DNA from: Octopus bimaculoides
Lineage: Eukaryota
Reading direction: 5' to 3'
Length of the DNA: 64,000 bases
NCBI RefSeq assembly: GCF_001194135.2
Contig: NC_068998.1
Coordinates: forward strand, 40,672,487 to 40,736,486
Shown one piece after another: positions 1 to 64,000 of this stretch. Made by a program: the position numbers and the translations under genes. The notes below the pieces were generated by a model that saw only the letters and a list, made by a program, of their open reading frames with translations, searched no databases and was not told the DNA's origin. Position 1 is the first letter of the stretch. Every line of letters starts with the position of its first letter.

Positions 1-1720
1 ATTTGCAACCATATGGTTTTTGGTTCAGACCCACTGTGTGGAACCTTGGGCAGCCCTGAGCCAGCCAATACTTTGTAAATGAATTCAGCAATGTTTGGTT
101 GACATAGGCTGTGTTACATCCGATTGAATCAAACACCATTGCGGTCTACGATGTACAAGGGCCTTACTGATGCTTTGAATGATGATGACGATTTTTGCAA
201 CATCAGCAGACAAATCATACTCTCTTCCACATTTGTTGATGGACCAAGGTATATGATGGAATATTGCCAAGATGCCAAGATGTACATACGGAAATACGGC
301 AGTGCTTTGTTCTTCATCACAATGACATGCCATCCAAACTGGCCTGAAATCTGGCAAAACCTATTCCTTAATCAGAAGCCGCATGACAGACCAGGTTTAA
401 TTGCCACAGTATATGACCTGAAGCAGGAAACTATTCATAAAGTATCTTACTGGAGTAGATGGCATATTTGGCAAGTATATTGCTTACGTGATCACTGTTG
501 AATATCAAAAGCAATGTCTTCCCCATGTACACTGTTTGCTATGGCTCAGTTTGTTCAAGCCTAAATACCAGATACAAACAAAGATCCAGAGGATCATCAG
601 TTGGTGCTGAAGCACATGATCCACGGTCCCAATTGCTCTAATAAGTCACCATGTTGGAAAGATGGAACGTGCTGTAAGTGGTACCATGAGCCTTTCAATG
701 AACATACATTGTGTGGAGAGGACTCTTATCCTGTGTACAGAGGACGGTCTCCAGGAATGGGAAGATTTGAAGGGCACCAAGAAGGTAGAAAAAGCCGAAA
801 TGTAACTTCAGAATGGGCGGTTCCCTACAATATACAACTGTTAAAACTGTTCAACTGCCACCTAAACGTAGAAATATGCTCTTCCGTGAAATCGATCAGA
901 TACATTATCAAATATACCATGAAGGGCAGTGATCAGGCAATGTTTAGAGTGAACAGAGAAGATGTGATAACACAGTATTTAACTGGAAGATACATCGGCC
1001 CTTCAGAAGATGTTGCCTCAGTACTCGGATTTCCGATTCATGAGAAGGAACCAGCTGTAGTTCACCTTCAAGTTTGTTTACCTGAGGAAAATCAAATCTT
1101 CTTTCAGGACAGTGCTGCTGTTACAGTAAACAATAACATGCGTAGGGCAACTCTCACTGAGTTAATGGATCTCTGTGCTCGCGATCCGTTTGCAAAAACT
1201 TTGTATTTTGCCGATGTGCCAAGGTTTTACACTTGGAATAAACAAGACATGGGAAAGGAGGAAGGTAGGGAAAAGAGGTGACCAGCATCCAGGGATTTTT
1301 GAGGTGAACTTTTTAGGTCAAGTATATACTGTTTCTTCTTGAATTGGTGAACTGTATTACTTAAGACTCCTTCTGCATTATGTCAAAGGACCAGTATTGT
1401 TCCACTCTTTGAAAATGTGTGATGGACAACTATTGCCATTATTCAAAGACGTCTGCAGAGAGAAAGGTTTGCTTCAGTCAGGTGATCATTGGCAGCAGAC
1501 TCTGGAAGATGCTGAGCAAACACAGCTTTCCAAAGCCATGAGAGATCTATTCATTGTGTCTCCTCACAAATACAGAAATTAACGATTCCAGTGCTTTATG
1601 GGCTCGATTTAGGAATTTGCTGTCTGAGGATTACCAGAAACATTAACCTTTTGATTAACGAGAGAAATTATGATCAATGTCTTCTGTGTTTTCAAGACAA
1701 ACTTAATGACCTGGGGCAGT
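1..1720 (+). mobile_element. Decayed Helitron RepHel fragment (Rep/HUH region only, frameshifted, no helicase visible)
   Basis: ORF 124-501 has STFVDGPRYM and FFITMTCHPNWPEI..DRPG. A shifted frame at 482-540 reads VEYQKQCLPHVHCLL (HUH motif at 524-532). ORF 601-1281 has MIHGP, VPYN..LL..FNCHLNVEIC and YIIKYTMKG. ~1345-1560 reads ELYYLRLLLHYVKGP..FKDVCREKGLL. All are Helitron Rep signatures. Confidence 0.92.
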
Positions 1721-1809
1721 CTCAGGTGGAGAGAAATTTACTTGTGGGACTGGTATAGGTCAAGTTGGGCTTCCTTTAGATAGCCAGTACTTTGTTCAGT
1801 TAAGTAACC

Positions 1810-2223
1810 AACCCTTTGTTACAGTGTTTCTGCTTTTGTTTTAATTAATTGTAGAAATAACGAAGAGTTATTGTCATTTCTAAGGTGGTGTTTGGAACAT
1901 AAACTAACGTGAAATTTTGATGGAGGTGTTTAACTTAGATTGCTTTAACCCTTTAGCGTTTAATCTAGCCATAATACTCATCTGGTTTTATGTTAAAACT
2001 GACCAGATCCAACCTCTCACACCTATCCTACAATGTCATTCTAAAAATATACATATACACCATTGAAATCTTGAAGCTACAAGATAATGTATGATTAATT
2101 CAAAACAGTGTGAACATATAAGCAATACATTTGAGAAAAATCTGAAGGCTTAAGGGGGAAAATAGAGAATTTCTATCATAGAACTACGGATGGTCACAAG
2201 TGGTTTGGTATCAAAAGAGTTAA
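1810..2223 (-). mobile_element. TTAA-CCCTTT-ended MITE family 2, interrupted by a family-1 MITE (1945-2158)
   Basis: The flanks match other family-2 copies (5163-5390, 35178-35407). The insert begins TTAACCCTTTAGC and matches family-1 copies (38007-38221, 43426-43647). Confidence 0.75.
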
Positions 2224-2241
2224 TGTTGCATGTTTAATAAG

Positions 2242-2330
2242 TTAGCTTTGTCTTTCAGTTCCTTTTGTGAACATAGCTAATATTTAGCTTTGTCTTTTAG
2301 TTCACTCAGTTAACATAACTAATATTTATT
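2242..2330. repeat. Degenerate 42-bp tandem duplication
   Basis: TTAGCTTTGTCTTT..AACATA.CTAATAT occurs twice, at 2242 and 2284. Confidence 0.6.
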
Positions 2331-2938
2331 ATAGCAAATACAGGAGTTTGAAGATTAGTGGTGTTCTGTGTCAGCTACAATAAATAAATGAATGAAGTTT
2401 GGAAATTTAGATAAATTTATATGTTGTGAGATGGGAATTCCAGCATTTTGGAGCAAGACTATTTTCTAGAGATCAAATGAAAATATGTGGAAGGAATTAT
2501 TTGGGGGCAGAAACCCTGCCTACTTTTTAACGTTTTGAAGGGAGGGTTAACTGTCCAAATTTATCAGTTCACCATTTTATATAATATCACTATTATCCTC
2601 TCAGGGAGAGGAGGTTGATATAGTTAGGTGCTTATTTTATTGATATATTTTTTGAATGATGAAATTACATGACATGCAAGTTTTTTATTTTTTTAAATTA
2701 ATTTTTTAATTTTAAAAATTAATATCAGTGTCCAGACAGACACATAAATGACAGGTTGCTGTACCACTTCCGTCTACCAATTTCATGCACAGGGCATTGG
2801 TCAATCTGAAGCTTGGTAAACAGTACCTGCTTAAAGCGCCTCTCAGAGGCATCTACAGGTTTTACTGTTTATTGTGACTGAAAATTTTTAAAACCGAATC
2901 CACCTTCCCACATTTTTGTCTCATAATATGATATAAAT

Positions 2939-3168
2939 CAGTGATTCTCAATCCTTTTTTTTTTTTTACCTATGGACCCCTTTGATTTCTGTTTTATTTG
3001 GGTGGACCCCTATAGCTATTTGGTGTTTAAAATATTTTTTATAGAATATTATTAGAAATTGTATGAAAAAATTGATAAAATATTTTATGAACCAATTTAC
3101 ACATATTTTAATGACAAAATCTTACATGGAACCCTGAGGAGCAGATGGATCTTGGTTGGGAACCACAG
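2939..3168. mobile_element. hAT (Charlie-like) MITE with 8-bp TSD
   Basis: Ends CAGTGATTCTCAA / TTGGGAACCACAG. Flanks ATATAAAT and ATATAGAT match 7/8. The internal sequence is shared with 6865-7113 and 16037-16265. Confidence 0.8.
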
Positions 3169-3491
3169 ATATAGATAGTTGTTTGTGTTGTCCTTAGTAT
3201 GGAACATCAATAAGTTTTGTTTTGCTAAGGATTAAATGTAAGGCTCCGATGATCTGGTTTTGTGTTCACTTAAAAATTTCATGTCTTTTGGATTATTCCC
3301 AATGTCATTGATGGATATATTTCATGTATTGTTTGTTACATAATGTCTTTTTTGAAGTGTGAACCCCCCCCCCAAAAAAAATAACGTTTCTTTTCAAACC
3401 TTGACAAATGTATTATTTCTAGCTTTAATGATACTTTTGTAACTTTATGTACATATCTGTGTATGTGTAGATAAGTTTGTATATATAAATA

Positions 3492-3530
<39 letters not shown>

Positions 3531-5162
3531 TAATGTATGTATATATTTGTAGGTGTGTGCGTCACACACACACACATACTAGTTGTAAATGATTCTCACT
3601 GTTATACAAGTAGTAGTATTTATTTTCAATATACCGCATGAATATGTCTGAGGAAAAATATTGTATCAGCATCCACGAGGTGGGACCAGGTGGAGTTAAA
3701 TTTACTGATTCTGGATTTATACAATTAAATTTTTTTTTTTTCAATTCTATAATTTTAAAATATTTGAAGTTGGGTTATTTTGTTAAAAAACAAAGTATTT
3801 ATTAAAAAAAAAAAACTTGCTTGGTTCTGGTCTCTGTTCCACATTAATTCACAATTAACTATAATATAATTGCTTTTGTTACTTAATAACGTTTAAAAAC
3901 AATACTTAAATTTCGTCTTTTGTCGGTTGTCTTAATATGATTGAAGTGTGAACCAATATTACTGAATAAAACTGGGGAGGGTGGGGGTAAATTTGAGGAT
4001 GAATGGAATGGAAAAAGTTGAGGCTGTTGGTTTTACTGTTGTTTCCGGTCTCTCAACTTGCTAGAAATAACATACAAATTTTTTCAAAAATCACACACCT
4101 CGCCGTCTTAAAACTAAGACTACATAGTCCTTTGTGTCTAATAGTGATTTAAATGAGATTTTGTTATTTCTAGCAGGTCTAGCGACCACATAGACGCTTC
4201 TTTGTTGGTTATGTAGTAGTTGTTGTTGGTTCAACATTATGTAGTTTTCTGTTGTGTATTAGTATTTCATCTGAGTGTGCATGATCAAGTTGACAATAGA
4301 GGTTAACAAACACATGTGGTGTCTCGATAGGCTACAAATAGCAGCCAAATCTCTCCCATCGCACTTTACTTATTTAAATAAACCTAGGACACATTAGATA
4401 TTGGAGTTCTATACATACTCCCTACAAAGACGTCATGGTCATGGCTGGAATGCCTGCTTTTGACTATAGTTAAACGACAATGGCTGTACTGATTTATTAG
4501 TTTGAAGTGATAGGTCGTTCGTTCCATGGAGGAAAGTTTATAGCTGATGATAATATTTGCATTCCCATGAAGGAGTGGGATTTATCATTTTGCTTAATGC
4601 TATATTAACCGGGGGGAGGGGGTGATAAGCTTGCAAAGCGTAGTTTCCATCTATGGAGCTCCTATGTTAACGGCACAGTGGCACGGTTTGAGGAAGCCTA
4701 CAGCGTGTTAGAAAAAGCTCAAAATTCTCTAAAATCAGTTTTATTGTCTTCCTTAAAAAAAGTATATGTTGAATATGTAGTCCTAGACAACATGTCTGAA
4801 TAAAGACGTCTTTGATCACAGTTTCATTTTTCTCCACCAGGGTTGACCTTGTGCTATATTCATTGACTGGATATTGGAAATAGTAACTGATAGACGATTG
4901 ATGTCTTTAAGAAATGTATGATTGTTACAACCTCATATTTTCCTTGTTAAACATCTGTGGTACCATATCTCTATGTAAGGAATTATTGTTATTATAGATA
5001 TTGCCAGTGATTAAGACTCACCCTCTTCCTCTGCATATCATTCATTTTTTTTTGTGGATTTACATTTCGTAGTTGTCCCCCTTGCCTTTCCTGTCAATAA
5101 TTAATAAAGCTGATTATATTCTCTCATAACAGCTTTAATTGTAATTATAGGTCCTCTTTCCA

Positions 5163-5390
5163 TTAATCCTTTTGTTACTATATTTCTACTGATATGCACC
5201 ACTTTCATTTCGACTAATTTTGAAAATAATGAAGAATTTAGTAAAACAACTTTGCCATTATTAAGCTGAAGTTTGTAACAAAAATTATGCGAAATTTTGA
5301 TGAATACTTTTTAATTAAATCAATTTAAAGCATGGAGTTTGCATCATAGAACCAGGGTCGGTTTCAGGTAGGTTGGTATCAAAGGGTTAA
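5163..5390 (-). mobile_element. piggyBac-type MITE family 2 (representative; others ~13903-14112, 25544-25763, 35178-35407, 41527-41730)
   Basis: TTAA at both ends, with inverted termini TTAATCCTTTTG / CAAAGGGTTAA. About 230 bp, multiple dispersed copies. Confidence 0.7.
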
Positions 5391-6864
5391 GCATGTTATT
5401 CTTCCTTTAACTAATATACCAGTAACTGAAGACAGTAAAATTCTCTCCCTCTGAGCTGTGAATCGATTTTGCCTTTTATAATGTCTGGGATCAGTATTGA
5501 TGAAACACACACGGCTGACTTATTCTTACTATAGTAAAAAAAACAATATCTATTGTTGGGTCTTTGTTATTTAGCTCCAGTTCACTCCTAATTCAGTAGA
5601 TCTATGACGACAGGTGTTCAAACCTTAATTAATCATAACCTTTTTAAGGTCTGGTATAACTAGGAATACATGATCCAATGTATCATTCCCCTTCTAAGAG
5701 AGTAAAATTTGATTTGAATTTTAAATTTTACTGTTATTTCTAGCAGGTTAGTGATTGTGTAGAGGTTCCCTCGTTAAGTATTTTATATGATGAATGTTAT
5801 TTATCATCAGGTCAGCTCGGATCAAGAATACCCATCAATCACGACCATGCTGTTTATATTCAAATTAGAGTACACATGAAATTACATTACAAACTGTTTT
5901 TTTAAATAATTCCTTTTGAGTGATTTGAAGGAGATTTAGCTGTTATATCTAACAGGTCTTGCTACCACATAGAGGATATTTTGCTTGCAAGAAAAAGGTT
6001 TCACATAGTACTTGCTCTTTTTTTTCTTTATATCTTCTATTAATGTCCACGTTCCTATTAAAGTGCTTATGCTATCTGTCCCCAAATTTGTGGTCATGTG
6101 AGTATGGCGTGGGCAAAATACTTTACAATATTTATTTACATTTTGAGTTCAGGTCTCAGTACAATTTTGCTCTTTATCTTTCTGGGGTCGATTGTGTGAT
6201 CTTGAACCTAAAAATACTTATAACAATGATAGTAAAATGAAAAATTGATATAATAGTGTTTGTGTTTAATTAATAGCTGCAACGACTCTACCACGATGCA
6301 ATTGTTTTATTCTCAGCACACAAACGCGGTCCAAATTTCCAGTGCGGGTGAGGAAAATGTATAGTATTTTCATTGGAAAATCTTAACCAAATGATATACA
6401 AGAGGTGAGGTATATTATATCATAATATGTCATTGACTTTGGGTTGATGGTTTAAGACAGTGTCGACTTGGGCTAGATTTGGACTCGGAATCAAACTAAA
6501 TACAGAGATATTGTGTCCAGTACTCCACTGTTTGTAGTGCCACACAGTTGTTGAATCATGATTTTGTACAAATATGCATAGATACAAACGAATGATTGGT
6601 GCGTTGCTTGCTTTGTTCGTGCTGTAGCTACAATACTATTACACCAGCACACATTTTATGGTCGCTGTTTAGCCCCAGGTCAGCCTTGTTTGAACAGAAC
6701 TATGACGAAATGTATTACAGCCTAAATTACCCTGTCTTAAAAGTAACTAAGAAGTGCATTATCTAATGTGATATTGTCGTCATGTTTTTTTTCTTCAAGA
6801 TAACAGGGTATGATTTGAAGAGTATTTGTCTTCTGTTTCTAGCAGATCGAATAACCATGTTGAG

Positions 6865-7113
6865 CAGTGGTTCTCAATCATATTTCGCTTATGGACCCCT
6901 TTGATTCATATTTTACGCGGATTGATCCTCATAACAGTTCGATGTCTTTAAAAAAATCCTATTGTATTTTCATAAATATTTGGAATTGTATGAAAAATAA
7001 TTGTTAAACTATGTGTATTATAGAAGTATAACCACTTTATTGCACATTAAATTTTAACGACAAAAATCTTCTGGAAATCTACGGGCCGTAGGGACCCCAA
7101 TTGAACACCACTG
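6865..7113. mobile_element. hAT-type MITE copy
   Basis: CAGTGGTTCTCAA ... TTGAACACCACTG termini; internal ATGGACCCCTTTGATT shared with other copies. Confidence 0.75.
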
Positions 7114-7229
7114 AACGCTTTTCTCATTCACTAGCCTTTTTTTGTGATAGCTAAATAAATAAGTATGGTTACTTTTCGATGGTAAACTAGGGCATCTATT
7201 AGTCCCCCACCCACAAGCATTCGCTCATA

Positions 7230-7945
7230 CAAATGTGGATGTGCGCGCGCGATGTATTAAAACGCGCCTCTCTACGTCACCTCGTCCTCCCACTCACTGT
7301 AACCGCTTTTAATTATCTCCCTTTAAACGAACTCTCATTTGGTATCTTAGCTACCTTGCTTTGTCTGCAGCAAGATGTTCACCAAGCAAAACTAGCTCCC
7401 CCTCATATATATATATATTATATAGGTATATTTTTGTATTTCCTTCTTTTATTTGTCAGGATAAGAATACGGGTTAGTTTATACATTTACTTGTTTATAA
7501 GACTGATTTTCTCTTGTTCTTGCCGACTTTTGTGTTGCATCTTCGACATAGCAAATGTTTGTATGACACACATACCGCACATATGCATGCACATACATAC
7601 ACGTGTGTGTGTTACGCGCGCTCTTATACACGTGTGTGCGCATATTTGCTTATATATTTATTCGTTAACGAGGCTATGTCAAAGTGATGTATTGATTTAC
7701 AGATTTTTTCTTGCCTTTTTGTTTTCTTCTTCTTCCACAAGCTGGAAGGATTTATTGTGAGCAAAAATTACTCTTAGTTGTGAGACGATGGTTCAAGTGT
7801 CGTCTCCCTTCTTTTTCGCATATATATTGTATTGTGTGTGTAATATTTAGAGTTTGTATGCATGTGTTTATCTGTGTGCACACTCATCGCGCGCGCAACT
7901 GTAGATGTGCTTGTGTTTGTACTATTTGTATGTAAGCGTAACGCG

Positions 7946-7981
<36 letters not shown>

Positions 7982-8400
7982 CCGTGCTGTCAATAGTTGA
8001 TTGTATTTGCGACACAGTAGTAACCTCCCATCACACCTCCGACTATAAATGATAACAATACTAACACGACTTGTGGTGGTTTTTGTGAACACATTTGGGT
8101 TGGTTGTTTCTGCAAATATTGGTATTTGCATTTATTTTCGTAGTCCCTTGTTAAACAACTACTACAAATGCACCGAAGAAGCGGGCCTATAATCGAAGTC
8201 TTTTCACATGGACCATCTGTGATTGAAAGGATATTTGGCTGCTATTTCTAGCAGGTCAAAAATCATTTTGTTGGTTTATATTGGAACACATTTTCCTTTT
8301 CCCACAGCTGAATACTCTTTTTAACACGAGTCACTGAACCGTGAAGTGAAAGGGCGCTTGTTGCCAGCCAAGAGTTACACATCTTGATGACGTAACCTAA
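7230..8400 (+). promoter_or_regulatory. CpG-rich candidate promoter / non-coding first exon region of the NSD gene
   Basis: About 11 CpGs lie in 7220-7330 (GCGCGCGCG, ACGCGCC, TACGTCAC), with more CGCG clusters at ~7615 and ~7888, against a CpG-poor background. The first coding exon has a splice acceptor before its ATG, so an upstream exon is required. TSS and donor are not determined. Confidence 0.5.
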
Positions 8401-11258
8401 AGTTTGAACACTTGATCACGGAGTTGTTAATGAAGCACTTTATAGCTAGAGATGTTTGTGAATAATTCCATGTCCACTCTGATCAACAGACTTATGAACC
8501 AAAGGCATTCCGACCATGACCATCCCATAACTTTTTTGGGAATGCATACATACTTGATGAAATTATCCAATGTGTCCTTCCCTTCGAAAGCTAACAGAGA
8601 GTAGCTTCGGCAACTGTGTTGAGGTACCCTCATTGGCTTATATGCTTGTTAGTTTTTCTTCTGTTAATTTTCCATATTAATTATCCATCATGACACAGTA
8701 AAGTTGCATTGTGTTCAAATGATCATGTGATTAGATGGAAACAGTATGAGACAACATCCATTATTATTACTCTTCTTGGCAAATATAAGCGAGAACTTTA
8801 GATATTTGTTTTGGACTTATTCTGACCTCATCATTAAAGTATAGGCTGGTCCTTTCCAAAATAGTTTTACTCACCTATTTGATTGTTCTTACTCTCCTGT
8901 TCGCTTAACAAAGACACCTCCTCTCATCTTAAATACATCTCCTACTCAGTTGAGGAGACTTTTTCTGTTTCTTTTCGTGTCTTGCAAGTTACTTGATAAC
9001 CTCACCAGTGTCGCTGGTATGAATAAAGCTTCCAGTTCACACTGAAGCAGTTGGTGTTAGGAAGGGTATCCAACCATAGAAACCATATCAAAGCTGACAT
9101 TGGAGTTCAACACAGCCTTGTGACTTGTCAAATGCAGTTAAACTGTTCAACCCATGCCAGCATGTAAAACAGACATTGAATGATACCCCCCCCCCCCACC
9201 TGTCACAAAAGCATGCCACCTGTTTGTAAATTGAAGAAGTTCAAATCGTGACTTGCACTGAACTTAGATTATAGTGAGGGACGTCTGTGTCAAACAACCT
9301 CACTTTTTTTCTTTTGTTTTAAATTTTGGTATGAACAACACATAGTTAAGTGACTTCTTTGGAAATGTGATGAGATTAATAAATTTTTTTATGTACCATT
9401 TTCTGACCAGATGTTTCAATGCTGGACACATTAGTTTTTATTCGTTTTTAAATGAAAATGCAAGAACTCCATCAGTGTATGTTGACCATGTCTCTGCACA
9501 TGTATGAGTACACTTGTCTGTGGGATACTCAGCCGCTTACATGCTAATACAGTGAGAAGGTGACTTAGTTAACTAAGCCCTTAACCCTTCATTGTTAAAG
9601 CTGACAGATCCATTTACTTATTTATATTAACTACATTCAAAATCGGAGCATTTATTGAGATGATTCAAAACAGAGAACAGAAGGAATTTTGAAAATTCCT
9701 GTATTTATTGTCCATCATATTTATCAACAAAATTTCAGTTACTGCACTGAACTTTCGTTAAAAAAATTCTTTAAAACCCTTTAGCATTCAGATTATTCTG
9801 TCAAATGTAAAATTTATTAATTCAGATTATTTTGAATTAATCATGCATTATCTCATAACTTCAATGATATGTTTTTTTAAATTTTTTTTTATAAAGAATT
9901 ACATTGTAAGGTGGGTGTGAGAGACCAGATCTGGCTGGTTTGAAAATAAAACAAGTAGAATATTTTGGCTAAAGGGTTAAATATGTATTGAAGTAATTAA
10001 AAATTAAATTTCCAGTTAAACCTATATTTAGCCCTCAAATGCATTCTTGTCAGCCATAACAATTTATTCCATGCAGTATGTTCTTTAGCTCCAGTTTGAT
10101 CTGCATTCAAGAAGAGATATCCTTTTCCTTTAGTGTCAGGATCATGTGTCTGATATTAATGTTATCCAAGCCCTCTTAGGTATTGTTTTTCAAATGTTAG
10201 GGTCTAGTTTAAAGGAAATTTACCTATTGTTTAATGACTATGTAGAGGCGTCTTTGTTTCTTCTGGGAATATCTTGTTTACCTAGAATGTACTTGTGTTA
10301 CTCCCAATACTAATATTCCTTTTTGATACAGGCAAATTTTTTGGGGGTGGGGGTGGACTGTCAATTGCATCAAACTCAGTGCACAACTGTTACTTATTTT
10401 AATTGACTCTGGAAGGATGAAAGGCAAAGTTGAACTCAGAACATAAAGAGCTGGAAGAAATGCTGCCAAGCATTTTGTCCAGTCTGCTAATGAATCTGCC
10501 ATGAATCTAATACTAATATTGCTGTTGTTGTTGTTCTAAGATCAACCAAGTGGGTTTGTGCCAGAAAGGTAAAGGGCTTAGAAAGATGCTTTGAGGGTAT
10601 TTAGTTGTTTCTCTTAACATTCTGCATCCAAGTCCTGTTGGGTTCAGCTTTGCTTTCCAGGCTTGACAAGAATCACTCATGTATTTAATCTCCCCCACCC
10701 CGTAAATATCTGGCCTTGTGCCCAGACCCCCCCCCCCAAAAAAAAACAACAACAACAGCAGCAAAATAACATTTAAAAAAATTATTTGTGTAATGAATAG
10801 CAAAAGTAGTAGACTGTGACTAAATGTATTGCAGTATTAATTTTTGTCTTTTACATACGGGTTTAAATTTTTCTTGGACTAACTTCTCCCCCTTCTTCCT
10901 TCCATGCCCAGTGGGCAATTAGATACACATTTTATTAGAGTAATGGAGATGATTATCTCAACTATGACTATATCCCTTCCTTCAAAATATATAGCCTGCA
11001 AAAGTTGAAAAGCCTCATTATTATTTAAAGGCCAGTAGGTTGGTAGAATCGTTAGAGCGTTGGACAAAATACTTTGCAGTATTCTTTTCACCTCCTTACT
11101 TTCTGAGTTCAAATCCCACTGAGGTCAACTTTGCCTTTCAGCTTTTTTTAAAGTACTAGTGAAATACTAGGGTCTTTTAAATTGACTATACTTCCCTCCA
11201 AATTTCAGGTCTTGTGACTACATTAAAAAATTATAATAATAATTGTTATTATTAAAAT

Positions 11259-11486
11259 GGCGAGCTGGCAGAATCGTTAACACGCTGGATGAAATGTTTA
11301 GTGGTATTTTGCCTGTTGCTATGTTCTGAGTTCAAATTCTGTCACGGTCGACTTTGCCTTTCACCCTTTTGGGGTCAATATAATAAGTACCAGTTGAACA
11401 CTGGGGTTAATCTACTCGACTGACCCCTTCCAAAATTTCAGGCCTTGTGCCTGTAGTAGAAAGAATTATTATTATTATTATTATTA
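11259..11486 (+). mobile_element. tRNA-derived SINE family A (head GGCGAGCTGGCAGAATCGTTA, (ATT)n tail); many copies on both strands
   Basis: Other copies: ~10325-10500(-), 11025-11225(+), 24843-25252(- x2), 28021-28780 (mixed), 45844-46055(+), 53945-54780(+ x3), 56190-56403(-), 58250-58890(- x3), 61500-61715(+), 61870-62070(+). B-box-like GAGTTCAAATTC. Confidence 0.8.
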
Positions 11487-11489
11487 CAA

Positions 11490-11660
11490 TGTTGTTGAAT
11501 TCCAGTTTAGTCCTGATTGAGTATGTCTATGATCAGATGTTCCCACTCTTTTGTTTATCCAAGACTACATTCAAAATGGCTTTTTCATTTTCAGGTTGGT
11601 GGAGCATGACCTGAAGGTGCTTTGGCTGCTGTTTCTAGCAGTTCGAGTAACCTTGTAGAT
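11490..11660 (+). repeat. Dispersed ~200-bp repeat family (core GATTTGGCTGCTATTTCTAGCAGGTCGAGCGACCA), class unassigned
   Basis: Diverged copies at ~4150, 5730, 5930, 6680-6860, 8220, 10200, 14500(-), 25780, 29020(-), 33300-33500, 61310. Confidence 0.6.
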
Positions 11661-12119
11661 ATTTCTATTATGCTTTACAACATTTCAATGGTTTTTGATA
11701 TTTAGTTATATCTTTGTGGTTTGGGTTTGTAGTTAAAAAGTTTGATTCACTGTCGTTTGTTGCTGGGTTTAGTCGTACTGTACAACACCTTTGGCAATTA
11801 TCTTCTGTCAATAAGTTCAGGTTGTTCAATACCTTGTGAATGTAATTTGGCAGACAGAAACTGTGTTATGTTTTTTGTATGTTTTTCACAATTTTTCATT
11901 GTCTGCACGTTCACTTCTCCATGCTTGCATGGTTCAGACAAAATTTTTTGTGGCTGGGATACTCTTCCTGCCACCAAACCCCATCTGCTTTCAAGCAAAA
12001 TAATATTTCCCCTAGTCCTGTATTTACATGTTTTATATCACTCTTATACGACTAATTCCATCTGGGCTTTTTATAACTGGAGAGATAGTTTATAAACGAA
12101 ACTACATTTATAAATCTCT

Positions 12120-12485
12120 TTTTCTCTTTTATCTGTTACTTGTTCCACTCATATGACTGTGGCCATGCTGGGGCATCACTTAGTCGAACAAATTGATTCC
12201 AGGACTTACATTTTTAAGCCTGGTACTTATTCTTTTGGTTTCTTTTGCCAAATTTCTAAGTTATGGGGATGTAAACACACCAACATCGGTTGTCAAGCAG
12301 TTGTTGGGGACAAACACACACACATATGATGGACTTCTTTCAGTTTCCATCTACCAAATCCACTCACAAGCCTTCGGTCAGCCTGAGACTATAGTAGAAT
12401 ACACTTGACCAAGGTGCCACACAGTGAAACTGAACCCAGAACCATGTGATTGGGAAACAAGCTTCTTACCATACCATCACACCTG
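12120..12485 (-). mobile_element. SINE family B (head GGTTGTGTGGTAAGAAGCTTGCTTCCCAACC)
   Basis: The head is shared with copies at ~21110-21410(-), 22420-22900(+), 26605-27040(+), 27330-27510(+), 33850-34130(-), 42445-42830(+), 55385-55520(+). Confidence 0.75.
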
Positions 12486-12657
12486 TGTTTTAAATTTTCT
12501 TTTAAAATCTAGATGTAAATGTTGTATCTGTTTTGTTATATGAAATTATACCTCCCCACACTGATATAACTTTTTATATTTCTTTCTTTCAAACAGATAT
12601 TAACAATGGAATTGTTTTAAAGTTCATTTTGAACTTTAAACTGGCCAATTAACCCTG

Positions 12658-13279
12658 ATGAATGGTATTAGTTCAACTCTAGTTACCCAGTTGCCTCCAA
12701 TCCCCGCAGTTGGCGTGAATCCCAAGTTAACACCAAATCCGATTAGTCTAAGTACGGGCTTGAACAGTGAACAGGCTAGCTACCCAGTTTTGCATTTCCA
12801 GTCCCCATTAAAAACATCCCCACCGGAAGGAGGAGGAGAGCGAGATGGAAGAACGAGCGAACCAGTTTGTGAGAAACAGCAGATTGAAGTGCCAGCTTTG
12901 ATGTCAATGGACCAGTCCACTCGTAGAAGGATCCGTCATGTGCCGAAACATGAGCCGTTGAGCGAGAGTACCGCTATCACTACAACATCTACCACCACCA
13001 GTGCTACTATTGCTACAACTACTACTGCTACTGCTATTGTTAATAGTACGTCAGATGACAAGATGAAGGTTCCTGTTAAAGATCCTACTTCTAAAGTGGA
13101 AACAACCTCGAAGGAGAACCAGAGTGTTCAGAAAAAGACTGATCCGTTGTTGGAAAAGCATGAGAAACCAGCCAAGTGGTTTGTTGGCGACCTCATTTGG
13201 TCAAAAGTATCTGGTCATCCTTGGTGGCCCTGCCTTATTGCTTGTGATCCCGTTGAAGGGATCTATACCAAACTGTGTG
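12658..13279 (+). CDS. NSD2: NSD coding exon 1: N-terminus and first half of PWWP1
   Basis: Acceptor TTTCTTTCAAACAG ends at 12596. An in-frame TAA at 12637 precedes ATG 12658. Peptide [17 protein letters not shown]. Donor G|GTAAGA at 13280, phase 1. Confidence 0.93.
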
Positions 13280-14778
13280 GTAAGATATTGTCTTTTGTAT
13301 TTTATTAGACCAAATTGTTCTTTGTTTTATTTTCAAGTCTATAATTTCTTTCTAAATGACGTGTGTGTGTGTGTGCATGTGCAGGCTCAATGACGGCTGA
13401 GATTAAAAAGTTTGCTTTGTAACTACATGCCATGTCATGTAGTGAACCCACTACATGGCATGTTGGGAAAATATATTTTAATGTAGCTATATAGCTTTGG
13501 AGTGATAGATACATTGCAAGTCGGATTCGAGGTGGAAACTGTTTAGAAATTCATTCTAAGCACATGCACACCCATACATGTCTTTGTGGTGTGTGTGTGT
13601 GTGCTTATGTTTACATCAGTGTTTGTGTCAGTTTATGTTTTGTAACTTAGTGGGTTGATAAATAGTGTGGAGCTTAGGTGTTTCGCTCATAAACACATAC
13701 ACATCACCTGGTCTGAGATCTGAACCCCTGATCCCTTGACAGCGAGTCCGCTGCTCAGGCCATGTGCCTCCACAATAAACAGAATGGCTGAGGTAAATAA
13801 GATGATCTTGTTCGTTTATTTTTTTAGCATTGTTAAGAATGACAGTTTTAATAAGTTTAGTTAATTTTCTTCAACAACATGAAGAAGATGAAGCTATTTC
13901 TTTGACCCTTTTGATACAAGCTTACTGAGACAGCCTCTGGTTCTCTGGTACAAGCTTCCTCTTCAAAACTGATCTGAATTAAATTTTTCAATCAAAATTT
14001 CATGTTGATATATTTTCAAACATCAGTTATTTTAATATATTCTTCAGTATTTTGGAAGATAATTGAATCAAAGGCAGTGTTTTCCACAAAAATATGGTAA
14101 TGAAAGGATTAATGTCCATTTTTTGTGTGGTTCTAGAGTTAAATATTGAGCTAGATATGGTAATAATCCACCAGATAACATTTCTTTAACTAAAATCCAT
14201 TGCAGAAGTATTATTTAGTTTGAGTAATATATTTCAACATAAACCTTAGTTAACCCAGCTTGTTGGCAATAGGTACCAGGTAGTCTAAGAAATTTAATTC
14301 AGACTAGTATTGTCTTCAGAGATGTGTGTGAGTTATTTCTCTCATTTGCTGAATACTGCCCAGCAAGGGCTGGTATGTTACGAGGCAGTCAGCCTGGTTG
14401 AATGCATTGCTCTTCAGGCCACTGGATATAGCTGGACATTTTGTACCAGGAATAAAGTAGGAAAATTTCTTAGTCAGGAGGTGAACTTGCATTGCAGATT
14501 CTGTGTTTAGAGAGGAAGCTTCTGTGGTTGCTTGATCTGCTAGAAATAACAGCCAAATCTTCACTGAAATCACACCTGGTGTTTTGATAAAAGAAAATAT
14601 ATTGGGATAATGTAGCCCTAAATTTTTTATATCTGGGGGGAAAAGACTGGTTGATCACAACTGGAATCTTTAATCAAACAATCAGTTTGATATCAAGGTT
14701 GACCTAGAGCTAAACAATAAAAGCTTTTAAATATCAAGAAATAGAAAATCACAAATCGTCTATTTACTATTTAAATTA

Positions 14779-15973
14779 TTGGGTTGGCAAGTGAGTAATT
14801 TCGGATTTTTAGTGTGAAATGAAAGTAATTTTTTTCATACAAAGAATGAACTTCAACCAGTTATATATTTTCCATTTTGTGCTTGTAGGACTTCTGGTCC
14901 TTATCAGCCCAAAACTGAAGCAAGTGCAATTTCAGGTCATCATCATTATTGAAAGTTTTACCATTCAATGAATTTTGAAAACTTTGAAATAAATGGTAAT
15001 CTGATGGTGCAAGGTCAGGGCTATATGGGGGATGTGACATCACTCCCCAACCAAGCTCCAATCATTTTCACGAGTTAGCAAAGACGTGTGGTCTAGTTTT
15101 GTTATGGTGGAACACGATTCCTTTATGATTTGTCAATTCTGGTTGTTTTTCTTTGATTGATTCTTCCAGTTTCGTTAGTTGTTGATATGAAACATCTGGA
15201 TTTATCATTTGGTTCCTTGGAGGCAGCTCAAAATACAAAACACCTTTATAATCCCACCAAATTGACAGACAGCATGACCTTTTTTTTTATGCAATTCAAC
15301 TTTGTGTGTTTTGTGCTGGTTCATTACGCTTTTCAATTGATTTTATTGTGGACAATCCATTTTTCATCACCAGTGATGATTCATAAAAAAAAAAAAAGGC
15401 TGATTTCATTGCATTTGACATGCATATAGCAAATTTTGATTTGTTGTGTCAAGTGAATCTCTTTCAATTTATGTGGAACCCAAATATTGAGCTTCTTAAC
15501 GAGTCGAAGACATTCTAAGTGATTTTCAATTGTTGCGTGTGATAAATTTAACCTCTCTGCAATCTCCTGCACAATTATATGACAATCAGATTCAATTATG
15601 GTTTTGATTTGGTCATCATCAATTTCAGTAGGTTGACCAGAATGTTGGTCATCTTTGAGTGAAAAATCGCCGGAACAGAATTTTAAAAACCATTTCTGAC
15701 ATATGCGTTCTGTGAAGCAATCAACACCACAAACTTCACATTTCTCTTTGTGAACCTCAGCAGCCTTCTTGCTTTTACGGGAATAAAAAAGCAAAATATG
15801 CACTCTATGTTAAAATTGACACTGAATTAACAGCTGTAAAGAAAATTGTGTGCAATTTGCTTCTTAAAGTAAGCTAAAAGTAACGGCTATCAAATGTCAA
15901 AAGGAAAAAGTAATTTTAAAAATTTGTAACTCTGTTTACAAAAAAATACAAAATTACTTTCTTACTAACCTAA
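14779..15973 (-). mobile_element. Near full-length decayed mariner (DD34D-type) transposon
   Basis: TA-flanked imperfect TIRs TTGGGTTGGCAAGTGAGTAATTT / AAATTACTTTCTTACTAACCTAA. Minus-strand motifs: HTH region, WVPHKL, ITGDEKW, YSPDLAPSDYHLF. The second catalytic D is mutated (HHNKTRPH) and there are frameshifts. Confidence 0.95.
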
Positions 15974-16036
15974 TATAAAATGTTCAAATTTATGGAGGCC
16001 TTAAGAAGATCTTATTGGTCTTTTATTTATCTAAAA

Positions 16037-16265
16037 CAGTGGTTCTCAACCATTTATTGTTCGATTCCTGTTTGATTCCTATTTTACTCTACTGGATCTC
16101 CATAGTTTTTGCTGAATATAATGAACATCTTACTGTATTTTTATAATTAAATATTAGTAGGAATTGTATTAAAAGAAACTTTTTATGTACTTTAGAAATG
16201 TTACCAATTTATTGGAGATAATTTTAAGAATAAAATCTTATGTGGACCCCTGTTGAGAACCACTG
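16037..16265. mobile_element. hAT-type MITE copy
   Basis: Perfect TIRs CAGTGGTTCTCAA / TTGAGAACCACTG; degenerate 8-bp flanks ATCTAAAA / GTTTAAAG. Confidence 0.85.
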
Positions 16266-16532
16266 GTTTAAAGCAAGTACTGAGGCCAACTCCTGAGACA
16301 TGGAAATTTACAGACCATAGCTTTTTATTTATTTTTGTACATATTGGGCTTTGTACCTTCTTGTCAAAAGAAATATTGTATTGTCAAGATAATCTTTCTT
16401 CCTCTTCCTGTGTATCTCACCATCTATCTGTGTATTGTGTATGTATCTGGTCTAACAATCTGTTTATTTGTCTATCAATCTTCCTACTCACTCGTTTATT
16501 TATGTATTTTTACTTTTATTTTTCACTTGCAG

Positions 16533-17399
16533 TAAAAGGCAAAGGATGTGTGCGGAATTACCATGTGCAGTATTTTTATGATGAACCAGAGCGGGCATGG
16601 GTGAGTGAGAATGCAACACTTGGATTTGAAGGGAAAGACAAATTCTTCAAATATGTAGAAGATATGCTAGAAAGGGCACCTGCTAAACAGCGATCCCAGA
16701 TTTCACAGAAATATGGAGTCAGCAAACACAAGCGCCCAGTTTGGGACCGTGCTGTTCGTTCAGCAGAAGTAGCACTGCCTTTATCCCACTCTGAACGGAA
16801 ACTCTGCTACATAAACAACTTTGACAAACATCCTGAAAAGAAGAAGCAAGAGTCTCCGGAAAAGTTGGCAGTTGAGGTTAGCAAACCAGACAAAGCTGGT
16901 CCCAAAGCCAAGAAACAAAAGACTGAGAGTTCTAGTGGAGCTGGTGTTACTAGCGGAGGAGATGGTGGTGGTAAAGTGAAAATAGAGTCTTCTTCTGCCA
17001 GTAAATTACCAAGTATTGTCAATGGAACTCTTGCTAAGAAACGCCACGCGTCACCTGGTAGCTTCGCCAATGACTCTGACAGCATTGCATCACCGCAGCG
17101 GAAAAGGCCAAAAGCGGCCGGCGGTACTGAGTCAGGTGGTGGGGCTGCCGGTGGCAGTGGGTGTGTGACTACTCCGAAATCAGGGAAAGATGATGGTTCT
17201 TTTGATATGTTCTGTCAGAAGCATAGGGAGGGTGTTCTGTCTGAGCACTCGGACTTTGACGAGCAAATGGTAGTTGAATATCTCAGGCAACAATGGAGTA
17301 TGATGAGCCAGAAGCAGAGAGCTCGTTACAAGTCTAAGTTTGGTGGTGGTGGTGGTGGAGGAGGAGGAGGTGTCATTACAAGCAGAGGTACATCATCAG
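16533..17399 (+). CDS. NSD2: NSD coding exon 2: second half of PWWP1, basic linker, HMG box, poly-Gly
   Basis: Acceptor TTTTCACTTGCAG, phase 1. Peptides RNYHVQYFYDEPERAW and FDMFCQKHREGVLSEH..LRQQWSMMSQKQRARYKSK (NSD2-type HMG). Donor CAG|GTAAAT at 17400, phase 1; alternative GT at 17388. Confidence 0.95.
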
Positions 17400-20300
17400 G
17401 TAAATGAATTTTAACTGTTTTAATTGAAGCAGTTGAAAACTGACCTGAGCAGAAGCAAAAGCTGTAATTTTTTCACAAAAACAAAGAAAGAAAAATTATT
17501 AATTATAATAATAATAATAATTATAATTATAATAACAATAATAATTATACACTGAAAAAAGAGCGGGTTTAAAGCATAAACATTCTTTAAATATTGACAA
17601 TTGGAAGAAAAGGAAAAATATTTTTTTTTTAAATTGAAATTAAATTAATATTTTTACTATTCTCTTATTATATTCTTCCCATGATTACCTCATTTTGTAA
17701 AAAAAATTATATTTATCTTAAGTGATAACCATAAATATTTCAGAAATTATACAAAAGTAACTACTAATTTTCATTACTTAGATTGATTAGGTTCATTAGT
17801 CCTTTATGAAAGAGTATGTATATATATATGTACACATGCATATATATTATATAGATGAATATTGAGTATAATTGTGATGATAGCAATAGTAATGATAATA
17901 TAATAATAATAATAATAATAATTCAAACGGGTCCCATGATGTAGTAGATACATTAATTTATTTTTAAAAAAGAAAACATGAAAAAGTGCTTTACTTTTTT
18001 TAAAAATACTTAAATTTAAAAAAAAATATTATTTAAAGATTTTTTACCCATTTTTTTTCCTCCCCGAAACATTAAACATTTTCATTGTTTTTCTTTCAAT
18101 TTTTATTTATTTATTTATTTTAATATTTAAAAAAAGACAAGGAAAGAAAAAAAAAATTTCTGTCTCTCACTCACTTTTCCTCCCCTGACATAGAAAAATC
18201 ATTTGAAAGTGGTGTTGAGAGTGTTTAAAACTGGAGAAGACAGCCTGATTTTGAGCGGACTAAGTTGCCTTTTGAAGTTATACACACTGCAGGCTGTTCC
18301 AGAGGTGAATGGAATCAAATTAACAAGAAACATATTAAAACATTACATGTGAAGCAGGTCCATTTTTTTTTTCATCCTTATCACTTGGATGGTTGAATCC
18401 TATACACAAAAACATGCATGCATAATTTTTTAACAGAAGGTGGGAAATGAGGGACAAAACACACACAGACACACACTCACACTATTTTCAAACAGTTAAA
18501 GGGGTTATCTCTTTTATATATATATGTATATATATATATTTTATTGTCTCTTATATATTGTATATTTAAAATATATTTATGGTCATGTTTCTGATATGAC
18601 TGACTGACCAAGCATATTTCAAATTCACCCTACCTCTTGAAGATTAAAATGAAGAAAAAAAATTAAGATTTAAGACAAAAGAATTTAATTTTTCTCTTTG
18701 TTTTACTAATTTAATTTTTATTTATTTACTGATTTAAAAAATGAAAACACAAAAACCTCAACCTCCCTTCCAATTCATACAGTATTATTCATAAATTTAT
18801 GATATTGCCTTAACATCCATTAAGAAAAAAAAAAATTGGCATTAAAAAAAAACCCCCTAAAAATTTGATGGATAAATACAATCATATTTTATGAAAAATG
18901 TTTTATAAGAAATTATTCTTACATTTTTTTGTCTTGTGGCAAATGATTTAACGTTATTTATTATTTTTTTGGACTTCTCCCTCAACTTATTTGGATGTAA
19001 ATATAGGGATAGCATTTTTAGTTGTCACTTTATATTATAAGTATGGACACATAACACAAACACTTGACTATTTCTTACTCTTGTAATAATGGGAAATTTA
19101 GTAATGTTGCCAGAAAAGAAAATAACGAAAAGCAAAAAAAAAGGGGGGGAAGTTATAAGGCTGAGTGTTGTTTTTTTTTTAATGATATATATGTATATTA
19201 TTAACCAACATACCCTCCACTGACTCCTCTCACCCACCACCTTCATTTCTGGAATAGCCCTGCTTTGTGGTCAATCATCATGGATTCCATGGTTGTTTGA
19301 ATTAAAAAAAAAAACAATAAAAAATATATATATGTATGTATATTCTATTATATGTATATGTATATATAGCTTTGTAATAATAATATCATAATGTTGTATT
19401 TTACATTCACCTCGTAAAGTTCATGTACTCCTAGGAAAATAAACAGTAGTCTTTACCAAAATGGTGATGCTACTGAGCTACACTTCTGGAAATTTTGGTA
19501 TTTTTTTTCTCATTTTGGTGTAAAGTGTGCATATATCTGTGAATGTATGGACTTTGGCATGGTGTTTAGTCTATCTGTCCCCTTAAAATCTTCAGCTGAA
19601 TCTCCAAATTTTAAACACAATTGACAGCATCTGTTTTTCAAATGTCAAGTAATAATAAGAAAAATTATTATATTAATAATGACAAAAAGGGGAAAAAAAT
19701 GACAGATCTTAAAGTAATAATAATAGTTTATGTTTTCAATTCTTTTATTTTCTAGTTATTTCTTTAAATAATAATGTTAACAGTGAAAATTTGTTAAGTT
19801 TCAAGATTATGCCTTTAGTAAACGTTAATCCACTAAAAATCATCTTAGGGTTAATGAAAACATTATATAAATAATAAAAATTTATATATAAATTTAAATT
19901 AAAATGTTACCCATAGATTAAAATTTAAACTAAGTTATTTGAAAAGAGGTGTATTTTTCATGTGAAGTTTCAAAAGAAAAAAGATAGATATTAATTTTCA
20001 GTATTGATTGAAAAAAAAAAAAGCCAAAACTAAATCAGTTAGTGGGTAAGTTAAAATGTTTTTTTTTTTAGTATCTCTGAAATATACTTGAAATGTTTTT
20101 CCTTTATTGAATTCCAAATTTTGAAAGAATCTGATATTTCATTATATCAATTTCTGATATGAAAGAAACGGGGGAACAAAGAAGAAAAAAAAAATAACAG
20201 CTTTTGCTAACTTAAGCTACAGGAAAATTTTTCAGTTGTGTGATTTTTGAAGAATTTTTTTTGTTTTTCTTAGAAAAAAAAAAAAAGAAACTGTTAGTAA

Positions 20301-23300
20301 AATTATGCTTTTCTTCATATATAGCATGTACACTTGCACACTGACAAACAAACAAAACAAAACAAATACACATTCACACAAACGAGCCTTAAGGGCCAAA
20401 ATTTCACTTAAAGAATTCTCTCTCTCTCTCTCTCTTTCTCTGACTTGTTTTGATATTCACTATTCAAAAAAAAAAAAATTATTTCACAAAAAAGAATTAT
20501 TTCTCCTAAAGTTTTTAAATTCTTATACCATCATACAATTCTCCCTAGTAAGAATAAAATTTCTGAAATGGATCGAGAAATTTGGGAATTGCTTTGGAAT
20601 GGCCTGTCATGTTTACAAATGTAGGTTCCATGCCCCACAGGCAACCTTTAACTTTTTCTATCTAAGGGTTTTTTTTTTCATTTCAGTATTTGCACTCTCT
20701 CATTTGTAGCATTCTTTATTTTGAGATCAAGTATTCCCCAAAATAATTGTGTATATGTTTAGCATACATTAGAATCTTCATCGATGTTTTCATAAAACAG
20801 ATATCTAGAATTGAAGCAAAAGAATTTTTTTTTTTTTTTACACCACAAAATCTAATTCCTGCAAACACTAATTGAAAATATTTTAGGTTAAAAAAAACAA
20901 AACCACTATATATGTACAGTTTTTGTTTTTATTTAAATTTTTTTTCAATAGTTGAAGATATCTGGTCTTTTCATAATTTAATCAATATCTGTATTTTTGT
21001 TTTTAAAGTTAAGTGTGATTATCCTTTTATATATATATCATTTGTTTTAATGTCCACTTTTCTGCACTTAAATAAGTGAGGCAGATTTTCTACATCTGGA
21101 TGCTAAACTTTACATGTAAGGTATTTTCCCAAACTCAGACATGTTTTCATGGAAGATTGGAAATGGACACTGCTTGTATACCAGTGACACTCATTTACAA
21201 CTATCATGTGATGTCAAGGCAAGGAGACAGTAATACAGACATACATGGGTATATACACATATGTACTATGAGCTTATTTCACTTTCCATTTATCAGATCC
21301 ATTCACAAGGCCTAGGGCTATAGAAAACGATACTTGCCCAAGATGCCATGCAGTGAGACTGAATTCAGAACGATGTAGTTGGGAAGCAAATTTCTTACCA
21401 CACAACCACCCTTTAGTGTGTGAGTGTGTAAAGGTTTGTTACTTAGTTCTTAAGGTGTTGCACTTGTGATCTTAAGATGTGGTGTGTTCTTGAGCAAAGT
21501 TCAAATCCCAACTAAAGGCAACATTGCTTTTCATTTTCTGAGGCTGATAATTAAGTATTGGATTGATATAATCGACTGTCCTCTCCTACACTAAAAATTG
21601 TGGCCTTGTACCATAATTTCTATTTATGGTTACAAATAATCATCATTATTTTTGAGTGAGAGAGCAATGTATGCCATCAAAGTAATGCTGGGGTACAAAT
21701 AGATGAAGCCCAGTATACCCATCATGACTACCCGTCTGATAAGGGTACACAGGTACATGCATTGTAACCATATGTGTGTGACATGGTGACTGTGCATGAA
21801 CCTGCAGGTGGTGCTGGTTAGAATTTTCTTCAGGTCAAGTAGCCTATCCTGCTCAAAAGGTCCCTAGATAAGAATTGTTTAAAGACGATGAACAAAATAC
21901 TCACATTTTCAGTGGTGAATTCTTCAGACCCCAAAGAATTCCACTCAAGACATGGCTATGCTGCTACTCTACTCCTGCTTGCGATCAGAGATGCACATAT
22001 CGTCAGCCACCAAGGGACATGCTCAAGTGGTTAAAATCAAGCAAGTCTGCGATAGTGAGCAGAGTATATGTTGCATCCATCTTTTATAAAATATGTACAT
22101 AACACTTCCAATCAGTTAAGATGAGAAGCCATGAGAGAATTTAGTAAAATAATATTTGTCATCATTAAACTGATATTTGAAGCATAAATTAATATGAAAT
22201 TTTGGTGGAAAGTTTTAGTTTAGATCACCTTGAAACTGGAAGTTTGTATTGTGGAACTCGTGCGATCTGTGGTGGGTTGGTTTTAAATGGGTTAAGATGG
22301 AATACTGGAATACTGACAGAAATGGTTGACTGAGGACTAAATGCCTTACAGTATTTAGTTTCTATTCTATGATGCACTGACTTCAAATCTTATTAGGATT
22401 TGTAAAATAAGATTTAACATGTTGGTGTGGCTCTATGGTTTAGAAGCTTATTTCTCAACTATGTGGTTGTAGGTTCAGTTCCACTGCACAACACCTGGAG
22501 AAAGTGTTTTCTATAGTCACAGGCTGAGCAAGTCCTTGAAAGTGGATACATGTATGAGTATATATGTATAAAACAATACAAATGTGCATTGTGACCAGCA
22601 ATATGTCACATCTAATAGCTTGGACAGTTGCTTAATAACCCCCCCCNNNNNNNNNNNNNNNNNNNNNNAATGTATGTGTTGATGTGCCTCATGTACCCTT
22701 GTGTTGATATGGTTGTAAATGAGCATCACCATCGTACAAGCAATGTTGTTTGTTTCTAGTTGTTTGTGAAAAAACATGTCTGGCTATGGAGGAAATATTA
22801 CCCTGCTTGGAAACAAGTGAGGGCTGGCAACAAAAAGGGCATCTGACTGTAGAAAGATTTGCCACAGTAAATTCTGTCTGATCCATACTAGCATGAAGAA
22901 GTGAATGTTAAATGATGCTGATGTCATGACACTGAAGAATTAGGTCTTTCAGTTCGTTTGTAATATTTCTGGCCCTAGTTCTTGCCTTTTCATATCTTCC
23001 TTTCATCGTAGTCGTGGTCTTGTAAGGTAAACAAGATTGTCTTTATGTAATAGACGATAAAAACTTTGTGAGGTGAGTACCATTGTCTTATTTTTAGTCA
23101 ATACTTGTTATTTTAGAAAATAGCACTTTCCAAATGCCAACCACTACTGAATTCTGAAAACAAAGTGGTATGTATACTTTAAATAAACAGTTAGTTAATC
23201 TGTTAAGCCGGGTGGGGGAGGGGGGGGGGTTGTCAAAACTTGTTTCACTTTGTGGACCAGATTGAAGTAGAAAGTAAATCTTTATTGGTTGAATAAGGAC

Positions 23301-24093
23301 AATTTTCCATCATCATCATCGTTTAATGTCTGTTGTCCATGCTGGCATAGGTTGGACAGTTTGATCAGAGCTGGCAAGTTAGGGAGGGAGCTGCATCAGA
23401 CTCCAGTCTGATTTGGCATGGTTTTTATGGCTGGATGCCTTTCTTAATGCCAACCACTTTACAGTGTGCTGGATGCTTTTATATGGCGCTACGTGGTACT
23501 GCATGGGTGCTTTTACATGGTGCTGCCATGAGTGCTTTGCATCACCAGAAGGATCAGTCTTAATACTTCCCTAACAACAAATTCAAAGGTATCAATGTTT
23601 GATATTAGAATTTTATTTAAAAAAAGAAAGGAAAAATTATGAGGTGTCAGCAAACTTTGTGTGCATAGGTATGTGGGAAAAGGTTTAATCTATATGGTAC
23701 ATGTACAGTTCTATTATGTAAATTTCCTTAGAGTAAGAAGAGGGATAGAAGTTGTCCAAATGAATGTGTACAGTTCTTGAGAAAAACCTATAACCAGTGC
23801 TAGGTAGCTTACTCTGTTTCAGCTGCAAATACTTTCAACATTGTTCATTTCATTAGAATTTATTGTGACAAGCAAATGCATCAATTTGAAAGAAAATAAA
23901 AATGAAACAGAAAAGCTTCCATTTGGTTTGTCCTGTACAGACAAAGTAAAAGGGAAATAGGTCATATTGTTTAGTGTTTGGATTCATGAGCTGCTTTTTC
24001 ATTCATTGAAATAACAAGATTTCTGATGTGCACTGATTTGACTTATTGGAACCAGTGTTAATCCAAAACTATGCTAGTGATAAGTGATAGGTT

Positions 24094-24313
24094 TTAACCC
24101 TTTAGCATTCGGATTATTCTGTCAAATGCAATGCTTTTTTTATTCACATTACTTTGAATTAATTCTGTATTTATCTTATAGCTTTGAGATTTAAATGATT
24201 TGATTGTTTATTTTTAGAATGGCATTGTAAGTGAAGTTTGAGAGGCCAGGTTTGGTCAGTTTGAACACAAAACAGGTCAGATATTTAGATCGGTTTAAAT
24301 TCTAAAAGGTTAA
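24094..24313 (-). mobile_element. piggyBac-type MITE family 1 (representative; others ~1945-2158, 9775-9980, 30817-31040, 36190-36350, 38007-38221, 43426-43647)
   Basis: TTAACCCTTTAGCATT ... AAAAGGTTAA termini with TTAA at both ends; about 220 bp. Confidence 0.75.
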
Positions 24314-24341
24314 AAGTTTTAAAATTAAGGAAATTGTCCCA

Positions 24342-24686
24342 GAGGAGGAGGAGATCCCCTTGGGTCATGAATAACCATGGGATTGCACCTAGAAAGTTAC
24401 CCTCCAAGGCACAAGTCTGGGCAAGGTTTTTTATGGAAGACCAGCAGTCACCCATGCATACCAGCCTCCACTCTCCATGCCATTGATGTTATCCAAGGGA
24501 AATGGAAAGGCCAATACAGGTTGGCACCAGTGATATCGCAACTCGTTTCTACAGCTGAGTGAAATGGAGCAATGTGAAATAAAGTGTCTTGCTCAAGAAC
24601 GCAACACGCAGACTGGTCCGGGAATCAAACTCACAACTTCGTGATTGTAAGCTTGACGCTCTAACCACTGAGCCACATGCCTTCAC
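24342..24686 (-). mobile_element. tRNA-derived SINE family C (similar head at ~26080-26260 on +)
   Basis: The reverse complement begins GTGAAGGCATGTGGCTCAGTGGTTAGAGCG (A box) ... GAGTTTGATTCCCGG (B box), then a CTTGAGCAAGACACTT central block. Confidence 0.75.
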
Positions 24687-27600
24687 TGACTCAAAGGACT
24701 AACCAGAATATTGACGCCCTTCTATGAAACTGTTAAAACCTACCTCTTGTATGGTATTTTACATATGAAAAGAACTTGGCTCAACTCTGCATGTCGACCA
24801 GGCAATTGTACCTTTTCTGTACAACTGCCTACAATATTCTTTTCTACCATAGTCACAAGGCTTGAAATTTGTGGGGAGGGAGTATGCAACTGGTACTTAA
24901 TTAATTGACCCCGAAAGGATGAAAGGCAAAGTCAACTTTGGCAGAATTTGAACTCAGAACGTAAAGACACAAAATCTGGCTAAGCATTTCGCCTGGCGTG
25001 TTAATGTTTCTGCCAGCTCACTGCCTTTAAATATATTCTTTCCTCCTCTAGGCACAAGGCCTAAAATTTTTTTGGAGGGAGCTGGTCAATTAGATTGACT
25101 GCCAGTATGCAATTGGTACTTAGTTTATTGACCCCTGAAAGGATGAAAGGCAAAGCCAATCTCAGTGGAATTTGAACTCAGAATGTAAAGACAGATGAAA
25201 TCTGGCTAGGCATTTCACCCGGCGTGCTAATGTTTCTGCTAGCTCGCTGCCTTAACTGCCTACAATATTGAACTATATCTTCACATGGTTCCTTTGAATT
25301 CAGAACTGCATGACAGTGAAACACTTTACAGCTGTATGGTATTCTTTCCTGCCTGTAACTGCATATTTTTCTTAAGGAAGGCAAAAGGCAGGACTTATAG
25401 TTGAGCTGCAGCCCAGAACCTAGAGCCTTTTGTTATTTAGCCCTAGGTTAGCTCTGACCAAGGAAAGCCATTAAAAAGAGTACTCTGGCTTTGACCATCT
25501 CCATCTTTCTGTACAGTGACTATATTACTCAATGAATTCTTCATTAACCCTTTTGATACCAACTAGGGGTGTTTGAGACCACCCCTAGTTCTATGACGTA
25601 AACTTCCTGTTTTAAAGTGATCTAAATTAAAATCTTTTATTAAAAGTTTTCATATTTATGTTCCAGACATCAACTTAATAAGTTATTTTGTTAAATTCTT
25701 CATTGATTTCAAAATTGAAACAAAGACCGTGTCTTCCAAAAAAATATAGTAACAAATGGATTAGAGGTAGTAGAGTCTGATTTGAAGAAGATTTGGTTGT
25801 TATTCCAGCTGGTTGATGGTAAAGGCACCTCTGATAACCAGTTGTAGTGAAATGATGTCCCTAGAAAGATTGTGCTAAGTTTTCCATAGATTAGGGGTTT
25901 CTACAACACTGGCTGGAAACTAAATATTACATCTGTTGGAACTTTAAGTGGGGGCAGGAGAGCTACTAGAATGCAGCTTCTGTATCTATTTTGTCCTTCA
26001 ACTTGTAGCTATGGTCACATCTCCAGTTGTTTTAGCAGCTCTTGATTTATCCATTTTGGTGGACATTGTGCGTGCATGCGTATGCGTGTAGGCTTGTTGC
26101 CTAGCGGTTAGAGTATTTGGCTTGCAATCATGTCCTGAGTTCAAGACCTGGACTCGGCAGTGCATTGTGTCCTTGAGCAAGACACTTGATTCCATGTTGC
26201 TTTCGCCTACTAAGCTGAAAATGAATACCGACTGAGTGCTGGTGCAGCCCTCTCTCCCTCCTTAAATGCACTGCTAGGTCAAGGAGTTGAGAAGCTGTCT
26301 ATATTTGTTTGCACTTGAAATAGTTAGCAAAAGTATAAGTGTAACTAAGCCATACCCATTCACAAGTGATAACTGGCTTTTTGTATTCCTTGGGGATCAC
26401 CAGTTCATAGGAACATGGTCAGCTCACTTAGAATAAGGAACCCAAAGCCAGAAGGTTGAATGTCAGTATGGTTAATCAATAAAGGTGAATCTAACAAAAA
26501 CTTTATACATTTTATTTTACCCAGAAGCTCTTCAGAGACCAACAGCCCTCAGGTGAAACATAATACATATTTTGTTGGACTTAATGACTCTGGATAAAAA
26601 GGCATAGGGCATGGTTGTGTGGTTGAGAGATTTGCTTCCCAACAACATGATTTTGGGCTCAGTCCTCATTGCATAGGACCTTTGGCAAGTGCTTTCTACT
26701 CTGGTGCTGGGTTGACCAAATGCCTTGTGAGTGAATTTGGTAGACATAAAATGAAAGAAACCTGTTATATGCACACATAAGTGTAACATTATTTGTACGT
26801 GTGTGTGTGTGTGTGTGTGCATATTAGTGTCTTCCTATTTTGACATCTCATGATAGTTGTAAACGAGTTTCACTGTCATACAAACGGTGCCTTTCATTTC
26901 CAGTCTTCAGTGAAAACTTGTCTGGCTTAATGAAACATTACCTTGCTTGAGAACAGGTGAGTGTTGATGACAGGAAAGGCATCTGGCTATAGAAAATGTT
27001 TCAGCAAATTCCGATTCATGAAAGCCTGAAAAAGTGGACAATGAACTAGTAATATATATTCATCCTTGCTACTGTTTTAAAAATCTGTTTTACCATTACC
27101 TTGTCAACATGTTGGGTAAATCTGTGTTGTACAGCATACCATTGCTCTTATCTCAGTTCGTCTGTGAGGCTCGTTATCTTCAGATATGACCTTACTACTC
27201 GCATGTAACACAGATGGTCTTACTCAGCTATAGTTACATGTTACAGCCAGTAAACTGCATGTTTTCATGTAGCATTTCATTTATAACCCATGATTATGCC
27301 ATTATAGCTAACTTTTGCATATATTCACCATACGCGTTGCTGTATGGCTGAGAAGCTTGGTTCCTAACCATGTGGTTTTGGGTTCAGTCCCTGTCCGTGC
27401 TACCTTGTACAAGTATCTTTTGCTACAGCTCTGGGCCAGTCAACATCTTGAAAGTGGATACAGTAGACAGAAACTGATAAAAGCTTGTGGTGTGTGTGTG
27501 TGTATGTAGTCTGTATTGCTGCAAACTTTTCTCAGGCAAACTCCTTATTGTCTCTTTAATGGTGATCCTATACTGTAATCCTTTTAACTTTTAGGGAATT

Positions 27601-28782
27601 TATGTATGATTCTAACACTTTAACCTCCTCTTCCTTTGCAGAGATTTAAGGGACAGAATGTTTGTCAAAACATAATGAGGAGACCGATGTTAATGTAGTC
27701 CCTCTTGGTTAAAGTATGAAGCAAAATGGAAGCAAATATAAAAATCAGTCTGACTGGTGACATGTTCTAACCTTTCACCTTCCTTAATTTAGGCTGATTT
27801 GGAATGTTTGCATTGTAGGAATGTTGTAAAAGGGTTCACTTTTAACTCTTCCTCTTCCTCCTCCCTGTTTCTGCTATATAACTTCCTTCTTGAATAATAC
27901 TGATTTCCAGTCCACTCTTGATGTTTTTTTTTTTTTTTTTTTTGTGAGATGGTGGGAAAGTGTAAAAAGGGTAGAAAACGTTTGATCATGACAATTAGCT
28001 TAGTAGTAGTAGTAGTAGTAATTTTGGCACAAGGCAAGCTGTTTTGAGGTGAGGAGTAATTCAATTACATCAACCCCAGTGTTCAACTGGTACTTATTTT
28101 ATTGGCCTTGAAAGGATGAAAGGTGAAGTTGTCCCTGGTAGCATTTGAACTCAGAACATAAAGACAGGTGATTTGCTGCTAAGCATTTTGTCTGGTGTTC
28201 TAATGATTCTGCCAGCATGCTGCTTTAATATTAAACGTAACAAGGGTGGTGAGCTGGCAGAATCATTAAGTACACCGGACAAAACGCTTTGTGACATTTT
28301 GTCTGAGTTCAAATTCCGCCAAAGTCAACTTTGCCATTCATTTTTAAGGTGTCAATAAAATAAGTACCAGTTGTGCACTGGGGTTGATGCAATTGACTTA
28401 AACTCTCTCTCTCTTGAACTTGCAGGCCTTGTGCCAAAATATGAAACCAATATTAAATGTAACATTATGATAAACTACTTGTTAGCCAAATTCACAATGA
28501 TAGTAATAATTTTGCTACTATAGTAATAATTTTTCTACTTTAAAGGTGGTGCTCCAGTATGGCCGCAGTCAAATGACTGAAACAAGTAAAAGAGTATAAA
28601 AGATTATAGCCATGAAGCCTAAAATTTTTGCAGGAGTGAGCCAGTCGATTTCATTGACCTCGAAACAATGAAAGGCAAAGCTAACCTCAGTGGTATTTGA
28701 ACCCAGAACATAAAGATGGATGAAATGATGCTAAGCATTTTGTCTGGCGTGTTAATGTTTCTGCCAGCTTGCCATCTTAAAA

Positions 28783-28814
<32 letters not shown>

Positions 28815-29474
28815 TATATTGATTCCTGGAAAGATGAAAGGCAAAGTTGACCTTGATGGGATTTGAACTCTCAGTGGAAGAATTGTAACTAAATATTGCC
28901 ACGGCGTTTTATCCAGTGCTCAAACGTAACTGTCAGTTCAGTCCATCATGGTACTTTAGTTGGTGTTGAGAATTCAAATTATAGTTATTCTCTCTGTTGT
29001 GCCTTTGGATAACCTCCAAGAGGCTATCTTGAAGAAGAAACTAACCAGCATTAGTTGCTATTTAGAACTATATCTCAGTCATGTGCATGATCAAATCTGT
29101 TCCAACTGTGACCATCTCTATTCTTTATCATTGGATGTAACACATCTTGGACTACATTATTTAATATGTGCATTTTTGGTTTTTAAGATGTTCGGGTGTG
29201 ATCCAAAGAAGTTAGGTTGCTATTTCTAGCACACTGTGTAGCCATATAGCAGTTACTTGTTTTCTATGAGCCATTAGGGTTAACCATGACAATGAAAGCT
29301 TTAGAGAGCTTTGAACTATGAAACATTTTGATTGATCTTTCATTTCTAAACCTGGTTTTGGCAGTGTATTGGTGCCATTACAGCAGGTTGGGTGGAAGCT
29401 CTTCTTATGTCTTAATTTTTGGACAGCATGTCTCTCAATTAGCAATGCATTTCCACAACTGAAAATTTCATATA

Positions 29475-30720
29475 CACCGAACTGCAAAAGAAACGCAAGA
29501 TGTGTGACTGGGAAATATGTTTTAATTTCATTTTGTCAGAGATAAATTTTGATAAATCTGATAAAGTCAATTTCTTGGATGCACTTTGACCACAGTCTAT
29601 GTATGGGTTGTTGTCGTGTGTTCTGGTAGTGGGTGGATTCAGCACATTGAGATTGTAGGGCGTGACATGTTCAATACTGTGTATGCCCTCCCTGGTTGTT
29701 CAAAACAGCCATAAACCACCAGTACATGGAGTGCATGAGGCGGTTCACAAAAGCCATTGGCACCTGTGCTCACACTATGAGGAAAGCTGCCTCCAGTTCC
29801 ACACAAGTTGTCAGCCTTGGGACCACCTGGTTCAGCCGTCTCTGGATTTCATTCCACATGTGTTCAATTGGGTTCAGATCCAGGCTGAGAGCCAGCCATG
29901 GCATGGTTCTGATGTAGTGCTGATGCAGGAAGTCCATGGTGACCCTGGCCATGTTGGAGGGAGCATTGTCCTGCTGGAACATGTGGCTATGGTGACACAC
30001 AAAGAAGGGCACGATGTGAGGTCTTAAGATCTGGTCAATGTAGTGCTGTGCTGTGATGCCATTCCCTCTGCCTGTACCAACATTTTGGAACACATGGGGC
30101 TCAATTCTCTGATTCAGGCCTGTAGCACCCCAAGCCATGATGCTTTGGCCACCCCATGCGTCTCTCTCCACGACACATGCATCTCTGTAGTGTTCACCCC
30201 TCCTATGCCACACCCTCACTTTGAGGTGGAAATAGTACTGGCTCTTGTCAGAGAAGACTATCAACTTCCATTGTTGATGCTACTAATGTCGGTGCTGTGT
30301 AACCCACTGTAGCTATGCCTGACAGTGGCGGGCAGTGAAGACAGGCCCTCGAGCAGGACGATGGCAACGTAATCAGCTGATAGCTTGTTCTCTCTGCGCT
30401 ACTGACAATCAGGTCATACCTGATGCATTCAAATTATGAATGGTGAGAATGCGGTTCAGTTTGATTTTTATACCCATAACCTCCACGAGATGCATGTGCA
30501 TTTCGGTTTTCACGACAATTGTTTGTGACTGCCACCCATGGCATTCAACACAGCTATGTTTTGGCATTTCATTTCAGGGGAAGTCAAAAGGTTACCTGCA
30601 ATATGGGTCTCAGCCATAAACCTGCATGTCTTGGAATATTTACACTTAAAATAAATTTTCAGAATTTATCATATAAAATGACATTTGAAAAAATCGTGTT
30701 TCTTTTGTGTAGATTACTGA
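29475..30720 (-). mobile_element. Decayed Tc1-family (DD34E) transposon
   Basis: ORF 29770-30264 has FSD, WGGQSIMAWG, FQQDNA and DLNPIEHMW, with exactly 34 residues between D and E. A TIR-like TA-CACCGAACTGCAAAAGAAACGCAA lies at 29475. The opposite end is only weakly matched (~30700), so the bounds are uncertain. Confidence 0.85.
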
Positions 30721-33700
30721 ATTTATGTATGTGTTAGGAGGGGAGGCAGTGCCCATGGATTTCTACAACTAGAATTATGTATATTGTTATATTTGTGTGG
30801 CTGGTTACCATAGTACTTTAGTCCTTTAGCATTTAAACTGGCCATATCCAGCCCAAATATTTTACTTGTTTTGTGTTCAAACCAACTAGATCCAGCATCT
30901 CACACCTGCCCTGCAATGTCATTCTAAAAATAAATGACATCTTCAAAAATCTCTAAGCTACAAGACAATACAGGATTGATTTAAAAAAGGTGAATGAAAT
31001 AAGCATATTTGACAGAGTAATCTGAACGATAAAGGGTTAAGTCTTGCTGCTTGCGAGAACTTAGAACAGAATTTGTGTGTGTGTATTCTGTTTTGGAATA
31101 TCTCGAAACACACAAATATAATATAATAATAGCATGTAAATATTGTGTTGAAAAACCCTTCTGAATAGTAAATGGTGAACGTTGCCTATGGAACTCAAAT
31201 CCACACCTGTAGAAATGACAGATATTCTACTATTGTACAGTGGTACTGTTGTAAAAGGTAAAATGCCTGTCATGTCTACAACTGTGGATTTGAGTCCCAT
31301 AGGCTATTACTACTCAAAGTAGTGGTCTGCGAACCATCAGCTACTGCTGCACGGCGAGTTTCCAGCAAAGAAAGAAACAACAGCATAATTTCTGTAATTT
31401 CGCCTTGCAGTAAATAAGTTAGCTTATCCTGTCAAACGTTGATGGTGGGACAATTGGAAGGAAAGAGAACTCGACTGGTATCCATTCAACTGAAGCAACT
31501 TAAAATGAAGCACCTTTCATAAAAAGACACAGCACATTGCTCAGTTCAGGAGTCAAACCTGCAACTTTTTGAGAGTTGAACACTGACCACTAGGTTGTGT
31601 ACTTTCACATGTAACATAGCCCCTCCTGTCAAGGCAAAGCTTATCTTTTTGGCAATCCACTCTGATTCACAGTACTTTAACCCCAGCATCTGTATAAAAC
31701 AGTCCATTCCTGTCTATTAACTGCAACTGTTGCAGAGAAGGCCTAGCACTTGTTCTTGAGAAGAGGAAAATTATATTGAGGGACAAGTAAAATTAACTGT
31801 TTAACTTGAGATGTGAACTTACGTAGAATACACATCCAGTAGGTGTCATAGATAGGTACCGTAATCATAAAGCTGTCATTTTAGCATAAACATTTTGAGT
31901 CTTTGTAACAAATTCCACTCAGTTTGTTAGAAATAGCTGTCAGATATTCCACAAACCACACACTACCATTTTAAAAAAGGAACTTTCTGGATTATGAACT
32001 ATGATTTAATTATGGTTGGAAAGATTTTTGACATAGGTAGGTGTCTTCATTGTAGACAACCTGGCATTCAGCAATAACCTTTTCAATTTTCAACTCATGA
32101 CCTTTAACTTCACAACATGAAATCACAGAATAATATCTGTGTGGATGTTTACAGTTTGTGCTGAGCCATGGAATGTCATTGTTTGTAGCTGTGCTGCAAC
32201 CAGTGATGTTTGATGACAACCCCTGCTGGCATATCATCTGCTAGCTCTGTTGTGCTCTATAAATTCCTTTGGAATAAAAGATTCCTTACTTGAAAAATAA
32301 GGGTTGGCAACAGGAATAGCATCCTGTGGTAAAAAACTTCTCTCAACGTGTCATCTAATCTCTTCTATCATGGATAGAGTGATATCAAAACAGATGAGAA
32401 TGCATTTTTGTATGTGTGTATATGTACATAGAAGTGTGTGTGTGTGTGTGTGTGTATACTGTCTTAATTTTTTTAAAAACCAAAACACTGCAAGTTATAA
32501 GAAATAATACAGGTCAATGGTTTATACTTTTACCATGCATTACGATATCTTGTACACATCCTATAAAACAAAAAAATCTAGCTCACAATACCATTTTTCT
32601 GAAGATTTCACTAGTGAAGTCACTACAATACTAAAAATGCAATTTTTAAAAGTCCACTTTTTTAAAAATCAACAACTACTAAGAATATGGTAAAAGAGTC
32701 AACATTCCTGGAACATATCCAAAAGAAGACTGCTAATACAGTAGAACATCACTAAGTAAAATGAAATGGAGGGAGGAGAGATTTCTAACCCTTTTCATAG
32801 TCTTATCCACCAGCAAAATAATGTCCTCTACATCAATATAAGGTACATTAACTCAACTACATCATTCTAACATCGCCTCCTCTTCACCACCATTACTATC
32901 ACCGTCTCTGTTGAGTTTGGTTGTCTCCTAAATGCACTCTTTGTCTTTTATACAAGCTGACAAATGGTGCCGGCATGTCAGTTATCAAGTGATGATAGCT
33001 TATAAATATAATATCCCAGTGCAATAATTTGCTTTAAGTGTATCTATATGTGACTTATGCATGCCTTCAATATGGTGTTTGCTGTTGTTTAACCTTATGT
33101 TGGTGACTGAATTGAACAGACCTATAATTAGAAGCAATCAAATCACCATCGTTCCATATGTGTTGATTAATTATATATACGGCCCCTTCCTACAGTTAAA
33201 CACACAGATGTTACTTCCTCAGTATGTATTCAAATATACATGTTCTCTCTTATATGTGGGTCAAATATGGTTGTTGTTGTTGTTGTCATTGTAGCGTAAC
33301 TCCAAGTCAGTGGCTCAGTGGGCCAGACACTATAATCAAAGGCATGATGTGTTGTTTCCCCACCTCCTTACAAAGTATTTTACTATCGGCTCTATTATCC
33401 ACTGTATGCTTTTCTTAAGATAGTAGGATGTGATTTGAGGGAGATTTAGCTGCTATTTCTAACAGATTAAGCAACCAAATAGAACCTCTCTTGTTAGCTT
33501 GTCAATAACTTGTCATTCTGTAGAATATAATAAAAGCAGGCATCTGAGCAAGAGTAGAATATTGGGGAGGGGAGTTTGCTGTAGTGATTTACATTGTGGC
33601 CCAGGTGAACCACCAGTAGTCCATCCCAAAGTCTTTGGTGGTCCACAGCAAATTTTATAAGACGAAGGAAATCACTAAATGTGACTAGAAATCCTAAGTA

Positions 33701-34876
33701 AATTTACATATAATTCATACATTCATCATCACCATCACTAAAATGTCCGTTTTTCCTTGGGTCAGATGGAGTTTGTTGAGACAGATTTACTAAGGCCAGA
33801 TTCTCTTCTTGCCACCTCTCCCCATGTAGTTTCTTAGCAAGGTAATTTTTTCCTCGTGGCTAGACATGTTTTGGTGGAACATTGGAAATGAATGATTGCT
33901 TGTATGGCAGTGACAATTATTTACACTTATGAAATACTGAGACAATGACACACTCATGCGCATATGCGTGCACGGCAGGTTTGTTTTAGTTTCCATATAC
34001 CATATCCAGTCGCAAGGCTTTGGTCAGTCTGGGGGCCAGAGTAGAAGACGTTTACCCCAAGTGTCACATTCCTGAAAACCTGAACCCATGTGGTTGGTAA
34101 GCAAACTTCTTACCACACAACCACTCTTGCACCTTTTGTGTAGTGATAATAAAAGAGACAAAAGGAGCACACAGTTCACCAGAGTGCATTGTGTTTCGTT
34201 CAATGAATGTGAACCTTTCTGTGGCTGTATTTCTATTGAGATACACACAGCTTATCTACTTGAATAAATTTGTGGAAATTTATCAAGAATTTGGAGAGAT
34301 TTAGTAAAGTAACTTTTCCATTATTCAGCTGATGTTTGGAACATAAACAAAAAAAATTCACAGAAGTTTTTTAAGAACACTTTTAAAATAACCAGTTTTG
34401 TAGCAGTGAGTGCTAGAAATATTTCAGCAGGATTGATATCAAAAGAATTAAGCAAGACTTTTTGAGCTAACACACTGACCTCACCCGCTCAACATTCTGT
34501 TTGCTACTGCAGATTAATATCTAGATCTAGATACTATATTTAACGACTGATTTGTAAAGCTAAAACTGCCTGATGTAGAAGAAAATAGACGTCTGAACTT
34601 CATTGAATGTAATATATAGAGTAAGATGTTGTTTATTCTCCAATAAATCAATCGATCAACTGATCAATATAGATCAGCTAATAACAGACTTATTTATTGA
34701 CCAATGTGGAGGTGGGAAGAGGGTGGAAGGGTTCCCTCTCTTTATCTCTAATTATTATTTTCATTCATGGGGAGTGAAGGCTGGGACTGGTTCCCTTTTA
34801 CTAAGTAGACACTGCTTTGAAAACTGACTGGCAAGAAGAGACATTGGCTTTTAAATGCTTAGTGCAAATTTCTTTT

Positions 34877-34911
<35 letters not shown>

Positions 34912-36572
34912 AAAAACATTGTTTACCCGAAAGAGAAATCTTATATTTTAAATGTTTGAAATTATATAAATGTATTAAAACCGGCATTAAGTCTTTAAGG
35001 TAGAAACAAAGCTACTTAAAGTTAAATGAATGTGTGTGTTTAAGCTCATAAGATTTAGGATTATAATTACAATCATTTGAGGAATCTTTGAATTGTACCC
35101 AAATATAATTTATAATAATTATCATAGCTGGGTGGCCTAGAAGTTTGCTTTGACTATATGACACCGTGGACAAGTGTTTAACCCTGTTGTTACCATATCT
35201 CAGTTAACATAAGTTGCTTTTGTTTGAGTACATTTTTGAAATAATGCAGAATTTAGTAAAATAAAACTTTGTTATTATTAAGCTGGGGCTTGGAACAATT
35301 TAATATAAAATTTTGATGGAAGATTATAATTTAGACAACTTTAAAACAGTAAGTTTATGTCATAGAACCTGGGGCGGTCTTAGGCAGGCTGGTATCAAAA
35401 GGATTAATACTATAGTCTTGGGTTGAACTAAGTCCACTGTGAATGAAATAAGACTAGTGGAGGTCTATTGGATGGGCTGTATTTGTTTACCACTAATACT
35501 GACTGTTTTTTCAGTACCTTTAGCAGTACCATTGTGATGCAAATATTTCAACAATGTCTCTAGTCTGAGGGCAAACTATCAGGTACTAAATCTCATTGAT
35601 ATTTTGGCTATTTAACTACTATACATTTCCATCTGGATGACTGGTACAGCAGACAGTTTCTATTTTCATCTATTCTGTCAATGTCTTATCTTGGGGAATA
35701 TCTCATTTTTATTTAAATAAAACAAAAATAGGAAAGGACAAGGACTTAGTTGGGTTCCTTCTTATTGCAGTTATAAAGGTTACTGGAATTGGTAAAAAAA
35801 AAAAAGAGTTCTGGAAATGGTAATGGTTTTTAAATGTTTCGGAATCTACTTTTTCAACTGAAAGTAGATGCCATCATGTTCACTTGATGTAAGAATCGTA
35901 TCATCTGTCTGTAAAATGAAAATATTTACTACAAGTGTTTTTTGGCAGATTATACTCTGATTTCAAATCCTGTTTAGGTCACTGTTAGTTTGTCCTCTTC
36001 TGAAGGAGTGGGGTGGGGCTCAATCAGATACAACAATTAATAATATGTAGACATTTGATACAGTCAACTTACATCTCTCTCATCTGTAATGTTGCATCAT
36101 CCATTATTAACTCTAGATTGGTTCAGATGAACAGAAGTAGTCCAGACATGACCACTCAGATTATCTAAGACTACATTATTCATTATTTCTTTAACCCATT
36201 AGCATTCAGATTATGCTGTCAAATGTGTTGCTTATTCATTCATATTGTTTTTACTTAATCATGCATTATCTCATAGCTTAAATGATGTGATTGTTTCTTT
36301 TTAGAATGACTTTGTATGGTGGGTGTGAGAGGCTAGATCTGACAGGTAGAATATTTTGCATAAACACATTGAGAATCCCTTGTTGGCTAGGATATCATTT
36401 ATTTGTGCTTCCAGGTATATATAGCTTAGCAAAAGGACATCTATTGATTTGCATTTAGTAGTTAGCATGGGAATTGCTTTGTTTTATGTGCATCTTTGTG
36501 TTTTGAGAGTAAGAGAGAGGAGGCCTTGGTTTTTGCTAAATAATCAATACAAATTATTTCTTTTCTCCCTAG

Positions 36573-36817
36573 AAGAACCGGAAGTGAAATTAGAACCCAT
36601 CAATGTAGATATAATTAATTTTAAAAAAGGGAGTACCGTGAAGAAACCTACCTCTCACCCCAGCAGACCTGCACTGAAGAAAAGTGAATCTGATGAACAG
36701 ACTCCATCAAAAAACGAGGTGAAACTAAAGCGTTCACCTCGCATCAGTAAACCTTCAATCAAAAAACTGGAGGCTGAAGAGGACAACAAGCTCTTCACGG
36801 AATACCAAAAGCAAATG
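36573..36817 (+). CDS. NSD2: NSD coding exon 3: Lys/Ser/Glu-rich linker
   Basis: Acceptor TTTCTTTTCTCCCTAG, phase 1 (matches exon 2). Open frame EEPEVKLEP..EYQKQM. Donor ATG|GTAAGT, phase 0. Confidence 0.85.
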
Positions 36818-39199
36818 GTAAGTAAAGTATTCACCAACCTCTAAACATTATACATGCACATGCGTACACACACAGATTTAAAACTGTTTAATCTGTAAAT
36901 GTTTGTTAATAGAATCTGTAATGCATGTCTCTATGTGTATTGCTTGCATTGTTTCTTCTGTTAGGTGTAACATCCTCAACTTCGTCTGCCGAGCTTCTTT
37001 CTATATCTGCCTTTTTTTGGTACACAGCAACTGTCTTTCACCATCAGCTCTTCAAGTCTTCCATGGCGTACCTTTATCACAGATACTTTTCATCAACTCT
37101 CAACTCTTTGTGTTTTCTTACCTTTCTGCCTTCTGCTACTGCCTCTGCATCACTGTTTCACTTATCTTACCCTTCAACACCTCAACATAGTCATCACTCT
37201 TCTACATATATTTCTGGATGCAGTCTTAGAATCACTGATAAATTCAGGAATTGATTAGATTTACAGCTTAGAGGACATGACTATTCAAAATTACACAAAA
37301 ACTGTTAACTTAACACATATTATTCCCATCTCATCTCCTCTTCTTTTGCCTACTTATTCCTGGGTGGGTTGTGGGGACACAATCCTCAAGCATGGGCAGT
37401 CAGAGAATGAGTTGCAGGTGACGGATAGCGATGGCCACCAGATATGATGGTTAGTTGTAAGATAAACAGGTTCCTGCCAGACAAATAGCAACCCCTGATC
37501 AAACAGCAGTAATCTACTAGGGGAGATGGAGCAATGGGTAACTCTTTTAGCTCTCAAGAAAACTATCGTACTATCAGCAATGTAGTTATGATGGGGTGAG
37601 GAAAGATTGCTTCAAAAAGCCTAGATTTTATGGGGTCTGAGAAAATTATCAAATTGGTGACTGGCGTGAATAAGACCCAAAAACTGCAGTTTGGTTACAT
37701 TAATTATTTGGTTTCAAAATTTTCCTTGCACCAAATAATGAATGTCTAAATGAGGTTAACAGTTTTTCTGTATTTTTGAATGGCTAATATGTATCTTCCA
37801 CATATAGTTTCAATCTCAGATCAAATCCCTTGCCAGACAGGGATTAATTACATCTATTTGTCTGGGAAAAATTCTAAATTTCTGTTCTAATTCCAGTCAA
37901 CTTACTATTTTTTTTTAAAGCTTCATCTGGTATTAAATTATGGTGAATTATTGTATGGTATGGCTAGTTGCCTCCTCATCTTTCTTGTATAAGATTAAGT
38001 TATTCCTTAACCCTTTAGCATTTAAAAGCATTAAATATTGGGATCCGATATGACCCTAATATTCTACTTGTTTTATGTTCAAACTGGCATCTCATATCTA
38101 CCCTACAATGTTATTCTGAAAATAAACAACCACATCATTGAAATCTCAAAGGATTAATTCAAAACAATGTGAATAATAAAAAGCATTGCATTTGACAGAG
38201 TAATCTGAATACTAAAGTTAAATCCTGTTCTGTAATTTCTAGTCTTCTTTTGGATAGATTGTTAGAGAGAGAGAGAGAGAGCGTATTGAGTTAGAGGAGT
38301 ATCATTGAATATCAGTGATTCAATGCTCCTGGAACTTTCACTTTAATACATACAACAAGTTTGATTGCGACAGTAGTGTTTCTGTATGATGGTTTCTGTT
38401 TTATCACTCTTTATTATCACGAGTCTTTGTGGATAAGAAATTTGCTTCACAACCTCATGGCTTTGGCATGTGTAGAGGTGTGTGAAGGCTTACATTCTGT
38501 GTTTGTGTGAATAATAACTTGAGTTACGTTCAGTATTGTCTGGCAATGCCCTGTAAGTAAATCACCATAGAACCCTGTGCTTTCAAAGATGAGTGAAATG
38601 AAAATTCCCTTATTTGGAAAACAAGTTCAAGACAGTAAAGTCATCTACCTGAAAAACAATATGAACACTATGTATTCCCTAACCCCTGCTAGAATGGGTT
38701 TAAAAAAGAAAAAGAAAAAAGAAAGTGAAATAAATGCCACAAACACACACACATGGACATAAGACAATAGAGAGCAGAAACAAATACCAACTTGATAAAC
38801 GATTCTGCTTACCCATTGCTCTCTACCTTATTAATATTCATTAATTAATGATTTATTTTTGTTGTCTCCTATATAGTTGTATTGATTGATAATTTAGCAT
38901 CGCATTTTGTATTTTCATTGTATTCTTCCTTTGAATTAGATACCAAATTGCACCATCTCCACTCCACTCCACTCCACTTCTACAATATAACCTAAAAGTG
39001 TAGGCATCTCAATAGTCAATATGTTTGATTGTTAGTCTTCTCTGGAAAATTCGGTTAAGAAATTGGAACCTCAAGAAATTGGTAAATTTGGTTTTTAAAC
39101 CCTTTAGCATTCAATGCTTATATATTCATAGTGGTTTGAATTAATTGTAGTTTTGAGATTTCAATGGTGCGTTATTGGTATTATTGTTTATATGGAGGT

Positions 39200-39748
39200 G
39201 ATAAGTGACTGAGACTTTTGGTGATTTGCTGTGCTTGAGAAGACACGTCAAGCTAAGTGAAATCATGGTTGTGGCTAGTGCCTGTGACATGTGAAAGGCA
39301 CCTGTGCCAGTGACATGCAAAAGGCACCCGTGCTGGTGACAAGTAAATGGTACCCGTGCTGGTGACAAGTAAATGGTACCCGTGCTGGTGACAAGTAAAT
39401 GGTACCCGTGCTGGTGACAAGTAAATGGTACCCGTGCTGGTGACAAGTAAATGGTACCCGTGCTGGTGACAAGTAAATGGTACCCGTGCTGGTGACAAGT
39501 AAATGGTACCCGTGCTGGTGACAAGTAAATGGTACCCGTGCTGGTGACACGTAAATGGTACCCGTGCTGGTGACACGTAAATGGTACCTGTGCTGGTGAT
39601 ATGTAAAAGACATCCACTACACTCTATGTAGTGGTTGGCATTAAGAAGGGCATCCAGCTGTAGAAACCAAACCAAAACAGACTGAGGCCTGGTATTCCAG
39701 TCAAAATGCCAGCATGGAAAACGAATACTAAATGACGATAATAATAAT
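39200..39748 (+). mobile_element. RTE LINE 3' end inserted into a family-1 MITE (halves at ~39096-39200 and 39749-39802)
   Basis: Contains CTTGAGAAGACACGTCAAGCTAAGTGA (RTE ORF end, shared with 42290 and 62570) and the tail ATGCCAGCATGGAAAACG..GATAAT. The MITE termini lie on both sides. Confidence 0.75.
39278..39615 (+). repeat. 26-bp minisatellite, 13 units (10 near-identical), unit GTGCTGGTGACAAGTAAATGGTACCC
   Basis: Unit starts at 39278, 39304, 39330 ... 39590; period 26 counted directly. Confidence 0.97.
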
Positions 39749-40324
39749 TGTAGGGTAGGTGTGAGAGGCTGGATGTGGCCAGTTTCAATGCTAAAGGGTT
39801 AAAGAGAAGATCCATGACCTTCTTGCCAGAAATCTATCTTTTGGTCGCCTGTATTATTGTTAGAGCAGCAGATGTTTGGTATTTAGGTTTCTCCATGTTC
39901 TAGGTCTGAACCTTACTGAGGTCAGCTGTTTGTCTGTCATCCTTCTGGGAGGGGATTGATGAAGCATGTGCCAGTGAAGTAATGGTGGAGTTCAATATAT
40001 AATCAACTGTACACTCTCCTTTCTCAAAAATATTTTTGGTCTTGTACCTAGCTTAAGTATTTTATAGCACAGTTAGTGATCAATGGTGTTATTGGTTACA
40101 AGTTTCTAATGGGTTAATCACTAGTTTAGTGACAAGGGATTGCTAAAGTGATGCAGAACAAACATCTCCAGGGACTTGGAGAGGATTGTTTTTTTTTCTT
40201 TTAAACATTTCCTCATCAATGTTTATATCTTTTGCTGATATCAAATCAGTAGATGACATATATACACACAAAAACACACAAGTACATATACTTACTTATA
40301 TGTTGGGCCTCTGACACACACACA

Positions 40325-40503
<179 letters not shown>

Positions 40504-40912
40504 ATATTTATATATTGGGCCTCTGCTTAGTTTCTGTCTCACAAATTCTACTCACAAGGTCATCCCTGGCACTACTTGGGTAGAATTGAGCCTGGGACCT
40601 TGTTGTTGAGGATCATTCTTCATAACCACACAACCATGCCAGTGCTATTTTATGATTATTTTTTTGTTAAGTTTGTGAAATTTCAACAATTACTTAATTT
40701 CCAAAACTTTAGATTATTTTTCCAAACACGGCTTTGTTTTCTTAACCTTTTTTCTTTAATTTCCAAACTTATACCTTCTTTTTTTCATCAAGGAAACTAA
40801 AAATACGAAGCATACTCCCCATGAAAAATTAAACTCCTTGCTTAAAACTATAATAATTTTTCTAGTTCCAATGTGTTCTTTCTCACCTCTTTTTCTTCTC
40901 CTTCTTCCATAG

Positions 40913-41080
40913 ATGTCTGGCAGTATAATGGATAATGACCAAACTCAAGACCAAATTGCTCTCCATAAAGGAGCCTCGACAGCTCGTTGTCCATCGGCAG
41001 CTGTCGGAAGACGCAGCTGTACTGTCGCTATAGACAACCGGACAAACAATATACTTAATGTAACTCCACCATCTTCAGCT
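40913..41080 (+). CDS. NSD2: Probable NSD coding exon 4 (168 nt, phase 0/0, possible cassette)
   Basis: A ~40-nt polypyrimidine tract ends CATAG. There are 56 open codons, GC/CpG-richer than the flanks, and a GTGAGT donor at 41081. Phases match the neighbours. No conserved domain confirms it. Confidence 0.7.
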
Positions 41081-42018
41081 GTGAGTGATCTATAAAACTT
41101 GACAACTTTCCTTTAGCTAAAAACCTTTCTTCCTTTGTCCAGCAATTTCTTTTAAGGTTCTTGGAAAAGGTTTGATATGACAAGCTTTTCCCACTGCTGG
41201 TCATGGTGACTGAAACTTCAGTCTGCCACACACACACATTAAATATTTATGGCATTTTGAAAGAGGGAGAGATAGAAGAAGAAAAAAGAAACCAACCCTA
41301 AAATCATGATCAGACAGTATCTGTCTAATTCATATCGTGTGTTGGGTTTGGTGGCTTTTGAATCTCTCTGCCTGAATATTGGCTATTCTTGCCTATGAAG
41401 TGTGACCTCATCCCTAACTTAGCACTTGAAATAGGAACAGCAGAGATTGACACCTGATGTACTTGTATATGAGGCCAGCATATACATATATATATATATA
41501 TAGAGAGAGATATATATATTCCTTAATTTAACTATTTTGATACCAACCCACTCAAAACCACCCTTGGTTCTATGATACAAGTTTTCTATTTTAGAGTGAT
41601 CGAAATTAAAATCTATTAAAATTTCATGTTAATTTATGTTGCAATCACCACCTTAATAAGGACAGAGTTATTTTCAAAATTAATTTAAGCAAAAGCAGTG
41701 TATTTCAACAAATGTAGTAATGAAAAGGTAAAAGCCCATTTTCCAAACTAGGTTTGGACAGGGAATTAGTTGCTGCAGGATTTTTATATGGTCAGATGCT
41801 CTCCCTGTTGCCAACTCATAGCTGTTTTCAGGTAAGGGATTTTCTTTATTTCACAGACCTTCAAAAGTACAGAGCAACCAATCATGACATCAACAAAGAA
41901 TGCTAACATTGTCACCACTTCACTCAAATGGTGATGTAGAAAGCATTTACCTAAGTTGCTGCACAGAAGAACTGAGATTTCTTAACCACACAGCCATGCC
42001 CCTGCATGTATAATATAT

Positions 42019-42435
42019 CATCATCATCATTGTTTAACATCTGCTTTCCATGCTGGCATGGATCGGATGGTTTGACATGGAGCTGGCTAGCAGGGAGCTG
42101 TCCAAACTCCAGCTGTCTGTTGAGGCATGGTTTCTGCAAGTGGATGCCCTTCTTTACACCAACCACTTAACAGTGTGTGCTGGGTGCTTTTTATGTGCCA
42201 CCGGCATGGGTGCGTCAACACAGCACTGGCACGAGTGCTTTTTAAGTGGCATTGGCACCTGAAACCTGTACGTGTGGAAGACAGTAATTTTACTTAGCTT
42301 GACGTGTCTTATCAAGTACAGTAAATCACGACAACTCCCGGTGCCTTGTCATTTCCTTAATGTGGCCCAGCATCCAAAAATCCTTTCTCACCACTTTGTT
42401 CTATGTTTTCCTGGGTCTACCCCTTCCACAGGCAC
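42019..42435 (-). mobile_element. RTE LINE 3' fragment (others ~9050-9185+, 23308-23530-, 43095-43355-, 45502-45700-, 47752-48080-, 50805-51007+, 56605-56790-, 59790-60003+)
   Basis: (CAT)n tail plus CGTTTAA.GTC.GCTTTCCATGCTGGCATGGG on +. The far end matches the RGRPRKTW-coding segment at ~62680. Confidence 0.8.
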
Positions 42436-44599
42436 CCTCCTCAATTAAAGCTAGGTGTGGCTTGTGGTAAGAAGTTTGTTTCCTAACCATATAGCACGGT
42501 TCAATCCCATCATGGATCACCTTGGGCAAGTGTCTTCTACTCTAGCCTTGGACAAAGTTGATTTGGTAGATAAAAACTGAAAGAAGCCCGTTGTGTGTGT
42601 GTGTGTGTTACTGTTTCCTTGTCTTGACATCATGTGGTAGCTGCAAACGAGTGTCACCTTCATACAAGTAGCGTCCTTTATTTCCAATATCCTGTAAAAA
42701 GATGTCTGGCCATGGGGATGTGTTACCTTACTTGGGAAAGGTTGGCAACAGGAAGGATATCTAGGCATGGAAAATCCACCCTAACAAATTCCCTCCTACC
42801 CATGCAAGCATGGAAAGTGGGTGATAAAACAATACCCGTACACTTATATACATACATATATACACTTACACATGTAGATAAACTTATGTACACACACACA
42901 CACAAACACAAATCTTGCTGAGCTAAAAGCATTGATATTGTCATTTCTCCTGTCAAGAAATCACCTGCTGGGTTTGCATCTTTGAGAATGTGTAGAAAAA
43001 GAGACTTGAATGACAGGAAGAGCAGCTGGGTATAAAAATAATGCCTCATTAACATATTTATGTAGTCCATGCAAGTATGGAGAAATTATCAAAATCATCG
43101 TCATCGTTTAACGTATGCTTTCCATGCTGGCATGGGTTGGACGGTTTGACTATGGACTGGCAAGTCAGGAGGCTGCACCAGGCTCCAATCTGATCTGGCA
43201 AGGTTTCTACAGCTGGATGCCCTTCCTAACACCAACCACTCCAAGAATGTAGTGGGTGCTTTTTACGTGCCACTGGCATGGGGCCAGTCAGGCGGCACTG
43301 GTACCGACCATGCTCGAATGGTTGTTTTTTTATGTGCCACTGGCATGAGCCATGACTATGATTTAATATTTAAACCCTGTTATTAGCTTAACTTTCTTAT
43401 TTGTTTTGTTAACCATAATTTTTACTTAACCCTTTAGCATTCAAACTGATATCTGGCCCAAATATTCTACCTGTTTTATGTTCAAAATGGCCAGATCTGG
43501 CCTCTCACACCAACACTACAATGTCATTTTAAAATTAATCAAATCAGCAAAATCTCAAAGCTATGAGATAGTGCATAATGGACTAAAAAAAAATGTGAAT
43601 AAATATGCTTTTGATTTGACAGAATAATTGAAATGTTTGAGGGTTAAACAACTTGCCTGAACTCCATTTACATCATTAGTTCAACATACATTATTACAAG
43701 GAGCCTTTATGTGGTGCTTTACCTGCAGGAAAATCAGTCATTACTGTCTTGCTGAATGAACCAACACAATAAACAAAACAAGATTGTGTTTGATCATAGG
43801 TGTACTTGATCCAGGCTGACTTGGGGCTANNNNNNNNNNNNNNNNNNNNNNNNNNNNNNNNNNNNNNNNNNNNTACTCAATATACTGTTTCAAGTTACAT
43901 TTAACTTAAGAAAAAAAATTTGCGGAATTTAATAGAATACCTTAATTATAATTGATTACAATTAATCCAGTATTTGAGTACATAACTTAGGGAATTTGTA
44001 ATTTAAATATGAATAAACACTTTAAAATGGTCCATTCCAATTTTAAAATGGTCGATTTTAGTTTTGTTAGACCAGGGCTGGTCTCAGGTTAGTTTGTTTT
44101 AAAAGGGGTAAATTACACTATATTTATTTGCCCTATATTTGTTTTGCAGCTAAGTGCCCAGTCCTGGAGCATAATCCAGATGATTTTGTTTATTTGAAAC
44201 CTTCACCTCTTCCTTTTTATTTATCTGTTTATGTGATATTTATATATTTTATATATATACTTTGGCATGGGCATGGCTGTGTGGTTATGCAGTTTGCCTT
44301 GCTCTCACCTGGTTCAGAGCTTGATTCCATTACATCATTCAATATGATTGAATGAAACTGTTGACCGGTGTGTCACAGCATGGCGACTATACATTGACTG
44401 AAACCAAAAAAGAATGTATGTGTGTGTACTTGTATGTGTATGCATATTGTGAACAGTCATGTTTGTGTGAATGTGTGTATATATATATATATATCATAAT
44501 TTAACATCTGCCTTTTATGCAATGTATGAATGTATATATACACACACATGCACATATATACATATATGATTATCATCATTTAACACCTGCTTTCCAGTT

Positions 44600-44900
44600 A
44601 ATGTGGAGAAATATCGTTATCAAGTGGGAGCATTGCACAAAAATTTGCAGGAAAAACTTGCATCGTCGGTCAGTCTTAAAGGGCTGTTGGTCTTACAGGA
44701 CAATGTAAGACCACATAGCATTCTAGTCGCTCTGGTAAAGATTATAGCACTAAATATGAAAGTTTCACCTTGTCCTATGTATTCTCCTGGCTTTGGTCCA
44801 TCTGATCACCATCTTTTCAGATCATTATAACATTATTTAGAGGGGAAAGAGTTTAATTGTGACAAGATTAAAAATGATAATTAGTGTTTCTTAGATGAAA
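44600..44900 (+). mobile_element. Mariner transposase C-terminal relic
   Basis: ORF 44603-44830: LQDNVRPH ... YSPGFGPSDHHLFRSL. Confidence 0.8.
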
Positions 44901-45199
44901 TTTTGTTATCAATAATTAAAGGAAATATAAGGATTAAATACATACCACTTAATCCAAAGAAGCATTGCATTTGTCTCATTCTCTTATTGAAATGTGAAAA
45001 GACTTCCTTGCCAACTTCGAAACGCCGGTGTTAAAACGGGGGTAGCTGATGAAGAAGAATGTTCTCTATGTGGCTTGTGTGTTTTCTCGTCTACGTTTTG
45101 TTTGCAATGTCCTGTACCCAGATATGCACCTATACATACAGGTGGATGTCGGTATGCACATACCTGTACGTATATATGCATATACTCATTTACTATTTG

Positions 45200-45203
<4 letters not shown>

Positions 45204-45263
<60 letters not shown>
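45204..45263. repeat. (TA)n microsatellite (one of many TA/TG/CA/ATT tracts)
   Basis: Direct inspection. Confidence 0.97.
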
Positions 45264-45268
<5 letters not shown>

Positions 45269-45843
45269 CTTTAGAGAGATTTAGAAATATTAGTATTTCT
45301 ATATATGTGTGTGTGTCAGTACATAGACAATGTGCTTTTTGTGGCTATAAGGGTGTTTGACTCTTATTTCTAGCACTGTAGGTGCTACCCTGCACCCTCA
45401 ATCACTATTAGTGACAATCAAATTTTTCCTTTTTGGTTTTATATTGTGTCTAGCCACCTTCATTATTATTGTTATTATATATATATATATATATATGAAA
45501 TCATCATCATCATCATTTAATGTCCATTTTCCATGCTGTCATGGGTTGGATGGTTTGACAGGAGTTGACAAGTGAGAGGACTGTGCCAGGCTTTGCTGTC
45601 TACTTTAACATGTTTTCTGTAGCTGGATGATCTTCCTAGTGCCAGCCACTTCACCAAGTGTACTGGGTGCCTTTTTTGTGGCACCTGGCACCATCCAGGT
45701 GCTTATCAAGTAATTTGCAGGACAAGATCCCTCAACTGAGGGAGGGAGTAGTATTGAGGAAGGTGACTCTGTGTCAGGTGATGAGTGATTAGAGTATGAT
45801 AGAATGTCTGAAACAGGTATCTTGCAGTAGAGGAGATGCATAG

Positions 45844-46055
45844 AGGCGGCGAGCTGGACGAAATGTTTAGTGGTATTTCGTCTGCCGTTACGTTCTGAGT
45901 TCAAATTCCACTGAGGTCAACTTTGCCTTTGATCCTTTCGGGGTCGATAAATTAAGTACCAGTTATGCACTGGGGTCGATGTAATCGACTTCATCTCTTT
46001 GTCTGTCCTTGTTTGTCCCCTCTATGTTTAGCCCCTTGTGGGCAATAAAGAAATA
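45844..46055 (+). mobile_element. Family A SINE with perfect 15-bp TSD, nested in an older repeat
   Basis: AGAGGAGATGCATAG at 45829-45843 and 46056-46070. Confidence 0.9.
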
Positions 46056-46600
46056 AGAGGAGATGCATAGCTCCCCCATTTGGAAAAAAGAGAGAGGGAG
46101 AGAAAACTGGAGGGAGACAGAGATGGTGAAGAAAATGTATTGGGGTGTAGTTTCAAGTTACAGAGAGGTTGTACATTTGCATAGTATAGTACCTGTCGGA
46201 AGCAACATGATAGAAATCTCCTTTCAATAACAACTTCTTTTCCAAATCTTTTGTCTCAGTTTTCTTTTGTGTAGTATTTCAAGTTGTCCTTCTACTTCAA
46301 ACCTTGCTTCTCTTTCTTCTTGTGTTTTGTTGTTGTTTTATAGCATTTGTCCCCGATTCACATTGAACAGTGACTTGTGATTATCTTCATCTTTCTTGTT
46401 GCTCAGAGTGAAACAGTTTTTTTTGTGACTGGGCATTTCTTCAGTTTGACTCACAGTGATTTCTTGAATGTATAGAAAATTATCTGTTCACTTCGTTATC
46501 CTTATGCTCTCTCACTCCTCACTTTCAATTATTCTCACCAGCTCATGAATGTCTTTACTATTTTCTATTTTATATATATATATATATATACATATATATA

Positions 46601-47351
46601 NNNNNNNNNNNNNNNNNNNNNNNNNNNNNNNNNNNNNNNNNNNNNNNNNNNNNNNNNNNNNNNNNNNNNNNNNNNNNNNNNNNNNNNNNNNNNNNNNNNN
46701 NNNNNNNNNNNNNNNNNNNNNNNNNNNNNNNNNNNNNNNNNNNNNNNNNNNNNNNNNNNNNNNNNNNNNNNNNNNNNNNNNNNNNNNNNNNNNNNNNNNN
46801 NNNNNNNNNNNNNNNNNNNNNNNNNNNNNNNNNNNNNNNNNNNNNNNNNNNNNNNNNNNNNNNNNNNNNNNNNNNNNNNNNNNNNNNNNNNNNNNNNNNN
46901 NNNNNNNNNNNNNNNNNNNNNNNNNNNNNNNNNNNNNNNNNNNNNNNNNNNNNNNNNNNNNNNNNNNNNNNNNNNNNNNNNNNNNNNNNNNNNNNNNNNN
47001 NNNNNNNNNNNNNNNNNNNNNNNNNNNNNNNNNNNNNNNNNNNNNNNNNNNNNNNNNNNNNNNNNNNNNNNNNNNNNNNNNNNNNNNNNNNNNNNNNNNN
47101 NNNNNNNNNNNNNNNNNNNNNNNNNNNNNNNNNNNNNNNNNNNNNNNNNNNNNNNNNNNNNNNNNNNNNNNNNNNNNNNNNNNNNNNNNNNNNNNNNNNN
47201 NNNNNNNNNNNNNNNNNNNNNNNNNNNNNNNNNNNNNNNNNNNNNNNNNNNNNNNNNNNNNNNNNNNNNNNNNNNNNNNNNNNNNNNNNNNNNNNNNNNN
47301 NNNNNNNNNNNNNNNNNNNNNNNNNNNNNNNNNNNNNNNNNNNNNNNNNNN
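46601..47351. other. Assembly gap (others: 22647-22668, 43830-43873, 48693-49626, 52669-53157)
   Basis: Runs of N. Confidence 1.
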
Positions 47352-48084
47352 CTCTCTTTCTCTCTCTGTGAAAGTATCTGTCACTACAGTATCGAAATGT
47401 GATTGTTTCAGTTAGTGGAATAGTTTCATTTTTAAAGTGAAAGTATTTGACATGAGTGTTTTTGTTTCACTTTTGACACGTAATACTTAAATAGTGGAGG
47501 AGATATTATGTTGCCGTGTGCTCGAACTCTGCAAGAAGTTAATAATTTTTTTTGACTAAAACACAACTGGAACCCTAAGTAAGGCATGTGTAAAATTTGA
47601 ATGAAATTGGTTGCGTAGTTCTCGAATTTTAGGGATTCACACAGACAGACAGACAGACAGACAGACACACATTCTCATTTTTATATATATAGATATATAT
47701 ATATATATATATGTATATATTGATATATATATATGTATATATTGATATATATTCATCATCATCATCGTCGTCGTTTAATGTCCACTTTCCATGCTAGCAA
47801 GGGTTGGACGATTTGACTGAAGACTGGTGAAACCAGATGGCTACACCTGGCTCCAATCTGATTTGGCAGAGTTTCTACAGCTGGATGCCCTTCCTAACGC
47901 CAACCACTCCAAGAGTGTAGTGGGTGCTTTTACGTGCCACCGGCACGAAGGCCAGTCAGGCTGTACTGGCAACGGCCACGCTCAAAATGGTGTATTGTAC
48001 GTGCCACCTGCACAGGAGTCAGTTCGGCGGCGCTGGCAACGATCTTCCTCGAATGTCTTTACACGTGCCATCTGGCATGTGCTG

Positions 48085-50545
48085 AGAGACCTTGCTGCAT
48101 GCAATCAAGCCCTATGCATAGCACTTGTGGAAACTTACTTCAGCCCTGATATAGAGGATGCAGAAGTACACGTACCAAAATATGTCATACTGCGAACAGA
48201 CAGAAGGGAAAGGAGCCATGGTGGAGTTGCTGTATACATCCGTGACGACCTCACACCCCAGGTCTTACTGTCATACTCAAATTTGGTATGTGACACTCTA
48301 ATTGTATACATAAGACAACATAATATAGTCATATGCAATACATATTGCCCACCGGATGCTCCAAACCACATAGGCAAACTTGAAGATTGCTTCACTAGAA
48401 TTAAGGAAATCCTCATGAAACTGGAACACCACGTGACTATATTTCTTATGGGTGATTTCAACTTCCCCAACGTCAAATGGCCCGAAGGTCTCATACTCTC
48501 AGGAATGACTTATCGCAAGCAAGCACAGGTGGAATGCCTGCTCAACCTCACCAATGCCCTATTCATGGAGCAAGCTGTTCTCAGACCAACTAGAGCGAAT
48601 AACATTCTGGATCTCTACTTCACGAACAATATGGACATCATTCATGATGTGAAAGTGACGCCGACATTAGTCCCAGAGCACAAGGCCAAAACNNNNNNNN
48701 NNNNNNNNNNNNNNNNNNNNNNNNNNNNNNNNNNNNNNNNNNNNNNNNNNNNNNNNNNNNNNNNNNNNNNNNNNNNNNNNNNNNNNNNNNNNNNNNNNNN
48801 NNNNNNNNNNNNNNNNNNNNNNNNNNNNNNNNNNNNNNNNNNNNNNNNNNNNNNNNNNNNNNNNNNNNNNNNNNNNNNNNNNNNNNNNNNNNNNNNNNNN
48901 NNNNNNNNNNNNNNNNNNNNNNNNNNNNNNNNNNNNNNNNNNNNNNNNNNNNNNNNNNNNNNNNNNNNNNNNNNNNNNNNNNNNNNNNNNNNNNNNNNNN
49001 NNNNNNNNNNNNNNNNNNNNNNNNNNNNNNNNNNNNNNNNNNNNNNNNNNNNNNNNNNNNNNNNNNNNNNNNNNNNNNNNNNNNNNNNNNNNNNNNNNNN
49101 NNNNNNNNNNNNNNNNNNNNNNNNNNNNNNNNNNNNNNNNNNNNNNNNNNNNNNNNNNNNNNNNNNNNNNNNNNNNNNNNNNNNNNNNNNNNNNNNNNNN
49201 NNNNNNNNNNNNNNNNNNNNNNNNNNNNNNNNNNNNNNNNNNNNNNNNNNNNNNNNNNNNNNNNNNNNNNNNNNNNNNNNNNNNNNNNNNNNNNNNNNNN
49301 NNNNNNNNNNNNNNNNNNNNNNNNNNNNNNNNNNNNNNNNNNNNNNNNNNNNNNNNNNNNNNNNNNNNNNNNNNNNNNNNNNNNNNNNNNNNNNNNNNNN
49401 NNNNNNNNNNNNNNNNNNNNNNNNNNNNNNNNNNNNNNNNNNNNNNNNNNNNNNNNNNNNNNNNNNNNNNNNNNNNNNNNNNNNNNNNNNNNNNNNNNNN
49501 NNNNNNNNNNNNNNNNNNNNNNNNNNNNNNNNNNNNNNNNNNNNNNNNNNNNNNNNNNNNNNNNNNNNNNNNNNNNNNNNNNNNNNNNNNNNNNNNNNNN
49601 NNNNNNNNNNNNNNNNNNNNNNNNNNATAGGCTTATCTCTCTGACTTCACACATCAGCAAAGTCATAGAAAGGATAGTCAGAGGAAAACTAATCGCATTC
49701 CTTGAAGAAAATAACTTGCTGAGTGATACCCAACATGGCTTTCGACCAGGTAGGAGCTGCCTGACCCAGCTCTTACAACATTATGACTGGGTGTTGAGGC
49801 AGTTACTCAACAACTCAAATGTGGACGTAATATACCTTGATTTTGCAAAAGCTTTTGACAAAGTGGATCATGGTGTGATATGCCACAAACTGCGTGATCT
49901 TGGCATAGCTGGAAAACTTGGAGAGTGGTTACATGACTTTCTGAAAGATAGAAGTCAGGCAGTAATGGCTATGAAAACACAAATAGTCAGCGGTGTTCGA
50001 CAAGGTACTGTCTTGGGACCATTGCTTTTTATAGTTGCCCTCAAGTGCCCGGATAGCCACCCTTGTAAGCTATGCAGACGATACGAAAGTCTCGCAGAAA
50101 ATACAGAACTCCAGTGATGTTGCACATCTGCAGCAGGAGTTGGACTCAATTTACAGATGGGCTGAGGATAATAATATGCAGTTTAATGCTGAAAAATTCC
50201 AAGCCCTGTACTACCAACGTCCAAAACTGAATATGAAACTTACAGAGTACACTGGTCGGCAGGGAATTTCAATCCCAGAGCCATGATACCTCTTTCCAAG
50301 TGCACATTACCAGGATGGCGACAAAGTGCAGACGACTGGCTGGCTGGATCCTGAGAACATTCAGAACCAGAGATAAGGAAACCATGATAGCAATCCAGAG
50401 AAGATTCACAAAGAAGATTGTCTCTTTGCAACTGCTGAACTACTGGAGAGAAGGTGGGAGAGGTATGCAGTAATATACATCTGGAAGATCCTGGAAGGAA
50501 TTGTGCCAAATTTTGGCATTGAAAGCTACACCAATGTCAGAACGG
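48085..50545 (+). mobile_element. CR1-like non-LTR retrotransposon ORF2 (APE endonuclease + RT), gapped and frameshifted
   Basis: EN motifs ETY, GGVAVYI, GDFNFP and PTR..NILDL precede the gap. RT motifs ISLTSHISKVIER, QHGFRPGRSC, YLDFAKAFDKVDH, GVRQGTVLGPLLF and YADD (50071-50082) follow it. The gap size fits a single element. Confidence 0.93.
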
Positions 50546-50546
50546 G

Positions 50547-50596
<50 letters not shown>

Positions 50597-50676
50597 ATAT
50601 CATCATTATAATCATCATCGTTTAACGTCCGCTTTCCATGCTAGCATATTATTTATATATATGTGTGTGTAGATAC

Positions 50677-50724
<48 letters not shown>

Positions 50725-51444
50725 GTGTGTATATATATATATATGTGTGTGTGTGTGTATATATGTGTATATATATGTGTGTGTGTATGTATATATGTGT
50801 GTCTGGCACTTGTACCGGTTACATGTGTAAAGACATTAGAGCATGATCGTTGCCAGTACCGCCTGACTGGCCTTCATGCCTGTGGTACGTAAAAGCACCC
50901 ACTACACTCTCGGAGTGGTTGGCGTTAGGAAGGGCATCCAGCTGTAGAAACTCTGCCAAATCAGATTATATAGCCTGGTGTAGCCATCTGGTTCACCAGT
51001 CCTCAATTTTCCGGTTCACTTAACTGTAAATAGGTTACATCACTGCTGTAAACAGCACAAGCCAGTCGTTGGCTCTTTTGGTGATGGTTGAATATTGTCC
51101 ACTCTGGAGTGGGAGACTGTCTCTTCCAATTTTGAAGTATTTTGTAATTAACGTTGTGCATGCATAAGAAATCATCCTTATTATTATTATTAATGTTATT
51201 ATTATTGTTAGTGTGATGGACAAAATACTTCTTTGTAGTTTTCAGTTGTGTTTCATCATGATCTCAGTTCACATTTTACCCAAGTTGACCATTGCTCTCC
51301 AATCGAATATTTGGTTGCTGTATTCATCTAGTCAACTCTACCCTATGTCTGAAACAGAAATCTTCCATCTTTGTTGAGGCAATAAAGGAATAGATTAGTA
51401 TTGTTATTATTATTATTGTTATTCTTAAACTTTCATCTTTTCAG

Positions 51445-51549
51445 ATTAATTCCAAACCAAATTCAACCAGAAAGAGGCGGAGTGTACAGAGCAAAGGCTT
51501 TGGCAGCAAGATGTTTCAGGATTCCAGTTCTTTAGCAGAACATCATCAG
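51445..51549 (+). CDS. NSD2: NSD coding exon 5 (105 nt, phase 0/0), basic TRKRRS segment
   Basis: Acceptor TTTCATCTTTTCAG, 35 open codons, donor CAG|GTAAGT. Confidence 0.8.
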
Positions 51550-52288
51550 GTAAGTTGTCTATTGGAAGTGGCAATAGCACTGTCATTGTCAAGTCCAAGC
51601 TCAGCTGTGGCTGAACAGACTTATTGTCACAAACATTCTAGACATGGCTATCCTGTTCATTTGGGCCATAATGTATCCCAAGACTTGTGGTATTGGTTCT
51701 CTGTTGTTCAATAATGAGGATTCAGTTGTTGAATGAATTGAGATGCAAGTTCATTAGATCAGTGTATAATTGGTTGAGTATTCCACAGACATGTGTACTC
51801 TTAATAATCCTCAGGCAGAATCAGTATGGCTCAGTATGTGTGACAAGGCTGTACCCTTCTGGATTACAGGTACAATCCAATTGACGGGTTTCTGTACAGT
51901 TTCCTTCTATCCAATTACAAAGTATGGGGGTTGACCCTAGGTTGTAGAAAATGATGTTTGCACGAGACGCTACGCACGGGGATTGAACCTGGTACTCCAT
52001 AGCTGTGATGCAAACTTCTTAACCATTTGCCCATACTGCACTCTATCACACACACACATGTACAACAAGTGTCTGCTCTGTTTTAGTCCACCAAACTCTC
52101 TCACAGGACTGAAAAACCTGGGGTTATAACAAGAGATTCATAAAGTGCCGTGTTTTGGGATTGAGCATAGAACCATGTGATTACAAAGCGTACTTTTTAA
52201 CAACCTGGCCATGTGTTTTTTTTTTTCTTGTTGTTTTTGGTTATCTTTTGTTCAGTGTTTTTTTAAATCTTTTCCTTTACCATTTTAG

Positions 52289-52668
52289 ATGAACAACAGC
52301 AGCAGCAAGAGCATTGATGGTCACGGCAAGAGTGCAGAATTCAGGCATGCTTCTTCTCACCAGAGAGGCCAGCTAATTCCAAAAGTGGAGCTGGACAGAG
52401 ACGGTGTGAAATTACTTGTAAAACAGGAGGAGAATAACGAGGAAGAGGGGCATGAGGAGGAGGATGAGGAAGAAGAAGAAGAGGAGGAAGAGGAGGAAGA
52501 AGAAGAAGAAGAAGAAGAGGAGGAAGAGGAGGATGATGAATATGAGTTGGAGATCTTCAAACTGTCTTCCAGTTGGCCTGTGAAGAGAGAGAACGTGTGC
52601 CAAATCTGCGAAAAACCTGGCGACCTTACTGACTGCGAAGGACCATGTTTGGGTTCTTATCACTTGCA
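52289..52668 (+). CDS. NSD2: NSD coding exon 6 (3' end lost in gap): acidic tract and PHD1 start
   Basis: Acceptor CCTTTACCATTTTAG, phase 0. Peptide [26 protein letters not shown] matches NSD PHD1. Confidence 0.93.
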
Positions 52669-53249
52669 NNNNNNNNNNNNNNNNNNNNNNNNNNNNNNNN
52701 NNNNNNNNNNNNNNNNNNNNNNNNNNNNNNNNNNNNNNNNNNNNNNNNNNNNNNNNNNNNNNNNNNNNNNNNNNNNNNNNNNNNNNNNNNNNNNNNNNNN
52801 NNNNNNNNNNNNNNNNNNNNNNNNNNNNNNNNNNNNNNNNNNNNNNNNNNNNNNNNNNNNNNNNNNNNNNNNNNNNNNNNNNNNNNNNNNNNNNNNNNNN
52901 NNNNNNNNNNNNNNNNNNNNNNNNNNNNNNNNNNNNNNNNNNNNNNNNNNNNNNNNNNNNNNNNNNNNNNNNNNNNNNNNNNNNNNNNNNNNNNNNNNNN
53001 NNNNNNNNNNNNNNNNNNNNNNNNNNNNNNNNNNNNNNNNNNNNNNNNNNNNNNNNNNNNNNNNNNNNNNNNNNNNNNNNNNNNNNNNNNNNNNNNNNNN
53101 NNNNNNNNNNNNNNNNNNNNNNNNNNNNNNNNNNNNNNNNNNNNNNNNNNNNNNNNNGATCCGAGCTCATCAAAGCCTTGTGAATGGATTTGATTGATGG
53201 AAATTGAGAAGCTTGTATGTATGTATGTATGTATGTATGTATGTATGTA

Positions 53250-53309
<60 letters not shown>

Positions 53310-54747
53310 CGTGCGTGCGTGTATTTGTGATTCCTTGCTTTGACATCATATGATAGTTGTAAAATGATTGTCACTGTCATACAAATGTCATTCATTACCA
53401 GTATTCTAACAATAACATGTCTGGCCATGGGGGAATGCTATCTTACTTGGAAACAGGTGAGGGTTGGTGACAGGAAAGGTATCTGGCCATAGAATATCTA
53501 CCTCAATAACTCCATCAGACCCATGCAAGCATGGAAAAGTAGATGTTAAAATAATGATGATGTATTATATAATGTCTTTGTGTATTTGTTTATGTGCCTG
53601 TTTGTATGACTGTGTACTTATATTTGTTTTTATTTATTTATTGGTGTGTGTGAATTTGTGGATGTCTTAGTTATTGTAATCTTCTCATGTATTTGTGTGC
53701 ATATAAATTGTTATAATTAAACAGGTGTACATTAATAAGTAACTCATTTAAATGAGTAAATTGAGAGTGTGTAATAACTGAACTGGGTAGATAATTCATG
53801 TACTGGGGTTGATTGTATCAACTATCTTCCTCCCCTTCAAAATTGCTGGCCTTGTACCTAAATCAGAAACAGTTATTTTTATCATCATCAATAATAATAG
53901 TAATAGTAGTAGTAATAGTAGTAGTAGTAGTAATAGTAGTAGTAGCAAGGTAAGGTGGCAGAATTGTCACCACACTGGACAAAATGCTTAGTGGCATTAT
54001 TCTGAGTTTACGTTCTGTGATTGATTTAGCCCTCTCCCAAAACTGCTGGCCTTCTGCCAAAATTTGGAACCATTATTATTATTATTTTTATAATTATTTC
54101 ATATATGCACAACAGATTAGACTGTTGGAAAAAATTCCTACCATCAGGCTACAACAAGTAACCTTCGATGACAAGAACCATCCTAAGTATCCTAGTAGTC
54201 CCTAATAATACTGTTTTCTGGAGCTACACTAAACTAGGTTTTATGCCTGTTTCCTTTGTCCATTTGTTATTATTATTATTGTTATTATTATTAAGGTGGT
54301 TATGTGGCAGAATCATTAGCATGCCAGGCAAAATGTTTTGTCTGCTGCTACATTCTGTGTTCAAATTCCACTAAGGTTGACTTTACCTTTCATCCTTTCA
54401 GAGTTGATAAATTAAGTGCCAGTGAAACACTGGGATCGATATAATTGACTAGTCCTCTCCACCAAAATTTCAGGCCTTGTGCCTATAGTAGAAAGGATTA
54501 TTATTATTATTATATTATTATTATTATTATTACTAAGGCAGCAAACTAGTAGAATCGTTAGTGCCCTGGGTAAAATGCTTAGCAGCATTTTGTCTGTCTG
54601 TGTGTTCTGAGTTCAAATTCCAGCAAGGTTGACTTTGCTTTTTATCCTTTTGGGTTCAATAAGTTAAGTACCAGTTGAGCACTAGGGTCATTGTAACTGA
54701 CTTATGCCCTACCCCAAAATTGCTGGCCTTGTGCCAAAATTTGAAAC

Positions 54748-54778
<31 letters not shown>

Positions 54779-54805
54779 GCGATTTTTTTTTCTTTTATTT
54801 TTTAG

Positions 54806-55009
54806 ATTCACACCGTTGTTTCTGTTGTAAACAGACAGGAGATGTGAAGAAGTGTTCGGTGGTCCAATGTGGCAGGTTTTATCACGACGTATGTGTGAGA
54901 AAGCATCCTCTCACACGGGCTGAAAGCAAATCATTCACTTGCCCTCTACACGTCTGTGTAACTTGTTCCGCCGACAGTAATAGTTCTAAAAATCCTAAAG
55001 CATCTAAAG
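54806..55009 (+). CDS. NSD2: NSD exon 7: PHD2
   Basis: [44 protein letters not shown]; AG/GTAAGT; phase 1/1. Confidence 0.97.
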
Positions 55010-55356
55010 GTAAGTTCAGTTATCTTTCGCCCTTTTTATATATTTTTCTGGGGTTGATTAACCTGCAGATCAGCATTGAGTAATGCCCAGGTCAGTGTGA
55101 TTAACACTGACTCAGCATGATTTGTGAGGTTAATCAAAACTGTTCCAGTCTTGACTTCCATTTTCTTTTTTGTTTTAGTCATAGTGTATCTCGATATACA
55201 TTGTGCACTATGTCTGCTCATCTGTAAGATAGAGTGTGATGTGAGGTAGATTTGGCTATTATGTTAGCATGTATAGGTATCATTTAGAAGCTACTTTGTT
55301 TCATCTATCTCTCTGTGCACATGCATGTGTTTTGTATGTTTCACCTGGTCAGTTTT

Positions 55357-55390
<34 letters not shown>

Positions 55391-55770
55391 GCTTGGGCAT
55401 GTAGTTAAGAAGTTTGTTTCCTAACGGACTTGGTTTCAGGTTCACTGCCATTGCACAGCACTTTGGGCAAGAGTCTTCTACTGTAGCCCCAAGCTGACCA
55501 AGGCTTTGTTAGATTTGTTAGATAGCACTAAACACGGGTGCTTTTATGTGGCATAGGCACTTTTACATGGCAGTGACATATTTGCTTTTACATGGCACTG
55601 ACACAGTTGCCATTAGGTGGCACCAGCACATGAGCTTGCAAGACTAGGGCCTCTCAGCTGAGAGAAAGAAAATAGAGGATATGACAACCATGATTTTACT
55701 TAGCTACGTATGTAAAAAGAATCATAATTATTATTTAATTAACCTTTTTACTTGTTCTGCTATTTTTCAG

Positions 55771-55950
55771 GTCGTTTGTGTCGATGTTTACGCTGCCCAA
55801 CTGCCTACCATGTTGGAGATTTCTGTATTGGTGCTGGAAGTGTGACCTTGGCTGGCAACAATATTATCTGTAGTAATCATTTTGTGCCACCAAAGAACAA
55901 AAAGACTCCAACACACTTCAACGTTAGCTGGTGTTTTATCTGTAATTTAG
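55771..55950 (+). CDS. NSD2: NSD exon 8: PHD3 and start of PHD4
   Basis: GRLCRCLRCPTAYHVGDFCIGAGS..IICSNHF..NVSWCFIC; phase 1/1. Confidence 0.97.
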
Positions 55951-57329
55951 GTAAACAACAATTTTTTTTTTTTTTTGTTTTGTTTGTATCCTCATCCTCT
56001 TTTTTTGTGTCTTTTTGCACAAACTTGAAATTCATCAAATTTTCTTGTTAACAACAATCTATTGTATTCACTTTTTTATAGGATGACACTATATGGCCTT
56101 ATGTATGTTTAAGAAGTTCATTTTATAACCACATAACTCCGGGTTCTATTTTGTGATGTTAGTACTGGGTCAACTACAGATTAATTGGTTTCAAATTTTG
56201 GCATAAGACCAATAATTTTGGAAGAGGGGATAAGTCACTGACATAGACCTCACCAGTGCTCAACTTGTACTTATTTTATTGATCCTGAAAGAATAGAAGG
56301 CAAAGTCTACCTTGGCGAAATTTGAATTGAGACTGTAAAGACAAATGAAATGCCGCTAAGCATTTTGCCTGGTGTTGTAACCATTCTGCCAGCTTGCTGC
56401 CTTGATTCTTCAAATTAATTATTGGCTGAAGGTCTACTTGTGATCTTAATTAACCAAATGGTTCTTAGGATTCTCATAAATACCTAGAAACAAGTCAATG
56501 TGTTGTCTATGAGTGTGATCTCTAATTCTCTACTCCAGTTTTCCTCATCAAGCAAAACAGTACAAGTCTTCACCTCTGTTTCACAGTGGAATTGGTTAGC
56601 AAATCATCATCATCATCGTTTTATGTCCATTTTCCATGCTGGCATGGGTTGGACGGTTCGACTGGGGTCTGGGAAGCCAGGAGGCTGCACCAGGCCCCAA
56701 TCTGATCTGGCAGTGTTTCTACATCTGGATGCCCTTCTTAACGCCAACCACTCTAAGAGTGTAGTGGGTGCCTTTTACATGCCACCGGCACAAATATTTG
56801 TGTTTATTTAACTTACATGGCAGTTTCTGTTATTAATCCACATGTTTCTAAGGAGCCAATCACTGATTTATTGCATTTCTGATGGTAAGAGTGACAAAGA
56901 AATGCCTATACAACTTGGGTGCAAAGGGCCCTGTTTGAGAACACCGGTTTCTTGCTGATGTTTAAATTCTTTACCTTTATACATCATGACCCCCACCAAT
57001 CCTTTAACTTGAAAAATAGGTATGGTTGGTGATAAGAAGAGCATCCAGCAGTTAAGAACTTCAAAATAAATCCCCATTCAACACTTGTCATCATCATCAT
57101 TATATAGTGATGGACGGAGGTATCATACATCCACTTTTAACAGCTTATTTTATGTTGTGAGAAATGGAAACATAGAACTCAGAGTAGTGACAGAGGGAAG
57201 TTTCAGCTTTGAATAAACATGTGTGTATATATGTATATATTTGTATACACTCACATATACCTGTCTGATGTAGTGTGCAATTCTGGTGAAAAAATAAAAT
57301 AATTTTTGTTTTCTCTTTGTCCATTGCAG

Positions 57330-57486
57330 GAGGTACCCTACTATGCTGCGATAGCTGCCCAGCTGCATTCCACCCTGATTGCATCAATGTTAACTGTTCC
57401 GAAGATACTTGGTACTGTCAGGATTGTGCCCGTGGCAAAAAGCCTCTTTATGGTGATATAGTTTGGGTCAAAGTTGGCAACTATAG
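57330..57486 (+). CDS. NSD2: NSD exon 9: PHD4 and start of PWWP2
   Basis: [44 protein letters not shown]; phase 1/2. Confidence 0.97.
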
Positions 57487-58455
57487 GTAAACTTAACAAT
57501 ATATTTATATATGCATTCTATTTTAGTTATAATAATGTCATTTTTATTTATGTATCATGTGAAAAATTTGATACAAAACACCAGGGTAGGTCACTGTTAT
57601 AATTGAGTGAGAAAAGGATAAAATACATTGTTGATGGTCAGATATTTGAGATTACATTTTACTCAACTTCGCATTCTGATTTGAAATCCTTTCATGCCTT
57701 AATTGGATAAGAGGCATAACTTGTCATCTGGCTTAGCACTTTCACCAGGTACATTGGTTGCATTTAATGGAGTCCGCCCTCATGCTTGCATTTAGACAGG
57801 TCTCTGCTTTAAAGGTGCCCCCACCTCTCTCTTTCACACCAAGTCAATTAAATCAATCCCAGTACTTGACTGGTACTTTATTGTACCAACCCTGAAAGGT
57901 TGAAAAACAAAGTTGGCATTGGCAAGAAGGTAAATAAATAAATTCTTCTTCTCCTCCTCCTCTGATTGGAAGTGTTATTGTGTACATTGTTTTGTCTTGG
58001 TATAAAAGGTGGGCTACAGCAAATATTCTGCTCAACACCACAGATTTGCTTGTTGGTTGCTTGACCATAATTAGTCAGGCATGTTCCTTAGTGGCTGATC
58101 ATATATGTGCATCTCTGATCACGAGCAGAAGTGGTAGGGGAGCATCATAGCCCAGTGTTGAGAGGAATTCTTTAGGGTTTGGATAATTCACCTTTTGGAA
58201 ACATGGGCGTTTTGTTCATCATCCCTTAAACAACCCCTATTCAGGGACCTTTTCTATTATAGGCACAAGACCTGAAAGTTTGGGTTTGTGAGGGGGTGGG
58301 GGGTGCTATTTGGTTACGTCAACTAGTACTTATTTTATTGACCCCAGGAGATTGAAAGGCAAAGTTAACCTCAACAGCATTCGAACAGAGAATGTGAAGC
58401 CAGAAGAAATGCTGCTAAGGATCTTGTCTGACACAGTAGCAATTCTACCAGCTTG

Positions 58456-58504
<49 letters not shown>

Positions 58505-59008
58505 AATAATAATCCTTTCTTCTATAGACACAAGACCTGACATTTTTTGGGTGCAGAGAGAGGGGGTTAGTCGATTACACTGACACAGGTATTCGACTGA
58601 TATTTATTTTATTGATCCCAAAAGGATCAAAGGCAAAGTGGACTTTGACTGCATTTGGACTCTAAAACATAACCTTTTCTATATAGGCACAAAGCCTGAA
58701 ATTTTTTGGGGGGAAGGGGCTTGTCGATTACATTGATCCCAGTACTTGATTGGTACTTATTTCATTGACCTCAAAAGGATAAAAGACAAAAAGTCAACCT
58801 CGACAAGATTTGAACTCAGAATGTAAAAGTGGATGAAAAGCTGCTAAGCATTTTGTCCAGCATGCTAACAATTCTGCAAGGTTGCTGTCCTGACTCAGAA
58901 CACAATAATCATCATAATAAATAATGTTTGTTGTAATAATAAGAACAATATTTAATGAAGGTGATCAGTGTTTCATTATTGTTGTCTTTCATCTCTCTAA
59001 CGTCGTAG

Positions 59009-59137
59009 ATGGTGGCCAGGCGAAATTTGTCATCCGAAAAATGTTCCAATGAATATTCAACAGAAGCCGCATCAGATTGGAGAATTTCCTGTGCGATTTT
59101 TTGGTTCCCATGATTACTATTGGACAAACCAAGCTAG
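59009..59137 (+). CDS. NSD2: NSD exon 10: PWWP2 core
   Basis: [37 protein letters not shown]; phase 2/2. Confidence 0.97.
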
Positions 59138-60373
59138 GTAAGTGATTAAGTGATCTGGTGTCCTTTTCCCGATTTGGAGTCTGTTGATTCCTCTTTTCTC
59201 CACCCATGTGACCAAATTTGTCTACCTTGGTATTCTTTTATCTTTTATTCGTTTCACTCATTAGACTGTGGTCACTCTGTCTTTTGTTTAGGAATGTCAT
59301 GTTTGAAACTATTTTTCGTTGAGATATATCAAGTTTATTGAGGTAACATACATGACTTGTAGAAAACACTAATTTTGTTTTTTTGGTACATATTTAGCAT
59401 AATTGCTGGAATAACCATGAAATTTAATTTCACAGTTGAAGGGTTAATCACATGTTTTTGTTTGAGTTTCTTACTGAAACTTTTAGTCATAATATCAATG
59501 GTAGTTGTGACTACCGTTGATACAAGGGTAGGACACTAAACTCCGCTTGCGAAGACTTCTGCAGTAGTAAATATAAATACCATTGACCCACCCTGTCCAA
59601 CCTTCTGTACCACTTCACTTATATTCATCTTCCTGTAACTTAGAGGTATGCTCTGTCACAGTTTCACCACCATCTACTCTCTCTCTCCCACCTCTCTTCT
59701 CCTCTTTCTATCTCAACTAGGGCAGCTATGTATCTCCTCTACAGCAAGACACCTGTTTCTGTCCCTCAATACTACTCCTGCTACGCTTGAAGTGTCTTGC
59801 TTGTACGCTGGCTGATGTCCGTGATGCTGGTGCCATATAAGAAGTTCCTAGTACACGTAAAGTAGTTGGTGTTAGGAAGGGCATCCAGCTATAGAAAACA
59901 CCAAAACACATTGGAGCTGGGGGCTGGCTTGTCAGTTCCTGTCAAATCATCCAACTCATGCCAGCATGGAAAATGGATGTTCAATGGTGATGCTGATGAT
60001 GACAAGAATAGTTCTACAGTGCTAAATATAATTACCGAATATTTTATTTATATATATAACATGAACTTATTCTATACAGTGCCCAGGTGCACTACAACTC
60101 ATCAGAAAAAGTAACCAAAACTGGATGAACAATTCATAGAAAAAAGCACAAGAAGCGAACAGTGAATGTAAAAATTAAAATAATTTAAAAAAGTGGCAAG
60201 CATCAGGTATACTGTTGGTGAATTCCAGCAAGTCCTGACAGCTAACAACTGATGTGGGTAGTTTATTCCATTTTTCAGATATTCTGTGCATGAAAAAAAT
60301 GTTTCCAAAATTCATGCAATAATGGCCATTTACTATATTGATGTTTTGTCGACATTGTTTTGTTTCTTTCCAG

Positions 60374-60566
60374 AGTTTTTCTGTTTCAAGAAGGTGATAA
60401 AGGCAGTAAAGATTCTTCAGCAACGAAAGGTTTGGCGAAAATATTTCGGGCAGGAATTGGTGAAGCTACGGAAGCATTTAAATTGTGGAAAGCAGCCAAA
60501 GAGAACCGGGATCAATTGGAAAATGAAAAAATTGGGAAGAAACCGGCACCATTTAAATTTGTTAAA
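60374..60566 (+). CDS. NSD2: NSD exon 11: PWWP2 C-terminus / linker
   Basis: RVFLFQEGDKGS..KKPAPFKFVK; acceptor TTTCTTTCCAG, donor GTAAGT; phase 2/0. Confidence 0.96.
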
Positions 60567-60683
60567 GTAAGTCTGGCACCACACACCTACACACACACAA
60601 ATGTTGAGTGTTGTCGGACTTAGTCACCAGTGTGTAACTCTTAATGAATGAATGTATGTATGTATGTAAGTGTGTGTGTATGT

Positions 60684-61062
60684 GGAGGCGCAATGGCCCA
60701 GTGGTTAGGGCAGCAGACTCGCGGTCATAGGATCGCGGTTTCGATTCCCAGACCAGGCGTTGTGAGTGTTTATTGAGCGAAAACACCTAAAGCTCCATGA
60801 GGCTCCGGCAGGGGATGGTGGCGAACCCTGCTGTACTCTTTCACCACAGCTTTCTCTCACTCTTACTTCCTGTTTCTGTTGTGCCTGTAATTCAAAGGGT
60901 CAGCCTTGTCACACTGTGTCACGCTGAATAACCCCGAGAACTATGTTAAGTGTACACGTGTCTGTGGAGTGCTCAGCCACTTGCACGTTAATTACACAAG
61001 CAGGCTGTTCCGTTGATCAGATCAACTGGAACCCTCGACGTCGTAAGCAACGGAGTGCCAAC
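60684..61062 (+). mobile_element. Young tRNA-derived SINE family D with intact Pol III boxes (antisense partial copy ~13676-13773)
   Basis: A box TGGCCCAGTGG, B box GGTTTCGATTCCC, many intact CpGs, and a flanking direct repeat AAGTGTGTGTGT at 60668 and 61063. Confidence 0.85.
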
Positions 61063-62295
61063 AAGTGTGTGTGTGTTGGGATGATGATACTTAAAGGACT
61101 TTGTGTTTCATTCAAATTTTGAAAATCACCTTTGTAATGATTTCCACAACTGTTATTCCATTTGAACTCCTGTTGTTAAAAGGAGTGTGTTGGTGGATGG
61201 GTGGAGTGGGGATAATGGAATCATGTTGTTATTGTTGTTATTATTATCTCTGTATTTACTTTTCTTTTTATTATTATTATTATTAATTAATAATTATTGT
61301 CCTCTAATGAGTCCTGTTCAGACAAACCTATGATCAAAGATGTTTCCAGCCATGGTGATTCTGTGTATTTGCACATCATTATTGTCTAGTGTGTTCTTTC
61401 TATTTTAAGATGAGGAGGAGTGATTTGAGGTTTTCAGTTTTGTTATTATTTCATTGTCTGCTTTGACACATTTGTGGGTGATAATAATGTCATTAGGTAT
61501 AAAAATACCCCTGCTAGCTTTGGCAGAATTGTTAATGAGTCAGGTAAAAGGCTTAGCAGTATTTTCTTCTGGGTTCAAATTCTGCCAAGTTCAACTTTTG
61601 TCTTTCATCCGTTCAGGGTCGATAAAATAAGTATCAGTTCAGCACTGGGGTCCATGTAATCAACTAATTCACTCCCCCAAAATTTCAGGCCTTGTGTGCC
61701 TATAGTAGAAAAGATTTATATGCTCATGTTAAAGATTTACATGTTTTAATGTGTGTGTGCGTAGGAATATTATTCATTGTTATAATGATGTCATGATATT
61801 TGGAATATCAAAGGAGTTAGGTATAATTTACCTTTCATTAATATAGTTCTTAATATTTCTAATATAGCTTAGAATTGTTAGCATACCAGGCAAAATGCTT
61901 AGTGGCATTTCGTCTGGCTTCACATTGTGAGTCCACATTCCGGTGAGGTCATCTCTGCCTTTCGTCCTTTTGGGGTTGATAAAATGAGTACCAGTTGAAC
62001 ACTGGGGTTAATGTAGTTGATTTATCCTCTGCCCTGAAATTGCTGGCCTTGTGTCAAAATTTGAAATTAACAGTTCTAATATAGTATTGTGTTGATTTCC
62101 CTTTTTAGCTGGGTTTTATGCAAAATATTTAATTATTGAGGTTTTATTAAGTAGAGGTGTAAATCTAATGATGGAATTAATTGGCATTGACTCCCCGTTA
62201 ATATTAGCTCTTGCTATTTCTTTGTATTTCTCTGTAGTTAGAGTATGTGTTTCCTCTTATCTCTGTAGACCGATCAGAAGGTCTGTATAGTATTA

Positions 62296-62795
62296 TCATC
62301 ATCGTTTAATGTCTGCTTTCCATGCAGGCATGAGTTGGACAGTTTGGCATGGGTCTGACTAGCTGGGAGCTGTCCGGAGTCCGGTTGTCTGTTGTGGCAT
62401 GGGGCTTCTGCAGATGTCCATCATAATGCCAACCACTTAACAGCATGTGATGGGTGCTTTTATGTGGCACAGGTGCATTTATGCAGCACCTGCATGGGTG
62501 CTTTTTATGCAGCACTGACTCCTCAAAGGACAAGCTTGTATGTGTGGAAGACAGTGATTTGACTTACCTTGATGTGTCTTATCAAGTACAGCAAATCGCT
62601 ACACTTCCCAGTTCCTTGTCATTTCTTCAGTGAGGTCCAACATCCAAAGATCCTTTGTCACCACTTTGTCCCATGTCTTCCTGGGTCTACCCCTTCTACA
62701 GATACCTTCGACAATTAGAACTCAGCACTTCTTTATGCAACTATCCTCATCCATAAGCATCACATGATCAAACCATTGCAGTCTTCTCTCTTGAA
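62296..62795 (-). mobile_element. 5'-truncated RTE LINE 3' end
   Basis: The minus strand encodes [24 protein letters not shown] and RGRPRKTWDKV (RTE ORF2 C-terminus), followed by the shared 3' UTR and (GAT)n tail. Confidence 0.9.
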
Positions 62796-62831
62796 TGTTT
62801 ATTAATTCTTGATTGTCTTGGTCTCCTGCAG

Positions 62832-63101
62832 ACAAACCTTGCTGTCGGTAATGTCCAAATCCACAAAGCTGACCTGTCTGAGATTCCACGGTGTGAATGC
62901 AGACCAGACATGGACAATCCATGTGGTTCGGACACGGAGTGCCTCAACCGGATGTTGATGTATGAATGTCATCCTCAGGTGTGCCCGGCAGGAGAACGCT
63001 GCCAAAACCAACGTTTCACCAAACGCCTCTACCCCGATTCAGTGCCAGCAAAGACCTCGACACGCGGATGGGGCTTAAAAACAAATGTAGATATTAAAAA
63101 G
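62832..63101 (+). CDS. NSD2: NSD exon 12: AWS domain and start of SET
   Basis: [49 protein letters not shown]; donor AAG|GTGAGT; phase 0/0. Confidence 0.98.
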
Positions 63102-63554
63102 GTGAGTGAGTTTTTTAATTTAGGTTTTTGATATATGAAACTCTGTTATCAAATGCCAATCTGATACTGTTCATGTGCTCAAATATATCAGACAATTGTA
63201 CAGACTGCATTTTCTTGATAAATGAATAGGTGTTTGTGATTTTGGAAGAGAACACTCTTGCTTTTCTTTTATAGGAAATTTTTGAGAGAGAAAAGCTTCC
63301 GTTATATTTGAACACATGAAATAAGAATATTCTTTTTGGTTGCAGGATCTTTACTGTTTTGATTTTGTTCAGTGTTGTGCTAGAAGTGAGTTGAATCTAA
63401 TGACCTAGCCACCTCTGGTTCTTCAACCTTAGGGACCAACCTATGTTGTTATTCTAACCTGGTGACAAGATAATGATATTCATTGACTTTGTTGAACAAA
63501 TCATTTGTTAATCTTGCAATCTCAGTCAACAGGAACGTTTTTTTATAATGATAA

Positions 63555-63591
<37 letters not shown>

Positions 63592-63603
63592 TATACTTAT
63601 TAA

Positions 63604-63817
63604 TGAGGGAGTGCTGAAAAGTTCCTGGCTTTAAGGGTATCTTGAAAGGCTTAGTTGGAGGCCCAACCTTCTGAGTTCTTTTGCAGGGCTTAGAAAAATT
63701 GAAGAACTGCATTAAGTATGTGAATCTAAGAGGGGAATATGTTGCATAAAATCATAAGTAACTGATCCTCCTGTATTTTCTTTTGCTAAATGCCAGAAAC
63801 TTTTCTGCACCCCCTCG
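63604..63817 (+). mobile_element. Internally deleted mariner (MITE-like)
   Basis: TIRs TGAGGGAGTGCTGAAAAGTTCCTGGC / GCCAGAAACTTTTCTGCACCCCCTCG-TA. The interior encodes a transposase end, LQGLEKL..LRGEYVA-stop. Confidence 0.85.
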
Positions 63818-63839
63818 TACATACATACATTTATATATA

Positions 63840-63884
<45 letters not shown>

Positions 63885-64000
63885 ATACATGTATATTGTA
63901 TATACATACACATGCATTATGTATAGGTATTGGTGTATATGCATTTGTGCATGTTTGTGCTTTGGAATCCTGTATGCATTTGCCATACAAAACAAAACAA

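What the first reader, a model, noticed from the sequence alone, without database searches (positions are those of the whole stretch)
17399..21070. Predicted SET-less short NSD isoform (PWWP+HMG, 498 aa) by intronic polyadenylation
Seen: reading through the exon-2 donor gives GGT AAA TGA (stop 17405-17407). The next ~3.7 kb contain no copy I can recognise of the SINE/MITE/LINE families that elsewhere recur every few hundred bp to ~1 kb. The stretch is very AU-rich, with AATAAA at 19316, 19438, 19873 and 20553. The 19438 signal has upstream TGTA elements, a CA ~14 nt downstream and a U-rich tract after it. The donor (GTAAAT) opens the longest intron (~19 kb). Known: vertebrate NSD2 and NSD3 make SET-less short isoforms (MMSET-I, NSD3-short) ending after PWWP1(/HMG). 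Inference: this is a composite terminal exon with a long 3'UTR, so a non-catalytic adaptor isoform may be ancestral or convergent in molluscs.
Basis: partly seen in the sequence, partly recalled or inferred. Interest (0 to 1): 0.82.

Follow-up and report, generated by a model that had tools for sequence, protein, structure and literature searches.

The report
Unproven short NSD isoform in octopus intron
Just after the exon that completes the PWWP and HMG-like part of a mollusc NSD histone-methyltransferase gene lies an unusual 3.7 kb AT-rich, repeat-free stretch, but nothing in the sequence shows it is the tail of a short enzyme-less isoform rather than ordinary intron.

Summary
Exon 2 (16533-17399) ends CAG|GTAAAT. 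Read-through gives GGT AAA TGA (stop 17405-17407) and a 498-aa PWWP plus HMG-like product. The four AATAAA are where stated. 17408-21070 has 25% GC, is the only long low-GC block in the window, and lies in its longest stretch without intra-window repeats.

- A quick in-frame stop follows every donor I checked, so the stop carries no information.
- AATAAA is depleted, not enriched: 4 seen against about 11 expected, and none in the first 1.9 kb.
- The donor matches the U1 consensus at 8 of 9 positions. Composite terminal exons typically have weak donors.
- A related octopod keeps the stop and the first 514 nt, but at about the neutral rate.
- No transcript data for this species could be reached.

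Only the repeat-free block favours a 3'UTR.

A side result supports the principle. Sea-cucumber RNA-seq contigs show a spliced, SET-less NSD transcript that runs through a donor into a 19-kb intron. That intron lies just before PHD1, which corresponds to octopus intron 3, not intron 2.

My estimates are about 0.28 for a real intron-2 short isoform and about 0.5 for ordinary spliced-out intron.

The parts
12658..13279 (+). NSD coding exon 1: start codon, disordered N-terminus and the first half of the PWWP domain. Donor GTG|GTAAGA, phase 1.
   Evidence: tblastn with P0004. The N-terminus MNG...LP.IP resembles the mollusc-like homologue P0004. There is an in-frame TAA upstream at 12637-12639.
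16533..17399 (+). NSD coding exon 2: second half of PWWP, a linker and the HMG-like box. It ends 21 residues after ...ARYKSKF.
   Evidence: The same exon limits are seen in L001/L002, L007 and L008.
17400..17407 (+). 5' splice site GTAAAT, followed by the read-through stop TGA at 17405-17407.
   Evidence: The donor matches 8 of 9 positions of CAG|GTAAGT. The site is identical in the related octopod contigs L001/L002.
17408..21070 (+). AT-rich (GC 0.253) block with no intra-window repeat. This is the proposed 3'UTR; I read it as the 5' part of intron 2.
   Evidence: It contains only microsatellites and homopolymer runs. It has no Pfam-positive ORF and no Rfam match above threshold.
19438..19443 (+). 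AATAAA with the best-looking context: upstream TGTA, a CA 13-14 nt downstream and a T-rich tract 46-77 nt downstream. It would give a 3'UTR of about 2.05 kb.
   Evidence: The TGTA copies come from the 19324-19368 TA/TG microsatellite.
20553..20558 (+). AATAAA with a G/T-rich downstream stretch (G+T fraction 0.65). It would give a 3'UTR of about 3.15 kb.
19316..19321 (+). AATAAA directly after a genomic A11 run. This is an internal-priming hazard for oligo-dT data.
19873..19878 (+). AATAAA inside an AT-only low-complexity tandem repeat.
17454..17473 (.). Left arm of a 20-nt inverted repeat (19 of 20 complementary) whose partner is at 20189-20208.
   Evidence: pair I14. An equally good pair appeared in 1 of 200 Markov simulations. 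No target-site duplication is visible in the flanks read.
20189..20208 (.). Right arm of the same inverted repeat.
21136..21413 (.). First intra-window repeat (SINE-like) after the block. GC rises to 0.32-0.45 from here on.
36573..36817 (+). NSD coding exon 3, acceptor tag|AAGAACCG. It joins exon 2 in frame (...GTSS-EEPEVKLEP...). Its donor ATG|GTAAGT opens intron 3, which is the intron positioned like the one used for the short form in sea cucumbers and vertebrates.

Best explanation
17400-21070 is the 5' part of the 19.2-kb intron 2 of an NSD-type H3K36 methyltransferase gene, and it is normally removed by splicing from the strong donor CAG|GTAAAT to the acceptor at 36572/36573.

Its unusual look has a simple reading. 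It is old DNA not derived from transposable elements (TEs). It has drifted to the AT-rich, homopolymer- and microsatellite-laden composition seen in the few other short non-TE patches of the window. It has not been broken up by the SINE, MITE and transposase insertions that fill the rest of the intron.

The sense-strand shortage of AATAAA, with none for 1.9 kb after a near-consensus U1 site, is what an intron protected against premature cleavage and polyadenylation would look like. The GGT AAA TGA stop is an incidental consequence of reading into AT-rich intron.

Shown: the exon limits, the donor strength, the composition, the absence of repeats and the hexamer depletion. Inferred: that the block is spliced out in most transcripts, and that the hexamer depletion reflects selection.
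For: - Exons 2 and 3 join in frame and continue into the PHD and AWS exons.
- The donor matches U1 at 8 of 9 positions, the best of E1-E3. Composite-terminal-exon sites typically have weak donors (PMC3708835), and the transcript-supported read-through donor in sea cucumbers matches only 6 of 9.
- AATAAA: 4 against 11.0 expected, P = 0.01. The first copy is 1.9 kb in, P <= 0.005. Antisense TTTATT is at 13 against 10.5-13 expected.
- An in-frame stop follows within 2-15 codons of every donor examined.
- The octopus median 3'UTR is 350-380 nt (PMC9699675).
- Other short patches with GC 0.26-0.28 occur elsewhere in the window's non-coding DNA.
- Several GC-richer 'unique' intervals are single-copy TE remnants: DDE_3 at 29770-30264 and a Mos1 HTH at 15381-15803.
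- Identity to a related octopod downstream of the donor (93.7%) equals the four-fold-site identity (93.4%).
Against: - The repeat-free interval (4.9 kb including the exon) is the longest in the window, and the low-GC block begins exactly at the donor. This suggests long-term intolerance to insertions, as expected of a UTR or a regulatory block.
- The first 100 nt after the donor are 97 of 99 identical in the related species, above the neutral proxy.
- NSD genes of vertebrates, and as found here of sea cucumbers, do make SET-less forms from a large intron.
- No RNA data were available, so absence of the isoform is not shown.
Confidence: 0.5

Rival explanations
1. Exon 2 plus 17400 to about 19.46 kb or about 20.58 kb forms a composite terminal exon. 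In a fraction of transcripts cleavage and polyadenylation in intron 2 beats splicing. The result is an mRNA with a 2-3 kb AU-rich 3'UTR that encodes a 498-aa PWWP plus HMG-like protein without PHD or SET domains. It would be a non-catalytic chromatin reader or adaptor like MMSET I and NSD3-short.
For: - A TE-free, AT-rich 3.7 kb block starts at the donor, and it is the only such block in 64 kb.
- The intron is 19 kb, the largest in the window.
- The AATAAA at 19438 and 20553 have acceptable contexts.
- The first 100 nt after the donor are slightly over-conserved.
- SET-less short NSD isoforms exist in vertebrates (PMC12650565; the NCBI-annotated 632-aa Ochotona NSD2 isoform X2, P0002).
- Sea cucumbers have a spliced transcript that reads through a donor into a 19-kb intron, with a conserved tail.
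Against: - The hexamers are fewer than chance.
- The donor is strong (against the weak-donor rule in PMC3708835).
- The UTR would be 5-10 times the octopus median (PMC9699675).
- The end point lies 21 residues after the HMG-like box. That is not the position used in vertebrates and sea cucumbers (just before PHD1), which corresponds to octopus intron 3.
- The stop and its conservation carry no information.
- No transcript evidence was found, although the collections hold nothing from this species at this locus.
Confidence: 0.28
2. The block is a functional intronic element other than a UTR. It could be a splicing or elongation control region, or an enhancer or scaffold-attachment-type AT-rich region, kept free of insertions. 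It might use the long-range RNA pairing 17454-17473 / 20189-20208 to loop out 2.7 kb next to the donor.
For: - The block shows insertion intolerance and sits next to the donor.
- The first 100 nt are 98% conserved.
- The 20-nt inverted repeat (19 of 20 complementary) was matched in only 1 of 200 simulations.
Against: - There is no conservation beyond the neutral rate after the first 100 nt.
- There is no similarity to the equivalent intron of more distant molluscs.
- The Markov model understates homopolymer runs, so the significance of the inverted repeat is overstated.
- Nothing identifies a specific function.
Confidence: 0.15
3. The block is an unrecognised, decayed transposable element, or the 3'UTR of an antisense gene.
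For: - The inverted repeat at 17454-17473 / 20189-20208 could be terminal inverted repeats of a 2.75-kb non-autonomous element.
- Antisense TTTATT is not depleted, with 13 copies.
Against: - No target-site duplication flanks the arms (sequence).
- There is no second copy in the window.
- No ORF in the block has a Pfam hit.
- The minus-strand ORFs with Pfam hits near or inside intron 2 are TE-derived (DDE_3 inside intron 2; Mos1 HTH upstream of exon 2). No antisense host gene was found.
- The left arm and its flanks are colinear in the related octopod.
Confidence: 0.05

Closest known systems
MMSET I / NSD2-short (647 aa) and NSD3-short (645 aa) of vertebrates
   Same: All would be products of an NSD gene that keep the N-terminal PWWP (plus the HMG box in NSD2) and lack the SET domain. 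They are described as acting as non-catalytic adaptors (PMC12650565). An NCBI-annotated 632-aa NSD2 isoform with PWWP and HMG Pfam hits is in the database (P0002).
   Different: The vertebrate forms extend roughly 110-125 residues past the HMG box, to just before PHD1 (P0002 against P0021). The Ochotona short form ends in a 20-residue tail that does not begin like a read-through of GT, so it is probably a separate terminal exon; that is my inference. The octopus prediction ends 21 residues after the HMG-like box, one intron earlier, and has no transcript support.
Composite-terminal-exon intronic polyadenylation (IgM secreted form, CstF-77 intron 3)
   Same: The proposed mechanism is the same: a 5' splice site upstream of an intronic poly(A) site in a large intron, giving a C-terminally truncated protein (PMC3708835).
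   Different: Known cases typically combine a large intron with a weak 5' splice site. Here the donor matches 8 of 9 consensus positions, and canonical hexamers are depleted.
SET-less NSD transcript of sea cucumbers
   Same: It comes from an invertebrate NSD gene. Five introns are spliced out, and the transcript then runs through a donor (CTG|GTAAAG, 6 of 9) for at least 2.2 kb into a 19-kb intron. It encodes PWWP plus an HMG-like box only. The 22-24-residue read-through tail and its stop are kept in a second species at 71-76% nucleotide identity.
   Different: It ends about 30 residues before PHD1. That intron corresponds by position to octopus intron 3 (after 36817), not intron 2. The post-HMG intron homologous to octopus intron 2 is spliced out in that transcript. 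No poly(A) tail was seen at the contig end.

Membership tests
NSD-type H3K36 methyltransferase gene (N-terminal half) | N-terminal PWWP domain | tested here: met
   Pfam PWWP, E 3.2e-11, 44 bits against a cut-off of 25.6, residues 177-248. The domain is split by a phase-1 intron at the same place as in Holothuria and in L007.
NSD-type H3K36 methyltransferase gene (N-terminal half) | HMG box after PWWP (NSD2-like) | tested here: inconclusive
   Pfam HMG_box gives 19.9 bits, below the cut-off of 25.4. The segment FCQKHR...QKQRARYKSKF aligns with the HMG region of NSD2 homologues whose precomputed Pfam hits include PF00505.
NSD-type H3K36 methyltransferase gene (N-terminal half) | Downstream PHD fingers, second PWWP and AWS on the same strand | tested here: met
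   tblastn of P0004 hits 52553-63023 in the expected order.
NSD-type H3K36 methyltransferase gene (N-terminal half) | SET and post-SET domains | not testable with these tools
   The window ends within or after the AWS exon.
Composite-terminal-exon (intronic polyadenylation) isoform | Transcripts continuous from the exon across the 5' splice site | not testable with these tools
   No RNA-derived sequence of this or any octopus species was retrievable.
Composite-terminal-exon (intronic polyadenylation) isoform | Cleavage site with non-templated poly(A) | not testable with these tools
   As above.
Composite-terminal-exon (intronic polyadenylation) isoform | Poly(A) signal hexamers present beyond chance, with proper context | tested here: not met
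   AATAAA is at 4 against 11 expected (P = 0.01) and ATTAAA at 8 against 11. The contexts at 19438 and 20553 are acceptable but not distinctive.
Composite-terminal-exon (intronic polyadenylation) isoform | Large intron | tested here: met
   19,173 nt.
Composite-terminal-exon (intronic polyadenylation) isoform | Weak 5' splice site (typical, not obligatory) | tested here: not met
   CAG|GTAAAT matches 8 of 9 positions, against 6 of 9 for E1, 7 of 9 for E3 and 6 of 9 for the sea-cucumber read-through donor.
SET-less NSD short isoform (MMSET I / NSD3S type) | Ends at the position used by known short forms (just before PHD1) | tested here: not met
   The predicted end is 21 residues after the HMG-like box. 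Known and newly found short forms end one or more exons later.
Transposable element | Further copies, terminal repeats with a target-site duplication, or a TE protein | tested here: not met
   There is no second copy in the window. One inverted-repeat pair exists but has no target-site duplication. No Pfam hit was found. A genome-wide copy number could not be tested.

The most novel reading that the evidence does not exclude
The octopus NSD gene regularly produces, by cleavage and polyadenylation in the first 2-3.7 kb of intron 2, a 498-aa PWWP plus HMG-like reader without PHD or SET domains. Together with the sea-cucumber read-through transcript found here and the vertebrate MMSET I and NSD3S forms, this would mean that a non-catalytic NSD adaptor made from the big intron behind the N-terminal module is either ancient in bilaterians or repeatedly reinvented at different introns.
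Probability: 0.28. Interest if true: 0.55.

Novelty: new member of a known kind. Interest (0 to 1): 0.3.

Why it matters
The short forms of NSD2 and NSD3 have methyltransferase-independent, adaptor-type functions and are studied as cancer drivers. Whether such forms predate vertebrates is not known from the papers I read.

A mollusc short form would show that splitting NSD into a reader-only product and a reader-plus-writer product is a general feature of the gene. It would also give a comparative handle on which N-terminal parts matter.

As it stands the octopus case is only a hypothesis.

Tried and rejected
1. Transcript-derived proteins. Three word-index searches used the 498-aa product, a low-complexity-masked exon 1-2-3 query, and concatenated ORFs of the block. 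They gave only one octopod hit, P0001, whose contigs carry the upstream intron and are therefore genomic. The masked query also lost the distant homologues, so X-masking weakened that search.

2. Exact look-ups. Look-ups of the window ORFs 16253-17407, 20305-20709 and 12658-13308, and of a GTG-start version of exon 2, found nothing on record. The spliced 498-aa sequence was not accepted by the tool.

3. P0016. This 483-aa N-terminus-to-HMG product first looked like a short-isoform transcript. Its contig L004 has an acceptor-like ttttcag just before the start-codon exon and no PWWP intron, so it is most simply genomic DNA from a lineage with exons 1 and 2 fused. I rejected it as evidence.

4. 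Distant mollusc-like contigs. L007 and L008 share only coding similarity with the window. No conserved non-coding block is present.

5. Other searches. An exact 30-mer from the conserved post-donor stretch gave 0 hits in JGI metagenomes. Rfam gave nothing above threshold (mir-297-like, 25 bits against 90, E 0.44). Searches for SRR11869394 and for 'octopus' plus 'NSD2' in the literature found nothing useful.

6. Low GC as a UTR signature. In Holothuria the transcribed read-through region is only slightly lower in GC than the rest of its intron, so this check was not informative.
Full report
**What is in the window.** The + strand carries the N-terminal half of an NSD-type histone methyltransferase gene.
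- Exon 1 runs from the ATG at 12658 to 13279 (donor GTG|GTAAGA, phase 1).
- Exon 2 is 16533-17399 (donor CAG|GTAAAT, phase 1).
- Exon 3 is 36573-36817.
- PHD, second-PWWP and AWS exons follow between about 52.3 and 63.0 kb.

The exon 1 plus exon 2 product has a solid PWWP hit and a sub-threshold HMG-box hit. The HMG-like segment is plainly homologous to the HMG segment of NSD2 relatives. The nearest database sequence is a 92-93% identical exon-2 ORF on genomic contigs from two sequencing runs (P0001, L001/L002).

**Check of the observation.** All stated facts are correct.
- Reading through the exon-2 donor gives GGT AAA TGA, with the stop at 17405-17407, and a 498-aa product ending GTSSGK.
- AATAAA occurs at 19316, 19438, 19873 and 20553.
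- Intron 2 is 19,173 nt.
- Self-comparison of the window shows 16243-21135 to be the longest interval without any intra-window repeat, 4,893 nt against 2,939 nt for the next.
- 17408-21070 has GC 0.253. All 36 other repeat-free intervals of at least 400 nt have GC 0.32-0.45, and no other low-GC block exceeds 700 nt.
- The block holds only microsatellites and many A and T runs. It has no Pfam-positive ORF and no Rfam match above threshold.

**What is and is not more than chance.**
- The stop is uninformative. Read-through of the E1, E2 and E3 donors stops after 9, 2 and 8 codons. The homologous exon end in other mollusc-like genomic contigs stops after 3 codons (L004) and 15 codons (L007).
- The hexamers are not enriched. 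From composition 11.0 +/- 3.3 AATAAA are expected and 4 are seen (P = 0.01). None occurs in the first 1.9 kb (P <= 0.005). Antisense TTTATT is at 13, within expectation.
- The upstream TGTA elements at the 19438 site come from a TA/TG microsatellite.
- The AT-rich, repeat-free block is a real and locally unique feature, and it starts at the donor.

**Related sequence.** L001 and L002 are genomic, because they carry the upstream polypyrimidine tract and AG. They cover 16400-17913.
- Identity is 94.8% in the exon, 93.4% at four-fold sites and 90.9% at third positions.
- Identity is 93.7% over the 514 nt after the donor, with many microsatellite indels. Only the first 100 nt (97 of 99) are above the neutral proxy.
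- The upstream intron becomes unalignable 133 nt before the exon.
- GGT AAA TGA is conserved. At about 7% divergence, and overlapping the splice site, that is expected either way.
- More distant mollusc-like contigs (L004, L007, L008) keep the exon limits but share no non-coding similarity.

- The intron is large, which fits.
- The donor matches 8 of 9 positions of the U1-complementary consensus, the best of the first three donors. That does not fit.
- The octopus median 3'UTR is 350-380 nt (PMC9699675). The first AATAAA would give about 1.9-2.05 kb.
- A strong U1 site followed by a hexamer-poor zone is at least as compatible with protection of a long intron from premature cleavage as with a long UTR.

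**Precedent in the family.** MMSET I (647 aa) and NSD3S (645 aa) lack the SET domain and act as adaptors (PMC12650565).
- The RNA-seq contig L003 is 99.4% identical to the Holothuria leucospilota NSD2 locus (L006). Five introns are removed.
- It then runs colinear through the donor CTG|GTAAAG for at least 2.2 kb into a 19-kb intron, the largest of that gene.
- Its 841-aa product (P0003) leaves the 1770-aa long form (P0006) at residue 820, about 30 residues before PHD1.
- A second holothurian contig (L005, 71-76% nucleotide identity) has the same read-through, with a conserved tail ending ...VTGSG*.
- This shows that SET-less NSD transcripts made by donor read-through exist outside vertebrates.
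- In that transcript the post-HMG intron homologous to octopus intron 2 is spliced out. The terminal intron corresponds by position to octopus intron 3. If the short form is ancestral, the place to look in octopus is after 36817. A form ending after exon 2 would be lineage-specific.

**Limits.** No transcript-derived protein or contig from this or any octopus species could be retrieved, and exact look-ups of four window ORFs found nothing. The lack of RNA support is therefore uninformative, not negative.

**Rivals considered.**
- An unrecognised TE is unlikely. There is no second copy, no TE protein and no target-site duplication around the one notable inverted repeat, 17454-17473 / 20189-20208 (19 of 20 complementary, matched in 1 of 200 simulations).
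- An antisense gene is unsupported. The minus-strand ORFs with Pfam hits near or inside intron 2 are TE-derived, and no antisense host gene was found.
- A non-UTR regulatory role for the block cannot be excluded.

**Verdict.** The interpretation remains an untested hypothesis whose cited sequence signals (stop, hexamers, conservation) carry little or no weight. Its best support, the insertion-free AT-rich block at the donor of a 19-kb intron, is suggestive only.

| Reading | Probability |
|---|---|
| Ordinary spliced-out intron | about 0.5 |
| Real intron-2 short isoform | about 0.28 |
| Other intronic function | about 0.15 |
| TE or antisense gene | about 0.05 |

If true, it would be a new member of a known kind (a SET-less NSD isoform made by intronic polyadenylation) and of moderate interest.

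Noticed in passing
L003 1-4949; L006 2912-13831; L005 2519-2801: Sea-cucumber (Holothuria leucospilota and a second holothurian) RNA-seq contigs show an NSD transcript with five introns spliced out. It reads through the donor CTG|GTAAAG for at least 2.2 kb into a 19-kb intron. It encodes an 841-aa PWWP plus HMG-like, SET-less product whose 22-24-residue tail and stop are conserved between the two species. It ends about 30 residues before PHD1, as the vertebrate short NSD2 and NSD3 forms do.
   Followed up: partly
window 17454-17473 and 20189-20208: A 20-nt inverted repeat (19 of 20 complementary) lies 55 nt and 2.79 kb after the exon-2 donor. An equally good pair arose in only 1 of 200 Markov simulations. 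It has no target-site duplication. It could be long-range RNA pairing or chance aided by A and T runs.
   Followed up: partly
window 17408-19315: The sense-strand AATAAA is absent for 1.9 kb after a near-consensus donor, although about 5.7 copies are expected. ATTAAA (6 copies) and antisense TTTATT are not depleted. This looks like a U1/PAS-type protection pattern.
   Followed up: partly
window 36818-38200: Intron 3 is about 15.5 kb and contains assembly gaps. It is positioned like the intron that hosts the short-form end in sea cucumbers and vertebrates. Read-through of the E3 donor gives VSKVFTNL*. The first ATTAAA is at 37932 and the first AATAAA at 38121. GC there is ordinary (0.32-0.41).
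   Followed up: partly
window 16038-16270: A MITE-like element with terminal inverted repeats (CAGTGGTTCTCAAC...GTTGAGAACCACTG) lies 260 nt upstream of exon 2. It is repeated elsewhere in the window. The related octopod contig has different sequence at this place.
   Followed up: no
window 15381-15803 (-) and 29770-30264 (-): These are single-copy transposase remnants: a Mos1-type HTH_48 (E 7e-11) and a DDE_3 (E 1e-5). They lie inside intervals that look 'unique' by self-comparison, so intra-window repeat mapping understates TE content.
   Followed up: partly
window 1-1300 (+), 47827-50286 (+): Long ORFs here, judged by eye, look like TE proteins. The one at the window start looks helitron- or helicase-like. 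The other looks like a LINE endonuclease/reverse transcriptase interrupted by N gaps. They were not searched.
   Followed up: no
window 39141-39675 (-): A tandem array of roughly 75-nt units gives overlapping ORFs with a repeated peptide (TSTGTIYLSPARVPFTCHQHGYHLLV) in intron 3. It is probably a satellite or the tandem part of a SINE.
   Followed up: no
L004 467-1929: In one lophotrochozoan-like lineage (an ENA metagenome contig) the NSD start-codon exon and the PWWP/HMG exon are fused, with no intron inside PWWP. The exon ends at the same post-HMG position, with read-through GKV*.
   Followed up: partly
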